Shown here in pieces: positions 1 to 64,000 of a stretch of 64,000 bases of DNA. The stretch spans positions 63,242,001 through 63,306,000 of the forward strand of contig NC_086108.1 of the NCBI RefSeq assembly GCF_963921235.1. Reading direction: 5' to 3'. Each line of letters starts with the position of its first letter. The first letter of the stretch is position 1. The stretch comes from Mobula hypostoma. Taxonomy: Eukaryota. The notes beneath the pieces are model-generated. The model searched no databases. It was not told the DNA's origin and saw nothing but the letters and a program-made list of their open reading frames with translations. A program made the position numbers and the translations under genes.

Positions 1-1111
1 TAATTTAAGCATAAGAAACCAAGATAACATAATAGTATACTAGATTTTATATATATCAATGGAAAAAAAAGAAAAAAAAACCCCCCAAAAAAAACCCACC
101 GTGCAACTAACTAAAAGCAAAGCAAAGCAATGGGCTAACTTGAAACCAAACAGAGTTAAACTTAAAATCACGTCCTCAATCCCGACCTCCATTAAAACAG
201 TGAAAAAAAAACAAGAAGGGTAAATATTACATTAAATGAAAATATCGAATAAAAGGTCCCCAAATCTGTTCAAATTTAAATGAAGAATCATAAAGGTTAC
301 TTCTAATTTTCTCCAGATTCAAACATAAAATCGTCTGAGAAAACCAAAAAAAGGTAGTTGGAGCATTAAGCTCTTTCCAATGTTGTAAAATACATCTTTT
401 CGCCATTAAAGTAAGAAATGCAATCATTCTACGGGCTGAAGGGGAAAGATTACTAGAAATTTTAGGTAGTCCAAAGATAGCAGTAATAGGGTGAGGAGAG
501 ATATCTATATTTAATACCTTAGAAATAATATTGAAAATATCTCTCCAAAAAGTTTCCAAAGTAGGGCAAGACCAAAACATATGAGTTAAAGAGGCTATCT
601 GCCCCGAACATCTATCACAGAAAGGATTAATATGCGAGTAAAAACGCGCTAACTTATCTTTGGACATATGTGCTCTATGAACCACTTTAAATTGAATTAG
701 GGAATGTTTAGCACAAATAGAGGAAGTATTAACTAATTGTAAAATCTGCCCCCAATCATCCACAGAAATGGTAAGCCCCAATTCCTGTTCCCAATCTACC
801 CTAATCTTATCAAATGGAGCTTTCCTAAGTTTCATAATAATATTATAAATCATAGCCGATGCACCTTTCTGACATGGATTAAGGTTAATTATCGAATCTA
901 AAATATATATAGGAGGAAGCATTGGAAAGGAAGAAAGTATAGTGCTTAGGAAATTTCTAACTTGTAAATATCTAAAAAAATGTATTCTTGATAAGTTATA
1001 TTTATTAGATAATTGTTCAAAAGACATAAGGGAACCATCTAAAAATAAATCCAAAAACCGTAAAATACCCTTAGTCTTCCAAGTTTGAAAAGCGCGATCC
1101 GTAAAAGAGGG
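1..1111 (-). mobile_element. 5'-truncated L1-clade LINE (ORF2 C-terminus with Cys-His zinc knuckle plus 3'UTR); runs off the window start
   Basis: ORF 227-1276 has CDRC..SLTHMFWSC and ends QIWGPFIRYFHLM. It closely matches the copy at 37488-40439; similarity stops near 1111. Confidence 0.9.
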
Positions 1112-1516
1112 TGTTATTCTCAACATAGCCTCTTTCCACGCTGTCTTTAAACTCATGTGATTCACTGAAAAATCTATTATACTACTGTATTGTACAACAA
1201 CTTTAAAAAAAATGTTTGGGTATTGATCGCAGTAATGTATAACAGTCTGGAAAACCTGCCAGTCCAACGCCACCAAAGTTCCAAGGGTTGTGGATTATCA
1301 GTGTTTTACTTTACTGAAAAAAAAGAACAGTTTTCCTCAGCTCCAGATGCATTTGCATTATAAAAACCCTAGTGCAGAATTTGCAGCTCTGCTTTGCTCA
1401 TCTTCTAATTAAGAAGCTTTGAATTTAATTTAGTTTTAAGTTAATCAGACAATATATTTTCACATGTAAACTATCTGAATCCTTTTCCTTCATGTTAATC
1501 AACTTTTAAGTTTCAG

Positions 1517-1591
1517 ATTCAGGACCAGAATTAATGATCACGAATCCATATCCATCTTGTAATCTACTTAATGCTACAGCAATGGATGAAG
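1517..1591 (+). CDS. Candidate internal exon of the divergent AP-2-like gene: (D)SGPELMITNPYPSCNLLNATAMDE
   Basis: Acceptor ttttaagtttcag and donor GAAG|gtacag. 75 nt, open, phase 1-1. Its last G plus the AA opening exon 11080 forms an in-frame GAA. No homology support. Confidence 0.45.
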
Positions 1592-1712
1592 GTACAGTTT
1601 ACTTCAATTGAAATTCCTGTATTAACCAAGTTAGAAAATTCCAAATGTACATTTTAAACACAAAATATTTTGCAAATGCTAGAAACTATGTTTCTACGTT
1701 TCTAAACCTTGA

Positions 1713-1806
1713 CAACACACATAAAATGCTGGAGGAACTTAACAAGTCAGGCAGCATCTATGGAGAGACGTAAACAAAGTTTTGGGTGGAGACCCTTCAT
1801 CAGGAT
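1713..1806 (-). mobile_element. Degenerate Penelope-like pLTR fragment
   Basis: caacacacataaaatgctggaggaac...gagacccttcatcagga, the same family motif as the younger copies. Confidence 0.6.
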
Positions 1807-4662
1807 ATTTTTTGTTATAACCCTGAAAAGAAACTAAAATTGCAAACTGTGAAATTGTTACTTCAAATAAAATGTTCTTTAACATATTTCTTTAAATAAG
1901 TTGTTTGCAGAATTTAGTAATGTGTAAATACATTTTTTAATTTTAACTTTGTCCCAGTAATTTTTCCATTGCTGTTTTGTTTTACTCATGCTAATTTGTT
2001 TGAGTTCCTCATTCACTGTGTTTTTCCATTGTTTCTGGGATGATTTTTCTGTATCTTTCTTGAAGACAAATATTTGTTTAACCTCTTCCATTTTATCATT
2101 ACTCAGCACAATTTCTATTGCTTCTGTATAAAGGGTCCACTGAAATGTAAGATAATTTTCCTTCTTGTAGATTTAATGCAACTTTTACAGTCTGTGTTTA
2201 TGTTTATCATTGGTCTGCCTTTGCATTCTATTTTCCCATTGCTTATCAATGCCTGGGTCTGACTTCACTGAATTCTGAAATTTTCCTAACTTGTAGACTT
2301 GGTGGTTTTTATTTTTATCTTTAAAGCTATGGTTGCATCACTTTTCCTATTAGAATTTTTGCCTTAAAGGCATATCATATTGTAAGTGGTGTATTCAGAC
2401 CAAATATAACCATTGTTGCCATACTGAAATTCATTGTTAAGGGCAACTGTTTAAATTAATGTCTCTGTGTGGTCATAGAGCTTCCCGTATATTCCCAGTG
2501 AAAGTAGATCTGATGATCTGTTCTCTTCCTTCCCCATGTTTCTACATCCATGGCCTATTTCTGATTGTTATTTAAATCAGCTGTACAAAGGAATTAAGAA
2601 GGAAAGCATGATTTTCTACTGAAACAAGCCAAAAGATACATGTTAATACCTATCCAGAAATAGGGTCGCTGCGAAATGATAGTGATATAATTAAGTTTTG
2701 AAGCTGAGAAACAAATATACAGAAGTGTAGCTGGTGCAGTTAAGACCTGACCAATCTAGTATAGAGGTGGAATTAAGCACCCGTACTTGACTCTAAGGAC
2801 CATGGATTGTAACATGAGAGGGATGGGTAGCTGCTTTTTGACTGGCATACGTACAGTGGGCTGAATAGTCTGCATGACATACAGTAAATTTTGATCAGTC
2901 CATGAAAATAGGAGCAGTAGTAGGCCACACATCCTCTCAACCCTACTTAATTATTTAGTACGGCATTGAAAATGATTACACTTGTCCTCAGTATTATTCC
3001 TCTGCCCGAGTCCCATAATCATGACAGTGTAGGAGCCACGTATCTACTTTCTGCCCATTGGGGAAATGGATCTCTTTTCTTTGTCTTTGTTGTAGTTTGT
3101 GACGCGTTTATTATGGTAATCTGTCACGTGGGTTGGGGTGTGTTAAAAGCACATGAGTACAGTTGCGTATTCTCATTTTGTTAGTTGTTTAGTGGAGAGT
3201 GAGTAAGTCACAGGAAATGATCATTTTTGTTGACTGTTAATTGGAACATTATGTGACTGCTTAAATATGCTAATTAGTTTGGCTAATTTTGTTATTTTGT
3301 TAACTTGATCGCTAAGTAAAATGCTATTAGAACACATAGTTACGCTATTCAACTGCAAGTTAGATGGTATGAGTTCCTATATTGAAAAGGCACAAAGAAA
3401 AACAAAAACACCCAGTATCAATGGTGATTTATTTGTTCCTCAAGTGTGTGGGAAATGTGAACAAGACTCCTAAGAGATAGTTCAGGGTGCTTCCTATCAT
3501 CCTGCAATAATGATGCACTCTAAATCTATGTCATATCCAAAGGCTCTCAGTGCTCATGGGGACGTTAACTTACAGCTTGGAAACACTTTTGTTTTAGATG
3601 ATAAGAGGTCAAAATAATACTATTGATATGAGGAAGCAAAATAAAATAACAGTCTTATTGGTACAACAGCAACACATTTCATCTTTGCCCAAATGAGAGA
3701 TTTAGATCTTCGATGGTGAGCCATTGCTCTATCATGCATTCATGAGGGTTTTGAAAACAGTGTTGAAGGCAAGACTGAAGTTTATAGTGATTACCTCTAT
3801 TTCCTTGAACAATACACTAGAGGTCACCGTAGAGAACTTGTCAGAAGTTGCCAGCATGGTGACCCTAAGAAAGATATCTTAATAGCTAAGGTTTTACTAC
3901 AGAACATTTCAGTAATGAACAGTAAATTACATCCGCCTACATGCAAGAGGCTTTTTCTTGGGTACCTATCAAATCTGAAGTTATGGAACTTACTCAGGTA
4001 TACAGTCTTTCTCTTAGAGGCAGTTGCAGTGCTGTGGAAAAATTGCAGTACATGCGCGAACTGGACATGCCTACTAATATATCAGTTGTCGTAAAGAAAT
4101 TGCCCTATGTGCTTAGGGATAAATAGAGGACATTAGCCTATAAACTGCAAGAAATGCACAACCATAAGATTACATTCACTGATGTTGAGGCAAGTGAAGA
4201 TTACTCCACATCTGTTGATTGAAAATATACAGAATGCTGCATCACCTGCAATAAACAAAGATAAGAAGTCACAATTTCATTCTGAGGCTGAAGGAAGCAG
4301 CTTTGCTACTACTGTAGCCACAATGGGAAGTAAAGATATAACTGAACCTGGAACTGATGGAAGGGAAATGGTCTCATCAGCCAAAAGGATTTGTCTGTTC
4401 TCTGGGAATAAATATACTTTGGATTTGTGCCCTCTGCTGGAGAAAAGGGCTCATAGTGAGAAGATTGCCTTCCTAAAAGAAAATTGTGTCTGCTTTAGTT
4501 GTTTGCCTACTGGACACTTCAGCAAAGATTGTAGGAAGTGTCTCTTATGCAAGGTATGCAGTGGCAAGCATCCCAGCATATTTCATATTCACTCTAATGA
4601 AAAGGGTTCAGAATCAAAACAAGCCATTAAAGAATCAGACACAGCAGTGATTAGTGCCCTTG

Positions 4663-6267
4663 AATAAGATATAGGAGCAGAATTAGGCCATTTGGCTCAT
4701 CGAGTCTGCTCTGCCATTTCATCACGGCTGATTCTATTTTCCTCGGCCCCAGTCTCCTGCCTTCCCCCCATTTCCCTTCATGCCCTGACCAATCAAAAAT
4801 TTATCAATCTCTGCCTTAAATATACATAAAGGTTTACCCTCCACAGCTGCCTGTGGCAAAGAATTCCACAGATTCACCACTCTCTGGCTAAAGAAATTCC
4901 TCCTCATCTCTGTTCTAAAATGAGACTCCTCTATTCTGAGGCTGTGCCCTCTGGTCTTAGACTCTCCCACCATAGGAAATATCTTCTCCACATCCAGTCT
5001 ATCAAGGCCTTTCACCATTCAATAGGTTTCAATGAGCTAATCCCTCATTCTTCTGAATTCCAGGGAATATAGGCCTGGAGTCACCAAATGCTTTTTATAT
5101 GAGAAGCCATTCAATCCTGGAATTATTTTTGTGAACCTCTTTTGAACCCTTCCCAGTTGCAGCACATCCTTTCTAGGATAAGGGACCTAAACTTGCCAAC
5201 AGTACTCCAAGTGAGGCCTTGCCAGTGCTTTATAAATTCTCAACATTACATCCTTGCTTTTATATTCTAGTCCTCTTGAAATGAATGCGAACATCACATC
5301 TATCTTCCTCACCAGCGTCTCAAACTGCAAATTAACCTTTAGTGAATCAAACCTTGCACGAGGACTCCCAAGTGTCTTTGCAACTCAGTTTTTTGTATTT
5401 TCTCTCCATTTATAAAATAGTCAACTGTTTCATTTCTTCTACCAAGATGCACGACCATACACTTCCTGACACTCTATTCCATCTGCCATTTCTTTGTCCA
5501 TTCTCCTAATCTGTCTTAAGTTCTTCTGTAGCCTCACTATTTCCTCAAAGCTACCTGCCACTCCACCTGTCTTCATATCGTCTGAAAACTTTGCAACAAA
5601 GCCATCAATTCATCATCCTAATCATTGACATATAATGTAAAAAGAATCAGACCCTTTGAAACACCACTAGTCACCGGCAGCCAGTCAGAAAAGGCTCTTT
5701 GTATTCCCACTGTTTGCCTCCTGCCAATCAGCTACTGCTTTATCCATGCTAGAATCTTTCCTGTAATACCATGGGCTCGTAGCTTGCTAAGCAGCCTCAT
5801 GTGTGGCACCTTGTTAAAGGTCTTCTGAAAATCCAGTAAACAACATGAACCGATTCTCCTTTGTCTATTCTGCTTGTTACTTCTTCAAATAATTCCATAA
5901 TATTTGTCAGGCAGAAATTTCCCTTGAGGACATTATGGCCTATTTTATCATGTGCCTCCAAGTACCCTGAGACCTCATCCTTAATAATCAACTCCCAACA
6001 TTTTCCCAACCAGTGAGATCAGACTAACTGGTCTATAGTTTCCTTTCTTCTGCCTCCCTCCCTTCTTGAAGATTGGAGTGACATTTGCAATTTTCCAGTC
6101 TTCCATAACTGTTCCAGAGTCTAGTGATTCTTGAAAGATCATTACTAATACCTCCATGGTCCCTTTAGTTATCTCTTTCAGAACTCTGGGGTGTACAACA
6201 TCTAGTCCAAGTGACTTATGTACCTTCAGACCTTTCAGTTTCCCAAGAACCTTATCTCTAGTTATGG
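4663..6267 (-). mobile_element. CR1 LINE fragment inserted in the BEL element between gag and protease
   Basis: Minus-strand ORFs with KKGNYRPVSL and RRNFFSQRVVNLWNSLP. The BEL frame rejoins across the insert as SAL|VSNGLTEAG. Confidence 0.9.
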
Positions 6268-8308
6268 TATCTAATGGCCTCACAGAAGCTGGTGATCATG
6301 ATTGTAAACTTCCTGTAGTTCCAGTACAAGTGAAGTCTAAGAAGGGTAACAAGACAGTGGTTACTTATACTTTCCTAGATCAAGGAAGCACAGCAGTCTT
6401 CTGCACAAAGAGCCTCATGAACAAACTCAACCTCACAGGAACCAGGACATGCATTCTCTTATGTCGTGAGTGGTTACATTGTTTCAGGATTGGAAGTGGC
6501 TGGCTTAAATGGTGAAAACTGTTGTGAATTGCCTAACATCTGTACACAGGGAAGTGTGCCTGTCCATGGAGGGATCATTCCATATCAAGGGGATCTCCAG
6601 GAATGGTCTCATCTGGAACATGTCTATTTGCCAGAGACTCATTCAGAAATTGAACTGCTGAGAGGGACAAATGTGCCTAAAGTATTAGAGCCATTGCAAG
6701 TGATTCACAATGTTAATGAAGGACCCAATGCAATTAGAACAATGTTGAGTTGAGAATGAATTGACCACTGAAAGGAGAGAATGGTGATGGAAGAGACTGT
6801 GCACAGTCAAAGCTGACAGTTAACGGGATCTCAGTTTTGAACTTTTGGTTTCGGTAGCGGCAGTTCAAGGCAGACTTCCCTGAATACAGTCAGGGTGAAC
6901 AACTTGGTTTATCAAGAGAAGATCACAAGTTCATGGAGCTGGTTATGAATTTTGCAGATTTGATGGATGCCCACTACCAGATTAGTTTATCTTTGAGAAG
7001 GAAAGAGGTTAATATGCCAAATAATAGGAAGGTTCTTGAACTGTGTGCTGTAAACCTAAGAACGAGTTTTAAGAATGATTTGTCATTTCACTCTGACCTC
7101 ACAGCTTTCATGAAGGCTGTCATCTCCAAAGGTTATGCCAAAAAAGTGCCGGCAGGGGATATTGGATGACTGTGATGGGAAAGTCTGGCATATTTTTCAT
7201 TGTGGTGTTTATCACCCCAGAAATGGTAAACTTCGGGTTGACTGTGGAGCAATTGTTCAGGGAATATCACTTAATGCTCAGCTTTTACAGGGACCAGATC
7301 TTACGTGCTTACTGATTTTAGTCATAACCAGATTGAGAAAAAAATCAGTGTTTAATCAGGTTAAAGTACTAGTGGAAGATGCAGATCTGCTGAGGTTTCT
7401 TGGTGGCTTGATAATGACCTCTCAGCCAAGATATGTTGGACTTTAGAATCGTGCTACATCTCTTTGGTACAACTTGAACAAACTCTGCCAACTTCACTTA
7501 GGAAATGCGCAGAAGACAATGAAGAATAGTTCAGCTGTGAGACGGTGGATAAGGTTTTGTATTGCTTCTATGTTGATGACAGCCTTATGTAGTGTCCTCT
7601 GAGCAAGAAGTGGTCTCTCTCATTCATAACCTTGTATCCATTTGTGCTAGAAGTGGCTTTTGACTCACAAATTGGATCAGCAAAAGACATGAAGGATTTG
7701 GTTTTGGATCAAGATTTACCTTCAGTGGGGAGAGTACTGGTTGTTCAATTGTGCATTCAGGCTGATACTTTCAAGTTTAAGATCACGATCCAAGATAGAC
7801 CACTCACGAGAAGGGGGATCCTCTCCACAGCTATTTCCATCTATGATCCTCTAGGAATCTTTAAGTCCAATGGTGTTATCTGCTAAGAATATCCTACAAG
7901 ATCCATATAAAAAAGGATTTGGCTGGGATGACACTGTATCAACATCTGTTGGTCACATGTGGACAAGCTGGCTGGAAGACCCCAAGGTTGTTAGATGGTC
8001 AAAACCCCTGTATTTTGGAGAAGTTACTACTGCACAGTTGCACCACTTCACAGATGCAAGCAAAGATGGCTAAGGAGCAGTGACCTATCGATTGTTGCAC
8101 AACTGGCCCTGTCAGGTGCATGGTGCTTTTATCATGGGAAAATTTAGGGTTGTTCCGTTGAAGTCAGTTTCCATCCCTCATATGGAGCTCATCGCTGCTA
8201 CGATGGCAAGCTATATGGACACATTGTGGAGGAAGAAGTTGCACATGTAGCTTCAGGACTCAGTGTTTTGGACTGATAGTGCTTGTGTGCTGAAGTGTAC
8301 CAAGAATG

Positions 8309-8409
8309 AGTCCTGATGAAGGGTCTTGGCCCAAAACGTTGACTTATTTACTCTTTTCCATAAGTGTTGCTTGGCCTGTTGAGTTCCTCCAGCATTTTGT
8401 GTGTGTTGC
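8309..8409 (+). mobile_element. Short Penelope-like pLTR insertion with a degenerate hammerhead motif
   Basis: agtcCTGATGAagggtcttggcccAAAAcgttgact...gtgtgttgc, interrupting BEL pol. Confidence 0.65.
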
Positions 8410-8507
8410 AAGAGTGAAACTTCCAGGTTCCAACCTTCGTTGCAAAAGTAGTTTTAGAAATTCCTAAGGTCTCATAAACATCTCAATGGACATATGTAAA
8501 CATTTAC

Positions 8508-8613
8508 ATATTACTATTTAACTATTTATGGTTTTATTACTATTTAATTATTTATGGTGCAACTGTAACTAAAACCAATTTCCCCGGGGATCAATGAGGT
8601 ATGACTATGACTA
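8508..8613 (+). mobile_element. 3' tail of a Rex1/Babar-like LINE
   Basis: ggtgcaactgtaactaaaaccaatttccccggggatcaatgaggtatgactatgact; reverse-complement match to 34703-34800. Confidence 0.6.
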
Positions 8614-10786
8614 TTTTAAGCAAACTGGCGGATGTGGCATTGAGAGAGTTGAAGGTGAAAGCACTCCTGAAGAATGAGAAATAAGTGTCAGGCCTCGGTA
8701 TCTTCTTCAGACTAAAAGCAATGGCCTGTGAATCCCAATTGTTGTGTGAACTTCTGCTAGATAATCCAGAGGTCAAGGGGAGAGTTGCAATGAATTCCAT
8801 GCAGATTGAAAAGGAGGTGGACACTTCTCATCTTGGGCCCACTTGAAGAAGACAGTGGCCTAGATTCATCGAGTAAGGAACCTTCTCTTGTTTCTTTGTA
8901 GGAAGAGGAAGCAAGTGAACATTACCCTTGCTCTGTCAGACTTGGATGAAGAACAACAAGAGTATTCTTTGGAGAGAAAGATTGAGAATGCCAAAGTTCA
9001 GATCAGTTGAGGTTGTCTGAGTGGAGGAGCTCAGAAAGGCTAAAATGGAGATCACTGAGTTTTGCCAAGTTTTCAAAGGGGAGAACGTATGAGAAGCAAC
9101 AGCCATATTTCAAGGTCAATTCAGTACTTGAGGATGGTGTCTTGAGAGTTGGTGAATGGCTTAGTAGTGCAGCTGTACCTGAAGAGTCTAAACATCCTGT
9201 TAAACTGGCAAAGGATCTTTTATGTCTCAGACTTCATTCTGAGGCATGTACATCAAGTGGGACATGGTAGCCAAAACCGCATGTCATCCAAAACCACGTC
9301 ATCCAGGTTGCATTAAAAATACTGGATTTCTAGTGTGCTAGTAGAGCCATAAAAAGAATCCTGTCTATGAATGTTGTTTGTCAACAGTTGCATGCAGCTC
9401 CAGGATGCCAGCACGTGGCAGGTCTGCCTCTGGATAGGGTCTCATCAGATAAACCTCCGTTTACATGTGTAGGAGTGGACTACTTTGGACCCTTTGAGGT
9501 GAACATCAGAAAGAGTACAGTGAAGAGGTGTGGGGTCATATTTATATGCATGGCTACACAAACTGTTCACATTGAAGTGGCATCTTCTTTAAACATAGAT
9601 TCCTTTGCTAATGCACTTCAACACTTTATAGCATGAGGAGGACAGGTTCGTGAACTGCACTCTGATAATGCAACAAACTTTGTTGGAGCTGAACGTGAGT
9701 TGCGAGAAGCCATTGAGAAGTGGAATCATTCACGATTCAGTGATTTTTTATCTTCAAAAAGGAATTAAGTGGATTTTTAACTCCCTGGCTGGTTCATACC
9801 TTGGAGAACATGTGAGAGATTGATCAAGTATGTGCAAAAGGTCCTCAATTCCACCACGAACATACAGAATCTTGACAAAGATGGTTTCCATACAGTCCTT
9901 TGTGAAGTAGAGGCTATTATCAATGGTTGTCCAATTACTGATGCATCCTTTGATCCCAATGATTTGGAAGCACTAATTCCCAACCAGCTGTTGCTTCTGA
10001 AGACCTCACCATCCTTACTACCAGGAGGGTTCAAGAGGAAGAGGTTTATGCTCATTGTAGATGGAAGCAGGTCCAGTACTTGCGAAACTTGCTTTGAAAA
10101 TGGTGAGGCAAAGAGTGTTTCCTACAGTTATGGGAATGTAAGAAATGGTCAGATGTGAAACTTAATTTCCTCCTGGGAGACATTGTGCTTACATTTGATG
10201 ACACAGTGCCTCAAAACTCATGGAATGTGGGAAGAGTCATCCAAATCTTTCCAGACGGAAGAGGATTTGTGTGGCAGCTGTGCATCAAGACCAAGACCAG
10301 GTGTCTGGACAGGCCTATAATTCGTTATTTTGCTAACTGGATCTCCAATTGGAATGCTATTAGAACATGTAGTTACACTATTATTGCTATTAGACCACTA
10401 CATAGCTAATTTAGTTTTAAAATCGCTACAAGGTCATTCACCTTTGCTGATTTCATAATAAGGGATCGAATATACCTTTTTTGGTTTGGATATTCATTAT
10501 TTGGAAGCACGTAATACGTTTTCAAGTACCTTAACTTAGTCCCTCAGCGGCTTTGGTTTGTTTTCAAGTAACCACTACAAACAGTATGTTCAAACCATAA
10601 GAAAACTCTCTTGGTTCTTACATCACTCATTACAATAAGGCATTGATAATTTTCTAAAAGAGATGATAAGCATAAAGCTCATTGAATGACTATCCACTCA
10701 TTGTTAATATTTACCCTAAATAGAGGGCCTGAAATACTTCCTCCAAAGTCTCAACTATGAAATGGTGAAGGAGAAACAAAAGCGTA

Positions 10787-10946
10787 GATGAAAGAAATTC
10801 TGCAGATGCTGGAAATTCAGAGTAAGACGTACAAAATGCTGGAGAAACTCATGGGATCCCAATGAAAGGTCTCGAAACATCGGCTATTTATGCCTCTCTA
10901 TAGATGCTGCCTGACCTGCTGAGTTCCTCCAGCAATTTGTGTGTGT
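10787..10946. mobile_element. Old miniature Penelope-like fold-back insertion
   Basis: Inverted pLTR pieces flanked by an imperfect 12-bp TSD aacaaaagcgta/aacaaaaacata. Confidence 0.6.
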
Positions 10947-11079
10947 AACAAAAACATAATATTGGTAAAAATTGACAATGTTGCTATCTTCATTGCACCC
11001 TTTGTATTGTCATGGTACAAGATGCATCAAATTCTTGTAATAATAGTAAATCTATAATAATGCTTTCTTTATGTTTCAG

Positions 11080-11449
11080 AACAAATTGTTGTTGCCCATG
11101 TGCCTGCTTTGCTCCCCTCAGCGGATGATAAAAAGAGGAAAGTTAAATATCCTGTGACTAAGGGAGAAATTAGAAGGCGCATTATTCCCCCTGAAAAAAT
11201 GTCCAAAACAGTCATTAAAAGCTATCTGAGGTTAAGAAGGGATAACCGCTTTGATATCCGCCAACTTCTGGATCTTCCTGTAACTGGTTATGACCGAACC
11301 CTTCATACATCTTTTACTCGACTCTGTGAGGGAGAGGCAAAAACACTGACAGAAAACTTTCATCAGCTGAACCTTGGCTACTTTCCTGTTGATGAATGTG
11401 CCAGCATGATGGCAGAAAAAGCTGCAGCATCAGAAATATATGCAGCAAG
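11080..11449 (+). CDS. Divergent AP-2 (TFAP2)-domain protein, main exon (basic region and first HSH helix)
   Basis: Acceptor ctttctttatgtttcag. Open frame QIVVAHVP...KYPVTKGEIRRRIIPPEKM...TRLCEGEAKTLTENF...YFPVDEC...IYAAR, matching TFAP2 motifs KYKVTVxEVQRRLSPPE, LVEGEAVHLARDF and EFPAK. Donor AG|gcaagt. Confidence 0.85.
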
Positions 11450-13652
11450 GCAAGTGGGTAATCTGTATTTAATTGAGAGCAACTGAAGTTAATTAGCTAA
11501 TAAGAATTATATGTTGGATCCATCCGGAGGACCTGAGTTTGAATCCCAAGCTTAACTGACATTTGTATTCCTTAAGAAGGTAAGTTTAAAAGATGTACAG
11601 TAGTTAATTCCCTTGTAATAGAAGTGGCTGAGAGTAGAATTTTCTAATCCCTTCTTCCGTTCTGACAAGAGACTTCCATCTTAAATGTTTCCATTAATTG
11701 CTGCTCCATAGTGTCCAAATTCTGAACCATTTTGTCCCACCAGTTGAAGTCATGGCATAAATCCAGGCATGAAAAATGGAATTAAATGCAATGATTGAAA
11801 TGTTCTAAAGATCTGTTTTATTACATATGACATCTTACAGGAAGAAATTGCTTATCTGATAGGTTGTGTAAAGTTAACCATAAGATTTATACCCTTGATT
11901 ATTCAGCATTTCGAGAACTATTATGGGAGATCGTACAAACTTTAAAGATGTAGAATTGAACTAGTAGTTGTTTGATTTATAATTTAGGTAAATCATGTTC
12001 TATGTGGGTTTACAGTCATAAAATTTGTATTTCTGCCCCTTGTAGCTACTTGTTGGGCTTTTTGCTCAATTTTATTTAGAATATGTTCGACAGCAGTTTT
12101 CTTCATCACAGTTTTCATCATTCCTTTTTCTGTTAAGTTTAATTTTCATAGGATTTTGATTTCTCAGAATTCATTGTACAAGGTTTTGGAATGAAAAAAG
12201 ATTTGAATACTTAATATATGTGGTATTTTGGAGGAGAAATTATCATCAGTATTCAAACAATTAAGTAAAGGTTATGGGATGGAGCAAATGTGATGCTAAG
12301 ATTATAAATAAGGACATCAGAACTTGGAAGTATTAAGCTAAACTTTGAGTTACATCCTGCAAAACTTGCCATCAGCTTCTACATAGCGGACTCCAATTGA
12401 AATGTTCTGCCTAAAAATGAAATCCTCTCCAATAACTAGAAAATGTTTAAAGCAAAACATTTTCATCATTTTTAGATTGTCTGTAATTTTCTGGATTCCA
12501 TCTATTGGGCATTGATTTTATTAACTGGATTTTTACTCACATTAAAACAATAATAATCAATATTCAAATAGAGTGCAGAGAAGGAAAATATTAACATCAC
12601 TTTCAGAAATCATGTGTTAAATCTTCCAAATCAAAGGTACCACTATAAGGCTCAGATTTGCCCACGTTTCTCCATGTTTCCAGCAAATATCTGAGTTTAT
12701 CTTGGCATCTTTCACCTTGTAACCACTGACATAGTCTGCCTCTCTGTTGTTCTTAATGGAGTCCAGTACAGCAGTGTAACCTTCCAGAAGCCAAATCTGT
12801 AAATCTGTTGTTAAACTGCCTCGAGTACAACAGCCCAAATCATATGAATGTGAGAAATTGGCTTTATGAAAAAAGGAGTTATTTCTAGTTAATTTAAATG
12901 TATTTCTATTGCTTTAATTTTGTATTTATTTTATGTCAGGTCCCAAATCTTAAACATCGTCAATATCAATGTCAAATATATTCAAACATGACACCTTTGA
13001 CAGGTAGTGAGTTAAGGGTGAGGCTGTGCTGGTAGTCCAGGCTCTCTCTGAGTACATCTGAGTAGCTGACTTCATTGAGATGTACTTCACACTGCAAATG
13101 GCCCTGCAAAATACAAGGTACTGGCATCTTGCAGTCAACTTATCATGGGCCATATTTAAAGAAACGGGATCTTGGGATGACAGATGGTGATCTGTCTCTA
13201 ATCAACAGAGCATCAGTATACTATATGTTTCAATATCATCCCTAACAATATTGGGATTATTTCATAGGTAGTTTGACTGGGAAAGAACAGCCACTCACAT
13301 TAAATAAGATGTGATTTGTTCAGTTGTGTCTGAATGGTAGCTTTTGTTTGGGCCTTTGCAGGAGTGACCAGTACTGCAATACCAGAGAAAATCTAAGACA
13401 AACTTGAGACTTGTATCACAATATTTGCAATCTTCCCTTCACTGTTTTTAAGGATGGCTTGTGTGGGGAGTTGAAAAATAAAACTAATACGTATGGGGGT
13501 GAGTGAAGAACATTTTACCTTTAATCTTATCATCTGACCCTATTCCCTAATGCCAACATGTTGGGTATTCAAAATGGAAAAAAAAATACCACTTCTCCCT
13601 TACTGAGCATTCATAGCTTTTTTTAAATAAAATGTTGTATTCTGCAGATATA

Positions 13653-15279
13653 CAGTGGCATGCAAAAGTTGGGGCACCCTGGTCAAAATTTCTGTTACTG
13701 TGAATAGTTAAATGAGTAGAAGATGAACTGATCTCCAAAAGTCATAAAGTTAAAGATGAAACATTCTTTTCAACATTTTAAGCCAGATGAGTGTATTATT
13801 TTTGTTTTGTACAATTTTAGAGTGGAGAAAAAAAGGAAAGGGGCAGCATGCAAAAGTTTGGGCACCCCAAGAGATTTGAGCTCTCAGATAACTTTTAGCA
13901 AGGTCTCAGACCTTAAATAGCTGGTTAGGGCTATGGCTTGTTCGCAGTCATCGTTAGGAAAGGCCAGGTGATGCAAATTGCAAAGCTTTATAAATACCCT
14001 GACTCCTCAAACCTTGTCCCAACGATCAGCAGCCATGGGCTCCTTTAAACAGCTGCCTAGCGCTCTGAAAATTAAAATAAATGATGCCCACAAAGCAGGA
14101 GTAAGCTATAAGAAGATAGCAAAGCGTTTTCAGCTAGCCGTTTCCTCAGTTGGTAATGTCATTAAGAAATGGCAGTTAACAGGAACGGTGGAGGTCAAGT
14201 TGAGGTTTGGAAGACCAAGAAAACTTTCCGAGAGAACTGCTCATAGGATTGCTAGAACGGGAAATCAAAACCCCCGTTTGAGTGTAAAAGACCTTCAGGA
14301 AGATTTAGCAGACTCTGCAGTGGTGGTGCACTGTTCTACTGTGCAGCGACACCTGCACAAATATGACCTTCATGGAAGAGTCATCAGAAGGAAACCTTCC
14401 CTGCATCCTCACCACAAACTTCAGCGTCAGAAGTTTGCAAAGGAACATCTAAACAAGCCTGATGCATTTTGGAAACAAGTCCTGTGGACTGATGAAGTTA
14501 AAATAGAACTTTTAGGCCGCAGTGAGCAAAGGTATGTCTGGAGAAAAAAGGGTGCAGAATTTCATGATAAGAACACCTCTCCAACTGTTAAGCATGGGGG
14601 TGGATCGATCATGCTTTGGGCTTGCGTTGCAGCCAGTGGCACGGGGAACATTTCACTGGTAGAGGGAAGAATGAATTCAATTAAATACCAGCAAATTCTG
14701 GAAGCAAACATCACACCGTTGGTAAAAAAAAAGCTGAAGATGAAAGGATGATGCTTCTACAACAGGATAATAATCCTAAACACACCTCAAAATCCACAAT
14801 GGACTACCTCAAGAGGCGCAAGCTGAAGGTTTTGCCATGGCTCTCACACTCCCCCGACCTAAACGTCATCAATAATCTGTGGATAGACCTCAAAAGAGCA
14901 GTGTATACAAGATGGCCCAAGAATCTCACAGAACTAGAAGCCTTTTGCAAGGAAGAATGAGTGAACATCCCCCAAACAAGAATTGAAAGACTCTTAGTTG
15001 GCTACAGAAAGTGTTTACAAGCTGTGATATTTGCCAAGGGGGGTGTTACTAAGTATTGACCATGCAGGGTGCCCAAACTGTTGCTTTGGGCCCTTTTCCT
15101 TTTTTGTTATTTTGAAACTGTAAAAGATGGAAACAAAAAAGTAATCTTGCTTAAAATATTAAAGAAATGTGTCATCTTTAACTTTATGCCTTTTGGAAAT
15201 CAGTTCATCTTTTACTCGCTTAGCTATTCACAGCAACAGAAATTTTGACCAGGGGTGTCCAAACTTTTGCATGCCACTG
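13653..15279 (+). mobile_element. Full-length Tc1-family DNA transposon (IR/DR type) with a disabled transposase
   Basis: TA-flanked TIRs CAGTGGCATGCAAAAGTT...AACTTTTGCATGCCACTG. The inverted repeats are about 215 bp, with inner direct repeats at ~13848 and ~15067. Confidence 0.95.
14035..15059 (+). pseudogene. Tc1 DDE transposase pseudogene
   Basis: Motifs GRPRK, LWTDE, VKHGGGSIMLW, QQDNNPKH and SPDLNVINNLW (catalytic E replaced by N). Frameshift near 14724-14750 and a stop at 14958. Confidence 0.9.
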
Positions 15280-16514
15280 TATGCCTTTATCTTTATAATC
15301 TGTCACCTAATTTTTAATATATACATTGAGAATAAACACTGATGTCATTCAGTTTGGATTAATTTTAACGAAGGCATGGATTCAATCATTCTCCATCATA
15401 AATTAGTTATTTGCAATTGGTTTCTATCTGCCTGTAACTATTTTTAGTTTTTTTCTAAACATAATGCCAAAGTAAAACAAGAATCGAACTACATTTTTCA
15501 TAAGTTTTAGTTTTAAAGCACAGTTTGCATCAGTATATTTATATTCTGTCATATTTATTTTCTTTACCTTCATCTTGCATAAGGCAGTTGCAAGAAATAT
15601 TGAATATTCTAAATCAATTAGTTTTTATGATCATTATAATTATTTAAATCAATTAGTCCTTGACAATTAAAATAACTTTTTTCATGAGGATGTCTGTTTG
15701 ACTAAATATCTGGTTATTTTAAATGTAAGATAAATATTTCTGTTGTCGATTATTTCTTTCCCTTATATTGTATATTTGGAGACCTTTTCCTAATACTTTC
15801 CTAATATAACATCACAATTTACAGCAGGGACATAAAAAGAATAAGTTAAGTAGCATGCATAAGTGAACAAAATAACATAATGTCACATGAATTGTGAATG
15901 TGGTATAGGCACTAGGACTTTAACCGATGTATCAAAAAGAACGTAATAACAGATATCTCACAAAACTAATTGCTGAAACATTGATATCTGAGTGCTTTTG
16001 ACATTTTGAAATCTTTACCTTATAATGACTGCCAGTGCAAGATAAGATATCATTTTACACAATGTTGACCAATTAGTTCCCCTGCATTTCTCAATATTTT
16101 CTAATTAGCATTAGCAGGACATTTTATTGGAATGTTTCTCAGATCTTTTCACAATGCTGTTGTGAATGGGAATTTGCTGTTCGTGATTTGTTACTTTTGA
16201 TCCTGGTTTTTCCTTCTGAATCTCTGGCACTGGAAACTTGGAAATAAGGGCTCTTATAAAATTATATCTGCAATAAATGTGTATCAGAAATGTTTATCTG
16301 CAGAGAAGATTTGAGGGAAGATGAAAACTGTCAAATCAGATGAGGAGCCATTCGTCTGTTGAGATGGCATTGAAATTGCCAAAGATGAGGAGCTCTAAGT
16401 TGTGTGTTAAGAAGGAATGATATCTTTCAGAGAAACATTCCAGAGAATGTGGTTTGGATATGTCATACCAAAATATGTGAATGCAGAAATATGATATGCA
16501 GACAGGATTGGAAG

Positions 16515-18092
16515 TGATTGAATCAACCTATCACGAGAGACCTTAATAAATGCCTTATTGAAGTCCACATAGATAACGTCCAATGCCTTACCCTTATTAA
16601 GCTCCTTCGTCATGTCCTCGAAAAACGTGGTTGTTTGTATGGCATGATCTACCCTGCACAAAGCTGTGTTGACTGCCCCTAAGCACATGATGCCTTACCA
16701 AATGTGCATAAATCCAATAGTTCCACTATCACTGATATGAGGCTCACTGGCTTATAATTATATGAAGAAAGGGACAATGAGATGTATCCTATTAGGCCCT
16801 TGGGATTTATCCAACTTGATGCTGTTCAGAAGACCTAGGACTACCTCTTCCTTAATCTCAAAAATATCTAGCACATTGGCATGCCTCATTTTCCCCCTTT
16901 ACCATCCTCCAAATACTCATTTAGTACCTCAGCCACTTGCTCTGGGTCAAGAAAAAATTCCCTCCTTTATCCTTGAGTGGACCTACCATCTCTTTAGTTA
17001 ATCTCTTTATCTTAACATAAGATGCCTTGGAATTCTCCTTGATGTTGCTTGATAAGGATATTTCATAGCTCGTTTTGGCCTTCCTAATCACCTGCTTGAG
17101 CACTTTCCTATTATCATTATATTGTTCAAAGGCCCAGTCTGATCTTAGCTTTCTAAACCTGTTTGTGCTTTCTTTTACTTCCTGATTAAATTTACAACCT
17201 CTTGAGTCATCCAAGTTTCCCCCTACTTTACCATTCTGCCTTGATCCTTACTAGAACTTGTTGATCCTGAACTTTGATTACTTGGTCCAAGAACAGTTAC
17301 TACCCCTCAACCATTAGGCTCTTGAACAAAAGAAGATAACTTCACTCAACTGCACTTGTCCCATCTTGTAAATGTTCCCACACTTAATGAACCCACTTTC
17401 AGGGACTCTTCCTTTTATGTTCTTGATATTTAGTGCTTATTTTTTTATTTTTGCATTTGCAGTTTGTTGTCTTCTGCATTCAGGTTGAACACCCTAGTTG
17501 GCTGGTCTTTCATTGATCCTGTATAGTTACTATTCTATAGATTTGTTGAGTATGCCCACAAGAAAATGAATCTCAGAGTTGTATATGTTGATATATTTGT
17601 ACTTTGATAATAACTTTTATTATCTTTAAACTTTGATCGGTTGGTGTTGATACAACCATGTGTTAGATGTGGCTTTGTCGAATAGCAGCTGCCTCCAGTC
17701 AACTTTCATTAGCTTCTGTTTTGTCCTGTCACAACTTGCTCTCCCCCGATATAGTACATTACCACAAGATCCAATTTTATCCATACTCACAACGATCTTA
17801 AAACATAATGAATTGTGGTCTTGAGCCCCTAAATTTTCACCCAGTATCCCACTATCGGGTATGTCACCTGGCCTTCTCAATTCCAAAACCAGATCCTGTA
17901 TTTTTTTTCTCCTCTAATTGACTCTCCACATATTTCTCAACTCACTAGCACATGACATTTGTAGTAATCCAAAGATTACAACCTGGAAATCCTGCTGTTT
18001 AGCTTTCTAACAGTCTCCCTAAAGTTCCTATGCAAGATATCATCCCTACTGCTGTCTATGTTATTGGTACTCACATGGACCATCACCTCTGG
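16515..18092 (-). mobile_element. Highly decayed CR1 LINE (ORF1 esterase and ORF2 pieces), with a Rex1/L2-like tail at ~17295-17615
   Basis: ORF pieces DVIYVDFNKAF, KEMVGPLKD and VMVHVSTNNI. Confidence 0.65.
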
Positions 18093-19043
18093 CCATATGC
18101 TCCATGGTAGGGTTGGTATGTTTCTGATGATGTGCCGTGTTTGGCTTACTCTAAACATAGTATTTAGTCTGATGGCCAGAAAGCTCAATTTTGGTTTCAT
18201 CAGTCCATAGAACCTTCTTCCAGCTGACTTTAGAGTCTCTCACATGCGTACTGGCAAAGTCTAGCTGAGATTTCATGTGTGCTTTTTTTCAACAATGGCC
18301 TTCTCTTTGCCATTCTCCCATAAAGCTGCAACTGGTAAAGCACCTGGGCAATTGTTGTTCTATGCACAGTCTCTCCAGCCACTGAAACTTGTAACTCCTC
18401 CAGAGTTGTCATAGGTCTCTTGGTGGTCTCCCTCACTACTCCCTTTGATGGCCTGCTCTAGGCAAATTTACAGGTGTGCCATATTCTTTCCATTTCTTGA
18501 TGATTGACTTAACTGTACTCCAAGGGATACTCAGTGACTTGGAAATTTTCTATTTTCTTATATCCATCTCCTGACGTGCTTTTGAATAACTTTTTTGCGG
18601 AAGTGCTTGAAGTGTTCTTTTGTCTTCATGGTGTAGTTTTTGCCAAGATGTTGACTCACCAGCAGTTGGACCTTCCAGATACCTGTGTATTCTTATTACA
18701 ATCAATTAAAACACCTTGACTGCACACAGGTCTCCAAGAACAGTTCTCCAGTTAACTAATAATGTGACTTCTAAAACCAATTGGTTGCACCAGTAATGAT
18801 TTGGTGTGTCAGATTAAGGGGGGGGGGGTGAAATTGAATACTTATGCAATCAATTATTTTGTTTTACATATTTGTAATTAGATCACTTTGTAGAGATCTC
18901 TCTTCACATTGACACAAAAGTGTCTTCTTCTGTTGATCAGTGTAAAAAAAAAGTCAAATTAAATCCACTGATGTTGTAAAACAATAATACATGAAAACTT
19001 CCAGGTGTGGGGGTGGGGGGCTGAATACTTACTTTAGGCACTG
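18093..19043 (-). mobile_element. Truncated Tc1-family transposon (second family)
   Basis: End reads TA-CAGTGCCTAAAG..GTATTCA on the minus strand. Transposase pieces RETTKRPMTTLEELQ and LYGRMAKRRPLLKK. Confidence 0.8.
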
Positions 19044-19156
19044 TATTTTCATATGAGAAATAGTGATTTTGTTGTAAATTTATTGTATTGATGTATCTCA
19101 AAAGGGGTGATAAAAAACTTACAAGCTTACTAACTTTTAATTTAAATTTTCTGCAG

Positions 19157-19316
19157 AAAGGTGATTGAAGATCTTGATTCAATCATGAACAATTTTATGT
19201 GGCAGGAACACCCATATAATTTAATCACACATGGATTTGGGCCTCAGAACATCAAGGTGGTTTTGAACTTGATAAAGCTACTTCTACGAGAATCACTACG
19301 AAAGTCAGCATCCTAA
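19157..19316 (+). CDS. Divergent AP-2-like protein, terminal exon: KVIEDLDSIMNNFMWQEHPYNLITHGFGPQNIKVVLNLIKLLLRESLRKSAS*
   Basis: Acceptor ttttctgcag. Phase 2 fits the GC donor (AG+A = Arg). YNLITHGFG matches the TFAP2 signature F(N/S)LI(S/T)HGFG, followed by an amphipathic helix and TAA at 19314. Confidence 0.85.
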
Positions 19317-19596
19317 TGCAAGCAGACCAGAATTTATATATTTTTTTAATCGCAATAGTGAAAAACATTTCTGTGTTTTGTCTGTTCACCCTATTCACAT
19401 GTTACTAACTCTGTAATGATAGTTACAGAAATGTTTTATAATGTAATTTATACAGAAGCCCTTCTCTATAAAACTGTCAATGGGACAGCTGCGTAAAAAA
19501 TTGTGTGGGAAAATGGAACGGAGAAGGCATCTCTTGAGTTTGTTAGATAGTTAGAAAATTGTTTATTTGTTGTAGTGAATGGGTCCTGTACTTCAG

Positions 19597-19602
19597 AATA
19601 AA
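19597..19602 (+). terminator. Probable polyadenylation signal of the AP-2-like gene
   Basis: AATAAA about 280 nt after the stop codon. Confidence 0.5.
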
Positions 19603-20140
19603 ATGTACGTCAAAAATAGTGTAAAATGTGAAATGTTTACATGAATCAAATGAACTCTGTGCTGTTAAATGGTTAAAATACCAAAATCATTGTTTATTCA
19701 GACAAGTATATACAGACAGCGAACTGAAACTCATCTAACCATAGCAAATCCTACCTGAGATTTGTAAAATTCCTTCCTGTGCACAGAAGTGCAGATTAGC
19801 ATGAAAAAAAATGACTATTGATTGAAAGAAAACAAGAAACAGTCTAGTTAATCTTTATTCAGGTTTGCCACTCTTGCTTAGTAATCAAATTAATAGAAGC
19901 GTCCTGTATCAGATCAAGATTTGGCACTTCTACTCAATTGACATTAGTGTAATTAATCCAAGAGGTAAAAAATCATGTTTTTGTTAATCTGTACAATGAA
20001 CATATAAACTGGAAGCAGTAAAATGTGGAGTAAAGAACTTACAATTAGTTATTTCTCATCTGTGCATTGTAATTCTTCAAAAATAAGTATTGTAAACAAC
20101 TTCAGGTGAGAAAATGTGGATTAAGTCAAAGATTTTAATG

Positions 20141-20516
20141 AAGTCAAGTCAAGTCACTTTTTATTGTCATTTCAACCATAACTGCTGGTACAGTACACAG
20201 TAAAAATGAGACAACGTTTTTCAGGATCATGGTGCTACATGACTATTACAAACACTGCACTGAACTACATAAAACTACACTAGACTACAGACCTACCTAG
20301 GACTGTATAAAGTGCACAAAACAGTGCTGGCATTACAATAAATAATAAACAATATGCACAGTAGAGGGCAGTAGGTTGGTGTCAGTCCAGGCTCTGGGTA
20401 TTGAGGAGTCTAATGTCTTGGGGGAAGAAACTGTTACATTGTCTGGTCGTGAGAGCCCGAATACTTCGGTGCCTTTTGCCAGCTGGCAGGAGGGAGAAGA
20501 GTTTATATGAGGGGTG
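20141..20516 (-). mobile_element. 3' end of a Rex1/Babar- or L2-like LINE
   Basis: (AAGTC)n tail plus ORF piece HPSYKLFSLLPAGKRHRSIRALTTR..NSFFPQDIRLLN. Confidence 0.7.
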
Positions 20517-22150
20517 CTGAAATACCAATGGAAGACGTAAAGAGTTAAGTAGATGGAAAGCGTTGATCAAAATCGGTGCTTTTCTTTATCGGGCATTATT
20601 GTATCTATTACATGGCACGTTAAAGGATAAAGTAGACTTGAAATGACAGGAGCATAGGATATCGTCAAGACACAGCAAATGTTTTCTTGTACATCATGTG
20701 ACAATCTTGTGACTTCTTGGGTTTGGAGATTTTCAATATCGGTAAAGTAGTAGTTCTTCTCCAAAGATCTATGGTGAGTGTGAAATATAATGCACAATAA
20801 TTGTCACTGACAGCCATATCTGTTCTTAGAGCATGTGTTTTGTGAAATTTCCAACAGCTATGGTTAATTCATGGGACAGATTCTATCTTTAGAATTACTT
20901 TTAATATTGTAACTGCTTTAGTGAGATTGCCACAATTTTGAATGGTGTTGTTGCAGAAAAAATTGAGATAGAAATAGATCATTCTTTGGGATGAGCCAGG
21001 TTTGCTGGAATTTGATTTTTGTTGACTCTTGAAAAGTCACTGTGCGAACTTTAATATAAAGTAAGAGCAAATGCAGTGCTTTCAGCAATGACAAGTACAC
21101 TTTCATCTTCTGCCAGGCTGTTTCACTCTTCCATCTTCATCAGGTAACAAAGACTTGAAGAAGTGTTACAAAGATGACAATGCCATTCCAGCTCATTGTT
21201 CTTTGTGAGATCAGGATAGTAGATCTTAATTATTTTTATTGTATGTGCATTGAGCTTCCAAGTTCTTTTATCACTTTAGATATAATTTTAATTTAAATAA
21301 CTCACTTGCGCTAATTCATAAAGATACAGTTATAAAATCACATAGCTGGCTAAAATGTTAATGTTATCAATCAGCACCATTACAAGTTAGCCTTAAATGC
21401 AGTAAACATGTATGAGATGGTCTCTTCAGCAAGTGGTACTTCGTGAATTAGCCTTAGAAAGTACTGGTAATCAAATGCCGGAAATGGCACAAACCATTAG
21501 AGATGAGCATATAACTTGCAATTTGCTGCAAAACTGGTCAGTGATGCACTGAAAAAAAAAACCAAATTAAACATAAATCATACATAACATTTACAAGAAA
21601 AGACAATTGAAACAAAAAGAACCAGTCCATTTCACTGCAAGGTGGTTAACTGTAATGATTAGGGTTTTGATAGTTCGATAACTGAATGGTTGAAGGAAGT
21701 GGCTGTTCATGTGATGGCGTTGGACTTCAGGTGTTTGTACCTTCATCCAAAGTTAGCTTCTAAAAGATGGCATTGTCTGGCTGGTGCAGACCTTTGATAG
21801 ATATTGCCCTTTTGAGGCAATGCCTCTTGTAGATACTACCAGTGATGGGGAAGGATGTACACATGATGAACTGGGCAAAGTCCACAACTCCAAAGCTGCT
21901 TCTGTTCTTCTGCATTCAAATTGCCATATCAAACCATGGATACAGCCTGGATGAATAAGCTGTAATACTGGACAATTTTGGTAAGTTCTGTCAAAGAACC
22001 ATTACAGTGACTATTTCTGAACTATGCCATAAGAATTTATTTTACTACATGGATCCTTGATGAACATCACTGCTTATAATTTATTTGGTCTGTTATTTAT
22101 CACAAACATATTGATTTCTCACTGCTACACAATGCTGCAGAATTTACTGA

Positions 22151-25100
22151 CACTGTTGTCCCTGGCAAGCACAATTGTCCCTGATGACTACACCTGTGAA
22201 AGGTGCATCCAGCTGCAGCTCCTGACAAACCGTGTTAGGAAGCTGGAGCTGGATAGACTTCGGATCATTTGTGAGGCAGAGGCAGAAATAAACTGGAGTT
22301 ACAGGGAGATAGTCACCCCTAAAAGTCAGGAGGCAAGTAGCTGGGTGACTGTCAGATGAGGGAAAGGGAATAGACAATGAGCAGAGCACCCCTGTGGCCG
22401 TTCCCATCAATAATAAGCATACTGTTTTGGATACTGTTGGTGGGAATGACCTACCAAGGACAAGTTGCAGTGGTTGCATCTCTGGCACCGAGACTGGGCC
22501 CTCAGCTCAGAAGGGAAGGAGGGAAAAGAGGAGAGCAATAGTGATAAGGGATTCAATAGTTAGGGGGACAGATAAGAGGTTCTGTGGAAGAGATCGAGAA
22601 TCCCGGATGGTCTGTTGCCTCCCTGGTGCCAGGGTCCGCGATATCTTGGATCGAGTTCTCGGTATTCTCAAGAGGGAGGATGAGCAGCTGGATGTCGTGG
22701 TCCATGTAGGGACCAATTGCGTGGATAAGAAGAGTGGGGAGGTCCTGAAAGGTGAGTTTAGGGAGTTAGCCACCAAGTTAAAGGACAGGACCTCCAGGAT
22801 AGCAATCTCAGGATTGCTACCAATGCCACGTGCAGGCGAGTTTAGAAATAGTGAGATAGAGCAGATCAATAAGTGGCTGAAGACATGGTGTAGGAGGGAG
22901 GGCTTCAGATTTATAGATAATTGGGCAGTTTTCCAAGGAAGGTGGGACCTGTTCCGGTGGGACAGTTTACATCCGAACTGGAGGGGGACAAATATTCTTG
23001 CAGGTAGGTTTGCTAGAGAGGCTCCCATGGATTTAAACTAGATACAAGGTGGGAGGGGAACAAGAGTGTAGGAACAGATGTAAGGGAGAAGGAAGAAAAA
23101 GAAGATAGTAAAGTTGTTTGCACCGTTAGTGATAAACAGAGAGTAAGAGGTGGAGAATTTCTTAAGTGCATTTATTTTAATGCTAGGAGCATTGTAAGAA
23201 AGGTGGATGAGCTTAGAGCATGGATTGATACCTGGAAATATGATGTTGTACCTATTAGTGAAACATGGTTGTAGGAGGGGTGTGATTGGCAATGAAATAT
23301 TCCTGGATTTCGTTGCTTCAGGTGTGATAGAGTCGGAGGGACAAGAGGGGGAGGTGTTGCATTGCTTGTCAGAGAAAATATTACAGCAGTGCTCTGGCTG
23401 GATAGATTAGAGGGCTCGTCTTGGGAGGCTATTTGGGTGGAATTGAGGAATGGGAAAGGTGTAGTAACACTTATAGGGGTGTATTATAGACCACCTAATG
23501 AGCGGCGAGAATTGGAGGAGCAAATTTGTAAGGAGATAGCAGATATTTGTAGTAAGCACAAGGTTGTGATTGTGGGAGATTTTAATTTTCCACACATAGA
23601 CTGGGAAGCCCATACTGTAAAAGGGCTGTATGGTTTGGAGTTTGTAAAATGTGTGCAGGATAGTTTTTTGCAGCAATACATAGAGGTACCAAGGGGCAAT
23701 GTTGGATCTCCTGTTAGGGAATGAGATAGGTCAGGTGACAGAAGTATGTGTTGGGGAGCACTTTGGGTCCAATGATCAATGCCATTAGTTTCAATATAAT
23801 TATGGAGAAGGATAGGTCTGGACCCGGGGTTGAGATTTTTGATTAGAGAAAGGCTAACTTTGAGGAGATGCGAAAGGATTTAGAAGGAGTGGATTGGGAC
23901 AATTTGTTTTATGGGAAGGGTGTAATAAAGAAATGGAGGTCATTTAAAGGTGAAATTTTGAGGGTACAGAATCTTTATGTTCTTGTTGGGTTGAAAGGAA
24001 AGGTTAAAAATTTGAGAGAGCCATGATTTTCAAGAGATATTGGAAACTTGGTTCGGAAAAAGAGAGATATCTACAATAAATATAGGCAGCATGGAGTAAA
24101 TGAGGTGCTCAAGGAATATAAAAAATGTAAAAAGAATCTTAAAGAAATTAAAAAAGCTAAAAGAAGATATGAGGTTGCTTTGGCAAGTAAGGTGAAGATA
24201 AATCCAAAGGGTTTCTACAGTTATATCAATAGCAAAAGGATAGTGAGGGATAAAATTGGTCCCTTAGGTGATTAAAGAAGAGGAAGTACTGGTGCTTTTA
24301 AGGAATATAAAAGTGGATAAGTCTCCAGGTCCTGACAGAATATTCCCTAGGACCTTGAGGGAAATTAGTGTAGAAATAGCAGGGGCTCTGACAGAAATAT
24401 TTCAAATGTCATTAGAAACGGGGATGGTGCCGGAGGATTGGCGTATTGCTGATCTTGTTCCATTGTTTAAAAAGGGTTTTAAGAGTAAACCTAGCAATTA
24501 TCGGCCTGTAAGTTTGACATCAGTGGTAAGTAAGTTAATGGAAAGTATTCTTAGAGATGGTATATATAATCATCTGGATAGACAGGATCTGATTAGGAAC
24601 AGTCAACATGGATTTGTGTACGGAAGGTCATGTTTGACAAATCTTAAATGAATTTTTTGAAGAGGTTACTAGGAAAGTTGATGAGGGTAAAGTGGTGGAT
24701 ATTGTCTATATGGACTTCAGTAAGGCCTTTGACAAGGTTTCACATGGAAGGTTAGTTAGGAAGGTTCAATCGTTAGGTATTAATATTGAAGAAGTAAAAT
24801 GGATTCAACAATGGCTGGATGGGAGATGCCAGAGAGTGGTGGTGGATAATTGTCAGGTTGGAGGCCAGTGACTAGTGGTGTGCCTCAGGGATCTGTACTG
24901 GGTCCAATGTTGTTTGTCATATATATTAATGATCTGGATGATGGGGTGGTAAATTGAATTAGTAAGTATGCAGATGATACTAAGATAGGTGGCGTTTTGG
25001 ATAATGAAGCAGGTTTTCCAAGCTTGCCGAGATATTTAGGCCAGTTAGAAGAGTGGGCTGAAAGATGGCAGATGGAGTTTAATGCTGATAAGTGTGAGGT

Positions 25101-26650
25101 GCTATATTTTGGTAGGACTAATCAAAATAGGACATACATGGTAAATGGTAGGGCATTGAAGAATGCAATAGAACAGAGGGATCTCGGAATAATGGTGCAT
25201 AGTTCCCTGAAGGTGGAATCTCATGTGGATAGGGTGGTGAAGAAAGCTTTTGGTACGCTGGCCTTCATAAATCAGAGCATTGAGTATAGGAGTTGGGACG
25301 TAATGTTAAAATTGTACGAGGCATTGGTAAGGCCAAATTTGGAGTATTGTGTACAGTTCTGATCACTGAATTATAGGAAAGATGTCAACAAAATAGAGAG
25401 AGTACGGAGAAGATTTACTAGAATGTTACCTGGGTTTCAGCACCTGAGTTACAGAGAAAGGTTGATCAAGTTGGGTCATTATTCTTTGGAGCGTAGAAGG
25501 TTGAGGGGGGACTTGATAGAGGTATTTAAGATTATGAGGGGGATATATATAGAAACATAGAAACATAGAAAATAGGTGCAGGAGTAGGCCATTCGGCCCT
25601 TCGAGCCTGCACCGCCATTTATTATGATCATGGCTGATCATCCAACTCAGAACCCAGCCTTCCCTCCATACCCCGTGACCCCTGTAGCCACAAGGGCCAT
25701 ATCTAACTTCCTTTTAAACATAGCTAATGAACTGGCCTCAACAGTTTGCTGTGGCAGAGAATTCCACAGATTCACCACTCTCTGTGTGAAGAAGTTTTTC
25801 CTAACGTCGGTCCTAAAAGGCTTCCCCTCTATCCTCAAACTGTGACCCCTCGTTCTAGACCTCCCCAACATCGGGAACAATCTTCCCGCATCTAGCCTGT
25901 CCAATCCCTTTAGGATCTTATACGTTTCAATCAGATCCCCCCTCAATCTTCTAAATTCCAACGAGTACAAGCCCAGTTCATCCAGTCTTTCTTCATATGA
26001 AAGACCTGCCATCCCAGGAATCAATCTGGTGAACCTTCTTTGTACTCCCTCTATGGCAAGGATGTCTTTCCTCAGATTAGGGGACCAAAACTGCACACAA
26101 TACTCCAGGTGTGGTCTCACCAAGGCCTTGTACAACTGCAGTAGTACCTCCCTGCTCCTGTACTCGAATCCTCTCGCTATAAATGCCAGCATACCGTTCG
26201 CCTTTTTCACCGCCTGCTGTACCTGCATGCCCACTTTCAATGACTGGTGTATAATGACACCCAGGTCTCGTTGCACCTCCCCTTTTCCTAATCGGCCACC
26301 ATTCAGATAATAATATAGAGTTGACGTGGATAGGCTTTTTTCATTGAGAGTAGGGGAGATTCAAATGAGGACGTGTTGAGAGTTAGGGGGCAAAAGTTTA
26401 GGGGTAACACGAGGGGGAACTTCTTTACTCAAGAGAGTGGGGCTGTGTGGAATGAGCTTCCAGTAGAAGTGGTAGAGGCAGGTTGGATATTGTCATTTAA
26501 AGAAACATTGGATAGGTATATGGACGGGAAAGGAATGGAGGGTTATGGGCTGAGTGCAGGTCGGTGGGACTAGGTGAGAGTAAGCATTCGGCATGGACTA
26601 GAAGGGCCGAGATGGCCTGTTTCCGTGCTGTAATTGTTAAATGGTTATAT
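22151..26650 (+). mobile_element. Near-full-length, internally deleted CR1 LINE (ORF1 SGNH esterase; ORF2 APE and RT)
   Basis: ORF1 has CERC, a leucine-rich coil, IVIRDSIVRG, VVHVGTN and DSLHPN. ORF2 has GVYYRPP, IVGDFN, NYRPVSL and YADD (~24967). Stops and frameshifts present. Confidence 0.92.
25554..26312 (-). mobile_element. Young 5'-truncated CR1 nested antisense in the older CR1
   Basis: Uninterrupted 209-aa ORF2 C-terminus, (CATAGAAA)n tail, TSD ATATAGA at 25547-25553 and 26313-26319. Confidence 0.92.
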
Positions 26651-27994
26651 ATGTTGTGTAATAGTACCAGTTGATCTATGACTGCATAGAACATTTAAAG
26701 CATATTATTTTTGGAATTCCATGACCAAATATGCATGTAAATTATTTAAAACCTCATCTTTGTAGGTTGTTTCAAAGCTTCCATAACACTAGTCAAACAC
26801 TCATTTTGTGATGAAGTATCCTTAACAAATTCTGCATGTTTTGCCTATGGTGGAAAATAAACATTTTTAAGCATTGTTTTAAATATCTAATGCATGAAAG
26901 GATTATTTAGTATGGTATATTCCTGGTGTTACAATCTTTTAAGCTATCAGGATATTTGCAAAATTTATAGTTAAGATGGTAGGCAAAAGCTTAATGAGGT
27001 TTTATTTAGTTAGGCAAGTTGCAGTTTGGGTCTCTGTCCTGCCCTCCTCAAGAAAAATCTTTTCAGTGGAGTAATTACTAATTGATGACATCTAGTGGTA
27101 TTAAGAAGCTATACACCACTTCACAAAACCAAAATTATCCCTTAGACCTTTAGTGTTCTTTTTAATTCATAGTCTAAAACACAAACAGTCTAAACATTAG
27201 ACAAATTAATTGGGTAGAGGGAAAGGATAATGCTGAACAAGAATTGGGAATGTTCTTATTCATGTATATACCTTCACTCTGTTGGTAAATAAAAGCTCCG
27301 GGAAGTCACTTAGTGTAATTAAGCATAAACATATGCTTATTTCAAATGCTATAGGTATAGTATGATACCACAGTTTTTTAATTGAAATTGTTACATGAAT
27401 AAAATGTATATCCTTCAAAATATTAAATATTTCAGTGATGTATTTTTATAAATGATATACACTGTAGACATTTATCTTTTTGTGGATTTAACCATATTTA
27501 ACCATTTTCCCCTCATAGCAGAGGAACTAATGTTTCCCTGATTCATTTGAAAGTTGTGGTCTAAATCTGATGATTGATTAAAATCATCAGGGGAACCAAT
27601 ATAATAGAAAATTTGTACAGCCATCATATAGTCTTCAAATCTTGTGATAATGTAGTTGACCAGTTAATTATATATAATATACAAAAATGAATGTCATTGT
27701 ATGTAGCATGAGGAATTGAACATATTCTGCCTTTGCTGTTCCTCATTTTAGTGTTTTAAGAATAATAATTTGAAGTAAGCATATTAATTACACTAAATGA
27801 TTAACTGAATAAACATATGCTTATTTTGTGGTGTATATTTCATAAAAGCTGACAGTAAATAGAGCATTTGTGTCTTGCTATGTGATCAGTTTGAGGTGTT
27901 AATAAAGTACTTGAAGTGATGTTTTGTTTTAGTAATAGCAACAAATTTTCACTTGTACTGCATGTGTCAATCATCTTTCTTTATTTCTAGCAAA

Positions 27995-28280
27995 AAAGTT
28001 GGCGGAACTTCATGGAGCAAGCAGCATCTGTCGGAGAGGGATGGAAATTGTTGTTTTGGGTTGAGACACTACATCAGGACTGACAGTGGAAAGAGAAGGT
28101 AGCCAGTAATAAGAGGAGAGGGGAATGGGGTGAGACATGGGTCAGTCGATGTCCCACCTCTCTTAATGCTGGGTATCTTACCTCTCTACTTTCAGTCCTA
28201 ATGTAGAGGTTTCATTCCAAACATTAACAATTTCTTTCCCTCCAAAGGTACTGTTCAATCCGTGGCATTAATGCAGCAGT
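27995..28280. mobile_element. Old Penelope-like fold-back remnant
   Basis: Opposed degenerate pLTR motifs (catcaggactga at ~28072 and tcagtcctaatg at ~28192). Confidence 0.45.
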
Positions 28281-28899
28281 CTCTGTTTTTTTAAAATTTT
28301 TATTCCAGCGTCATCTCCGTTCTTTAAAAAAAATCCTTCTGTACTAGATAGTTCTAAAGAACATATTTTCATAATGCTAACCATTTTCCAGCTTTAATAT
28401 CTACGAGCATTATACTTGCTTGAAATTGTGGCTACAGCTGAGTATGATGAGATCATCAACCACGGCAATTGAGCTGTTAACACTGTTGCCCCCAACTCCC
28501 AAGTAACCCACCAAAGAAAGATGCAAGAAAGAAAGTCAACCACATGCCCAAGCATACATCATTTCCACTTATCTCATGAAAGTAAAATTGTGGGTATTAT
28601 TTATCTTCAAAATAAATTTTATAACCAGCATTATTTGGTTTGCTTGAGAGTATAATTGTTAAAGAGCAGTGTTTGGATAACGTGAAAGGGTTGCTCCCTC
28701 CACACAGGAATTGTCCAGTCTAGTAAGACAATAGCTGTTTGATACAGTGGAGTCAAAAACACAACACCATTCAATGTCCTTCCCCCATCCTGAGTAATTC
28801 TGTTTAAGTCTCTATTCTCACTCTCTGGCATTCCCTTCCTAATCTTCTACATCTTTCTCAGGTAATTTTAAAGACCAGTTTTAACAATACAAGGATACC

Positions 28900-29200
28900 C
28901 TTACAAGGACTTGCCTTTAAAATGGAGATGAGGTGGAATTTCTCCCTTTAAAACAGAAATGATGAGAAATTTCTTTAGCTAGGTGGTGAATTTGTAGAAA
29001 TGATTGCCTCAGACAGCTGTGGAGGTCAAGTCATTTGGTATATTTAAAGTCAAGTTTGATAGGTTCTTGAAGGATGTCAAAGGGTACGGGGAGAAGGCAG
29101 GAGAAGGAGGTTGAGGGGGGATAATAAAACAGCCATGATAGAATGGCGGAGCAGACTTAATGATCTAATTTTGCTTCTGTGTCTTATAGTCTTGTAGTCT
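28900..29200 (+). mobile_element. CR1 3' fragment
   Basis: gatgagaaatttcttt...ggtggtgaatttg...cagacagctgtggagg, a typical CR1 3' end. Confidence 0.7.
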
Positions 29201-29249
29201 AACCAGCTTCTGAGCACTTTATCATAATATAATCATAATATGATTGAAT

Positions 29250-31215
29250 TCCGACTGCAATTTGAGAGGGAGATACATAAATCAACTGTATCAGTATAGC
29301 AATGGAATAAAGGGAATTATGGAGGCATGAGAGAGAGGAGCTCACCCAGGTGGATTAGAGGAGGATATTGGCGGGGATGACGGCAGAGCAGAGTTGGCTG
29401 AAGTTTCTGGCAAATAGTTTGCAGGATAGATATGACCCACAGAAGAAGTTCTCAAGTGGCAGGGGTAGTCAACCATGGCTGACAAGGGGAATTAAGGACT
29501 GCATAGAAACCAACAAAAGGCAAATAAAAAAGCTGTAAGAAGGGAAAAAATAAAATTTGAGGGAAGACTAGCCAATAATATAAAGCAGGATACTAAAACA
29601 TTTTTCAGTTATATAAAGAGTAAAAGGGAGGTGAAGGTTGATATTGGACACTGGAAAATGATGCTGGTGAAGTAGTAATGGGGGACAAAGAAATGGCAGA
29701 TGAACTTAATGTGTACTTTGCATCAGTCTTCACTGTGGAAGACACTAGCAGTGTGCCAGAGGTCCGTGAGTGTCAGGGAGCAGGAATGAGTGCCATTGCT
29801 ATTACAAAGGAAAAAAGTGCTGGGCAAACTCAAAGGTCTTAAGGTGAATCAGTCACCTGGACCAGATGGACTACAGCCCAGAGTCCTGACACTACAAAGT
29901 CAGCATGGTTTCTGTAAAGGGAAATCCTGCTTGATAAATCTGTTAGAGTTCTTTGAGGAAGTAACAAGCAGGGTAGACAAAGGAGAGGCAGTGGATATCA
30001 TTTACTTGGATTTTCAGAAGGCATTTGATAGGGTGCCACACATAAGGCTGCTTAACAAGATAAAATCCTATGGCGTTACTGGAAAGATACTGGCATGGAT
30101 AGAGGAATGGCTGACAGCCAGGAGGCAGTGAGTGGAGAATAAAGGGTGACCTTTCTGGTTGGCTGCCATTGACTAATGTTCCTCAAGGGTCAGTATAGGA
30201 ACCGCTACTTTTCACATTGTTGGTCAACGATTTGCATAATGGAGTTGATGACTTTGTGGCAAAGTTTGCAGATAATACAAAGATAGGTGGAGGGGTAGGT
30301 AGTGGTGGGAAAGTAATGTGATTGCAGCAGGATTTAGACAAATTGGAAGAATGGGCAAAAAAGTGGCAGATGGAATACATGCATAGTATTGGGAAATGTA
30401 TGATAATGCATTTTGGTAAAAGGAACAATAGTGCAGACTATTATCTTAATGTGGAAAAGGTTCAAACATCAGTACTGCAGAGGGATTTAGGAGTCTTCAT
30501 GCAAGATTCCCAGAAGGTTAATTTACAGGTTGAGTTTGTGGTAAGGAAGGCAAATGCAATGTTGGCATTTATTTCAAGTAGAATAGAATATAAAAGCAAG
30601 GAAATAATGCTGAGCCTTTATAAAACACAAGTCATGCTGCACTTGTACTATAGTCAACAGTTTAGGGACCTGTATCTCAGTAAGGATGCATTGTCATTGG
30701 AGAGAGTGTAGAGGAGGTTCATTAGGATTATTCCGGAAATGAAGGGTTTAACATATGAGGAGTATTTTGTAGCTTTGGGCCTGTACTCACCGGAACTGAG
30801 AATGCAGGAGTGTGGGGGGGGGGGGGGGGCGGGATCTCATTAAAACCTATTGAATGTTGAATGGACTAGATAACATGGATGTGGAGAGGAGGTTTCCTAT
30901 GGTGGGGCTATCCGGAACTATGGGGCACTGCCTCAAAATTGAGAGAGAACCTTTTAGAACAGAGGTAAGGAGGTTTTTTTTAGCCAGAGAATAGTGAATC
31001 TATGGAATGCTTAGCCACAGACTGTGATGAAAGCCAAGTCTGTAGGTATATTTAAGGTGGAAGTCGATAGTTTCCTGATCGGTCAGGGCATCAAAGGATA
31101 TGGCAAGAAGGTAGACATATGGGGTTGAGTGGGATCTGGGATCAGTCATGATGGAATAGCAGAGCAGACTTGATGGGCTGAACGTCCTAATTTTGCTTCT
31201 ATGTCTTGTGGTCTC
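29250..31215 (+). mobile_element. Decayed CR1 ORF2 fragment with internal deletion
   Basis: SPGPDGLQPRVL, IIYLDFQKAFDRVPH and QQDLDKLEEWAKKWQM. Confidence 0.88.
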
Positions 31216-32939
31216 TCTCATATTGTCTTAGTTTTTCTCCCATTTCTTGAGGTTGCCCTGGATCATTTGCTCTCCTAAAAGCTCTTAATAAATGTGCTGT
31301 TGTACAGAGCGCTAAAGATCTGTATTGTCTATTTTGCTCTGTTAAGGTTATTATCAACCATTAGTTGACACCTGAGAGTGCTAAAGACAGCATCAAATGT
31401 TTATACATCTCTCAATTGGTTTATTGCAGGTATAACTATTTATCATCATTGAGATGTTTATTTAGATGTACAGTATATACTTATTCAGTGAAGCAATAAC
31501 TATATGGAGAATGGCAAGTAGAACTACCAGTGTCATCCCATGTGACTATCATGTTCGGGAAGACCAAAAAGGGAAAACTCATGCTTCCAAAAAGTCTTGC
31601 AACTCGCATTCCAACTTTTCTGACTGAAGACCTACGTTGGAACTCTGACTTACTGGAAAATCTGCCTCTGTGACTCCACTCCTTTCAAAGAAAAATGGTA
31701 GAGGATTTATTGTGTGTTGCAGTGGTAGAGGAAGAGAGGTAAGTTGCGGGTTACTTCCATTCCTTTTATTATGTTAACTTGAATGTAATTAATTGTATCT
31801 CGTGATATAAATGTGTTAATTTTTAATATTTTGTTATTTTGTTCTGAAGTTTTGAATGTTCGGGATACAAACAGATGCCACAAATATTCAAATTCTTTCC
31901 ATTTGACAGCTGCCAATCTGGGACTTCGCGGCGAAAGCATTTGTCTGAACGGAATTAACAATTTTAAATTGGAAAGCCCCGTAGTGTAAACTATTCGTTT
32001 CACATAACGCGAGATAACTTTCATAGACGTTACATTCTTTGTAATTGCAGTTAAAGAGTTTTCAAGTCTTCACTTGAAGTAAAGAAAACGTACCATTGTA
32101 CAGTAAATGTTAGAATGGTTTGCATTGTCCTAAGTTTGGAGCAACATAAAAGAGCAACTTTAGTCTTTAAAAATTCCTAGAAACTTGGCGCAATATGGTA
32201 ACAATTTTATTGCTGGATCGGTTTGCTTGTAAGCGTCATTTCCCGTTAATTATTAGTTCGTGAATTTACCAGAACATTTAATAACTTTAATTTTTAATAA
32301 GATCGCCCGAATATTATTTTATTTTCCAGTCTCTGTAATTAGCTAGATCCTTGGGGTGGTTGGAACAGCAGCAGCTCATAAATTGTAAATATCTGAAATG
32401 TAGCTATTTGGAAATTCTGCATTTAGTTGAGATGTGCCACTTTTACCTGGAGCCTGCGTTACCAATTCCGTGTTTTCTCCTGGATGAGGATCGTTCCAAA
32501 CCACCACCTGATTTGTAACAAGTAAAGATTGACAACCGTTGAACCAATTAAATCAATCGAACTAACGATTTAAAGGTTTAATCCCTCCCGCAGATTAAAT
32601 TAAAATATGACACAAAATATTCTGCTACGGCATTAGGCATCCAGGTATATTTGTTTTTAAAAAAGTTATGAAAATGCATGGTTCGTCCGCATTAAATTGC
32701 AGTGTTAATATTAAAGAAGACATCCTTTTCTCAATTTTATTGAAATATGCTGCTGGAATAAGTATGAAAAATATTACAAGTAGTTTTCAATTTAAACATG
32801 AATATCCGGCATATTAATTTGTCTATTTATTTATTTATTTATTTATTTGCAATCTCCCAAAATATTTACGTTCACTTTAAACCATCACAACCCCACTTTC
32901 TGCCACAATTTACCTGTCCTGAGAGGAACGCCTCAAGGA

Positions 32940-33182
32940 GAATGAAGAAGGAGGGGTTGGGACATCTATTACGAACCGGCTCCTGAATGGATACTGAAAG
33001 AGTCGATCAACACAAGGAGAGCCAATCCTAATATCCAATTTCTCTCGCTTTGGGCAGCCATTCAAGAGGCGTCTATGTCATAATTTCCTTGCTGGCTCGG
33101 AGACGGAAGAGTGTAGACGAGAGTTAACATAAGTTTTGTTGCTTTTAATGATCTGATATCTTCGGTCAAGTAGTTTAAACCA
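32940..33182 (+). promoter_or_regulatory. Probable HOOK1 promoter/5'UTR (locally CpG-retaining)
   Basis: CCAAT at ~33022 and ~33035, ETS-like CGGAAG at ~33104, more CpGs than the background, directly upstream of the ATG exon. Confidence 0.5.
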
Positions 33183-33227
33183 ATGGAAGTAAATAAATCC
33201 GACCTGTGCGATAGTTTGATAATCTGG
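33183..33227 (+). CDS. HOOK1: Protein Hook homolog, coding exon 1: MEVNKSDLCDSLIIW
   Basis: LCDSLxIW Hook N-terminus; donor TGG|gtaagt. Confidence 0.88.
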
Positions 33228-34702
33228 GTAAGTGAATCCTCATGAACTGTAATCGGCCAACGTCAGTTCGCCGGTCCCATGTTCACTTAACTCACCTGTG
33301 GTGTCTTGTGCAGGTAATGCTTGCAAACAGCCATTATAACCCTGAGTAAATGCGATTGCGACACGTTTCACTTTCTGCTTAAATTACTAAATAATGCAAT
33401 GTAATTACTAAGTTTATGGTGTGTTTGGCAAACTATTGTAAAATAGTGTAATTGCAACACCGTACAAAATGTTTTAATACTAAAGAGTCACTGTAGGCCT
33501 ACATTCATGGACAGAACTTCTCCATTGCTGTTACTACTGGTATATTCCATCATTCCCTTTGTGATGATTATTTTTGCTTTAAAAATATAGAACAGTTATG
33601 AAATCCAGCGTTTTCTGGACTTTGCTGTATAATTTGGCAACTTTTCCCTGACTTGAATATTACCTCAATGGTCTTGTAATTCACTTTTTTTGTATGTTAC
33701 AATGTATCACAGTTAATTTTTCAGTAATCAGTAAAGGTAAAATGGATGGAGGAGCCAGAGCTGGGTGAGTGGAATATGGGAAGGGAATGTGGAAAGCATC
33801 AGCTGGTGAAACAGGGGCTAAATCATCAGAATTTCTATAGAATAGATAATGTACTTAAGTGGTTTACTATAGTTGATTAAACTGGTATTTTTGAAAAACC
33901 CAGTTCTGTTTTCAATTTCTCTGGTCAACTTTGTCAGGTAAAATCAAATGTATGCGGCAGTACTTGAACTATCCATTGTATAGGAAAGTTGAGTTCTGCT
34001 TTAGTCTGATGAATGTGAGCATCTGCTCCTATTGCAAAATGGCATAATAGGTGCAAATATTTTTTTTGTTATGAAGGAAAATTTACATTAAAAAAAAATC
34101 ACACTGGAGCCATTGAACATCAATCCCATATAAAACCAGCTCATTCCACTAAACTATTGGTTAGGAATAGAATTTATTTGCTGTTTGTCCATTGTCTATA
34201 AACTCAGTTTCTTTACACTGTACTAATTGCTTTTGATGATAATAAGTTTATATAATTGTAGAATAACAAATCGCACAGAATTATTTTTTTTCACAAAATC
34301 CAATTGTTTTAATTGTAAAACACCGGTCTTCAGTTAACTCCATTTAACTCACTACTGATGCTGTCTGGCCTGATGAGAACGTAAACAGAAGCAGCCTTTG
34401 GCTCTTCATGCCTTCTCCACTATTCAGTAGGACTGATGGTCTTTCTCAGTACCTCCTATGATTTATTCCTTGATTCAGCTATTATTCAGAAATCAATTAA
34501 TCACTGCTTTAAGTTACTACAGATTTGTAGACAATCGTCACAGTTGCAGTCTTACAAAGATCCTATACATTTTCTGCATTAAATCATTACTCTTGTATTC
34601 TAATCCTCCTCCAATTAAGGCCAACATTGCTTGCTGAACAGAAATATTAGTGATTTGTATACATGGACATTTAGGTCCTTCTGAACAATGACACATACAT
34701 GG

Positions 34703-35052
34703 TCATAGTCATACTTTATTGATCCCGGGGGAAATTGGTTTTCATTACAGTTGCACCATAAATAGTAATAAAACCATAAATAGTTAAATAGTAATATGTA
34801 AATTATGCCAGGAAATAAGTCCAGGACCAACCTATTGGCTCAGGGTGTCTGACCCTCCAAGGGAGGAGTTGTAAAGTTTGATGGCCACAGACAGGAATGA
34901 CTTCATATGACGCTCAGTGTTGCATCTCGGTGGAATGAGTCTCTGGCTGAATGTACTCCTGTGCCCACCCAGTACATTATGTAGTGGATGGGAGACATTG
35001 CCCAAGATGGCATGCAACTTGGGCAGCATCCTCTTTTCAGACACCACCATCA
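34703..35052 (-). mobile_element. 3' end of a Rex1/Babar-like LINE
   Basis: ORF SHPLHNVL..STFSQRLIPPRCNTERHMKSFLSVAIKLYN; (gactat)n tail. Confidence 0.8.
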
Positions 35053-35140
35053 GACTAGCATTTCAGCATTTTTTTTTCATTTTATTTTCTACTAAAGTTG
35101 ACAATTTCATATTTTTACACACTGTGTTCCATCTGCATTG

Positions 35141-36240
35141 AGGCTTCAGGCCGAGACCCTTCGTCAGGACTAACTGAAGGAAGAGTGAGTAAGGGATTTG
35201 AAACAACACACATCAAAGTTGCTGGTGAACGCAGCAGGCCAGGCGGCATCTGTAGGAAGAGGTGCAGTCGACGTTTCAGGCCGAGACCCTTCGTCAGGAC
35301 TAACTGAAGGAAGAGTGAGTAAGGGATTTGAAAGTTGGAGGGGGAGGGGGAGATCCAAAATGATAGGAGAAGACAGGAGCGGGAGGGATGGAGCCAAGAG
35401 CTGGACAGGTGATAGGCAAAAGGGGATACGAGAGGATCATGGGACAGGAGGTCCGGGAAGAAAGACAAGGAGGTGGGGGGGGGGAACCCAGAGGATGGGC
35501 AAGGGGTATATTCAGAGGGACAGAGGGAGAAAAAGGAGAGTGAGAGAAAGAATGTGTGTATAAAAATAAGTAACAGATGGGGTACGAGGGGGAGGTGGGG
35601 CACCAGCGGAAGTCAGAGAAGTCGATGTTCACGCCATCAGGCTTGAGGCTACCCAGACGGAATATAAGGTGTTCTGACGTGTCTGTCCACGGCCTCCTCT
35701 GCTGTGGAGATGAGGCCACACTCAGGTTGGAGGAACAACACCTTATATTCCGTCTGGGTAGCCTCCAGCCGGGTGGCGTGAACATCGACTTCTCTGACTT
35801 CCGCTGGTGCCTCACCTCCCCCTCGTACCCCATCTGTTACTTATTTTTATACACACATTCTTTCTCTCACTCTCCTTTTTCTCCCTCTGTCCCTCTGAAT
35901 ATACCTCTTGCCCATCCTCTGGGTTCCCCCCCCCCACCTCCTTGTCTTTCTTCCCGGACCTCCTGTCCCATGATCCTCTCGTATCCCTTTTGCCAATCAC
36001 CTGTCCAGCTCTTGGCTCCATCCCTCCCCCTCCTGTCTTCTCCTATCATTTTGGATCTCCCCCTCCCCCTCCAACTTTCAAATCCCTTACTCACTCTTCC
36101 TTCAGTTAGTCCTGACGAAGGGTCTCGGCCTGAAACGTCAACTGCACCTCTTCCTAGAGATGCTGCCTGGCCTGCTGTGTTCACCAGCAACTTTGACGTG
36201 TGTTGCTTGAATTTCCAGCATCTGCAGAATTCCTGTTGTT
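35141..36240. mobile_element. Penelope-like element, fold-back insertion (antisense arm plus sense arm)
   Basis: TSD TCCATCTGCATTG (35128-35140 and 36241-36253). GIY-YIG C-terminus LRLEEQHLIFRLGSLQP. Hammerhead motifs at 35266-35301(-) and 36108-36143(+). Confidence 0.9.
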
Positions 36241-37012
36241 TCCATCTGCATTGTCTTTGCCCATTTGTTTCACTTACATCATGACCCCAGGGGCAGGGTG
36301 AGAGATCAAATGCTGCTGTATCTGAGAAGCATTTGTTGTACTCGCATTGCGCTGTCATTAGAATTCCAGAATGTGAGTTTGCAACTCGTCAGCAGACTTG
36401 CACTGGCTGGCCATTAGCTTGACCTGGCACCTTATCCAGTTCCATATTGAATTTGCCTCCACTGCCCTCCCTCACAGAATATCTGTGACTAATTGACGTG
36501 TCCAGGCTTTAAATTACAGCCCCTTGCAAGAGCATAAATCATAAATAAATCAGATGATAAAATCAGTGTGGAATTAATACTTAAAATCTGCCTTCAGATT
36601 CTATCTGCTCAAGACTCCAGAGGCATAATGCCACTTAGCTTTCCTACTTGGTGGTATTGATATTAATCTGTTTACTGAATTTTAATGTGGCAGATTTACC
36701 TTTATTAATTGAAGTCCAGCTGTACCCAGATAAAACACAATGAAAGATATGTGTAGGTGAACAATGTACAGTGTGCATTCTAGGAATACAGATTGAATCC
36801 TTGAAAAGCTCAAGCTATGGGCATGTTGTAATGAACTTTTCAATTACTGCATTAAAAGTGCCCATTACACAGCTTTCCACCATAATTAATTCAGTATCTC
36901 TTACTCCAAAGTGTCTCCCTCAACAACGTAACTAAAGTAACCGAATATCATTACACCAAACTTGGATTGCATTCCATCTTTAAGGTTTAAACAATCAGCC
37001 AACATGAGGCAT

Positions 37013-37309
37013 CCTTGCCCGTCCTCTGGGCTCCCCTTCCCCCTTTCTTTCTCCCTAGGCCTCCTGTCCCATGATCCTCTCCCTATATCCCTTTTGCCAA
37101 TCAACTTTCCAGCTCTTGGCTCCATCCCTCCCCCTCCTGTCTTCTCCTATCATTTCAGATCTCCCCTCCCCCTCCCACTTTCAAATTTCTTACTATCTCT
37201 TCTTTCAGTTAGTCCTGATGAAGGGTCTCAGCCCGAAACGTTGACTGTACCTCTTCCTATAGATGCTGTCTGGCCTGCTGCATTCACCAGCATTTTTTGT
37301 GTGTGTTGT
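37013..37309 (+). mobile_element. Penelope-like pLTR insertion
   Basis: TSD ATGAGGCAT (37004-37012 and 37310-37318); hammerhead motif at 37211-37246. Confidence 0.8.
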
Positions 37310-37487
37310 ATGAGGCATTTTGAAATTTTTTTGGGTCTTTTCAGTAGAAACTAAGGGCAGAGGTTTTAATGGTGTTGAGGAAAAAATATTTCACCCAATG
37401 ACTGGTGAATATCAACTTTCCTTCATAAAGATGATTGAGATAGAAAGCCTCACAATTTTTAAAACTGAAATACTTGGATGGATACTT

Positions 37488-40439
37488 TCTTTCTTTTTAA
37501 ATCTTTTTATTGAATAGGTATACAAAAAGGTAAGCCATATAAGCACTAATACACTGTTAGAATATAATAAAGTTACAGGAGATATTAATACAAAAAAAAT
37601 GATACAAACAATGTAATTTAAACATAACATACTAAGATAACATAGTAGTATACTAATTTATATATATATCAATAGAGAAAAAGAAAAAAAAACCCATCGT
37701 GCGACTAACTAAAAGCAAAGCAAAGCAATGGGCTAACTTGGGACCAAGCAGAGTTAAAAAAAACTTAAAATCACGTCCTCAATCCCGACCTCCATTAAAA
37801 ACAGTAAAAAAAACAAGAAGGGTATATAAATATGGAGCAAAAAAAAGAAGAGAAAAAAAAATTACATTAAATGAAAATATTGAATAAAAGATCTCCAGGT
37901 CTGTTCAAATTTAAGTGAGGAATCATAAAGATTGCGTCTAAATTTTCTCCAAATTCAAGCATAATATCGTCTGAGAAAACCAAAAAAAGGTAGTTGGAGC
38001 ATTAAGCTCTTTCCAATGTTGTAAGATACATCTTTTCGCCATTAAAGTAAGAAATGCAATCGTTCTACGGGCTGAAGGAGAAAGATTACTGGAAATTTTA
38101 GGTAGTCCAAAGATAGCAGTAATAGGGTGAGGAGCGATATCTATATTCAATACGTTGGAGATAATATTAAAAATGTCTCTCCAAAAAGTTTCCAGAGTAG
38201 GACCAGACCAAAACACATGAGTTAAAGAGGCTATCTGCCCTGGACATCTATCACAAAAAGGATTAACATGAGAATAAAAGCGAGCTAATTTATCTTTGGA
38301 CATATGTGCTCTATGAACAACTTTAAATTGAATTAGGGAATGTTTAGCACATATAGAGGAAGTATTGACTAATTGTAAAATCTGCCCCCAGTCATCCACG
38401 GAAATGATAGACCCCAATTCCTGTTCCCAATCTACCCTAATCTTATCAAATGGAGCTTTCCTAAGTTTCATAATAATATTATAAATCATAGCCGATGCAC
38501 CTTTCTGACATGGATTAAGGTTAATTATTGTATCTAAAATGTATGTAGGAGGAAGCATAGGAAAAGAAGAAAGTATAGTACTTAGGAAATTTCTAACTTG
38601 TAGATATCTAAAAAAATGTATTCTTGATAAATTATATTTATTAGATAATTGTTCAAAAGACATAAGGGAACCATCTAAAAATAAATCCAAAAACCGTGAA
38701 ATACCCTTAGTCTTCCAAATTTGAAAAGCACGATCCGTAAAAAAGGGAGGAAAAAATATATTACCTAAAATAGGAATCGCTAGCCCAAATTGGTTAAGAT
38801 CAAAAAATTTTCTGAATTGAAACCAAATACGTAAGGTATATTTAACTATCGGGTTAGATACCTGTTTGAGGCGTTTCAAATCAAAAGGAAGAGAGGAACC
38901 TAAAATAGAGCCAAGTGTATAACCCTGAACAGATTGTAATTCCAATGCTACCCATTTAGGAATAGATAGTATATCCTGGTCAAGTAACCAAAATTTCATA
39001 TGTTGAATATTAATTGCCCAATAATAGAATCTAAAGTTAGGTAATGCTAAACCTCCATCTCTCTTAGCTTTCTGTAAATGTATTTTACCCAGCCTCGAGT
39101 TTTTATTTTGCCAAATAAATGAAGAGATTTTTGAGTCAACTTTATCAAAAAAAGATTTTGGGACAAAGATTGGTAATGCCTGAAATATATATAGAAATTT
39201 TGGCAAAAAAAACATCTTAACTGCATTAATACGACCAATCAAAGTTAAATATAAAGGAAACCATTTAGATGAAAGTTGAATAATATGATCAATTAAGGGT
39301 AAAAAGTTAATCTTAAATAAATCTTTGTATTTACAAGTAATTTTAATCCCAAGATATGAAAAATAATTATTAATCAATTTAAATGGAAAGTTATGATATA
39401 AGGGAAGTTGTTTATTAATCGGGAAAAGTTCACTCTTATTAAGATTTAATTTATAACCTGAAAAGAGACTAAATTGTGCTAATAACTCTAAAACAGCAGG
39501 GATGGATTTTTGAGGATTAGAAATACATAAAAGTAAGTCATCAGCATAGAGTGATATTTTATGGGATTTTAAGCCCCGAGTTATCCCAGTAATATTTGGA
39601 GATCCTCGAATGGCAATTGCAAGAGGTTCTAATGCAATATCAAATAATAAAGGACTAAGAGGACAACCTTGTCGAGTACCTCGAAAAAGAGGAAAAAAAG
39701 ATGAACTTAGAGAGTTAGTACAGACCAAGGCCACAGGAGAATGATATAACAGTTTGATCCAGGATATAAATTTCGAGCTAAAATTAAACATTTCAAGCAC
39801 CTTAAATAAGTAAGGCCATTCTACTCTATCAAAAGCTTTCTCAGCATCTAAAGAGATAACACATTCAGGAACATTTTGTGAGGGGGTATAAACAATATTT
39901 AACAGTGTGCGAATGTTATAAAAAGAGTAACTACCTTTAATAAAACCCGTTTGGTCTTCCGAAATAATAAAAGGAAGTACTTTTTCTAATCTGTTTGCTA
40001 ATAATTTAGAAAACACTTTAGAATCAACATTTAATAAAGATATTGGTCTATAAGATGCACATTGAACAGGATCTTTATCCTTCTTTAATATTAGAGAAAT
40101 TGACGCTCTATTGAAAGATTCGGGAAGTTTACCAAGTTTTAATGAAGCCTCAAAAACCCTACAGAACCAAGGGATTAATGAAGGTGCAAAACATTTATAA
40201 AATTCTACGGTAAACCCATCAGGGCCAGGAGCTTTCCCCAAATTCATAGAGGAAATAACATTCTTAATCTCATCAGTGGTAATGGGAGTATCTAGCATAG
40301 AAGACATATCCTGTGAAATCTCAGGGAAATCTAGGTTATCTTAAAAATCATTCATATATTTAGAGTCTCGAGGAGACTCTGATTAATATAAGGAAGAATA
40401 AAAATCACAGAAGGTTTGATTAATCCCCGCATGATCAAA
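37488..40439 (-). mobile_element. 5'-truncated L1-clade LINE with an intact RT domain
   Basis: 789-aa ORF with GKAPGPDGF, YRPISLLN, LDAEKAFD, GTRQGCPLSP and LYADD. A-rich tail. 12-bp TSD GGATGGATACTT (37476-37487 and 40440-40451). Inserted in an old CR1 3' remnant. Confidence 0.95.
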
Positions 40440-41145
40440 GGATGGATACTTAAAGAGCCATTACCTACAAGGCTATGGGCCAAGAGCTGAGAAGTAGAAT
40501 GAGCCAAAAGTTCAATGTTGGCCTCCCTCGGCACATTGCACCAATTTGCCTCTTTGTCTGTAAATATCTATGATACTTTTGTAGAAACTAGAAACAGTCT
40601 GTTGTTAGAAATCTCAGAACCAGCAACCAAATTCATTGCAGCTACTGTTTTAGAAAGTATATGGATCTCTGTCCAAAAAAGAGCACTAATAATGTTTTCT
40701 GTTGGACTGTTTGAAAAGATTTAGTATGTGGAATGTGTCATTTTTTTAATCAAAATGACTAATGTCTTCATGATGTAAATAGTCAAGACAAGGAAACCTT
40801 TTGATCAAGTTTGTTCTTGTTTGATATGAAAGAATTTTGGAACGATTGCTGAAAGCATGACTTCTGATGCTTCTTGGTGGATTGACACCCAACCTGCTTA
40901 ACCTGTCCTTCAATGCTTTTCAAATATTTTCTATGTTCTTACCATTCTACACCCCTGTGATATCCTTCAGCCTTTCAAACATTTCAGATATCTAAGATAT
41001 GATTTTACTCACTTTGGTATGCTTTCAGCTATCAGCTACATTAGCTATAAATTCCAAAATTAATATTTTCAGATTTCATATTTTCTTATTTTCATTTTGA
41101 TGTCAAAGGGAGCTATTTGGTCCATTGAGTCTATGCAGACTCTTA

Positions 41146-41645
41146 AGGATGATTTATACTTCTGCGTCAGCTCGACGCCGTAACCTATGCAAGTGACCTA
41201 CGCACGTTGTGAGCACATATACTTGTGCATTGGTGTGTCTGTGTCGCTCTGCAATTCGCGCACGTGACGCATGCGCACACACCTGCCCGTGCAAGGCTTC
41301 GTGGTCATGGTAGTCTTACTCGGGGTAAACAAGAAGCGAGCGTCGTTTTTTGTAAAAGCAAAATGTGTCCTCCATAAATTCAGAGGTCTGTAAAGCTTTA
41401 TGGAAAGCATTGCAACCAGAGTTCCTTCCCTGCCCTTCAGTTGCCAAATGGGAAGCTATTGCAGCGTAGGAGGAAAAATGATGCTACAAAGCGGACCAAT
41501 CACAGCTGTTGCAGTCTGCGTTGTCGCAACACGTAGTTACATTTTGGGAGAGGTGTGTGTCAGGCTATGGCATAGGGACCCGCGTAGGGTTCGCGGCTAC
41601 ACCGTACCTACGGCGTCGAGTTGACGCAGAAGTATAAATCAGCCT
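41146..41645. mobile_element. PIF/Harbinger-type MITE
   Basis: About 36-bp TIRs AGG(A/C)TGATTTATACTTCTGCGTCA.CTCGACGCCGTA; TTA TSD on both sides. Confidence 0.88.
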
Positions 41646-43356
41646 TTAGAGCAATCCCATAATTTAACCTATTCTCTTTCACATGTGCATGACCTCATGC
41701 CACCTCCTTCCCATTCTCATTCCAGCAACCTACACCAAGGGCAGTTTACAACAGTCAATTGTCCTACCTGCCTGCATGTCTTTGAGACATGGGAGGAAAC
41801 CAAAATACTCAGGGGAAACCTATAAAATCACATTCTCTCAATGTGTCTCAATGAGTTAGAGTTGCTCCTTAAAAAGGGATATCACTGATTAAGCTTTAAT
41901 CATTTGTCATAATTGTTTTTTTTTGGCTCATCGTCTGAACTTGTTTGATAACCATCTGGTGAAGTACCTTTTGGTTGTTTGCTGTGTAAAAGGTACAACT
42001 GATATCAATGTTGCTTTTACAATCAAAAATCAAAACATTGTCTACCTCAAAAATAAAATGGAGAAGAAGGTGATTATTTTTATTCTCTTGTACAGTTTCA
42101 GACCATTTCCATCTGTTCTGAGTTTACAGCTCAGAGCCAAGACCAATCCATGAAGTAAAGTTTCCCTCATTTGACGCATAAACCATATTCAGAATGTTCC
42201 AATGAAGTACGCAAATGAGTAATAGATATTAGTATTGCTTTTTTAAAACAAGTGTGCAACTCAAGTAGTTGATAATTCATTTCTGTTTAATGTAAAAATA
42301 ACAATAAGAAGTTAAAACCAAGCTTGTGGCTTATAAGCAAATTTTTCTACTATCCCATTGGTATTGGTGAAGTTTCACATCAGACAGTATGGGGATTTTT
42401 GCATTATCAACTCTTTGAATCATTTATGGATTATGGGCATTTCTGGAAAACCCACTTTTCACTGCCCTGGTGAGGATGCTGTAGCTAGTAAGCTGCAACC
42501 TCACACCAACCTGATCCATGCACTAACGGCAGTATTGAATAGGGGGTCAGACTTATTATGTACTTAAGTGATTTAGCATACAGGGGGTGTCATGCAACAT
42601 AATAGAGAATATTGTCAGGGTGAAGACAGAACTTCATCAAAGTTATCTTATTCTCTCCAGTCTTTCTCTCTGCGTAATCTAGTCTCTACAGTATATACCT
42701 CTATTAGTAGTGATGCTATGGCTCTGTGTATAATGGCACATTGAAGAGTTTCTGAGCCAGGTACCACAAAGTAAGTTCCCAAGAATGAAGCATATTCAGG
42801 CCATTGTGTTTATAGACTGCAGATTATCTTTCTAAATAAAATTAGTGAGCCACATGATTTTTTGGGAAAAGTGCAGTTGTCACACAGTCAGTAGCTCCTT
42901 AATTCTTAAATTAGTTATTTGTTCTTAGGCACTATTGTGGAATTGGAATTTGAATTTGTGTCTTCGATTTAATGCTTTTAGTTATGAGTACGGTGACAAC
43001 CTTCATGCTAATGTGTAAATGATGAGTTCATAAATCCTAAAAATGTCAAATGAACTTGTTACTCTGAACTTGTTTTCTATTCTTCGTTGAAGGAAGGTAA
43101 ATGATATAAATTCCCATTCCCAAAATGTTATAAATGTCCCATTCTCATTCTAACATGTTAGTACATGGCCTCCTCTACTGCTGTGATGAGGCCCTCTCAG
43201 GCTAGAGGAGCAACACTTCATTTTCTGTCTGTAGCCTTGTACCTGATGGCATGAACATGGATCTCTCCCCCTCCCCCTTCTCTCCTTTCTCCATTCCCTA
43301 TTTTGTTTCCCCTCTCACTTGTTAATTAAATCATTACTCACTTGTATTTCAGTTGT

Positions 43357-44656
43357 CAGACATCCCACCCTGCAAAAACTCATTTCAGGGAGGTAGCACC
43401 CCCCCCCCCCCGGCCCGTCGACCTCCAGGGGTGTATGTAATACTTTGTTTAGTGATTTTCTCTAATCTGTAAACCAAGTTGGGTACATGCAGAAAATGTG
43501 ACATTAAAATATGTGCTTATATTATATTATTACGTTTATTCTGTTACAACTTTAAGCAAGTCTACAGGGAGTTTGGCCTCGTCACGTAGGACATCAATAG
43601 CGTAGCCCCTTAGCAGTCAGCCAGCTAGTTTAAATAACGTTAGCTACGCTAATGAACGAATGACATCTGTTAAACTCACCTCAACACGTCTTTTACGTTT
43701 TAACCCACCATGGGCAATAAAAAAGTCACTGTTGCAAACAGTGCAGCGAGCAACACTGTCATTATTTTTGAGGTCGACTGTAAAGCCCGCCCACAGAGAA
43801 AACTGATAGGTCTACTTAGCAGGGGTCCGCAATCGTTTTTGCACCGCAGACCGGTTTAATATTGACAATATTCTTGCGGACCGGGGATGGGGGGGGGTGG
43901 GGGGGTTAATCACGACCGGAATATAGGTGATAAGTCAATAGTATCATAACATTTTAAGTAACATTTGTATATTAAACACACAGCGCATATTTTCCCCGTA
44001 TGAACATATAAAAACATTGCAACATACCAATATCGCTGAATCAGTGGGAGCCCTGGGCTTGTTTCCCTGCAACAAGACGGTCTCATCGAGGGGTGATGGG
44101 AGACAGCAATACTCGAAGGGGGTTCCTTATGTCTAGTCTATTCCGCAATTTAGTTTTCGTTGCATTCATTGCAGAAAACTCCGCTTCGCAGCGATATGAT
44201 GTTTGAAATGGAAGCAACGTTTTCAGTGCTTTCGTGGCTATCTCAGGATATTTAGCCTTGACTTTGATCCAGAATGCCAGCAGAGATGTTATGTCAAACA
44301 AACTTTTCAGCCTGCTGTCATTTACAAGCTCGAGGAGTTGATCTTCTACCCGCGCTGACATGGATGACATGCGTGTAATGATCTTGCGTGCGTTCAAGTT
44401 CAACAGTGTGTGACAGGGAATGAGGAAAGGTGCAGATGACTCATATCGTTACATATCGCCAAATCGTATTGTTTCCTCATGGCCTGGTGGTTGGAGACCA
44501 CTCTTAGCATGAAGAGAGACCAATCAAAATGCTCGCTCTCCCTCTCCCTCTCAAAAAGATCTATTTCCGGGATATTGTATATAATTTCCGGGCGTCAGGG
44601 AGCCACTATTGATATGTGGGAGACTCCCGGATCTTCCGGGAGAGGTGGGATGTCTG
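43357..44656. mobile_element. Non-autonomous TIR element (probably hAT-related) with a 6-bp TSD, hosting a nested hAT
   Basis: 13-bp perfect TIR CAGACATCCCACC/GGTGGGATGTCTG; TSD AGTTGT (43351-43356 and 44657-44662); subterminal CCGGG motifs. Confidence 0.8.
43820..44502 (-). mobile_element. hAT-Charlie-type deletion derivative with the C-terminal dimerisation domain
   Basis: Termini CAGGGGTCC..AA and TTGGAGACCACT. ORF 44083-44403 FWIKVKAKYPEIATKALKTLLPF.TSYRCEAEFS..KTKLRNRL. Confidence 0.85.
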
Positions 44657-45397
44657 AGTTGTCGAGATTTTTCAATGATATGTTCATCAACTTTCGGTAT
44701 GGATCACTCAGTTTCTTTGAACTTCCTTGTGCATTGAGACAGTTTTCTCTCCCATTTAGATATAGCATGGATGATTTTATGATTGTCAAATTTAACATAT
44801 ATTTGTTATAGTTCACATATTCACTTAATTTATTACATGTACTTTGTATGGGATGTTCATTTCTCAGTATTAGCTGTGGCTCACTTCATGAAATATAGTA
44901 TACACTTCAGAATTAAACATTTCTGAATTAAATTCACACTCCAAAAACATGAGCACAAGAATGTATTTCTTTGGAATAGCAAGGAAGTGTTGGATTGTTG
45001 GAGGGTCTGTTTCAGATGAGAAGCTGAATTAAAGCCCAAATTCTCTCTCATGGAGATCAAGGCTCAAAGATGATGGCACTACTTTAAAAAGTAATGGGAA
45101 AGAGAGATGAATATCTATAGAGCTTATTTCTAATTCAACACGTGCCTGCCAAAGGTGCAGGGGGGAAGCAAAGGATGAAAGTTTGTGGACAGATCTATTT
45201 AACTGATTAGCCTGATTCATTTAAAAGTTTCTTGCAGCTTTTTCTTGCAAGTCCATATATTGTTCAAGTCCCAATTAAAATTTTATGTGGACATCAATAA
45301 ATTTTCCAACAAATTAAGAAATCTTACAAATTTACACCAAATAAAGCACTTTTGGACAATTTGATGTGTGAAAGGTGTTCTGGAAAGGCTTTCATCA

Positions 45398-46621
45398 TCT
45401 ATATACTACTAAAACTCTCATACTCTGTCTGTTTGTGGCCTCCAATTAGTGCAAACGGTGCCCTACAGTGGCACATTTTTTGGCTAAATCAAATTAAAAT
45501 GTGCTAACTTACAGAATGCAGGCAAAGTTCAGGGTTATATATTCATATAAAATTGCTCATTCGCCAAAAATCAACAGCTCGCTTTCACCCGAAACCTGAT
45601 CAGCCATCATGGAAATTGGGACACGACAGCCCAATGCATGCGCACGGCGAGCCTCTGCAGCGACACCTACTGGAGCAAAAGGACGGGGCAGCTCTATTTC
45701 AAAGGGTCACATTCTGCTAACTACCACCATCAGCATGTGCAGGATTGGGACAGATCTAACTGCCACCCATCAATAAGAGATAATTATTGTAATGACGTAC
45801 TTCGAGACACCCATAAAACTCTTTGCTGCAGTCAAAGGACAGCGGTGACTATATCACGTCCATTTAGGAGAGCGCCAACCACATCATTAAGAATAATCTG
45901 CGTCCTTTGGTGTTAGTGCTTCGTATCTTCCATCCAGCATTAGGGTAAAAAAAAAATGGTCAGCCTAATTATGCCGCGTGGAAAGGGAAGGGGGACATTA
46001 TTGTCAAGAGATGATGCCAAACGCTGTTGGGAAGCGGCAAGGAGAGGGAGAGAACAAGAATCGGATGAGGCCAGGGCTGCATGACTCCAGAATCAAAGAG
46101 TCAGGACAAAAAAGAAATGAGAGAAGAAGAGACAGAGGAGGAGAGGTGTGCACATCTCCAGGATCAGAGACAAATAACAAACAGCAGAATAGCTGAAGAG
46201 ATGGGGGATGAAAGGGCTGCACGTCTCCAGAATATCAAAAACAGGCACAGAAGGAGGAGAGAGGAAGAGACAAAGGAGCTGAGAAATGCATGTCTCCAGG
46301 ATCAGAGACAAAGAACAAACAGCAGAAGAGGTGAACAGACAGGGGATGAAAGGACTGCACATTTCCAGAATGACAATGAGAGGCACGAGGGTGGCAGATA
46401 AACCAGAAATGATGCCATCAAAAGTGTCCTTCATTAAACGAGGAGGAGCTATATTTGCTTTGCTACGCGTCATTCTTCTTTAATAAACAGGTTTTCTACT
46501 TCAGTTTCCAAAGCAAAGGGATACCAATAGTATTCAGGAAAATTTAATGTTCATTCTGGTCACATCACACTGCACTACCCTTCTCTCAAAGGGTGCCCCA
46601 ACGGGTCACCCCATTGTCTAG
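45398..46621 (+). mobile_element. Non-autonomous Helitron
   Basis: A|TC 5' end, subterminal hairpin GGGTGCCC-caac-GGGTCACCC (46591-46611), CTAG|T 3' end, no TSD. Internal decayed ORF starting at 45971. Confidence 0.88.
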
Positions 46622-47858
46622 TTTCTAATAGAAACTGGAAGCATGCATATTACACTTCTGTGGGTGTATCATCATCATTTTGAGTTCCTGAAAGATATAT
46701 AAACTGGCGCACCAGAGACAAAGAAGTATACCGTGACTGTCACTGTGGCATCAAAATATTTGGCAGATTTACAGAGCTGTGGTTCTCTTTGTAAGGTCGT
46801 ATATTATATAAGTTAGATATTTAGATTCTCAATAGTGTTAATCTCCTCCCAGGAAATTTACACCAGGCTGATGGAAAAGTAGCTTTGTTTTGCTTCCTTA
46901 GTTTGTTGTCTAAAACAATCCATGCATAGATCTTATTACACTAATCAAATAGTCTATTCAGTCATACTACAACATCATGGATCCTGTTTTCAGACCTGCA
47001 ACTGAATACCATACGTACAGGCTCACTATCTTTCTATAATGAACGATCTGATAGAATGACTTTACTGTTATGAGTTGTTAGTCACGTGGGAATTTAGTAT
47101 TTATCTCAACGCATGTGTGTGTTTTTAAAGTATAATTCAATTTCTTTAATGTTAATTGATCTATATAAATCTATAGACAAGCACAAAGCATATAAGCTTT
47201 TGAGTAATCCGGAAACCTCATCATACATTTTACTTTTATATCATACCATCTGCGCATCAAAAACATGCTCTACAATGTATAATCAATGTTTCAGCAAATA
47301 TCTAATACTGCTGGTTAAAGATGATGATATTTTGAAAGGAGCGTAATAAAAATTGTTCAGTGAAGTAACAATAGTTCAAAAATAACTAAGCAACTTGTTT
47401 GAATATCCAAGAAATTTCAGATGTTGGAAATCTGAAATAAAACAAGAAAATATTGGAAAAAAGCTCAAGCAGCAGCTGTGCAAAATCCAGAGTTAACATT
47501 TCAGGTTCAATTTTTTTTAAGGATTCTGAAGAAATATCTGGAAATAAAATGTTAAGATACTTCCTTTCTCTATAGGTGGAACTTCAGATCAACATTTTCT
47601 GTTTTTAAAATCAATTTAGATGATTACATTGATCCATCTATTTATTCAGTAAGTCAAACAGCAGGGGTTGTTCATCATAAGTAATTTGCCTTAGTTCTAC
47701 AATAATTAAGTAAATCTTTAATTAGCCAAAACTATTTTTGTTTAATTTCCTTGAATCAAGATTTTCATTTGAAAGTGTTTATCTCTCAGTCCCTCTCTTT
47801 CTATGTCTATATGATTTTTATTTAAGGGTGGACATAAACTTATCATGGTAGAAATTAT

Positions 47859-48095
47859 GCAAACACAAGCAAATCTGCAGATGCTGGAATTCCAAGCAAC
47901 ACACATCAAAGTTGCTAGTGAATGCAGCAAGCCAGGCAGCAACTCTAGGAAGAGGTACAGTCGACGTTTTGGGCCGAGACCCTTCATCAGGACTAACCTT
48001 CGTTAGTCTCGGGTCTTAGCCCGAAACGTCAACTGTACCTCTTTCTAGAGTTGCTGCCTGGCCTACTGCGTTCACCAGCAACTTTATGTGTGTTG
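47859..48095. mobile_element. Miniature Penelope-like fold-back insertion
   Basis: 15-bp TSD CATGGTAGAAATTAT (47844-47858 and 48096-48110); inverted pLTR ends. Confidence 0.85.
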
Positions 48096-48524
48096 CATGG
48101 TAGAAATTATCTTGGAATTAAACATCTTTCTCTCATTAGTTTGTTTCCTGTTCTTTCATCAGTTCAAAGCAGCCCTTTTTTATTGTCCATTATTTTGTTT
48201 AATTTTGGTTCTGCCTCTCTTTCATTCTTAGGAGTTTTTCATCATGAATCCTGTTTTCACTTAAGAATACTGTGTGAAGGACTGGCAGTTTAAGCCAGTT
48301 CATAATGGGGAAGAAATGAGGCAATTTAATTTGCTAATTTTGGTACTGGGGAGTCTAAAGTGAATGACAGGTTTTAAAGTGCTATGAAATTTCTATAATT
48401 TTTTTTAATGAGGAAATGTAAGTAACACAACAATCCATGTGATTTCTTATCCTGCAAAAATAAATTCTATCACTTTAAAATTGGTATAAAAATAATACTA
48501 ATAGATTTCTAAATATATTAGAAA

Positions 48525-48970
48525 TTAAAGACCATACAATACATGAGCAGAATTATCTCATTTGGTCCATTGCGTTTGTTCTGCCATTTGATCATGGCTG
48601 ATTTATTTTCCTCCTCAAACTCAATCTCCTGCCTTACCCCGTAACCTTTGAAGTTCTTACTAATCAAGAACTTATCAACTTTTGCTGTAAATATACCCAA
48701 TGACTTGGCCTTCACTGCCATCTGTGGCAATGAATTTCACACATTGACCACTCCCAGCTAAAGAAATTGCTATTCATGTTATGTTCTAAAATGATGTCTT
48801 TTTATTAGGCTGTACTCTCTAGTCCTTAGTTTTCCACTATTGGAAACATGCTTTCCACATCTACTCTATCTTGTCCTTAGAATATTTGGTAGGTTTTAAT
48901 GAGATCTCCCTTCATTCTTCTAAAATCCAGTGGGTGCAGGCCCAGAGCTATCAAACGCTCCTCATATGTC
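48525..48970 (-). mobile_element. CR1 3' fragment
   Basis: ORF piece PQMAVKAKSLGIFTAKVDKFLISK; typical CR1 3'UTR. Confidence 0.75.
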
Positions 48971-49321
48971 AAAGATTAGTGAGGATAAAACTAAAGTAAT
49001 ATTATTTAAGAGGTGTTAAAGAGCATGGTGGAGTGGGGGAGAAGTTTGAATTTTGATTTGTATCAAAGGAGGGCTTAATAGTTTCCATACTTCCTGTTAC
49101 TTTAGTATTAAATATCTCATAATATTTTCTGCTTCTCTGTCAGGTCTCCTCTTGAATCTAAATGTGACTAAGCATTTTACTGCTTTGAATACTCTAAAAG
49201 TTCATTTTGACTTAATCCTCCTGTTTCACACCTACCAACTTTTAACCATCTTGGAGAGAGATGAGAAGTTGCAAGAAAATCTAACAGAAAATGTATTTTA
49301 TTGAGTGGCTAAAGTGGATTA

Positions 49322-49620
49322 AAGGATGGCACAGTACATCAGCTGCTTCTCAGCTCCAATGACTCTTTACCTTTAGTGCTGTCTTTATGAAGCTTGCATG
49401 TTAACTCTGTGACTGTATGGGTTTTTCATGAAGCCTCCATTTTCTCTCCAAAGATGTGGGTTGGTAGATTAATTTTATTGACCATTATAGATTCCCTTTG
49501 CATGTAGGTGAGTGGTACTCGGGGAGCAGAGGTTAATATGGGCAGAATAAACTGGGATTACTATACATGGGTGAGTATGGATTTAGTGGACTGATAGGCC
49601 GGTTTCTGTTCTATATAGCT
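49322..49620 (+). mobile_element. Degenerate SINE (V-SINE/HE1-like)
   Basis: ggcacagt..gctgcttctcagctcc..gcttgcatgtt..gtgactgtatgggttt..aaagatgtg core; heavily decayed. Confidence 0.45.
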
Positions 49621-50415
49621 TTGTCTCTAGATTACAATTGATTACATACCATTTTTGGCATGGAACCCCTCTCATAAATGAATCAAGAAAAACAATTGAA
49701 GAAATTCTCTCATCAGAGCAGTGATTAAAAGCATATGTTGAACTTTGTATGATACACTATTTTAAAATACAAATTTCATAAGTCAGTTTAGATCTGGAAT
49801 GTATTGTTCCATCCAGAGTTTTGGATAAATATGACAAAAGTACAGGATCTTCCATAAGCCATGTTGTGCAGCTACCTATGATAATGAGAGGAAGTTAAAA
49901 GGAAGTGTACATTACCCTGAAACAAGGGCGGGTTTTTGCATATTTTCCTATGAAGGATTTAATGGCTGTGTAAAGCCCCAACCATCATTTGATTACTGTG
50001 AGGCAACCCAGTAATGACTTTATTCAGACTTCCCAAACCAGATATATGACTTGCATGATATATTTTTCACATTAATTGATCTTTGTATGGAGCTCGATAA
50101 ATATTCCTCTGGGTCCCATTTTTAAAGAAAGCTCACATAAGCGCTCAGCCATTATCCCTCACTTTATTTGCTTGTACTTCTGCCCCCGTTGTCAAATGCT
50201 GAGATGCCAGTGAGTGTACAAACTTGCAATCCTCTTCAGTTGGCAGTTGTGTCTTGCCAACACCATTGTTCTCAAACTGGACGTCTGCTTTCCAAAGCAC
50301 CTTGGGTTTCCCCATTTAAGCCGCATAATCTGTGCCACCTCTCCATCCAAGGATGAGAATACCTGAATTCCTAGGCAAGACATTTTAGTATTACAGATGT
50401 GTTTATTTAAACTTG

Positions 50416-50650
50416 TGAGGGCACGTGACCAAGTGGTTAAGGCATTGGACTAGTGACCTGAAGGTCGTGAGTTCGAGCCCCAGCCGAGGCAACATGTTGT
50501 GTCCTTGAGCAAGGCACTTTATCACACATTGCTCTGCGACGACACCGGTACCAAGCTGTATGGGTCCTAATGCCCTTCCCTGGAGAGTGAAGACTTTCCA
50601 GGCGCAAATCCATGGTCTTGCAAGACGAATGGATGCCTTTATTTATTTTA
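50416..50650 (+). mobile_element. tRNA-derived SINE
   Basis: A box TGACCAAGTGG, B box GTTCGAGCC, (TTTA)n tail, TSD TTATTTAAACTyG. Confidence 0.85.
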
Positions 50651-51338
50651 TTATTTAAACTCGAGTCAGGGATAATTATAGATTTAAATATTCCAGAATA
50701 GTTTAAATCAAACATTTAAACGATCCAACATTGGGATCGCTGAACAGCTATTAGTAACTAGAATAGTCATGATACGCACAGATCTGTAGCTTGTTGGTTG
50801 TAAACTCTGTATATTCAGCAATAAGGCTGCTGCTTCCTGGAGGTAATTTGATATGCATGATCAATTCCAACCAATGCTTGATGTTTTAGAATAATAAATA
50901 CTTGGGCACCAGACACAACTGAAGGATCAGATGACTTTTAAAGGAACAAAACCCAGGTGATTCCTGCAGTAAAAGTAGTAATATAATACTGGAGTTCAGG
51001 TAGCAGCTGTGCAAGTACTTATTGTTTGTTTGATTTATTCTTATCTACACCTGTAATTGAAAGAAATCTTGCTTAGCAACCAGTGTGATTCGGTTTCAAT
51101 AGAATAATGATACTTTATCATGTTATAAAAGAAAATCATGAAAAGAAACCATCATAAAATGTAAAAGAACACTATTGCCATAATTGTTCAAAGAAAATTT
51201 ATCTTTCTGACACTATAATAAATTGCCTATTAATTTACAATGGCTAATGGATGATATGTCCAATCATCATAATAGTGTCGACATTGTTGATCTCAATGGA
51301 TGTAATTTATACTTGGATTGTCAATGTTTCCTTCACAG

Positions 51339-51424
51339 CTACAGACGTTTAATGTTTCTTCAGCATGTGGAAGTATTCAGGATTTAATCAGTGGAACTAC
51401 CATGGCACAGGTTCTTAACCAAAT
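51339..51424 (+). CDS. HOOK1: Hook exon 2: LQTFNVSSACGSIQDLISGTTMAQVLNQI
   Basis: cttcacag|...AT|gtgagt; 86 nt; Hook-domain match. Confidence 0.92.
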
Positions 51425-52493
51425 GTGAGTCATTAAACTTGAGCCTTTCTCTAATGGTGTGGTGCACATGCTATGTATCTAATAATGCCTCATTGAGATA
51501 GGCCCTGGGAGCAGCAACTGACAATGGTAACTCCAGACACAGTTAAACCGTTTTGGGAGAAGGAGGCTGGCAAAGGGACTCCAGTTATTTCAAGGGATTG
51601 GGTGGTTAAGAGAAGTGATGGGTGAGGTGGAAGAGGGTCAATTTGTAATTACAGTTTTACTTGTAATTAAAGCAATGTGGCTTCTTGCAACTTCAATGTA
51701 GAGCTTATAAAATGTTACCTTGGCTTCCAATGGAAGGACTATTATTAGGCCACATCCAGGATACTGATTGTGATGGTTCCAAATGTTGCTCTGCCCATAA
51801 GCACCTCAGGAATGCACAGCTGTGGGTTCCATGTTAATTCATTAAATACCCCTGGCATAATTATGTGTGCTGCAGTATATAATAAGAATATTCCTATGCA
51901 GTAGCTGTTTGCTGAATTATTTATTGAAGTATCAGAACATGTGAAGAAAAAAAACCCAAAATAACAAACTGGGAGATTTTAATCCTTTGTGGTTACAAAG
52001 GAATGGTTGTGATTTTTCTGTTTTGTTATGTCCTGTACATTTCTTGTCCCGTGTTTCCTCTACAACATGTGTTGCAGTTCCCTGGGACACCTGCAATTAC
52101 CCTTCCACTGCTGACACCTGCTGGGGACTGCTCCCACTCCCATTATATCATTCTCTCTTGCCCATTCTGCAGAAGGCTCTACCACACCACACTTCACACT
52201 TTTCCCCTTTACCTTAACTTACTTTAATGAATATCATAATGAGAGCAACCTTCTTAAGGGTGGGTGTGCCTATGTTTCTTCTTTATCCTGTGTTACAGTT
52301 CCCTGGGTTGCACTCCCACTCTCCCATTCTGCAGTAGACACTACCACACCACACATCACCCTTTTTCCTTTTATCATAAACTTTAATAAATATCTTTTGT
52401 TTGTAATTCCTGTTGTGGCCTGACTCATTTGTGTTGCTTCCTGAGAACAGAGGTTGTAACAGTGTATAACCTTTCTTTCTGCAATTCTTGCAG

Positions 52494-52566
52494 AGACCCA
52501 TCTTTTTTCAATGAATCATGGTTGAGTCGCATTAAAAGTGATGTGGGTGAGAATTCCAGATTGAAG
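52494..52566 (+). CDS. HOOK1: Hook exon 3: DPSFFNESWLSRIKSDVGENSRLK
   Basis: ttcttgcag|...AAG|gtacag; 73 nt; FNESWLSRIK as in HOOK1. Confidence 0.92.
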
Positions 52567-53059
52567 GTACAGTTCTGAATGCTATCAAGCTGATATTTTT
52601 AAAGGATTAAAGCATCATTGGGATGTTTTGTGTAATAATTAAAAATATGACATGTACATTATTTTAGCAAAGAATTTAGAAGTATAAATTCATTCCTCTT
52701 CTAATAGCTCTAAAATGAAAATGTTAAACTGGATTCAAATTTCTGTGAACTGTGTAATGGTAAAACATTGAAGTGTACAGTGGTCTTTAACAGAAAATAT
52801 AGAACAGTTGGGACAAATTCTCAGCAGCTTTTAATAAATTGCAAAATAGCATACTTACTGAACTAGTATAGTTCAACTACCAATATATACAACAGCCCAT
52901 TTATACAACTTGATCAAGAAAGAATCAAATGCAAAGCTACGCTGGTTTCACATTTCTGTACTAATTATTTATCTGCCTCGACTTACAAATGCAAAGTTTC
53001 TCCTCATAGCAGTCTGAAAGTACTTATATTATTTCTTATGTGTTTGCTATTCTCCACAG

Positions 53060-53110
53060 CTGAATAATCTAAAGAAGGTTCTTCAGATGGTTCTCAATTA
53101 TTATCATGAG
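53060..53110 (+). CDS. HOOK1: Hook exon 4: LNNLKKVLQMVLNYYHE
   Basis: tctccacag|...GAG|gtaaca; 51 nt. Confidence 0.92.
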
Positions 53111-55795
53111 GTAACATTTTAAGTTACTATGGTAATGGTGCATGTGGTGGGGAAGTAGAAGTAGGAGAGCTATCCCAGAAAATATATTCACGTGTAAGTT
53201 TTCACCCTGGCATTAGGGATACATGCCTCTCCAAAGACCAGCACATCTGAATGTATTCCCTTTAGTTTAGAAACTCAGAACTTTGCTAAGTAGCAAGATT
53301 ACACAGCTGTAAATTTAAGGCTACCTTTTCCTCTTAAAACTTTCATTTTCCTGGAGTTGTGCCTATTCTATTAAGCTAATGGGTAAAGGGTGTTTTTGTA
53401 ATGTGGATGCAGTGTTTGTTCAGTCTGAACTAGTCATTGTAGTTCTGATTAGAAAGCCAAACGGCTTCTGTATTGTTTAAACTACCTATAATGTAACTAC
53501 AGCTTCTTAACCCTCATCCAAATCTCAATCTTGCTATCACTTGAAGCACTCATCCATAATTTTATAGGCTCTTTGCTTCCCCATTTGCCTCTATACTGGG
53601 TTCTAGACCTTCAGCCTCCAGAAATTCCACCCCTGAATCTGGAAGCTGAACAAGATCTACTTACCCAGATCTTGCTAATTTACAAGGTTTCTTTGCTCTC
53701 ATGTATCAAACTAAAATTTTCACTCCTCCCGTAATTCATTTTCTTGCCTTTAACTGTACATCAACATTGGTAGTTTCCTAGTGCCTTCTTTTAATTCTCA
53801 TCCTCTGGCTATCCTTTTTTCCATCTTTTGAATAGTGAAAAAGACCTTGGCTTTTTTGTCCCCAGGAACCCTCCAATTTGCCTTTAGTTTTTATTCCCTA
53901 ATTCCATCCAACACACTATCTCCTCAGTCCTGATGCAGGTTTTCAACCCAAAGTAGTTCCTTTCCTTCCACGGAAGCTACTCGACCACTCAGTTCTTTCA
54001 GGAAATTGTATGTTGCTCCAGCATCTGCAGCCTCTTGTGTTTCTATTCTGTGTCTCAAATCCTTTTTATCTCTTTCTTTCCTTCCTTCTGTTTCTTCAGA
54101 AGATTTGCATGAACAGTATGCAAGACAAGCTTTTCAGTGTACCTATAAAATGTGCCAATAATGAAACCAATTTCAATCCCAGGTGAGGGGATTCTTCAAT
54201 TTTCCTATCTTTTTTCCATAGTGCTTTTCCAAACTTTCTGTGTCCATCCCTTTGCTCTCAACCTGCAAGAATGAAAAACCCAATTATCAGAAAGTATATA
54301 TTGATAATTGAAGAATTCAGGAAGTTTGCTTGTCTGAATAAGTTCCGCTTGTTTAGGCTTCCACTCTCTTTTTAGGAATGCAACTATCGTGTGTGAATTC
54401 TATACCTCATCTGTAGAAGGGATTATATTCAGAAGAAATTAGGTTTATATAAAGTCATTATTTATCTCTCCAAGTTCAGACTACTACTTTTTAAAATGCT
54501 ATTTTCATCCTTGATTTTCTAAAGGCAAAGGTTTGAATACTTTGAGGGGATTTTCTGTTTACATGACTGTTCTTCATCTGGAGTCTAAACTGTAAATGTT
54601 AACAGATTACATTCAAATGTAGGAGCCATTTCTGCTGAACCTAATCATATTCTCCAAATGTTCATACATGCATAACTTCCATTTAGCCACTACTACTTCA
54701 TTAACAACTTAATGAAGTTATTTTAATACTCTGCTGTTTTGATTTCTAAATTCAACTAATTTAGCACAGGTTTGCAAATTAAATCTGTATTTTAAAGATC
54801 TGGATGGTCTCATTCTCTTTTCAATAGTATATTTGCAAATGGACTGAGATTCATCTGTTCAAGATTTCAAAGTAAATTTATTATCAAAGAATGCATACAT
54901 TATACAACCCAAAAGAAGACAATTTAAAAATAAAGACCAACACCCGATGCGCAGAAAAAGTGAAAAAGAACACACACCATGCAGACAATAGAACTGAGCA
55001 ACTGCATTCTGAACTACACTGACTCCTTAGATCTGAACCCCAGAGCAGCCTGAAGTAGGCCCAAAGCCTCGGTATGAGTCCATCATATTAGTGGGCATAG
55101 AGCACGGCAGCTGGGGGGGGGGGGGGGGGTAGTTTTCATAGCCTGTCCTTAGCCAGGGAGAGAGGAATGAACATTCACAGGAGAGCGAATGAAATCTGCT
55201 CCTGCCTCCAATCCCTGTCTTTCCAGTGTATCATTTAGATAGTCCAAACACCGTATCATACTTTGCACCAGGACCCAGTGACCACTGCCATAAACACACC
55301 TTCCAGGCCTAGAACACACCATCCAGTGAATCACTCTGGGCCCAGATTTTTCTGCCTAGCCCGAAGCCCCTCTTAATTCCTCCAGATCGGCTCAGCACCC
55401 AGAGCGATCCAACCTCACGCCCGGTCCACGGGAATCAAAACTTCGCTACCTTGGCTTTTCCGCTCCGAATGGCTCACTCCATCTGCATCAATTCTGCAAC
55501 ATACCAGGACCGTTCATCCCTCAAATTCGATTCGCTTTTGCTCGCCGCTTCATTGTGGCGATAATTTACCACAATTTACTTCATAAAAGGTGATATTAGT
55601 ATTAGTGGAATTTATTGCCTTTTGAATTACCAGTGGGCTGTTGCACGCGTTCGGTAGCACAATCTTGAACATTTAAAGTTCAAATGTTTGATGTCAATTA
55701 AATAGTTGATAGACGTTTGAGAATTATTTGTTTCACTTGTACAAGAAATGACATGTCTAACAGCTACACTGTTAGTAATTGAAAACAATTTGCAG

Positions 55796-55928
55796 GTACT
55801 CGCCCAACAGATCGCAGAATCTCTTCACCCAGATTTGAGTCTGATTGTAGATCATGTTGATGTAGTGGAACTCGGCAGATTGCTCCAACTGATTTTGGGG
55901 TGTGCAGTAAACTGTGAGAGGAAGGAGG
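55796..55928 (+). CDS. HOOK1: Hook exon 5: VLAQQIAESLHPDLSLIVDHVDVVELGRLLQLILGCAVNCERKE
   Basis: ELGRLLQLILGCAVNC signature; tttgcag|...G|gtacgt; 133 nt. Confidence 0.95.
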
Positions 55929-56348
55929 GTACGTGTATTGAAAATTTATAATTTTGTTTTGTCAGAGCATTGCAATCAGTTGTATGTGCTCCTTTAGGGC
56001 TGTATTGTTTTTTTAGAAAAAAGGACATTTCACATTAAATCATCTGCCCAACTCCTGAAGAAATTGATTAATGCTGAGATATGATTTTTAGGAAAATCAT
56101 CCATCCTTAACTCTGCCAGTACCTTTTAGTGTAAGCTCAGATAGTTCTGGCAACTAGACAGTGGGAACATCATAAATGAAGTGATGTTGTTTATACAGCA
56201 TGTGCATAGTTGCTACAGTAGCTATTGAATACTCTTCCCGCCTGAGAGAACTTATTCCTAGCGTGTCAGCTGATAACTGTTGTTTTAATGCAAACTGGGA
56301 GTTGAAGCTGCACCAGATGTCTGGACATCACCTTTTTGACATCCAACA

Positions 56349-57490
56349 GAAAACATAGAGCAGCACAGCATAGAAACAGGCCCTTTGCCCCACTCCCTTC
56401 CTCGACGTTCCCTCCCAGCCCCATCACATCTGTGCCAGTGTAACTAATACATCTGCCTATGTATGACCCATATCCCTCTTTCCTTGTGATATGTATGTCC
56501 AACTGCCTCTTAAATGTTGGTATGGTATCTGCTTCTACCATTTCTTCTGGCACTTACCACACTCAAGTTTATATTAAAAAAACACTTCCTCACATATGTA
56601 TTTATCTCCTTTAAACTTGCCCCCGCTCACCTTTGGAACCAATGTGCTCTAGTGTTTGATATTTCTACCCTGGGAGAATTACCCTGATTATCTGTGCCTC
56701 TCATTATGTTAATTTCTCTGATTAGCTTTGCTTTCAATCTCCAATCCTCCAGGAATAACAATTTATGTTTGTCCAACCTCTCCTTGTAGCTCAACTCAAC
56801 CCAAGCCAGTATCTTGTAGAACCTCTTCTGCACCTTCTCCAATGCCTCCACATCCTTCCTGCACTTTGGCCCCCAGAACTGAACGTAATAGTCCAAATGT
56901 AGGACAACCAAAGTTTTATACAGCGGTAACAAGATTTGCTAACTTTTATATGCAGTACCCCAGCTGAAGAAGGCAAAGATCCAGTATGCCTTCTTTGCCA
57001 CTCTATCTGCATGTGCCACCTTCAGAGACCTATACACTTGTACCTCATAATCTTTCTGTGCATCAGGCTCCTAAGGGTCCTGCCATGTACTGTATAACTT
57101 CCTCTTACATTTGACATCCCACTTCTCCAGATTAAACTTCAGCTGCCTTTTCTCTGCCCAAATATCTAAACTGATCTGTAGCTTACTGTATCCTTATACA
57201 CACAAAGCTCCACCATTTTTCAGCTGATCTGTAAATAACTTCTGCAAGTTATTATATGTATTGCAAATAGCAGAAGTCCTGATAAGTCACCTGATCGCAG
57301 GTCTACAGATCAATAAAACACCATTCCGCCACTATCTTCTATTGTTTATAACCAATTTTTATCCATTTTACTAATTCACCATGAATTTCATGTGACTTAA
57401 TCTTCTGGAAAACCCGACCTCAAAAGATCCTGATAATGCTCTACTAAAGTCCATTTAGACTACATTGTCTGCCCTACTCTCATTGGCTGT
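56349..57490 (-). mobile_element. Old CR1 fragment
   Basis: LYKTLVVLHLDYYVQFW, LEKVQKRF and PEEMVEADTIPTFKRQLD. Confidence 0.8.
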
Positions 57491-57613
57491 CTTCAGATTT
57501 TTAAATACACGGTACAAATAGAATTATTTTTAAAACTCCATGAGTGAACGATAAAGATTTAAGAAATACATTTTTAATTGTGATACTTTAATATATTTAA
57601 CTTCTAATTGCAG

Positions 57614-57681
57614 AGCACATCCAGATCATAATGACGCTGGAAGAGTCTGTGCAACATAATGTGATGACCGCCATTCAAGAA
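57614..57681 (+). CDS. HOOK1: Hook exon 6: EHIQIIMTLEESVQHNVMTAIQE
   Basis: ttctaattgcag|...GAA|gtaagg; 68 nt; IMTLEESVQH signature. Confidence 0.95.
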
Positions 57682-59149
57682 GTAAGGAAACACAGATCTA
57701 AGTGTATCATGATTTTAGTGTAGGCAACAGTTTTTTGAATGTTATAACCTTTCATAGCTGAGGGTGATCAGGATAGAATGACAAGATCTAACTTGGAACC
57801 TGTCCTTAACTTATTGAAACTATTTGTGACTCCAGCCCCATGTCAGTGTGCTTGATTCCTAAGGTGCCTTAGTGAAGTACTTAGCTGGTGCAGCATTATT
57901 AATACTATCTGTATCAATGGTGGCCACATTTGGAAAAAGAATAACAATGGAAGAATATTCTGCATACAGTATATTTCTGTTACCATTGACCATTTCTACC
58001 ATCTCCCTCCCCTTTCTCGATCTCTCTGTTTCCATTTCTGGAGACAAACTGTCGACCAACATCTTTTACAGACCTGCCAATTCCCACCGTTATCTTGACT
58101 ACCTCTCCCCACCCTGTCTCCTGTAAAAGTGATATTCTCTTTTCTCATTTCCTTCACCTCTGCCACATCTGTTCCCAGGATGCAGCTTTCCATTTCAGGA
58201 CATCAGAGATATCCTCCTCCTGCAGAGAATGGGGTTGCCCTTCCACCATCATTGATGCTGCTCGCAACTACATTTCCTCCACTTCTCGAACATCTGTGCT
58301 CACCCCATCTTCCCACTTTCCGAACAATGATAGAGTTTCTCTTGTCATGACCTGCCACCTCATGAGCCTCCCATCATCCTCTGTAACATCAACCATCCCC
58401 AAAGGGACCCTACTATCAAACATATCTTAAATCCACACTCCCCCCACACTTCCACAGGGATTGTTCCCTCAGTGATTCTCTTGTCCATTTTCCTCTCCCC
58501 ACTGATCGTTTTCTCGGCACTTATCCCTGCAAGTGGCCTAAGTGCTACACCAACCCATTCAACCCCTCCCTCACCTCCTTTCAGGGCCCCAAAAGTAGTT
58601 CTTCCAGGTGAGACAACACTTCACCTGTGTATCTGCTAGGGTTGTTAATATTGAGTCTGGTGCTCGTGATGTGGCTTCCTCTACACTAGTGAGACCTGTT
58701 GTAAATTGAGGGACTGCTTCATCGAACTTCTCCGCTTCATTGCAAAAAACAGAACTTCCCGATGGCCAAATATATTAATTCCGATTCCCATTCCCATTTT
58801 GACATGTGCCAAGATGAGGCCACCTCAGGGTGGAGGAGCCACACATTATATTCTGTCTGGGTAGTCTCTAACCTGGTGGCTTGAATATTGATTTCTCCTT
58901 CCAGTAAAAAATAATATCCATCTCCCTGTCCTCTTCTATTCCCCACTCTGGTCTCTTACCTCTTCCCACTGGTCTATCATCTCCCACTGGGTCTCCTCCT
59001 CCCTCGCTTTCTCCTATGGACAACTTTCCTCTCCTATCAGATTCCTTCCTCTCCAGTCTTTCAACTTTCCTACCTACCTGGCTTCACCTATCACCTTACT
59101 TTCCAGTCCTGAAGAAGGGTCTCGGCTCAAAACATTGACTGCTTATTCA

Positions 59150-60557
59150 ACACACATCAAAGTTGCTGGTGAACGCAGCAGGCCAGGCAACATCTCTAGG
59201 AAGAGGTGTAGTCGATGTTTCAGGCCGAGACACTTCGTCAGGACTAACTGAAGGAAGAGTGAGTAAGGGATTTGAAAGTGGGAAGGGGAGGGGGAGATGC
59301 AAAATGATAGGAGAAGACAGGAGGGGGAGGGATGGAGCCAAGAGCTGGACAGGTGATAGGCAAAAGGGATACGAGAGGATCATGGAACAGGAGGTCTGGG
59401 AAGAAAGACAAGGGTGGGGGGGAGCCCAGAGGATGGGCAAGGGGTATATTCAAAGGGATAGAGGGAGAAAAAGGAGAGTGAGAGAAAGAATGTGTGTATA
59501 AAAATAAGTAACAGATGGGTTACGAGGGGGAGATGGGGCATTAGCGGAAGTTAGAGAAGTCGATGTTCATGCCATCAGGTTGGAGGCTACCCAGACAGAA
59601 TATAAGGTGTTGTTCCTCCAACCTGAGTTTTTTTTCCCTCCCCCCCCCCCGGGCTTTCCGCTGGGATCGCTCCCTACGTGACTCCCTTGTCCATTCGTCC
59701 CCCCCATCCCTCCCCACTGATCTCCCTCCTGGCACTTATCTGTGTAAGCGGAACAAGTGCTACACATGCCCTTACACTTCCTCCCTTACCACCATTCAGG
59801 GCCCCAAACAGTCCTTCCAGGTGAGGCGACACTTCACCTGTGAGTCGGCTGGGGTGATATACTGCGTCCGGTGCTCCCGATGTGGCCTTTTATATATTGG
59901 CGAGACCCGACGCAGACTGGGAGACAGCTTTGCTGAACACCGCCAGAGAAAGCAGGATCTCCCAGTGGCCACTCATTTTAATTCCACATCCCATTCCCAT
60001 TCTGACATGTCTATCCACGGCCTCCTCTACTGTAAAGATGAAGCCACACTCAGGTTGGAGGAACAACACCTTATATTCCGTCTGGGTAGCCTCCAACCTG
60101 ATGGCATGAACATCGACTTCTCTAACTTCTGCTAATGCCCCACCTCCCCCTCGTACCCCATCTGTTACTTATTTTTATGTACACATTCTTCTCTAACTCT
60201 CCTTTTTCTCCCTCTGTCCCTCTGAATGTACCCCTTGCCCATCCTCTGGGTCCCCCCCCCTTGCCTTTCTTCCCGGACCTCCTGTCCCATGATCCTCTCG
60301 TATCCCTTTTGCCTATCACCTGTCCAGCTCTTGGCTCTATCCCTCCCCCTCCTGTCTTCTCCTATCATTTTGCATCTCCCCCTCCCCCTCCCACTTTCAA
60401 ATCCCTTACTCACTCTTCCTTCAGTTAGTCCTGACGAAGGGTCTCGGCCTGAAACGTCGACTGCGCCTCTTCCTATAGATGCTGCCTGGCCTGCTGCGTT
60501 CACCAGCAACTTTGATGTGTGTTGCTTGAATTTCCAGCATCTGCAGAATTCCTGTTG
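59150..60557. mobile_element. Young Penelope-like fold-back insertion with a GIY-YIG endonuclease segment
   Basis: ORF 59563-60135 CKRNKCYTCPY..HFTCESAGVIYCVRCSRCGLLYIGETRRRL..VATHFN. Imperfect 16-bp TSD ATTGACTgcTTATTCA/ATTGACTctTTATTCA. Confidence 0.92.
60427..60462 (+). ncRNA. Minimal type I hammerhead ribozyme motif in a PLE pLTR
   Basis: AGUC-CUGACGA-A-GGGU(cucg)GCCU-GAAA-CG-UC^GACU: stem I AGUC/GACU, stem II, and palindromic ACGU in place of stem III. Confidence 0.8.
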
Positions 60558-62556
60558 ATTGACTCTTTATTCATTTCCATAGATGCTGCCTGGCCTGCTG
60601 AGTTTCTCCAGCATTTTGTTTGTGTTTTGTTAACTATAGTATAAAAATGCACATCACAAAATGCCGAAAATACTGTATCAGAAAACACATAATATAGTGA
60701 AAGAGCATCCAGAATGGAGATTAAGCAAAAGATGCTTTTTCAGTTTTCTTGGACATTGCATTCTTGAAATGTAAAAAGGTGAATCCATATGTGAAATATT
60801 ATCAGTGCTGATGTAGATACCAAGATAGGTTTTTAAAAAAAAGAATAACCATTTGAAACTTCTGTAAGCATGTTTCTTTTAAAAAAAAATTACTAAAGAT
60901 TCAAGAAAGCTACTAATATTGATGTGTACCATGGGAAAATAATTGACGTTTGGTAAATTTTTGCCTCAATAAACAAACCAATGAGATGCATAAACTCAAT
61001 TAAAAAATTGCTTCCATCTGTAATTGGAACAGATGCAGGTTTTTTAAATCAGATATTTGGACCTCTAAATTGGCATGCCTGTTGTGTGCTTCGATGACTT
61101 GATATTGACTGTCATATTTACATCTAGATTAATTAGCATGCTCTAAATTAGCTGATGAGGATAAGAATAACTAGCGCTGCAACAGCTATCACATCTCAAA
61201 TCGTCCATAATGAAAACGTTGTTCTCTTTCCCATCATCTTCAGAAATTCCTGCAGTCTTTGCTGCCAGCCACAGCAAATTCGAAGTCCCTCATAATTGTT
61301 GATGTTCCTGGAGCCACAGAGCACTTTCTGTATTGCTATGTACTGTACTTGGTATTTATGTTATCTGCTATTGCCAAGAGAACTATTAATTTTTCATATT
61401 ATAACATAGAATCAGGTTTATTATCACTGACATATGTCATGAAATTTGTTGTTTAGTGGCAGCAGTATAGTGCAATACATTAAAAAAACTCTAATTTACA
61501 CTAAGGAATATATTACTTAGTTAGAGATGCATCATGGAACAAGCCCTTCCAGTCCTTTGAGCTACACTTCCAAGAAAACTCTTTTATTTGGGGGAAAAAA
61601 AGTGTAAGCAGACAGCAAAACAGTGCGGCAGGGTTCATACCTATGACTGCATCCCTGTACACCGTTCTAACTCCATAATCAGGTTCGCAGACGACACCAT
61701 GGTGATTGGCCTGATCAGAGGGGATGACGAGACAGCCTACAGGGGCTAGGTCCAGCACCTGGCCGTGTGGTGTGCCAATAACGTCCTGGCCCTTAACACC
61801 CAGAAGACCAAAGAGATTATTGTGGACTTCAGGCATGCTAGGAGCCGCTCTCATGTCCCCATCTACATCACCGGAGCTGTGGTGGAGCGGGTATCAAGCT
61901 TCAAACTCCTTGGTGTCCACATTTCTGATGATCTCACCTGGTCCCTGAACTCCTCCATCCTGATCAAAAAGGCACAACAGCGCCTTTATTTCCTGCGGCG
62001 CATCAAGAAAGCTCACCTCTGTCCCAGGATACTGACGGACTTTTACCGCTGTACCATTGAGAGCATACTCACCAACTGCATCTCAGTGTGGTATGGCAAT
62101 TGTCCCATATCGGACTGCAACGCACTCCAGCGGCTGGTGAAAACTGCCCAGTGGATTATTGGCACCCAATTGCCCACCATTGAGAACATCTACCATAAAC
62201 ACTGCCTGGGCAGGTTGAAAAGCATTATCAGGGATGCATCTCACCCCAACCATGGACTTTTTATCTCCTCCCATCCGGTAGGTGCTACAGGAGCCTCCGC
62301 TCCCGCACCAGCAGGCACAGGAAGAGATTCTTTCCTGAGGCTGTGACCCTGCTGAACCTCACATCACAGCGCTAAGCAGTATTGCACCCATGTTAGACTG
62401 TCTCAGTACTTTTATACTTGTGTGCTGTAGCACTTACTTTTTTATTGGCAGTTATTTTGTAAATAATACTATTCTTTTGCACTTCTAGTCAGATGCTAAT
62501 TGTATTTCATTAGCTTTGTATCTGTCCTCGGCACAATGACAATAAAGTTGAATCTA

Positions 62557-62890
62557 GCAACACACATAAAAGTTGCTGGTGAACGCAGCAGGCCAGGCAG
62601 CATCTCTAGGAAGAGGTGCAGTTGACGTTTCAGGCCGAGACCCTTCGTCAGGCCTAACTGAAGGAAAAGTGAGTAAGCCTCCAACTTTCAAATCCCTTAC
62701 TCACTGCTCCCCCTCCCCCTCCAACTTTCAAATCCCTTACTCACTCTTCCTTCAGTTAGTCCTGACGAAGGGTCTCGGCCTGAAACGTCGACTGCACCTC
62801 TTCCTAGAGATGCTGCCTGGCCTGCTGCGTTCACCAGCAACTTTTATGTGTGTTGCTTGAATTTCCAGCATCTGCAGAATTCCTGTTGTT
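62557..62890. mobile_element. Miniature Penelope-like fold-back insertion
   Basis: 14-bp TSD TAAAGTTGAATCTA (62543-62556 and 62891-62904). Confidence 0.88.
62758..62793 (+). ncRNA. Minimal type I hammerhead ribozyme motif in a PLE pLTR
   Basis: Identical 36-nt core to 60427-60462. Confidence 0.8.
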
Positions 62891-63139
62891 TAAAGTTGAA
62901 TCTAATCTAATCTAATCTAATAGAACATTCAGAAATCTGGTGGCGGAGGGGAAGAAGCTCTTCCTAAGACATTGAGTGTGTGTCTTAAGGTTTCTTCCCG
63001 ATGGCAATAATGAGAAGAGAGCATGTTAATGGTCTCCAAAAATGGATGCCACCTTCTTGAGGCATCACCTGGATGGTGAGGAGACTAGTGCCCACAATGA
63101 AGGGCACCAGTATATTGACTGGTCTGTTTTGCATTGCAG

Positions 63140-63199
63140 CTCATGAGTAAAGAACTGCCAGGAATATATGGTGAAGCATCTGGAGACTTGGAACAACGG
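63140..63199 (+). CDS. HOOK1: Hook exon 7: LMSKELPGIYGEASGDLEQR
   Basis: ttttgcattgcag|...CGG|gtaatt; 60 nt, phase 0-0. LMSKE..G.LEQ resembles HOOK1 more than HOOK2 or HOOK3 as recalled. Confidence 0.85.
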
Positions 63200-63742
63200 G
63201 TAATTAGAAAATATGATCACATTTTACTTTGCTTACATTTGATTATTACGTCCAGAATTTATTCTAACAAATCTGGGTTTAAGCCATTCCTTTAAAACTT
63301 AAACAATAGTATATTTTTAAAGTTAAGTAAAACTCTATTTTTAATCACTATAATCAGCTCTATTCTCAGGCATGTGGACTCAAAATAATAGACAGCACTA
63401 AGCTTTTTTTGAAAGTAAGTGTTTTAATTTACCCATGAAATGTTAGAAAGCAGAACTGCACTGACTGACCAAAAGATTTCAGCAAGCAGTCATTAAATTG
63501 GATGACTTGAATTCCTGTAACAATTTTTTAATAAAGAGCAAATTTGTTAGTGCATCATAAAGACTGGCAGTTAGATGTGAGTGATAAAATTTGGGTAGGA
63601 GAGGGACAAGTAAAAGAAACTTGGTTTTTGGCAAAGGAGAAGATCTATAGCATGGGGAAGGGTGGGGGTGCAGGTGAAATTCCAACAAGGACAGAATAGT
63701 AATGCAGAGACGAAGGTGGAGCAGAGATTCTACATGTACGTT

Positions 63743-64000
63743 ACTCAGTGGTCACTTCATTAGGTGAAGGAGGCACCGAATAAAGTGACCACTGAATGTA
63801 TGTTTATGGTCTTCTGCTGCTGTAGCCCATCTACTTCAAATTTCGGCATGTTGTGTGTTCAGAGATGCTCTTCTGCACACTCCTATTGTAACAAGTGGTT
63901 TTATGAACTACTGTCACCTTCCTGTCAGCTTGAACCAGCCTGGCCATTCTCTTCTGACCTCTCTCATTAATGAGATGTTTTTGCCCAAAGAATCGGCAGC
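63743..64000. mobile_element. Tc1/mariner-like remnant
   Basis: Short inverted termini CTCAGTGGTCACTT..TAAAGTGACCACTGA followed by degenerate repeat sequence. Confidence 0.45.

Follow-up and report, generated by a model that had tools for sequence, protein, structure and literature searches.

The window analysed here, a 64,000-nucleotide stretch of the Mobula hypostoma genome, carries the last three coding exons (5, 6 and 7) of a gene that we term the AP-2-like gene. Its coding part covers about 70 kb (C50:63192221-63261316) in seven exons, located by tblastn of P0070 at 98-100% identity, and the remaining coding exons sit outside the window, 32-50 kb further upstream. P0070, an orthologous protein of 659 residues from a Mobula birostris gene model, serves as the reference for residue numbering. 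Downstream and on the same strand are HOOK_N exons of a HOOK-family gene (52495-52572 and 55775-55936), with further HOOK exons from C50:63313312 onwards, beyond the window end; a HOOK neighbour had been named in the original prediction. The features around the AP-2-like exons are as follows.

1511..1591, plus strand: coding exon 5, 81 nt, phase 1 to phase 1, placed by tblastn of P0070, with splice sites aag/TTT and AAG/gtacag
11080..11449, plus strand: coding exon 6, 370 nt, phase 1 in and phase 2 out, acceptor ...tttcag/AAC, with a Pfam TF_AP-2 match
11450..19156, plus strand: intron 6, GC-AG, 7,707 nt, phase 2, read from the sequence and removed precisely in contigs of four of four runs
13975..14960, plus strand: decayed Tc1/mariner transposase in intron 6, HTH_Tnp_Tc3_2 and DDE_3 pieces in different frames (Pfam; ORF list)
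18233..18457, minus strand: second Tc1/mariner fragment (Pfam; ORF list)
19157..19316, plus strand: coding exon 7, coding part K608-S659, acceptor ...ctgcag/AAA, stop codon TAA at 19314-19316
19317..20040, plus strand: 3′ untranslated region, from the record lengths of contigs and a polyA signal scan

Two exons 7.7 kb apart, spliced in frame into a stop-free domain and followed by a polyA signal, formed the substance of the original prediction. Both are real and their gene is intact, and joining 11080-11449 to 19157-19316 across intron 6 gives 176 residues free of stops (E484 to S659) that match the Mobula birostris model exactly. However, the gene is longer, with these two as its exons 6 and 7; the exon at 1511-1591 had been overlooked, as had a KIAA1958-type N-terminus that points to a chimera where an AP-2 gene alone had been read. 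Exon 5 encodes (V)SDSGPELMITNPYPSCNLLNATAMDE, the linker immediately before the AP-2 module. Within the AP-2-type domain, exon 6 (E484-R607) accounts for the DNA-binding part plus the opening helices of the pairing part, and its product is 100% identical to P0070 and 91% identical to Callorhinchus P0001. Exon 7, also 100% identical to P0070, contributes the final helices of the helix-span-helix pairing domain, LITHGFG included. The donor of intron 6 is GC (AAG/gcaagt), and the split codon AG/A yields Arg; a GT at 11454 was rejected as donor because it is out of frame. When the intron is retained, the frame continues to a stop at 11484-11486 (QVGNLYLIESN, then stop). The polyA signal AATAAA lies at 19597, 281 bases past the stop codon, with AGTAAA at 20017 and 20029, and transcript contigs extend about 335-343 nt beyond 19700.

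Splicing is seen in all four public runs (two organisms, two studies), in each of which one contig carries the exon 6-exon 7 junction with contiguous record coordinates; in three of them (X1, X2 and X5) that contig has exon 5 spliced to exon 6 as well. The runs are recorded only as 'RNA?', which is a guess, and their contigs come without expression level, tissue or strand information. Protein and DNA searches with exon 6 each find one match in the 3.48-Gb genome, so the spliced contigs are not explicable by a retrocopy, and the copy number rules out current transposon cargo. The neighbouring elements are decayed, as originally described, the Tc1/mariner transposase pieces in intron 6 being broken. 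Exons 5-7 belong to a real spliced gene, an observation that covers its structure, splicing, single copy, conservation and likeness in family and fold.

The Pfam profile TF_AP-2 (PF03299) has a cut-off of 23.4 bits, against which exon 6 on its own scores 46.2 bits (E = 6.3e-12, profile 13-119) and the full orthologue P0070 54.5 bits, which upholds the AP-2 assignment; exon 7 by itself falls under the cut-off (14.9 bits, E = 0.026, profile 164-196). The TFAP2 landmarks reported earlier are all present in order: VP, KYPVTKGEIRRRIIPPE, YLR, LCEGEAKTL, FP, LITHGFG and a terminal helix. Sequence matches in the PDB are TFAP2B (8j0q, E = 2.2e-4) and TFAP2A (8j0k, E = 1.4e-3). An AlphaFold model has pLDDT 77-94 over residues 481-659, and in Foldseek TFAP2A/B chains take all of its first eight places (E 2.8e-8 to 1.2e-6, TM 0.65-0.71 of target), ahead of a ninth match at E = 1.3; the fold of the module is predicted to resemble the TFAP2A/B crystal structures. 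The protein as a whole consists of an N-terminal domain, a linker of ~280 residues that is Ser-rich, poorly conserved and predicted to be disordered, a moderately conserved helical region and a compact C-terminal AP-2-type module, itself made up of a DNA-binding lobe and a helix-span-helix lobe.

The N-terminus is a His/Cys-rich domain of ~60 residues common to KIAA1958. It is 38% identical over 61 amino acids (E = 2e-14) to coding exon 1 of a locus in which two intronless DUF3504 exons lie downstream, the layout given for the Crypton-derived DUF3504 gene KIAA1958 by Kojima and Jurka 2011 (PMC3212892). Aligning the AP-2-like gene with the KIAA1958 locus and with a third paralogue leaves 17 invariant columns, H29, H31, C35, C59 and H63 of the fragment among them. 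No fold is assignable from the model of this domain (core pLDDT 56-79; best structural match Z 4.0). Unlike KIAA1958, the AP-2-like protein has no match to DUF3504 or a recombinase and carries the AP-2 module at its C-terminus instead, and the two are separate loci, KIAA1958 on contig C12 and the AP-2-like gene on C50, where DUF3504 has no match. By sequence comparison the gene is chimeric, a KIAA1958-type N-terminal domain being combined with an AP-2 module.

RefSeq gene models exist in 12 chondrichthyan species (sharks, rays and chimaeras; for example Callorhinchus LOC103185275), and these 12 species account for all 19 matches at E <= 0.001. The models are labelled 'uncharacterized protein', two Stegostoma isoforms are named 'KIAA1958-like' by NCBI, and one UniRef entry is named 'Transcription factor AP-2 C...'. 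The gene had been called undescribed, which holds for the literature, where a search found no paper on it, but not for the databases; it is a gene of cartilaginous fishes that is present there as models but unstudied. Across nine species, chimaera included, 153 of the 176 AP-2 domain residues are invariant. With partial isoform models left out, identity to Mobula is 91-99% for exon 6, 84-98% for exon 7 and 81-95% for the N-terminal domain, against 43-77% for the linker, in keeping with the purifying selection proposed earlier. Conservation within the protein peaks in the DNA lobe, with only three variable positions from H489 to A592 in nine species. By these alignments, the gene is conserved across Chondrichthyes and its AP-2 domain is under strong constraint.

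The AP-2-like protein belongs to the same Pfam family as TFAP2A-E, has the same predicted fold and retains the KY.VT..E..RR..PPE core, LCEGEA, FP and THGFG. However, it is 21-22% identical to TFAP2A/B in structural alignments (solved DBD-HSH structures 8J0K, 8J0L and 8J0R of TFAP2A and 8J0Q of TFAP2B), lacks ~24 residues of the loop that precedes THGFG and ~8 after FP, and has an unrelated N-terminus of about 480 residues. The sequence is, as claimed, far too divergent to be any of TFAP2A-E, and five canonical TFAP2 loci are present separately in this genome. Each of the five splits its AP-2 domain at RR/AK, VEG/EA and ATK/Q, whereas the AP-2-like gene has only the last of these introns: intron 6 occupies the same alignment column (LLATK/Q) in the same phase 2. 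PPxY, a mark of TFAP2 activation domains, is found in none of nine orthologues.

Other non-canonical AP-2-like proteins, likewise uncharacterised, are lamprey LOC116940714 'AP-2 gamma-like' (P0022), cypriniform 'AP-2-delta-like' (P0009) and LOC127416615 (P0025), Nematostella LOC116613986 (P0039), an Oculina protein, Armadillidium proteins and the database fragments P0002, P0003, P0007, P0010 and P0032. They share a compact domain without the long TFAP2 loop, low Pfam scores (about 34-68 bits, against 190-283 for canonical proteins) and exon fragments that stop at the same ...R/ column, but are 30-41% identical to the AP-2-like protein, and none of those compared has a KIAA1958-type N-terminus. 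The nearest relatives are database fragments at 39-41% identity; exon 6 is the sole match in the window's genome for both P0002 (E = 1.3e-18) and lamprey P0022 (E = 6.1e-7). Phylogeny with canonical and invertebrate AP-2 proteins speaks against a placement beside TFAP2A-E: the canonical clade (five vertebrate loci and four invertebrate AP-2 proteins) has 99/96 support with the AP-2-like gene outside, in a tree with long branches whose program flags the join to P0010/P0032 as possibly false. The AU test rejects a clade of the gene with the five vertebrate TFAP2 loci (lnL 48.2 lower, p = 5.3e-5) and one with the lamprey and cypriniform genes alone (p = 0.0027), the latter implying at least two non-canonical lineages. 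On this tree, the gene belongs to a loose set of scattered, unstudied non-canonical AP-2-like genes and is not the sister of TFAP2A-E.

The original prediction had seen here a sixth AP-2 family member. A fast-evolving ohnologue of TFAP2A-E, born in the vertebrate genome duplications and surviving only in cartilaginous fishes, would account for the TFAP2 fold, for the last domain intron at the same residue and phase, and for an occurrence that is, at high identity and among named species, confined to vertebrates. It is nonetheless very unlikely, given the canonical clade that takes in invertebrate AP-2 and excludes this gene, and the AU result, although long-branch attraction could still mislead the tree. 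The missing two introns of all five canonical loci, the missing PPxY and the KIAA1958-like N-terminus also speak against it, and the common intron is no argument for it: other non-canonical fragments end or read through at that column, so the intron predates TFAP2A-E. Highly improbable, too, is a mobile-element origin, in which a transposon protein gave rise to the AP-2-like module, to the N-terminal domain or to the two together, or the locus is still cargo. One distant AP-2-like match (P0016) bears HTH_psq, a domain typical of pogo-type transposases, and the internal coding exons are all phase 1-1, which fits exon shuffling. Of the members of a language-model look-alike cluster for the N-terminal part, 34% carry the Mutator family (score 0.90), a lead only, and KIAA1958 is Crypton-derived (PMC3212892). 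Yet the gene is single copy in 3.48 Gb, is spliced from seven exons across about 70 kb, is modelled in 12 chondrichthyan species, a chimaera included, and lacks any DUF3504 or recombinase match. It is therefore not current cargo, though it might descend from an ancient domestication. Decayed repeats and AT-rich DNA surround the exons, as they might a chance open frame or decaying pseudogene, a reading that profile, fold, splicing and conservation all contradict and that is close to negligible.

It is probable that this single-copy, spliced and transcribed chondrichthyan gene, with its KIAA1958-type N-terminus and AP-2 module, encodes a dimeric DNA-binding factor of altered specificity. Two copies of the protein would pair through the flat hydrophobic face of their helix-span-helix lobes, as in TFAP2A, and pairing would put two basic lobes on DNA, giving a dimeric, sequence-specific nuclear regulator. 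The homodimer model scores 0.83 (best control 0.00), with at least 95% of contacts shared by three runs and partner pLDDT of at least 85, but TFAP2A/B homodimers are solved structures and the score may reflect remembered likeness, not the behaviour of this protein. On microbial proteins, 21 of the 30 whose solved structures are pairs attain the homodimer mark, and 0 of the 23 whose solved structures are single chains; among eukaryotes, 17 of 29 pairs reach it, and only one of the seven lacking an older solved relative. The predicted interface includes L580 and, from exon 7, Y627, I639 and I646, conservative counterparts by alignment of TFAP2A V307, F379, V391 and L398, which render TFAP2A insoluble when mutated to Asp, according to PMC10450164.

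In the DNA lobe, K226 and R254 (TFAP2A numbering) are retained with the core motif. Relative to TFAP2, the DNA-reading Loop 1 is longer by three residues (DDKKRK in place of SSTS; the S222 position is Asp by one alignment) and Loop 2 shorter by two, S247 aligns with Thr and the base-reading Lys257 with Arg. With these loops and residues altered, Arg255 and Arg217 to Leu among them, the target motif is probably not the TFAP2 site GCC(N3)GGC. Several DNA-backbone contacts of TFAP2A are lost (R217L, R255L, K259N), so the module might bind DNA weakly or not at all. Together with K257R, the two Asp gained in Loop 1 and the four interface positions kept within the predicted interface, these losses would suit a protein that only pairs, with itself or possibly with TFAP2, as a scaffold or dominant-negative, leaving the rest to its KIAA1958-type domain. 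That is unlikely: a DNA lobe with three variable positions would be difficult to account for if it had no ligand, R254, K226 and the core motif persist, and Lys and Arg abound in the altered loops (KKRK, RLRR).

The AP-2-like gene is real, under constraint and transcribed. It belongs to a non-canonical AP-2 lineage and combines domains in a new way; databases contain it, but it is unstudied. A stop-to-stop scan of the plus strand finds open frames of 141 codons at 11061-11486 and 56 codons at 19146-19316 (positions without a contig name are those of the window). From the DNA, exon 6 is bordered by the acceptor tttcag^AAC at 11080 and the donor AAG^gcaagt at 11450; exon 7 has its acceptor, ctgcag^AAA, at 19157, and its frame closes with TAA at 19314-19316 (^ marks the boundary). 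The intervening intron 6 of 7,707 bases has a GC donor in frame and splits the codon AG^A (Arg). A GT at 11454 was rejected as its donor, being out of frame with the sole acceptor and unused in the contigs described below. The full gene model was obtained by tblastn of P0070, the 659-aa Mobula birostris orthologue, on the window and 60 kb upstream, the splice sites being taken from the genomic sequence; P0070 is identical to exons 6 and 7 of the window.

Coding exons of the AP-2-like gene (C50 is the contig that holds the window, at 63242001-63306000).
C50:63192221-63192248, coding exon 1, ATG exon with an acceptor directly before it
C50:63192810-63193886, coding exon 2, 1,077 nt
C50:63205749-63205958, coding exon 3
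C50:63209952-63210005 (L009 7952-8005), coding exon 4, a 54-nt phase 1-1 cassette
window 1511-1591, plus strand, coding exon 5
window 11080-11449, plus strand, coding exon 6
window 19157-19316, plus strand, coding exon 7

Every exon from 2 to 5 is phase 1-1, and the models for Heptranchias and Stegostoma lack exon 4. If intron 6 were retained, the frame would stop after QVGNLYLIESN (11450-11486) and the product would be without the last pairing helices; the Stegostoma RefSeq isoform P0074 ends likewise, with QVANLCI.

Splicing was examined by aligning contigs of four runs (two organisms from two studies, with the run type guessed as 'RNA?') to positions 1400-19700. In each of the four runs, one contig joins 11078-11447 to 19155 onward in record coordinates, and in X1, X2 and X5 the same contig carries 1508-1589 immediately before exon 6; the offsets of 2-3 bases come from tied alignments around the splice sites. 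Beyond 19700 the contigs extend for about 340 bases. Exon 6 matches the 3.48-Gb assembly once as protein (four candidates scored) and once as DNA, so the contigs do not come from a processed DNA copy, and contiguous exons without such a copy mean that the spliced form exists as a transcript. The original prediction of two exons 7.7 kb apart, spliced in frame into a stop-free domain of about 175 aa with TFAP2 landmarks and a polyA signal, is thus confirmed by the intron and by contigs in all four runs; its coordinates and landmarks agree with the DNA reading and with Pfam, and AATAAA lies 3′ of the stop at 19597. Transposon cargo or a dispersed repeat, which the prediction had named as an outcome that would overturn it, can be dismissed, since exon 6 has a single match and no dispersed copies are present in the genome. 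Used as queries, P0002 (a fragment of a non-canonical AP-2-like relative) and P0022 (a lamprey protein) match only this locus. A comparison of organism A with organism B shows one synonymous change (11285 T>C) in the 530 coding bases of exons 6-7, one Pro/Ser change at 1552 in exon 5 and three changes in the 384 3′UTR bases compared, too few for a test. Exon 6 word shares of 0.34-0.77 in runs of six further organisms lie outside the evidence base.

Membership of the AP-2 superfamily is seen with the Pfam TF_AP-2 profile (PF03299), for which the gathering score is 23.4 bits. By itself, exon 6 reaches 46.2 bits (E = 6.3e-12, profile 13-119), in agreement with the AP-2 assignment originally proposed, and exon 7 alone matches profile 164-196 with E = 0.026; the orthologues P0070 and P0001 (Callorhinchus milii) score 54.5 and 54.6 bits, respectively. 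A sequence search of the PDB returns TFAP2B (8j0q, E = 2.2e-4) and TFAP2A (8j0k, E = 1.4e-3). The AlphaFold model of P0070, made from a 30-row alignment, has a pLDDT of 77-94 at residues 481-659 and mostly below 50 in the first 365. All of the top eight Foldseek matches in the PDB are TFAP2A/B chains (E from 2.8e-8 to 1.2e-6, probability 1.00, target TM 0.65-0.71), and the ninth match has E = 1.3. When the prediction is compared with solved structures, the module is predicted to have the TFAP2A/B fold, comprising a DNA-binding lobe and a helix-span-helix lobe. A homodimer model of residues 484-659 scores 0.83, where the best of its three controls scores 0.00, but the pass may derive from like complexes that are already solved; because TFAP2 dimers are among these, the model speaks for likeness and not for binding. 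Its three runs agree in 95% or more of contacts, with a partner pLDDT of 85 or higher. In calibration, the dimer mark was reached by 21/30 solved pairs and 0/23 solved single chains from microbes, and by 17/29 from eukaryotes (1/7 where there was no older solved relative).

For TFAP2A, passages of PMC10450164 describe three kinds of residue: K257, S222 and S247, which read bases in sequence-specific binding to GCC(N3)GGC; R217, K226, R254, R255, K259, R263, R266 and K282, which hold the backbone; and V307, F379, V391 and L398, which form the dimer face. Equivalent positions were taken from HMMER and MAFFT alignments. K226 and R254 are kept as K506 and R534, whereas S247 is replaced by T527, K257 by R537, R255 by L535, R217 by L494 and K259 by N539. 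Loop 1, into which S222 falls, is three residues longer than in TFAP2A and reads DDKKRK, while Loop 2 is two residues shorter. The dimer-face residues correspond to L580, Y627, I639 and I646, all of which lie within the predicted interface of the model. The protein would be a dimeric DNA-binding regulator, the reading loops of which, and hence the target motif, differ from those of TFAP2; that the DNA lobe is nearly invariant argues for a ligand still being present.

An exhaustive phmmer search of 1.84 billion representatives with exon 6 gives 39 matches at E ≤ 0.001. The best (E = 1.3e-67, 91% identity, residues 429-550) is a 603-aa protein from Callorhinchus milii, 'uncharacterized protein LOC103185275'. 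A word-indexed search with the C-terminus of P0001 lists 19 clusters, all of them chondrichthyan, from 12 species that include chimaera, representatives of six shark orders, skates, rays, sawfish and electric ray. Further word-indexed protein searches, one of them limited to 8000 candidates, listed these same clusters, and neither KIAA1958 nor long relatives of P0002 were among the matches listed, which is weak evidence of absence elsewhere. Nearly all clusters bear the name 'uncharacterized protein', two isoforms from Stegostoma are called 'KIAA1958-like', and one UniRef name begins with 'Transcription factor AP-2 C'. The gene had been put forward as undescribed, and this stands as regards the literature, where full-text searches (subscription journals lying outside their coverage) found no description of it or of non-canonical vertebrate AP-2 genes; it does not stand as regards databases, which hold RefSeq models from 12 chondrichthyan species. 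Identity to Mobula was calculated from an alignment of the proteins of the 12 species, truncated or alternative-isoform models (Narcine, Rhinoraja and Stegostoma) being excluded for the regions they lack.

Identity to Mobula by region of the protein.
Exon 6: 91-99%
Exon 7: 84-98%
N-terminal domain: 81-95%
Helical middle: 72-84%
Linker: 43-77%

In nine species, chimaera included, 153 of the 176 domain positions are invariant. Judged from sequence, such unevenness is to be expected of purifying selection acting on the domains, and the suggestion of such selection made at the outset is upheld by the contrast between domain and linker.

The relationship of the gene to TFAP2A-E is a separate question. 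Of 20 genomic matches to PF03299, 19 fall into five clusters, which are the five canonical TFAP2 loci; the twentieth is exon 6. The canonical domain is interrupted at RR^AKSK and VEG^EA in all five loci and at ATK/R^Q in the four for which the last exon was found, with intron phases 2, 1 and 2 as read in one locus. (For the fifth, at C2:149.02 Mb, 10 kb were examined without finding the last exon, and the row of this locus in the tree is partial.) In the AP-2-like gene, a single exon covers profile 13-119 and the first two of these three introns are absent, while the last is kept, in phase 2 and aligned to the same column. This column is also where exon-sized fragments from other non-canonical relatives either stop or read through, indicating that the last intron is old and common to the whole superfamily. 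A maximum-likelihood tree was built from 47 rows (five canonical loci, nine chondrichthyan proteins and 33 of the 38 other phmmer matches); P0004, a truncated isoform, was left out, as were P0018, P0019, P0031 and P0037, which the anchor pattern missed. The canonical clade (nine rows, vertebrate and invertebrate AP-2) has support of 99/96 with the AP-2-like gene outside it, long branches being flagged; the gene joins the fragments P0002, P0003, P0029, P0007, P0010 and P0032 at 86/81, subject to a treekit long-branch warning.

The proposal of a sixth TFAP2 paralogue has in its favour the shared fold; the shared last intron, being older than TFAP2A-E, does not speak for it. Against it, an AU test rejects a clade of the AP-2-like gene with the five vertebrate TFAP2 loci (p = 5.3e-5, with a long-branch caveat), two canonical domain introns are absent, and the N-terminus is of KIAA1958 type. 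The canonical TFAP2 N-terminus is a proline/glutamine-rich activation region with PPxY, a motif (PP.Y) found in 0/9 orthologues of the AP-2-like gene. With invertebrate AP-2 as outgroup, a position inside the TFAP2A-E clade is rejected by the tree and the AU test together, under the same caveat. An AU test likewise rejects a clade that unites the AP-2-like gene with only the lamprey and cypriniform non-canonical proteins (p = 0.0027). The initial reading therefore survives as an intact, constrained AP-2-domain gene, rightly judged too divergent for TFAP2A-E (it lies outside the canonical clade, and the five canonical loci occur separately in the genome), and falls as to lineage, which is non-canonical. 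Named non-canonical members come from lampreys ('AP-2 gamma-like'), suckers ('AP-2-delta-like'), Nematostella, a coral and a woodlouse; like the chondrichthyan gene, these proteins have a compact domain without the long TFAP2 loop. The RefSeq names 'AP-2-delta-like' (P0009, suckers) and 'AP-2 gamma-like' (P0022, lampreys) are probably misleading, as both proteins lie outside the canonical clade. In a protein atlas, P0002 scores 0.87-0.89 to TF_AP-2 clusters, as a lead only.

The N-terminal domain has a different affinity. By BLASTP, residues 23-83 match an ORF at C12:134940906-134942081 (38% identity over 61 aa, E = 2e-14), and on the same strand this ORF is followed downstream, at distances of 41 and 67 kb, by two intronless ORFs with DUF3504. 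One N-terminal ORF with downstream intronless DUF3504 ORFs is the KIAA1958 layout, as set out by Kojima and Jurka (PMC3212892). KIAA1958 and the AP-2-like protein have this His/Cys-rich N-terminal domain in common; KIAA1958/DUF3504 genes carry DUF3504 (PF12012), whereas the AP-2-like gene does not. PF12012 has no match at E ≤ 1 in P0070 or in P0059, a further protein compared, and none of the 21 genomic DUF3504 matches is on contig C50. Across the AP-2-like gene, the C12 locus and a third paralogue (C90), 17 columns are invariant, among them H29, H31, C35, C59 and H63 of the fragment, which suggest a putative metal site. An AlphaFold model of the N-terminal domain over 100 residues (mean pLDDT 59) has a helix and a three-stranded sheet; in a wide VIA-align search, its best Z was 4.0 (sliding-clamp subdomains and others), with none at Z ≥ 5. 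For this part, the protein atlas gives scores of 0.90-0.91 with clusters labelled 'hypothetical', in one of which 34% of the members carry Mutator, again only a lead. The Mobula KIAA1958 orthologue (L005; C12:134873733-134942081, minus strand) has both intronless DUF3504 exons, with ORFs of 379 and 308 aa. The third copy of the domain (L006; C90:4813586-4813741, minus strand; WAHDHGRECGF...WECLAGHTYPW) has very GC-rich surroundings with many simple repeats. According to Kojima and Jurka 2011 (PMC3212892), chimaera lacks KIAA1958 isoform b.

A wider scenario is held tentatively, and we consider it rather improbable: old vertebrate AP-2-superfamily lineages beside TFAP2A-E would have been overlooked, the chondrichthyan gene being the survivor of one that predates the canonical radiation and was lost in bony vertebrates, and the fusion of a KIAA1958-type domain to AP-2 would hint, in 'Rosetta-stone' fashion, at a single pathway for AP-2 factors and the Crypton-derived gene set of KIAA1958 and KCTD1. 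Binding of KCTD1 to AP-2 alpha is cited in PMC3212892.

A gene almost unchanged among chimaeras, sharks and rays is doing something. AP-2 factors play a central part in the development of the neural crest, the epidermis and the craniofacial region, and the vertebrate family is regarded as five near-identical paralogues; in cartilaginous fishes a sixth gene with an AP-2 domain is retained, which differs from TFAP2A-E in lineage and architecture. Since its differences are located in the two loops with which TFAP2A reads DNA, it provides a natural experiment in how a target motif is set by the AP-2 fold. KIAA1958 is a human gene of unknown function, and the AP-2-like gene gives a first functional handle on its N-terminal domain. 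Proper classification would also mend the misleading names of lamprey, cypriniform and cnidarian non-canonical proteins.

Downstream of the gene, HOOK_N exons lie at 52495-52572 and 55775-55936 (plus strand), with HOOK exons at C50:63313312-63367803, and an FGGY_N match is found at C50:62810365, 380 kb upstream on the same strand. FGGY followed by HOOK1 is the order of human 1p32, which would make the Mobula gene HOOK1. Two more sets of HOOK-profile matches, about 100 and 200 kb downstream (C50:63455319-63473659 and 63569417-63579701), repeat profile segments 315-349, 387-418 and 473-512, and look like partial tandem copies of the 3′ exons of the HOOK gene. A short intronic repeat at 4838-4919, 8309-8407 and 10900-10944, one copy lying shortly before exon 6, reaches word depths of thousands in each of the four runs, shows many chimeric joints and looks like an abundantly transcribed SINE-like element. 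A LINE reverse transcriptase frame of 800 codons, apparently intact over that length, occupies 37938-40340 (minus strand), and a decayed copy related to it, which matches zf-RVT, is found at 230-1294 (minus strand).

Follow-up and report, generated by a model that had tools for sequence, protein, structure and literature searches.

A cartilaginous-fish gene joining a KIAA1958/ZNF692-type N-terminal domain to a divergent AP-2-fold domain

Does the AP-2-like exon found on contig NC_086108.1 of Mobula hypostoma belong to an altered TFAP2 gene, perhaps one turned dominant-negative, or to a gene of another kind? The window, meaning the whole stretch of DNA analysed, is 64,000 nucleotides long. Its frame 11061-11486 matches the Pfam model TF_AP-2 (PF03299; 46.2 bits, E 6.3e-12, cut-off 23.4), and phmmer matched the same frame to human TFAP2B (E 4.6e-4) and TFAP2A (E 1.2e-3). 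RefSeq and Pfam automatically flag an AP-2 domain already; what is new is how the protein is built, how strongly it is conserved and that a second family can be recognised. No description of a shark-ray AP-2-like gene was found in the literature searched.

Positions 11097-11300 read VPALLPSA...KSYLRLRRDNRFD...GYDRT in frame, and all the motif changes named in an earlier sequence-only reading were found in the sequence. That reading had placed a rewritten basic region and retained dimerisation motifs at 11098-11300. The VPALLPSA to GYDRT run does lie there, whereas EGEA (11328-11339) and FP (11382-11387), both inside exon 11080-11449, and LITHGFG (19221-19241), in the exon after the DBD exon, lie past its end. 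The motifs differ, but 'rewritten' is an overstatement, since a KYPVTxGExRRRxxPPE core is retained inside 11098-11300, several contact positions persist and the region is still basic (18 K/R and 8 D/E in 73 aa, versus 15 and 4 in 79 aa of a canonical DBD). A much shorter span between the helices of the helix-span-helix (HSH) had also been proposed, correctly: 63 aa separate EGEA from the His of THGFG in the ray gene versus 80-95 aa in 10/11 canonical-type sequences, the odd one being a snake TFAP2D model with 64 aa.

The exon belongs to a spliced, single-copy gene whose protein, ~659 aa long, has a KIAA1958/ZNF692-type domain at its N-terminal end and an AP-2-fold DBD-HSH at its C-terminal end; in full length it scores 54.5 bits against PF03299 (cut-off 23.4). 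The best exon match was P0001, a 659-aa protein of Mobula birostris. Its upstream exons lie on G000:C50 at 63192810-63193886, 63205749-63205958 and 63209952-63210005, and its exons in the window are at 1511-1591, 11080-11449 and 19157-19316. The features, all on the forward strand, are:

1511-1591, +, small linker exon, residues ~457-484, phase 1 to phase 1 (tblastn with P0001)
11080-11449, +, AP-2-like exon: DNA-binding domain (DBD) and first HSH helices, residues 484-607 (Pfam PF03299, orthologues, spliced contigs)
11098-11309, +, DBD proper, predicted beta1-beta2-alpha1-alpha2-alpha3 (AlphaFold2 secondary structure)
11450-19156, +, GC-AG intron, phase 2 (contig joins, 4/4 runs)
19157-19316, +, last coding exon: C-terminal half of the short-span HSH, LITHGFG and stop codon (tblastn, contigs)

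Splicing was observed in transcript contigs from 7 different runs and 6 studies, whose RNA status was guessed by the tool, yet which skip the intron. Contigs of 4/4 runs joined 11449 to 19157. In a second set, the loose ends of 4/4 contigs matched both neighbouring exons of 11080-11449, those before it agreeing with the 3' end of exon 1511-1591, for which an alternative possible acceptor would give a start at 1517. The contigs extend past the stop codon to at least 19600, and 10/10 nucleotide differences listed were synonymous, with 1-2 more per contig falling outside those listed. A GT donor 4 nt downstream of the GC, together with an AG 4 nt downstream, makes an in-frame alternative (RQV versus RKV) that some database models use; the GC form appeared in 7/7 runs. 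Database models P0003, P0005, P0007 and P0019 lack either the last exon, and with it the HSH half that carries THGFG, or the greater part of the domain; they may be genuine isoforms that cannot dimerise, or artefacts of annotation.

Several repeats surround the exon. Broken LTR-retrotransposon-like remains, which we take to be BEL/Pao, occupy 4100-10410 (+) in the upstream intron and include a DUF5641 at 10107-10406. A frameshifted Tc1-type transposase (PF01498) lies inside the GC-AG intron at 13972-14960 (+), and two closely similar LINE ORF2 pieces lie at 37938-40340 (-) and 227-1294 (-), one of them an 800-aa open frame with RVT_1.

The 19 proteins found by searching with the exon all come from cartilaginous fish and are labelled uncharacterised or KIAA1958-like at source, with exon identities of 97-100% in sharks and rays and 91% in Callorhinchus, besides one truncated Rhinoraja model. 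The DBD is identical at 77/77 positions in 9 sharks and rays (elasmobranchs) and at 74/77 in the chimaera, the last exon at 44-51/52 in seven full-length elasmobranch models, and the linker at 37-77%. By these alignments no other part of the protein is conserved as strongly as the DBD. Such strong conservation is evidence of some function, without telling which; a domain whose binding was merely lost would not be expected to remain invariant. The block encoded at G000:C50:63205749-63205958 (L023; P0001 362-439) is helical and conserved too (55-66/78 identical among orthologues); it had no Pfam, Atlas or profile match and showed a weak, non-significant likeness to the end of the AP-2 HSH.

The N-terminal half has a different affinity. 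Its ~60-aa domain shares 38% identity across 60 aa with the KIAA1958-like exon of the same genome (E 4e-14), and H29, H31, C35, C59 and H63 are invariant in 21/21 N-domain rows. As in the KIAA1958-like gene, the exon that encodes the domain is large and ends in phase 1, and the ray protein carries a conserved SUMO-type IKTE motif, matching the IKxE near residue 200 of KIAA1958/ZNF692-like proteins. It differs from these in its C-terminal module, an AP-2-like one where they have DUF3504, CCDC106 or C2H2 fingers. KIAA1958 is a Crypton DUF3504 domestication (PMC3212892); DUF3504 (PF12012), a domain derived from a tyrosine recombinase, gave no hit at E<=1 in 7/7 proteins scanned. The KIAA1958-like exon at L025 535-1710 (-) and the ZNF692-like exon at L027 1234-1755 (-) have the ~60-aa His/Cys domain in common, for which there was no Pfam model, no solved-fold match and no link found in print. 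Fish KIAA1958 isoforms with terminal CCDC106 domains occur among P0039, P0046, P0056 and P0050, one of which presumably ends in a BEN-like stretch (by pattern; no Pfam hit). The KIAA1958-type N-terminal exon seems to collect different C-terminal modules. In a protein collection of 1.84 billion representatives, no orthologue combining the two domains turned up in any group other than cartilaginous fish, although genomes could differ. The gene likely originated before the chimaera-shark split, when a KIAA1958-like large exon was joined to a non-canonical AP-2-like module.

Is the AP-2-like half nevertheless a TFAP2 derivative? Searching the genome for the family yielded 20 matches: the ray AP-2-like exon and 19 exons that belong to five canonical TFAP2 genes. 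These five are 80-91% identical to one another, and the ray gene is 27-30% identical to them. Intron 11450-19156 aligns in position with the final intron in the domain of the canonical TFAP2 genes (ATK/Q versus AAR/K). This phase-2 intron is the one of three domain introns that the ray gene shares, and it points to an intron-bearing common ancestor; the other two are missing, so that the DBD exon, unlike its TFAP2 counterpart, has no internal introns. The likeness to TFAP2A-E (PF03299; PDB 8J0K, 8J0Q; the residues listed in PMC10450164) extends to the DBD-HSH fold, EGEA, FP and THGFG, the hydrophobic dimer positions, R254 and K226, whereas the ray span is ~25 aa shorter, the PPxY motif is missing and the N-terminal domain is another one.

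A profile search of the 1.84 billion representatives placed the gene in a wider family. Its 78 hits comprised 2 chondrichthyan clusters (E<1e-30), 22 N-domain hits, 22/22 of them without PF03299, and 54 AP-2-like hits, of which 11 scored 139-283 bits on PF03299 (termed canonical) and 43 at most 69 bits. Named by look-up of 30/76 representatives, the low-scoring members include Nematostella, Ptychodera, Meganyctiphanes, Armadillidium, lampreys, newts, Lates (si:ch73-127m5.2), cyprinids, Misgurnus, Astyanax and Dallia. The span measures 61-67 aa in 22/23 full-length non-canonical rows (82 in Nematostella); Arg stands at the R254 position in 44/44 rows and Leu at the R217 position in 29/44, counts biased by the selection of this set for similarity to the ray gene. 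In these alignments, Leu at R217 and the short span are common to many non-canonical relatives and are not shark-specific. The short-span proteins, among them lamprey 'AP-2 gamma-like', zebrafish-type si:ch73-127m5.2 in Lates, newt and krill forms, also share the YLR/YVR helix; they are, however, 23-38% identical to the ray domain, and none has the KIAA1958-type N-domain.

Trees were built from 55 rows (P0085 omitted as too short) and from 39 rows including the genome's five TFAP2 genes. The canonical side of the branch excluded the ray gene in both, with supports of 99/96 and 100/99, and the ray gene fell among the dispersed short-span proteins. Under LG+G4, with long branches present, a clade of the ray gene with vertebrate TFAP2 was rejected (AU p=0.0014), whereas a position as sister to all canonical AP-2 was compatible with the data (AU p=0.40). 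Deep branching order among non-canonical rows was without firm support, and in neither tree did a starred branch unite the ray gene with any short-span AP-2-like protein. A damaged or modified TFAP2 paralog, as the sequence-only reading had implied, is not supported, given the different N-terminal domain, the two missing domain introns and the tree position. We conclude from sequence comparison that this is a sixth AP-2-type gene with the AP-2 fold, outside TFAP2A-E.

AlphaFold2 assigned the DBD-HSH fold to the ray domain, with less certain loop regions (pLDDT 62-76 over residues 531-560). Two copies of residues 484-659 gave a predicted homodimer score of 0.83 in three runs against 0.00 for the best control, with contacts agreeing at >=95% and pLDDT of 85-86. 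The pass mark was reached by 21/30 solved homodimers and 0/23 monomers, and in a eukaryote benchmark by 17/29 homodimers, 0/30 monomers and 1/7 pairs without an older solved relative; the pass may be due to memory of, or likeness to, solved TFAP2 structures. In the predicted interface, L580, Y627, I639 and I646 take the places of TFAP2A V307, F379, V391 and L398. The short helix-span-helix is thus the predicted surface by which the protein pairs with itself, in agreement with the earlier proposal that the HSH dimerisation surface is kept.

Among the residues listed in PMC10450164, K257, S222 and S247 of TFAP2A read bases, and R217, K226, R254, R255, K259, R263, R266 and K282 contact the backbone. 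Transferred through this list onto the canonical-type P0084, four positions in the ray exon are:

11145-11147, +, K506 = TFAP2A K226 (residue map)
11208-11210, +, T527 = TFAP2A S247 (residue map)
11229-11231, +, R534 = TFAP2A R254 (residue map)
11238-11240, +, R537 = TFAP2A K257 (residue map)

By this map the ray gene retains the K226, R254 and R266 equivalents, with Arg in place of K257 and Thr in place of S247 as conservative changes, and is without R217, R255, K259, R263 and K282, 5/8 of the listed backbone contacts. At R217, S222, S247, R255 and K257 it has L494, D499, T527, L535 and R537. The canonical VPGRLSLL and LRRAKSK contact motifs are absent; relative to canonical AP-2, loop 1 is longer by 3-4 inserted residues and loop 2 is shortened by a deletion. 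According to the mutant data quoted from PMC10450164, these loops determine AP-2 specificity and spacing, TFAP2A R217S has no detectable binding and R255G binds weakly, and TFAP2B K276R (the TFAP2A K257 position by an offset of 19) goes from 18 to 382 nM, about 21-fold weaker. With three changes at positions where these human mutations reduce binding, binding of GCC(N3)GGC is likely lost or poor; by analogy the ray domain probably binds that site poorly. The five lost contacts and the Asp at S222 in loop 1 might weaken DNA binding or abolish it. The proposal of a re-targeted AP-2 is therefore plausible from changes at binding-critical positions, its loss of canonical binding being argued from the human mutants of that paper.

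The exon layout of the gene, its splicing, its conservation and its place in the trees are observed, the fold and the homodimer predicted; on this basis we infer that the protein is probably a sequence-specific regulator that acts as a homodimer and recognises its own DNA motif instead of GCC(N3)GGC. Putative DNA binding would use the retained Arg/Lys core (R534, R537, K506), and the altered loops 1 and 2 may lead to another half-site or spacing. Regulation, probably repression or chromatin recruitment, would go through the KIAA1958/ZNF692-type His/Cys N-terminal domain and IKTE, a proposed route with no PY activation motif. The sequence-only reading had offered, as one of two options, an Id-like dominant negative, which would pair with canonical TFAP2 proteins as a heterodimer and so keep them away from DNA. 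In Id proteins the basic region is altogether absent, whereas here it is neither deleted nor decaying. The four named TFAP2A hydrophobic dimer positions are kept as L/Y/I/I, PPxY is missing and the changes resemble the human binding-defective alleles reported in PMC10450164. A decoy would nevertheless be expected to show the reverse of 77/77 in the DBD against 44-51/52 in the C-terminal HSH exon, and the HSH has low identity to TFAP2, with ~25 span residues missing. Since the DBD is the most conserved part and, on the listed contacts, R254 and K226 are kept, this claim is weakened and we regard it as very unlikely.

Nearly as improbable is weaker or differently spaced binding at AP-2-like GC-rich sites, where the protein would compete as a homodimeric repressor. 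This would suit the retained R254, K226 and R266, the conservative changes at K257 and S247 and the binding still measured for TFAP2B K276R (382 nM, PMC10450164). It fits poorly with the additional loss of R217 and R255, either of which alone abolishes or greatly weakens TFAP2A binding in the mutants cited there, and with the insertion and deletion in the loops reported to set specificity and spacing. The protein might instead be a nuclear scaffold that has given up specific DNA binding and offers its invariant surface to a protein or RNA partner. Near-total invariance of the whole domain, including the acidic-residue DDKKRK and DNRFD loops, fits a fixed partner, and 5/8 backbone contacts on the published residue list are lost. 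The R254 and K257 positions, kept from cnidarian to vertebrate, fit a shared nucleic-acid contact better, although profile selection biases that count, and we hold a scaffold to be unlikely. The homodimeric regulator with its own motif remains the reading we prefer.

Where did the AP-2-like module come from? Teleost members P0027 and P0028 are fused to a Ulp1 protease domain, and P0049 to HTH_psq. Four Astyanax proteins with different LOC numbers, lying on contigs of three different lengths, are Ulp1-fused with 176/176 identical AP-2-like domains, which suggests mobility; among the forms from Pseudorasbora, Misgurnus and Dallia, identity is 78-82%. A Ulp1-like protease, a Cys cluster, tandem acidic repeats and the AP-2-like domain occur together in P0054, P0150, P0151 and P0153 (Astyanax) and in P0031 and P0158 (Misgurnus). 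No transposase fused to the AP-2-like domain was found among 5 hits scanned, which matched PF03299 only, and in both trees the ray gene falls outside the Ulp1-fused teleost branch. These sequences suggest that the Ulp1-AP-2-like form may be a mobile element, a candidate of undescribed kind.

More tentatively, and with doubts that outweigh our confidence, the AP-2 fold may be the DNA-binding module of a family of mobile elements in animals that is as yet undescribed, is fused to Ulp1, has recently multiplied in Astyanax and was domesticated several times. If true, domestications would have taken place in cartilaginous fish, by capture behind a KIAA1958-type exon, and in lamprey, newts and teleosts, and canonical TFAP2, the neural-crest regulator, would be one branch of that family. 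The ray gene would then be a lineage-specific transcription factor more than 400 million years old, with a motif of its own.
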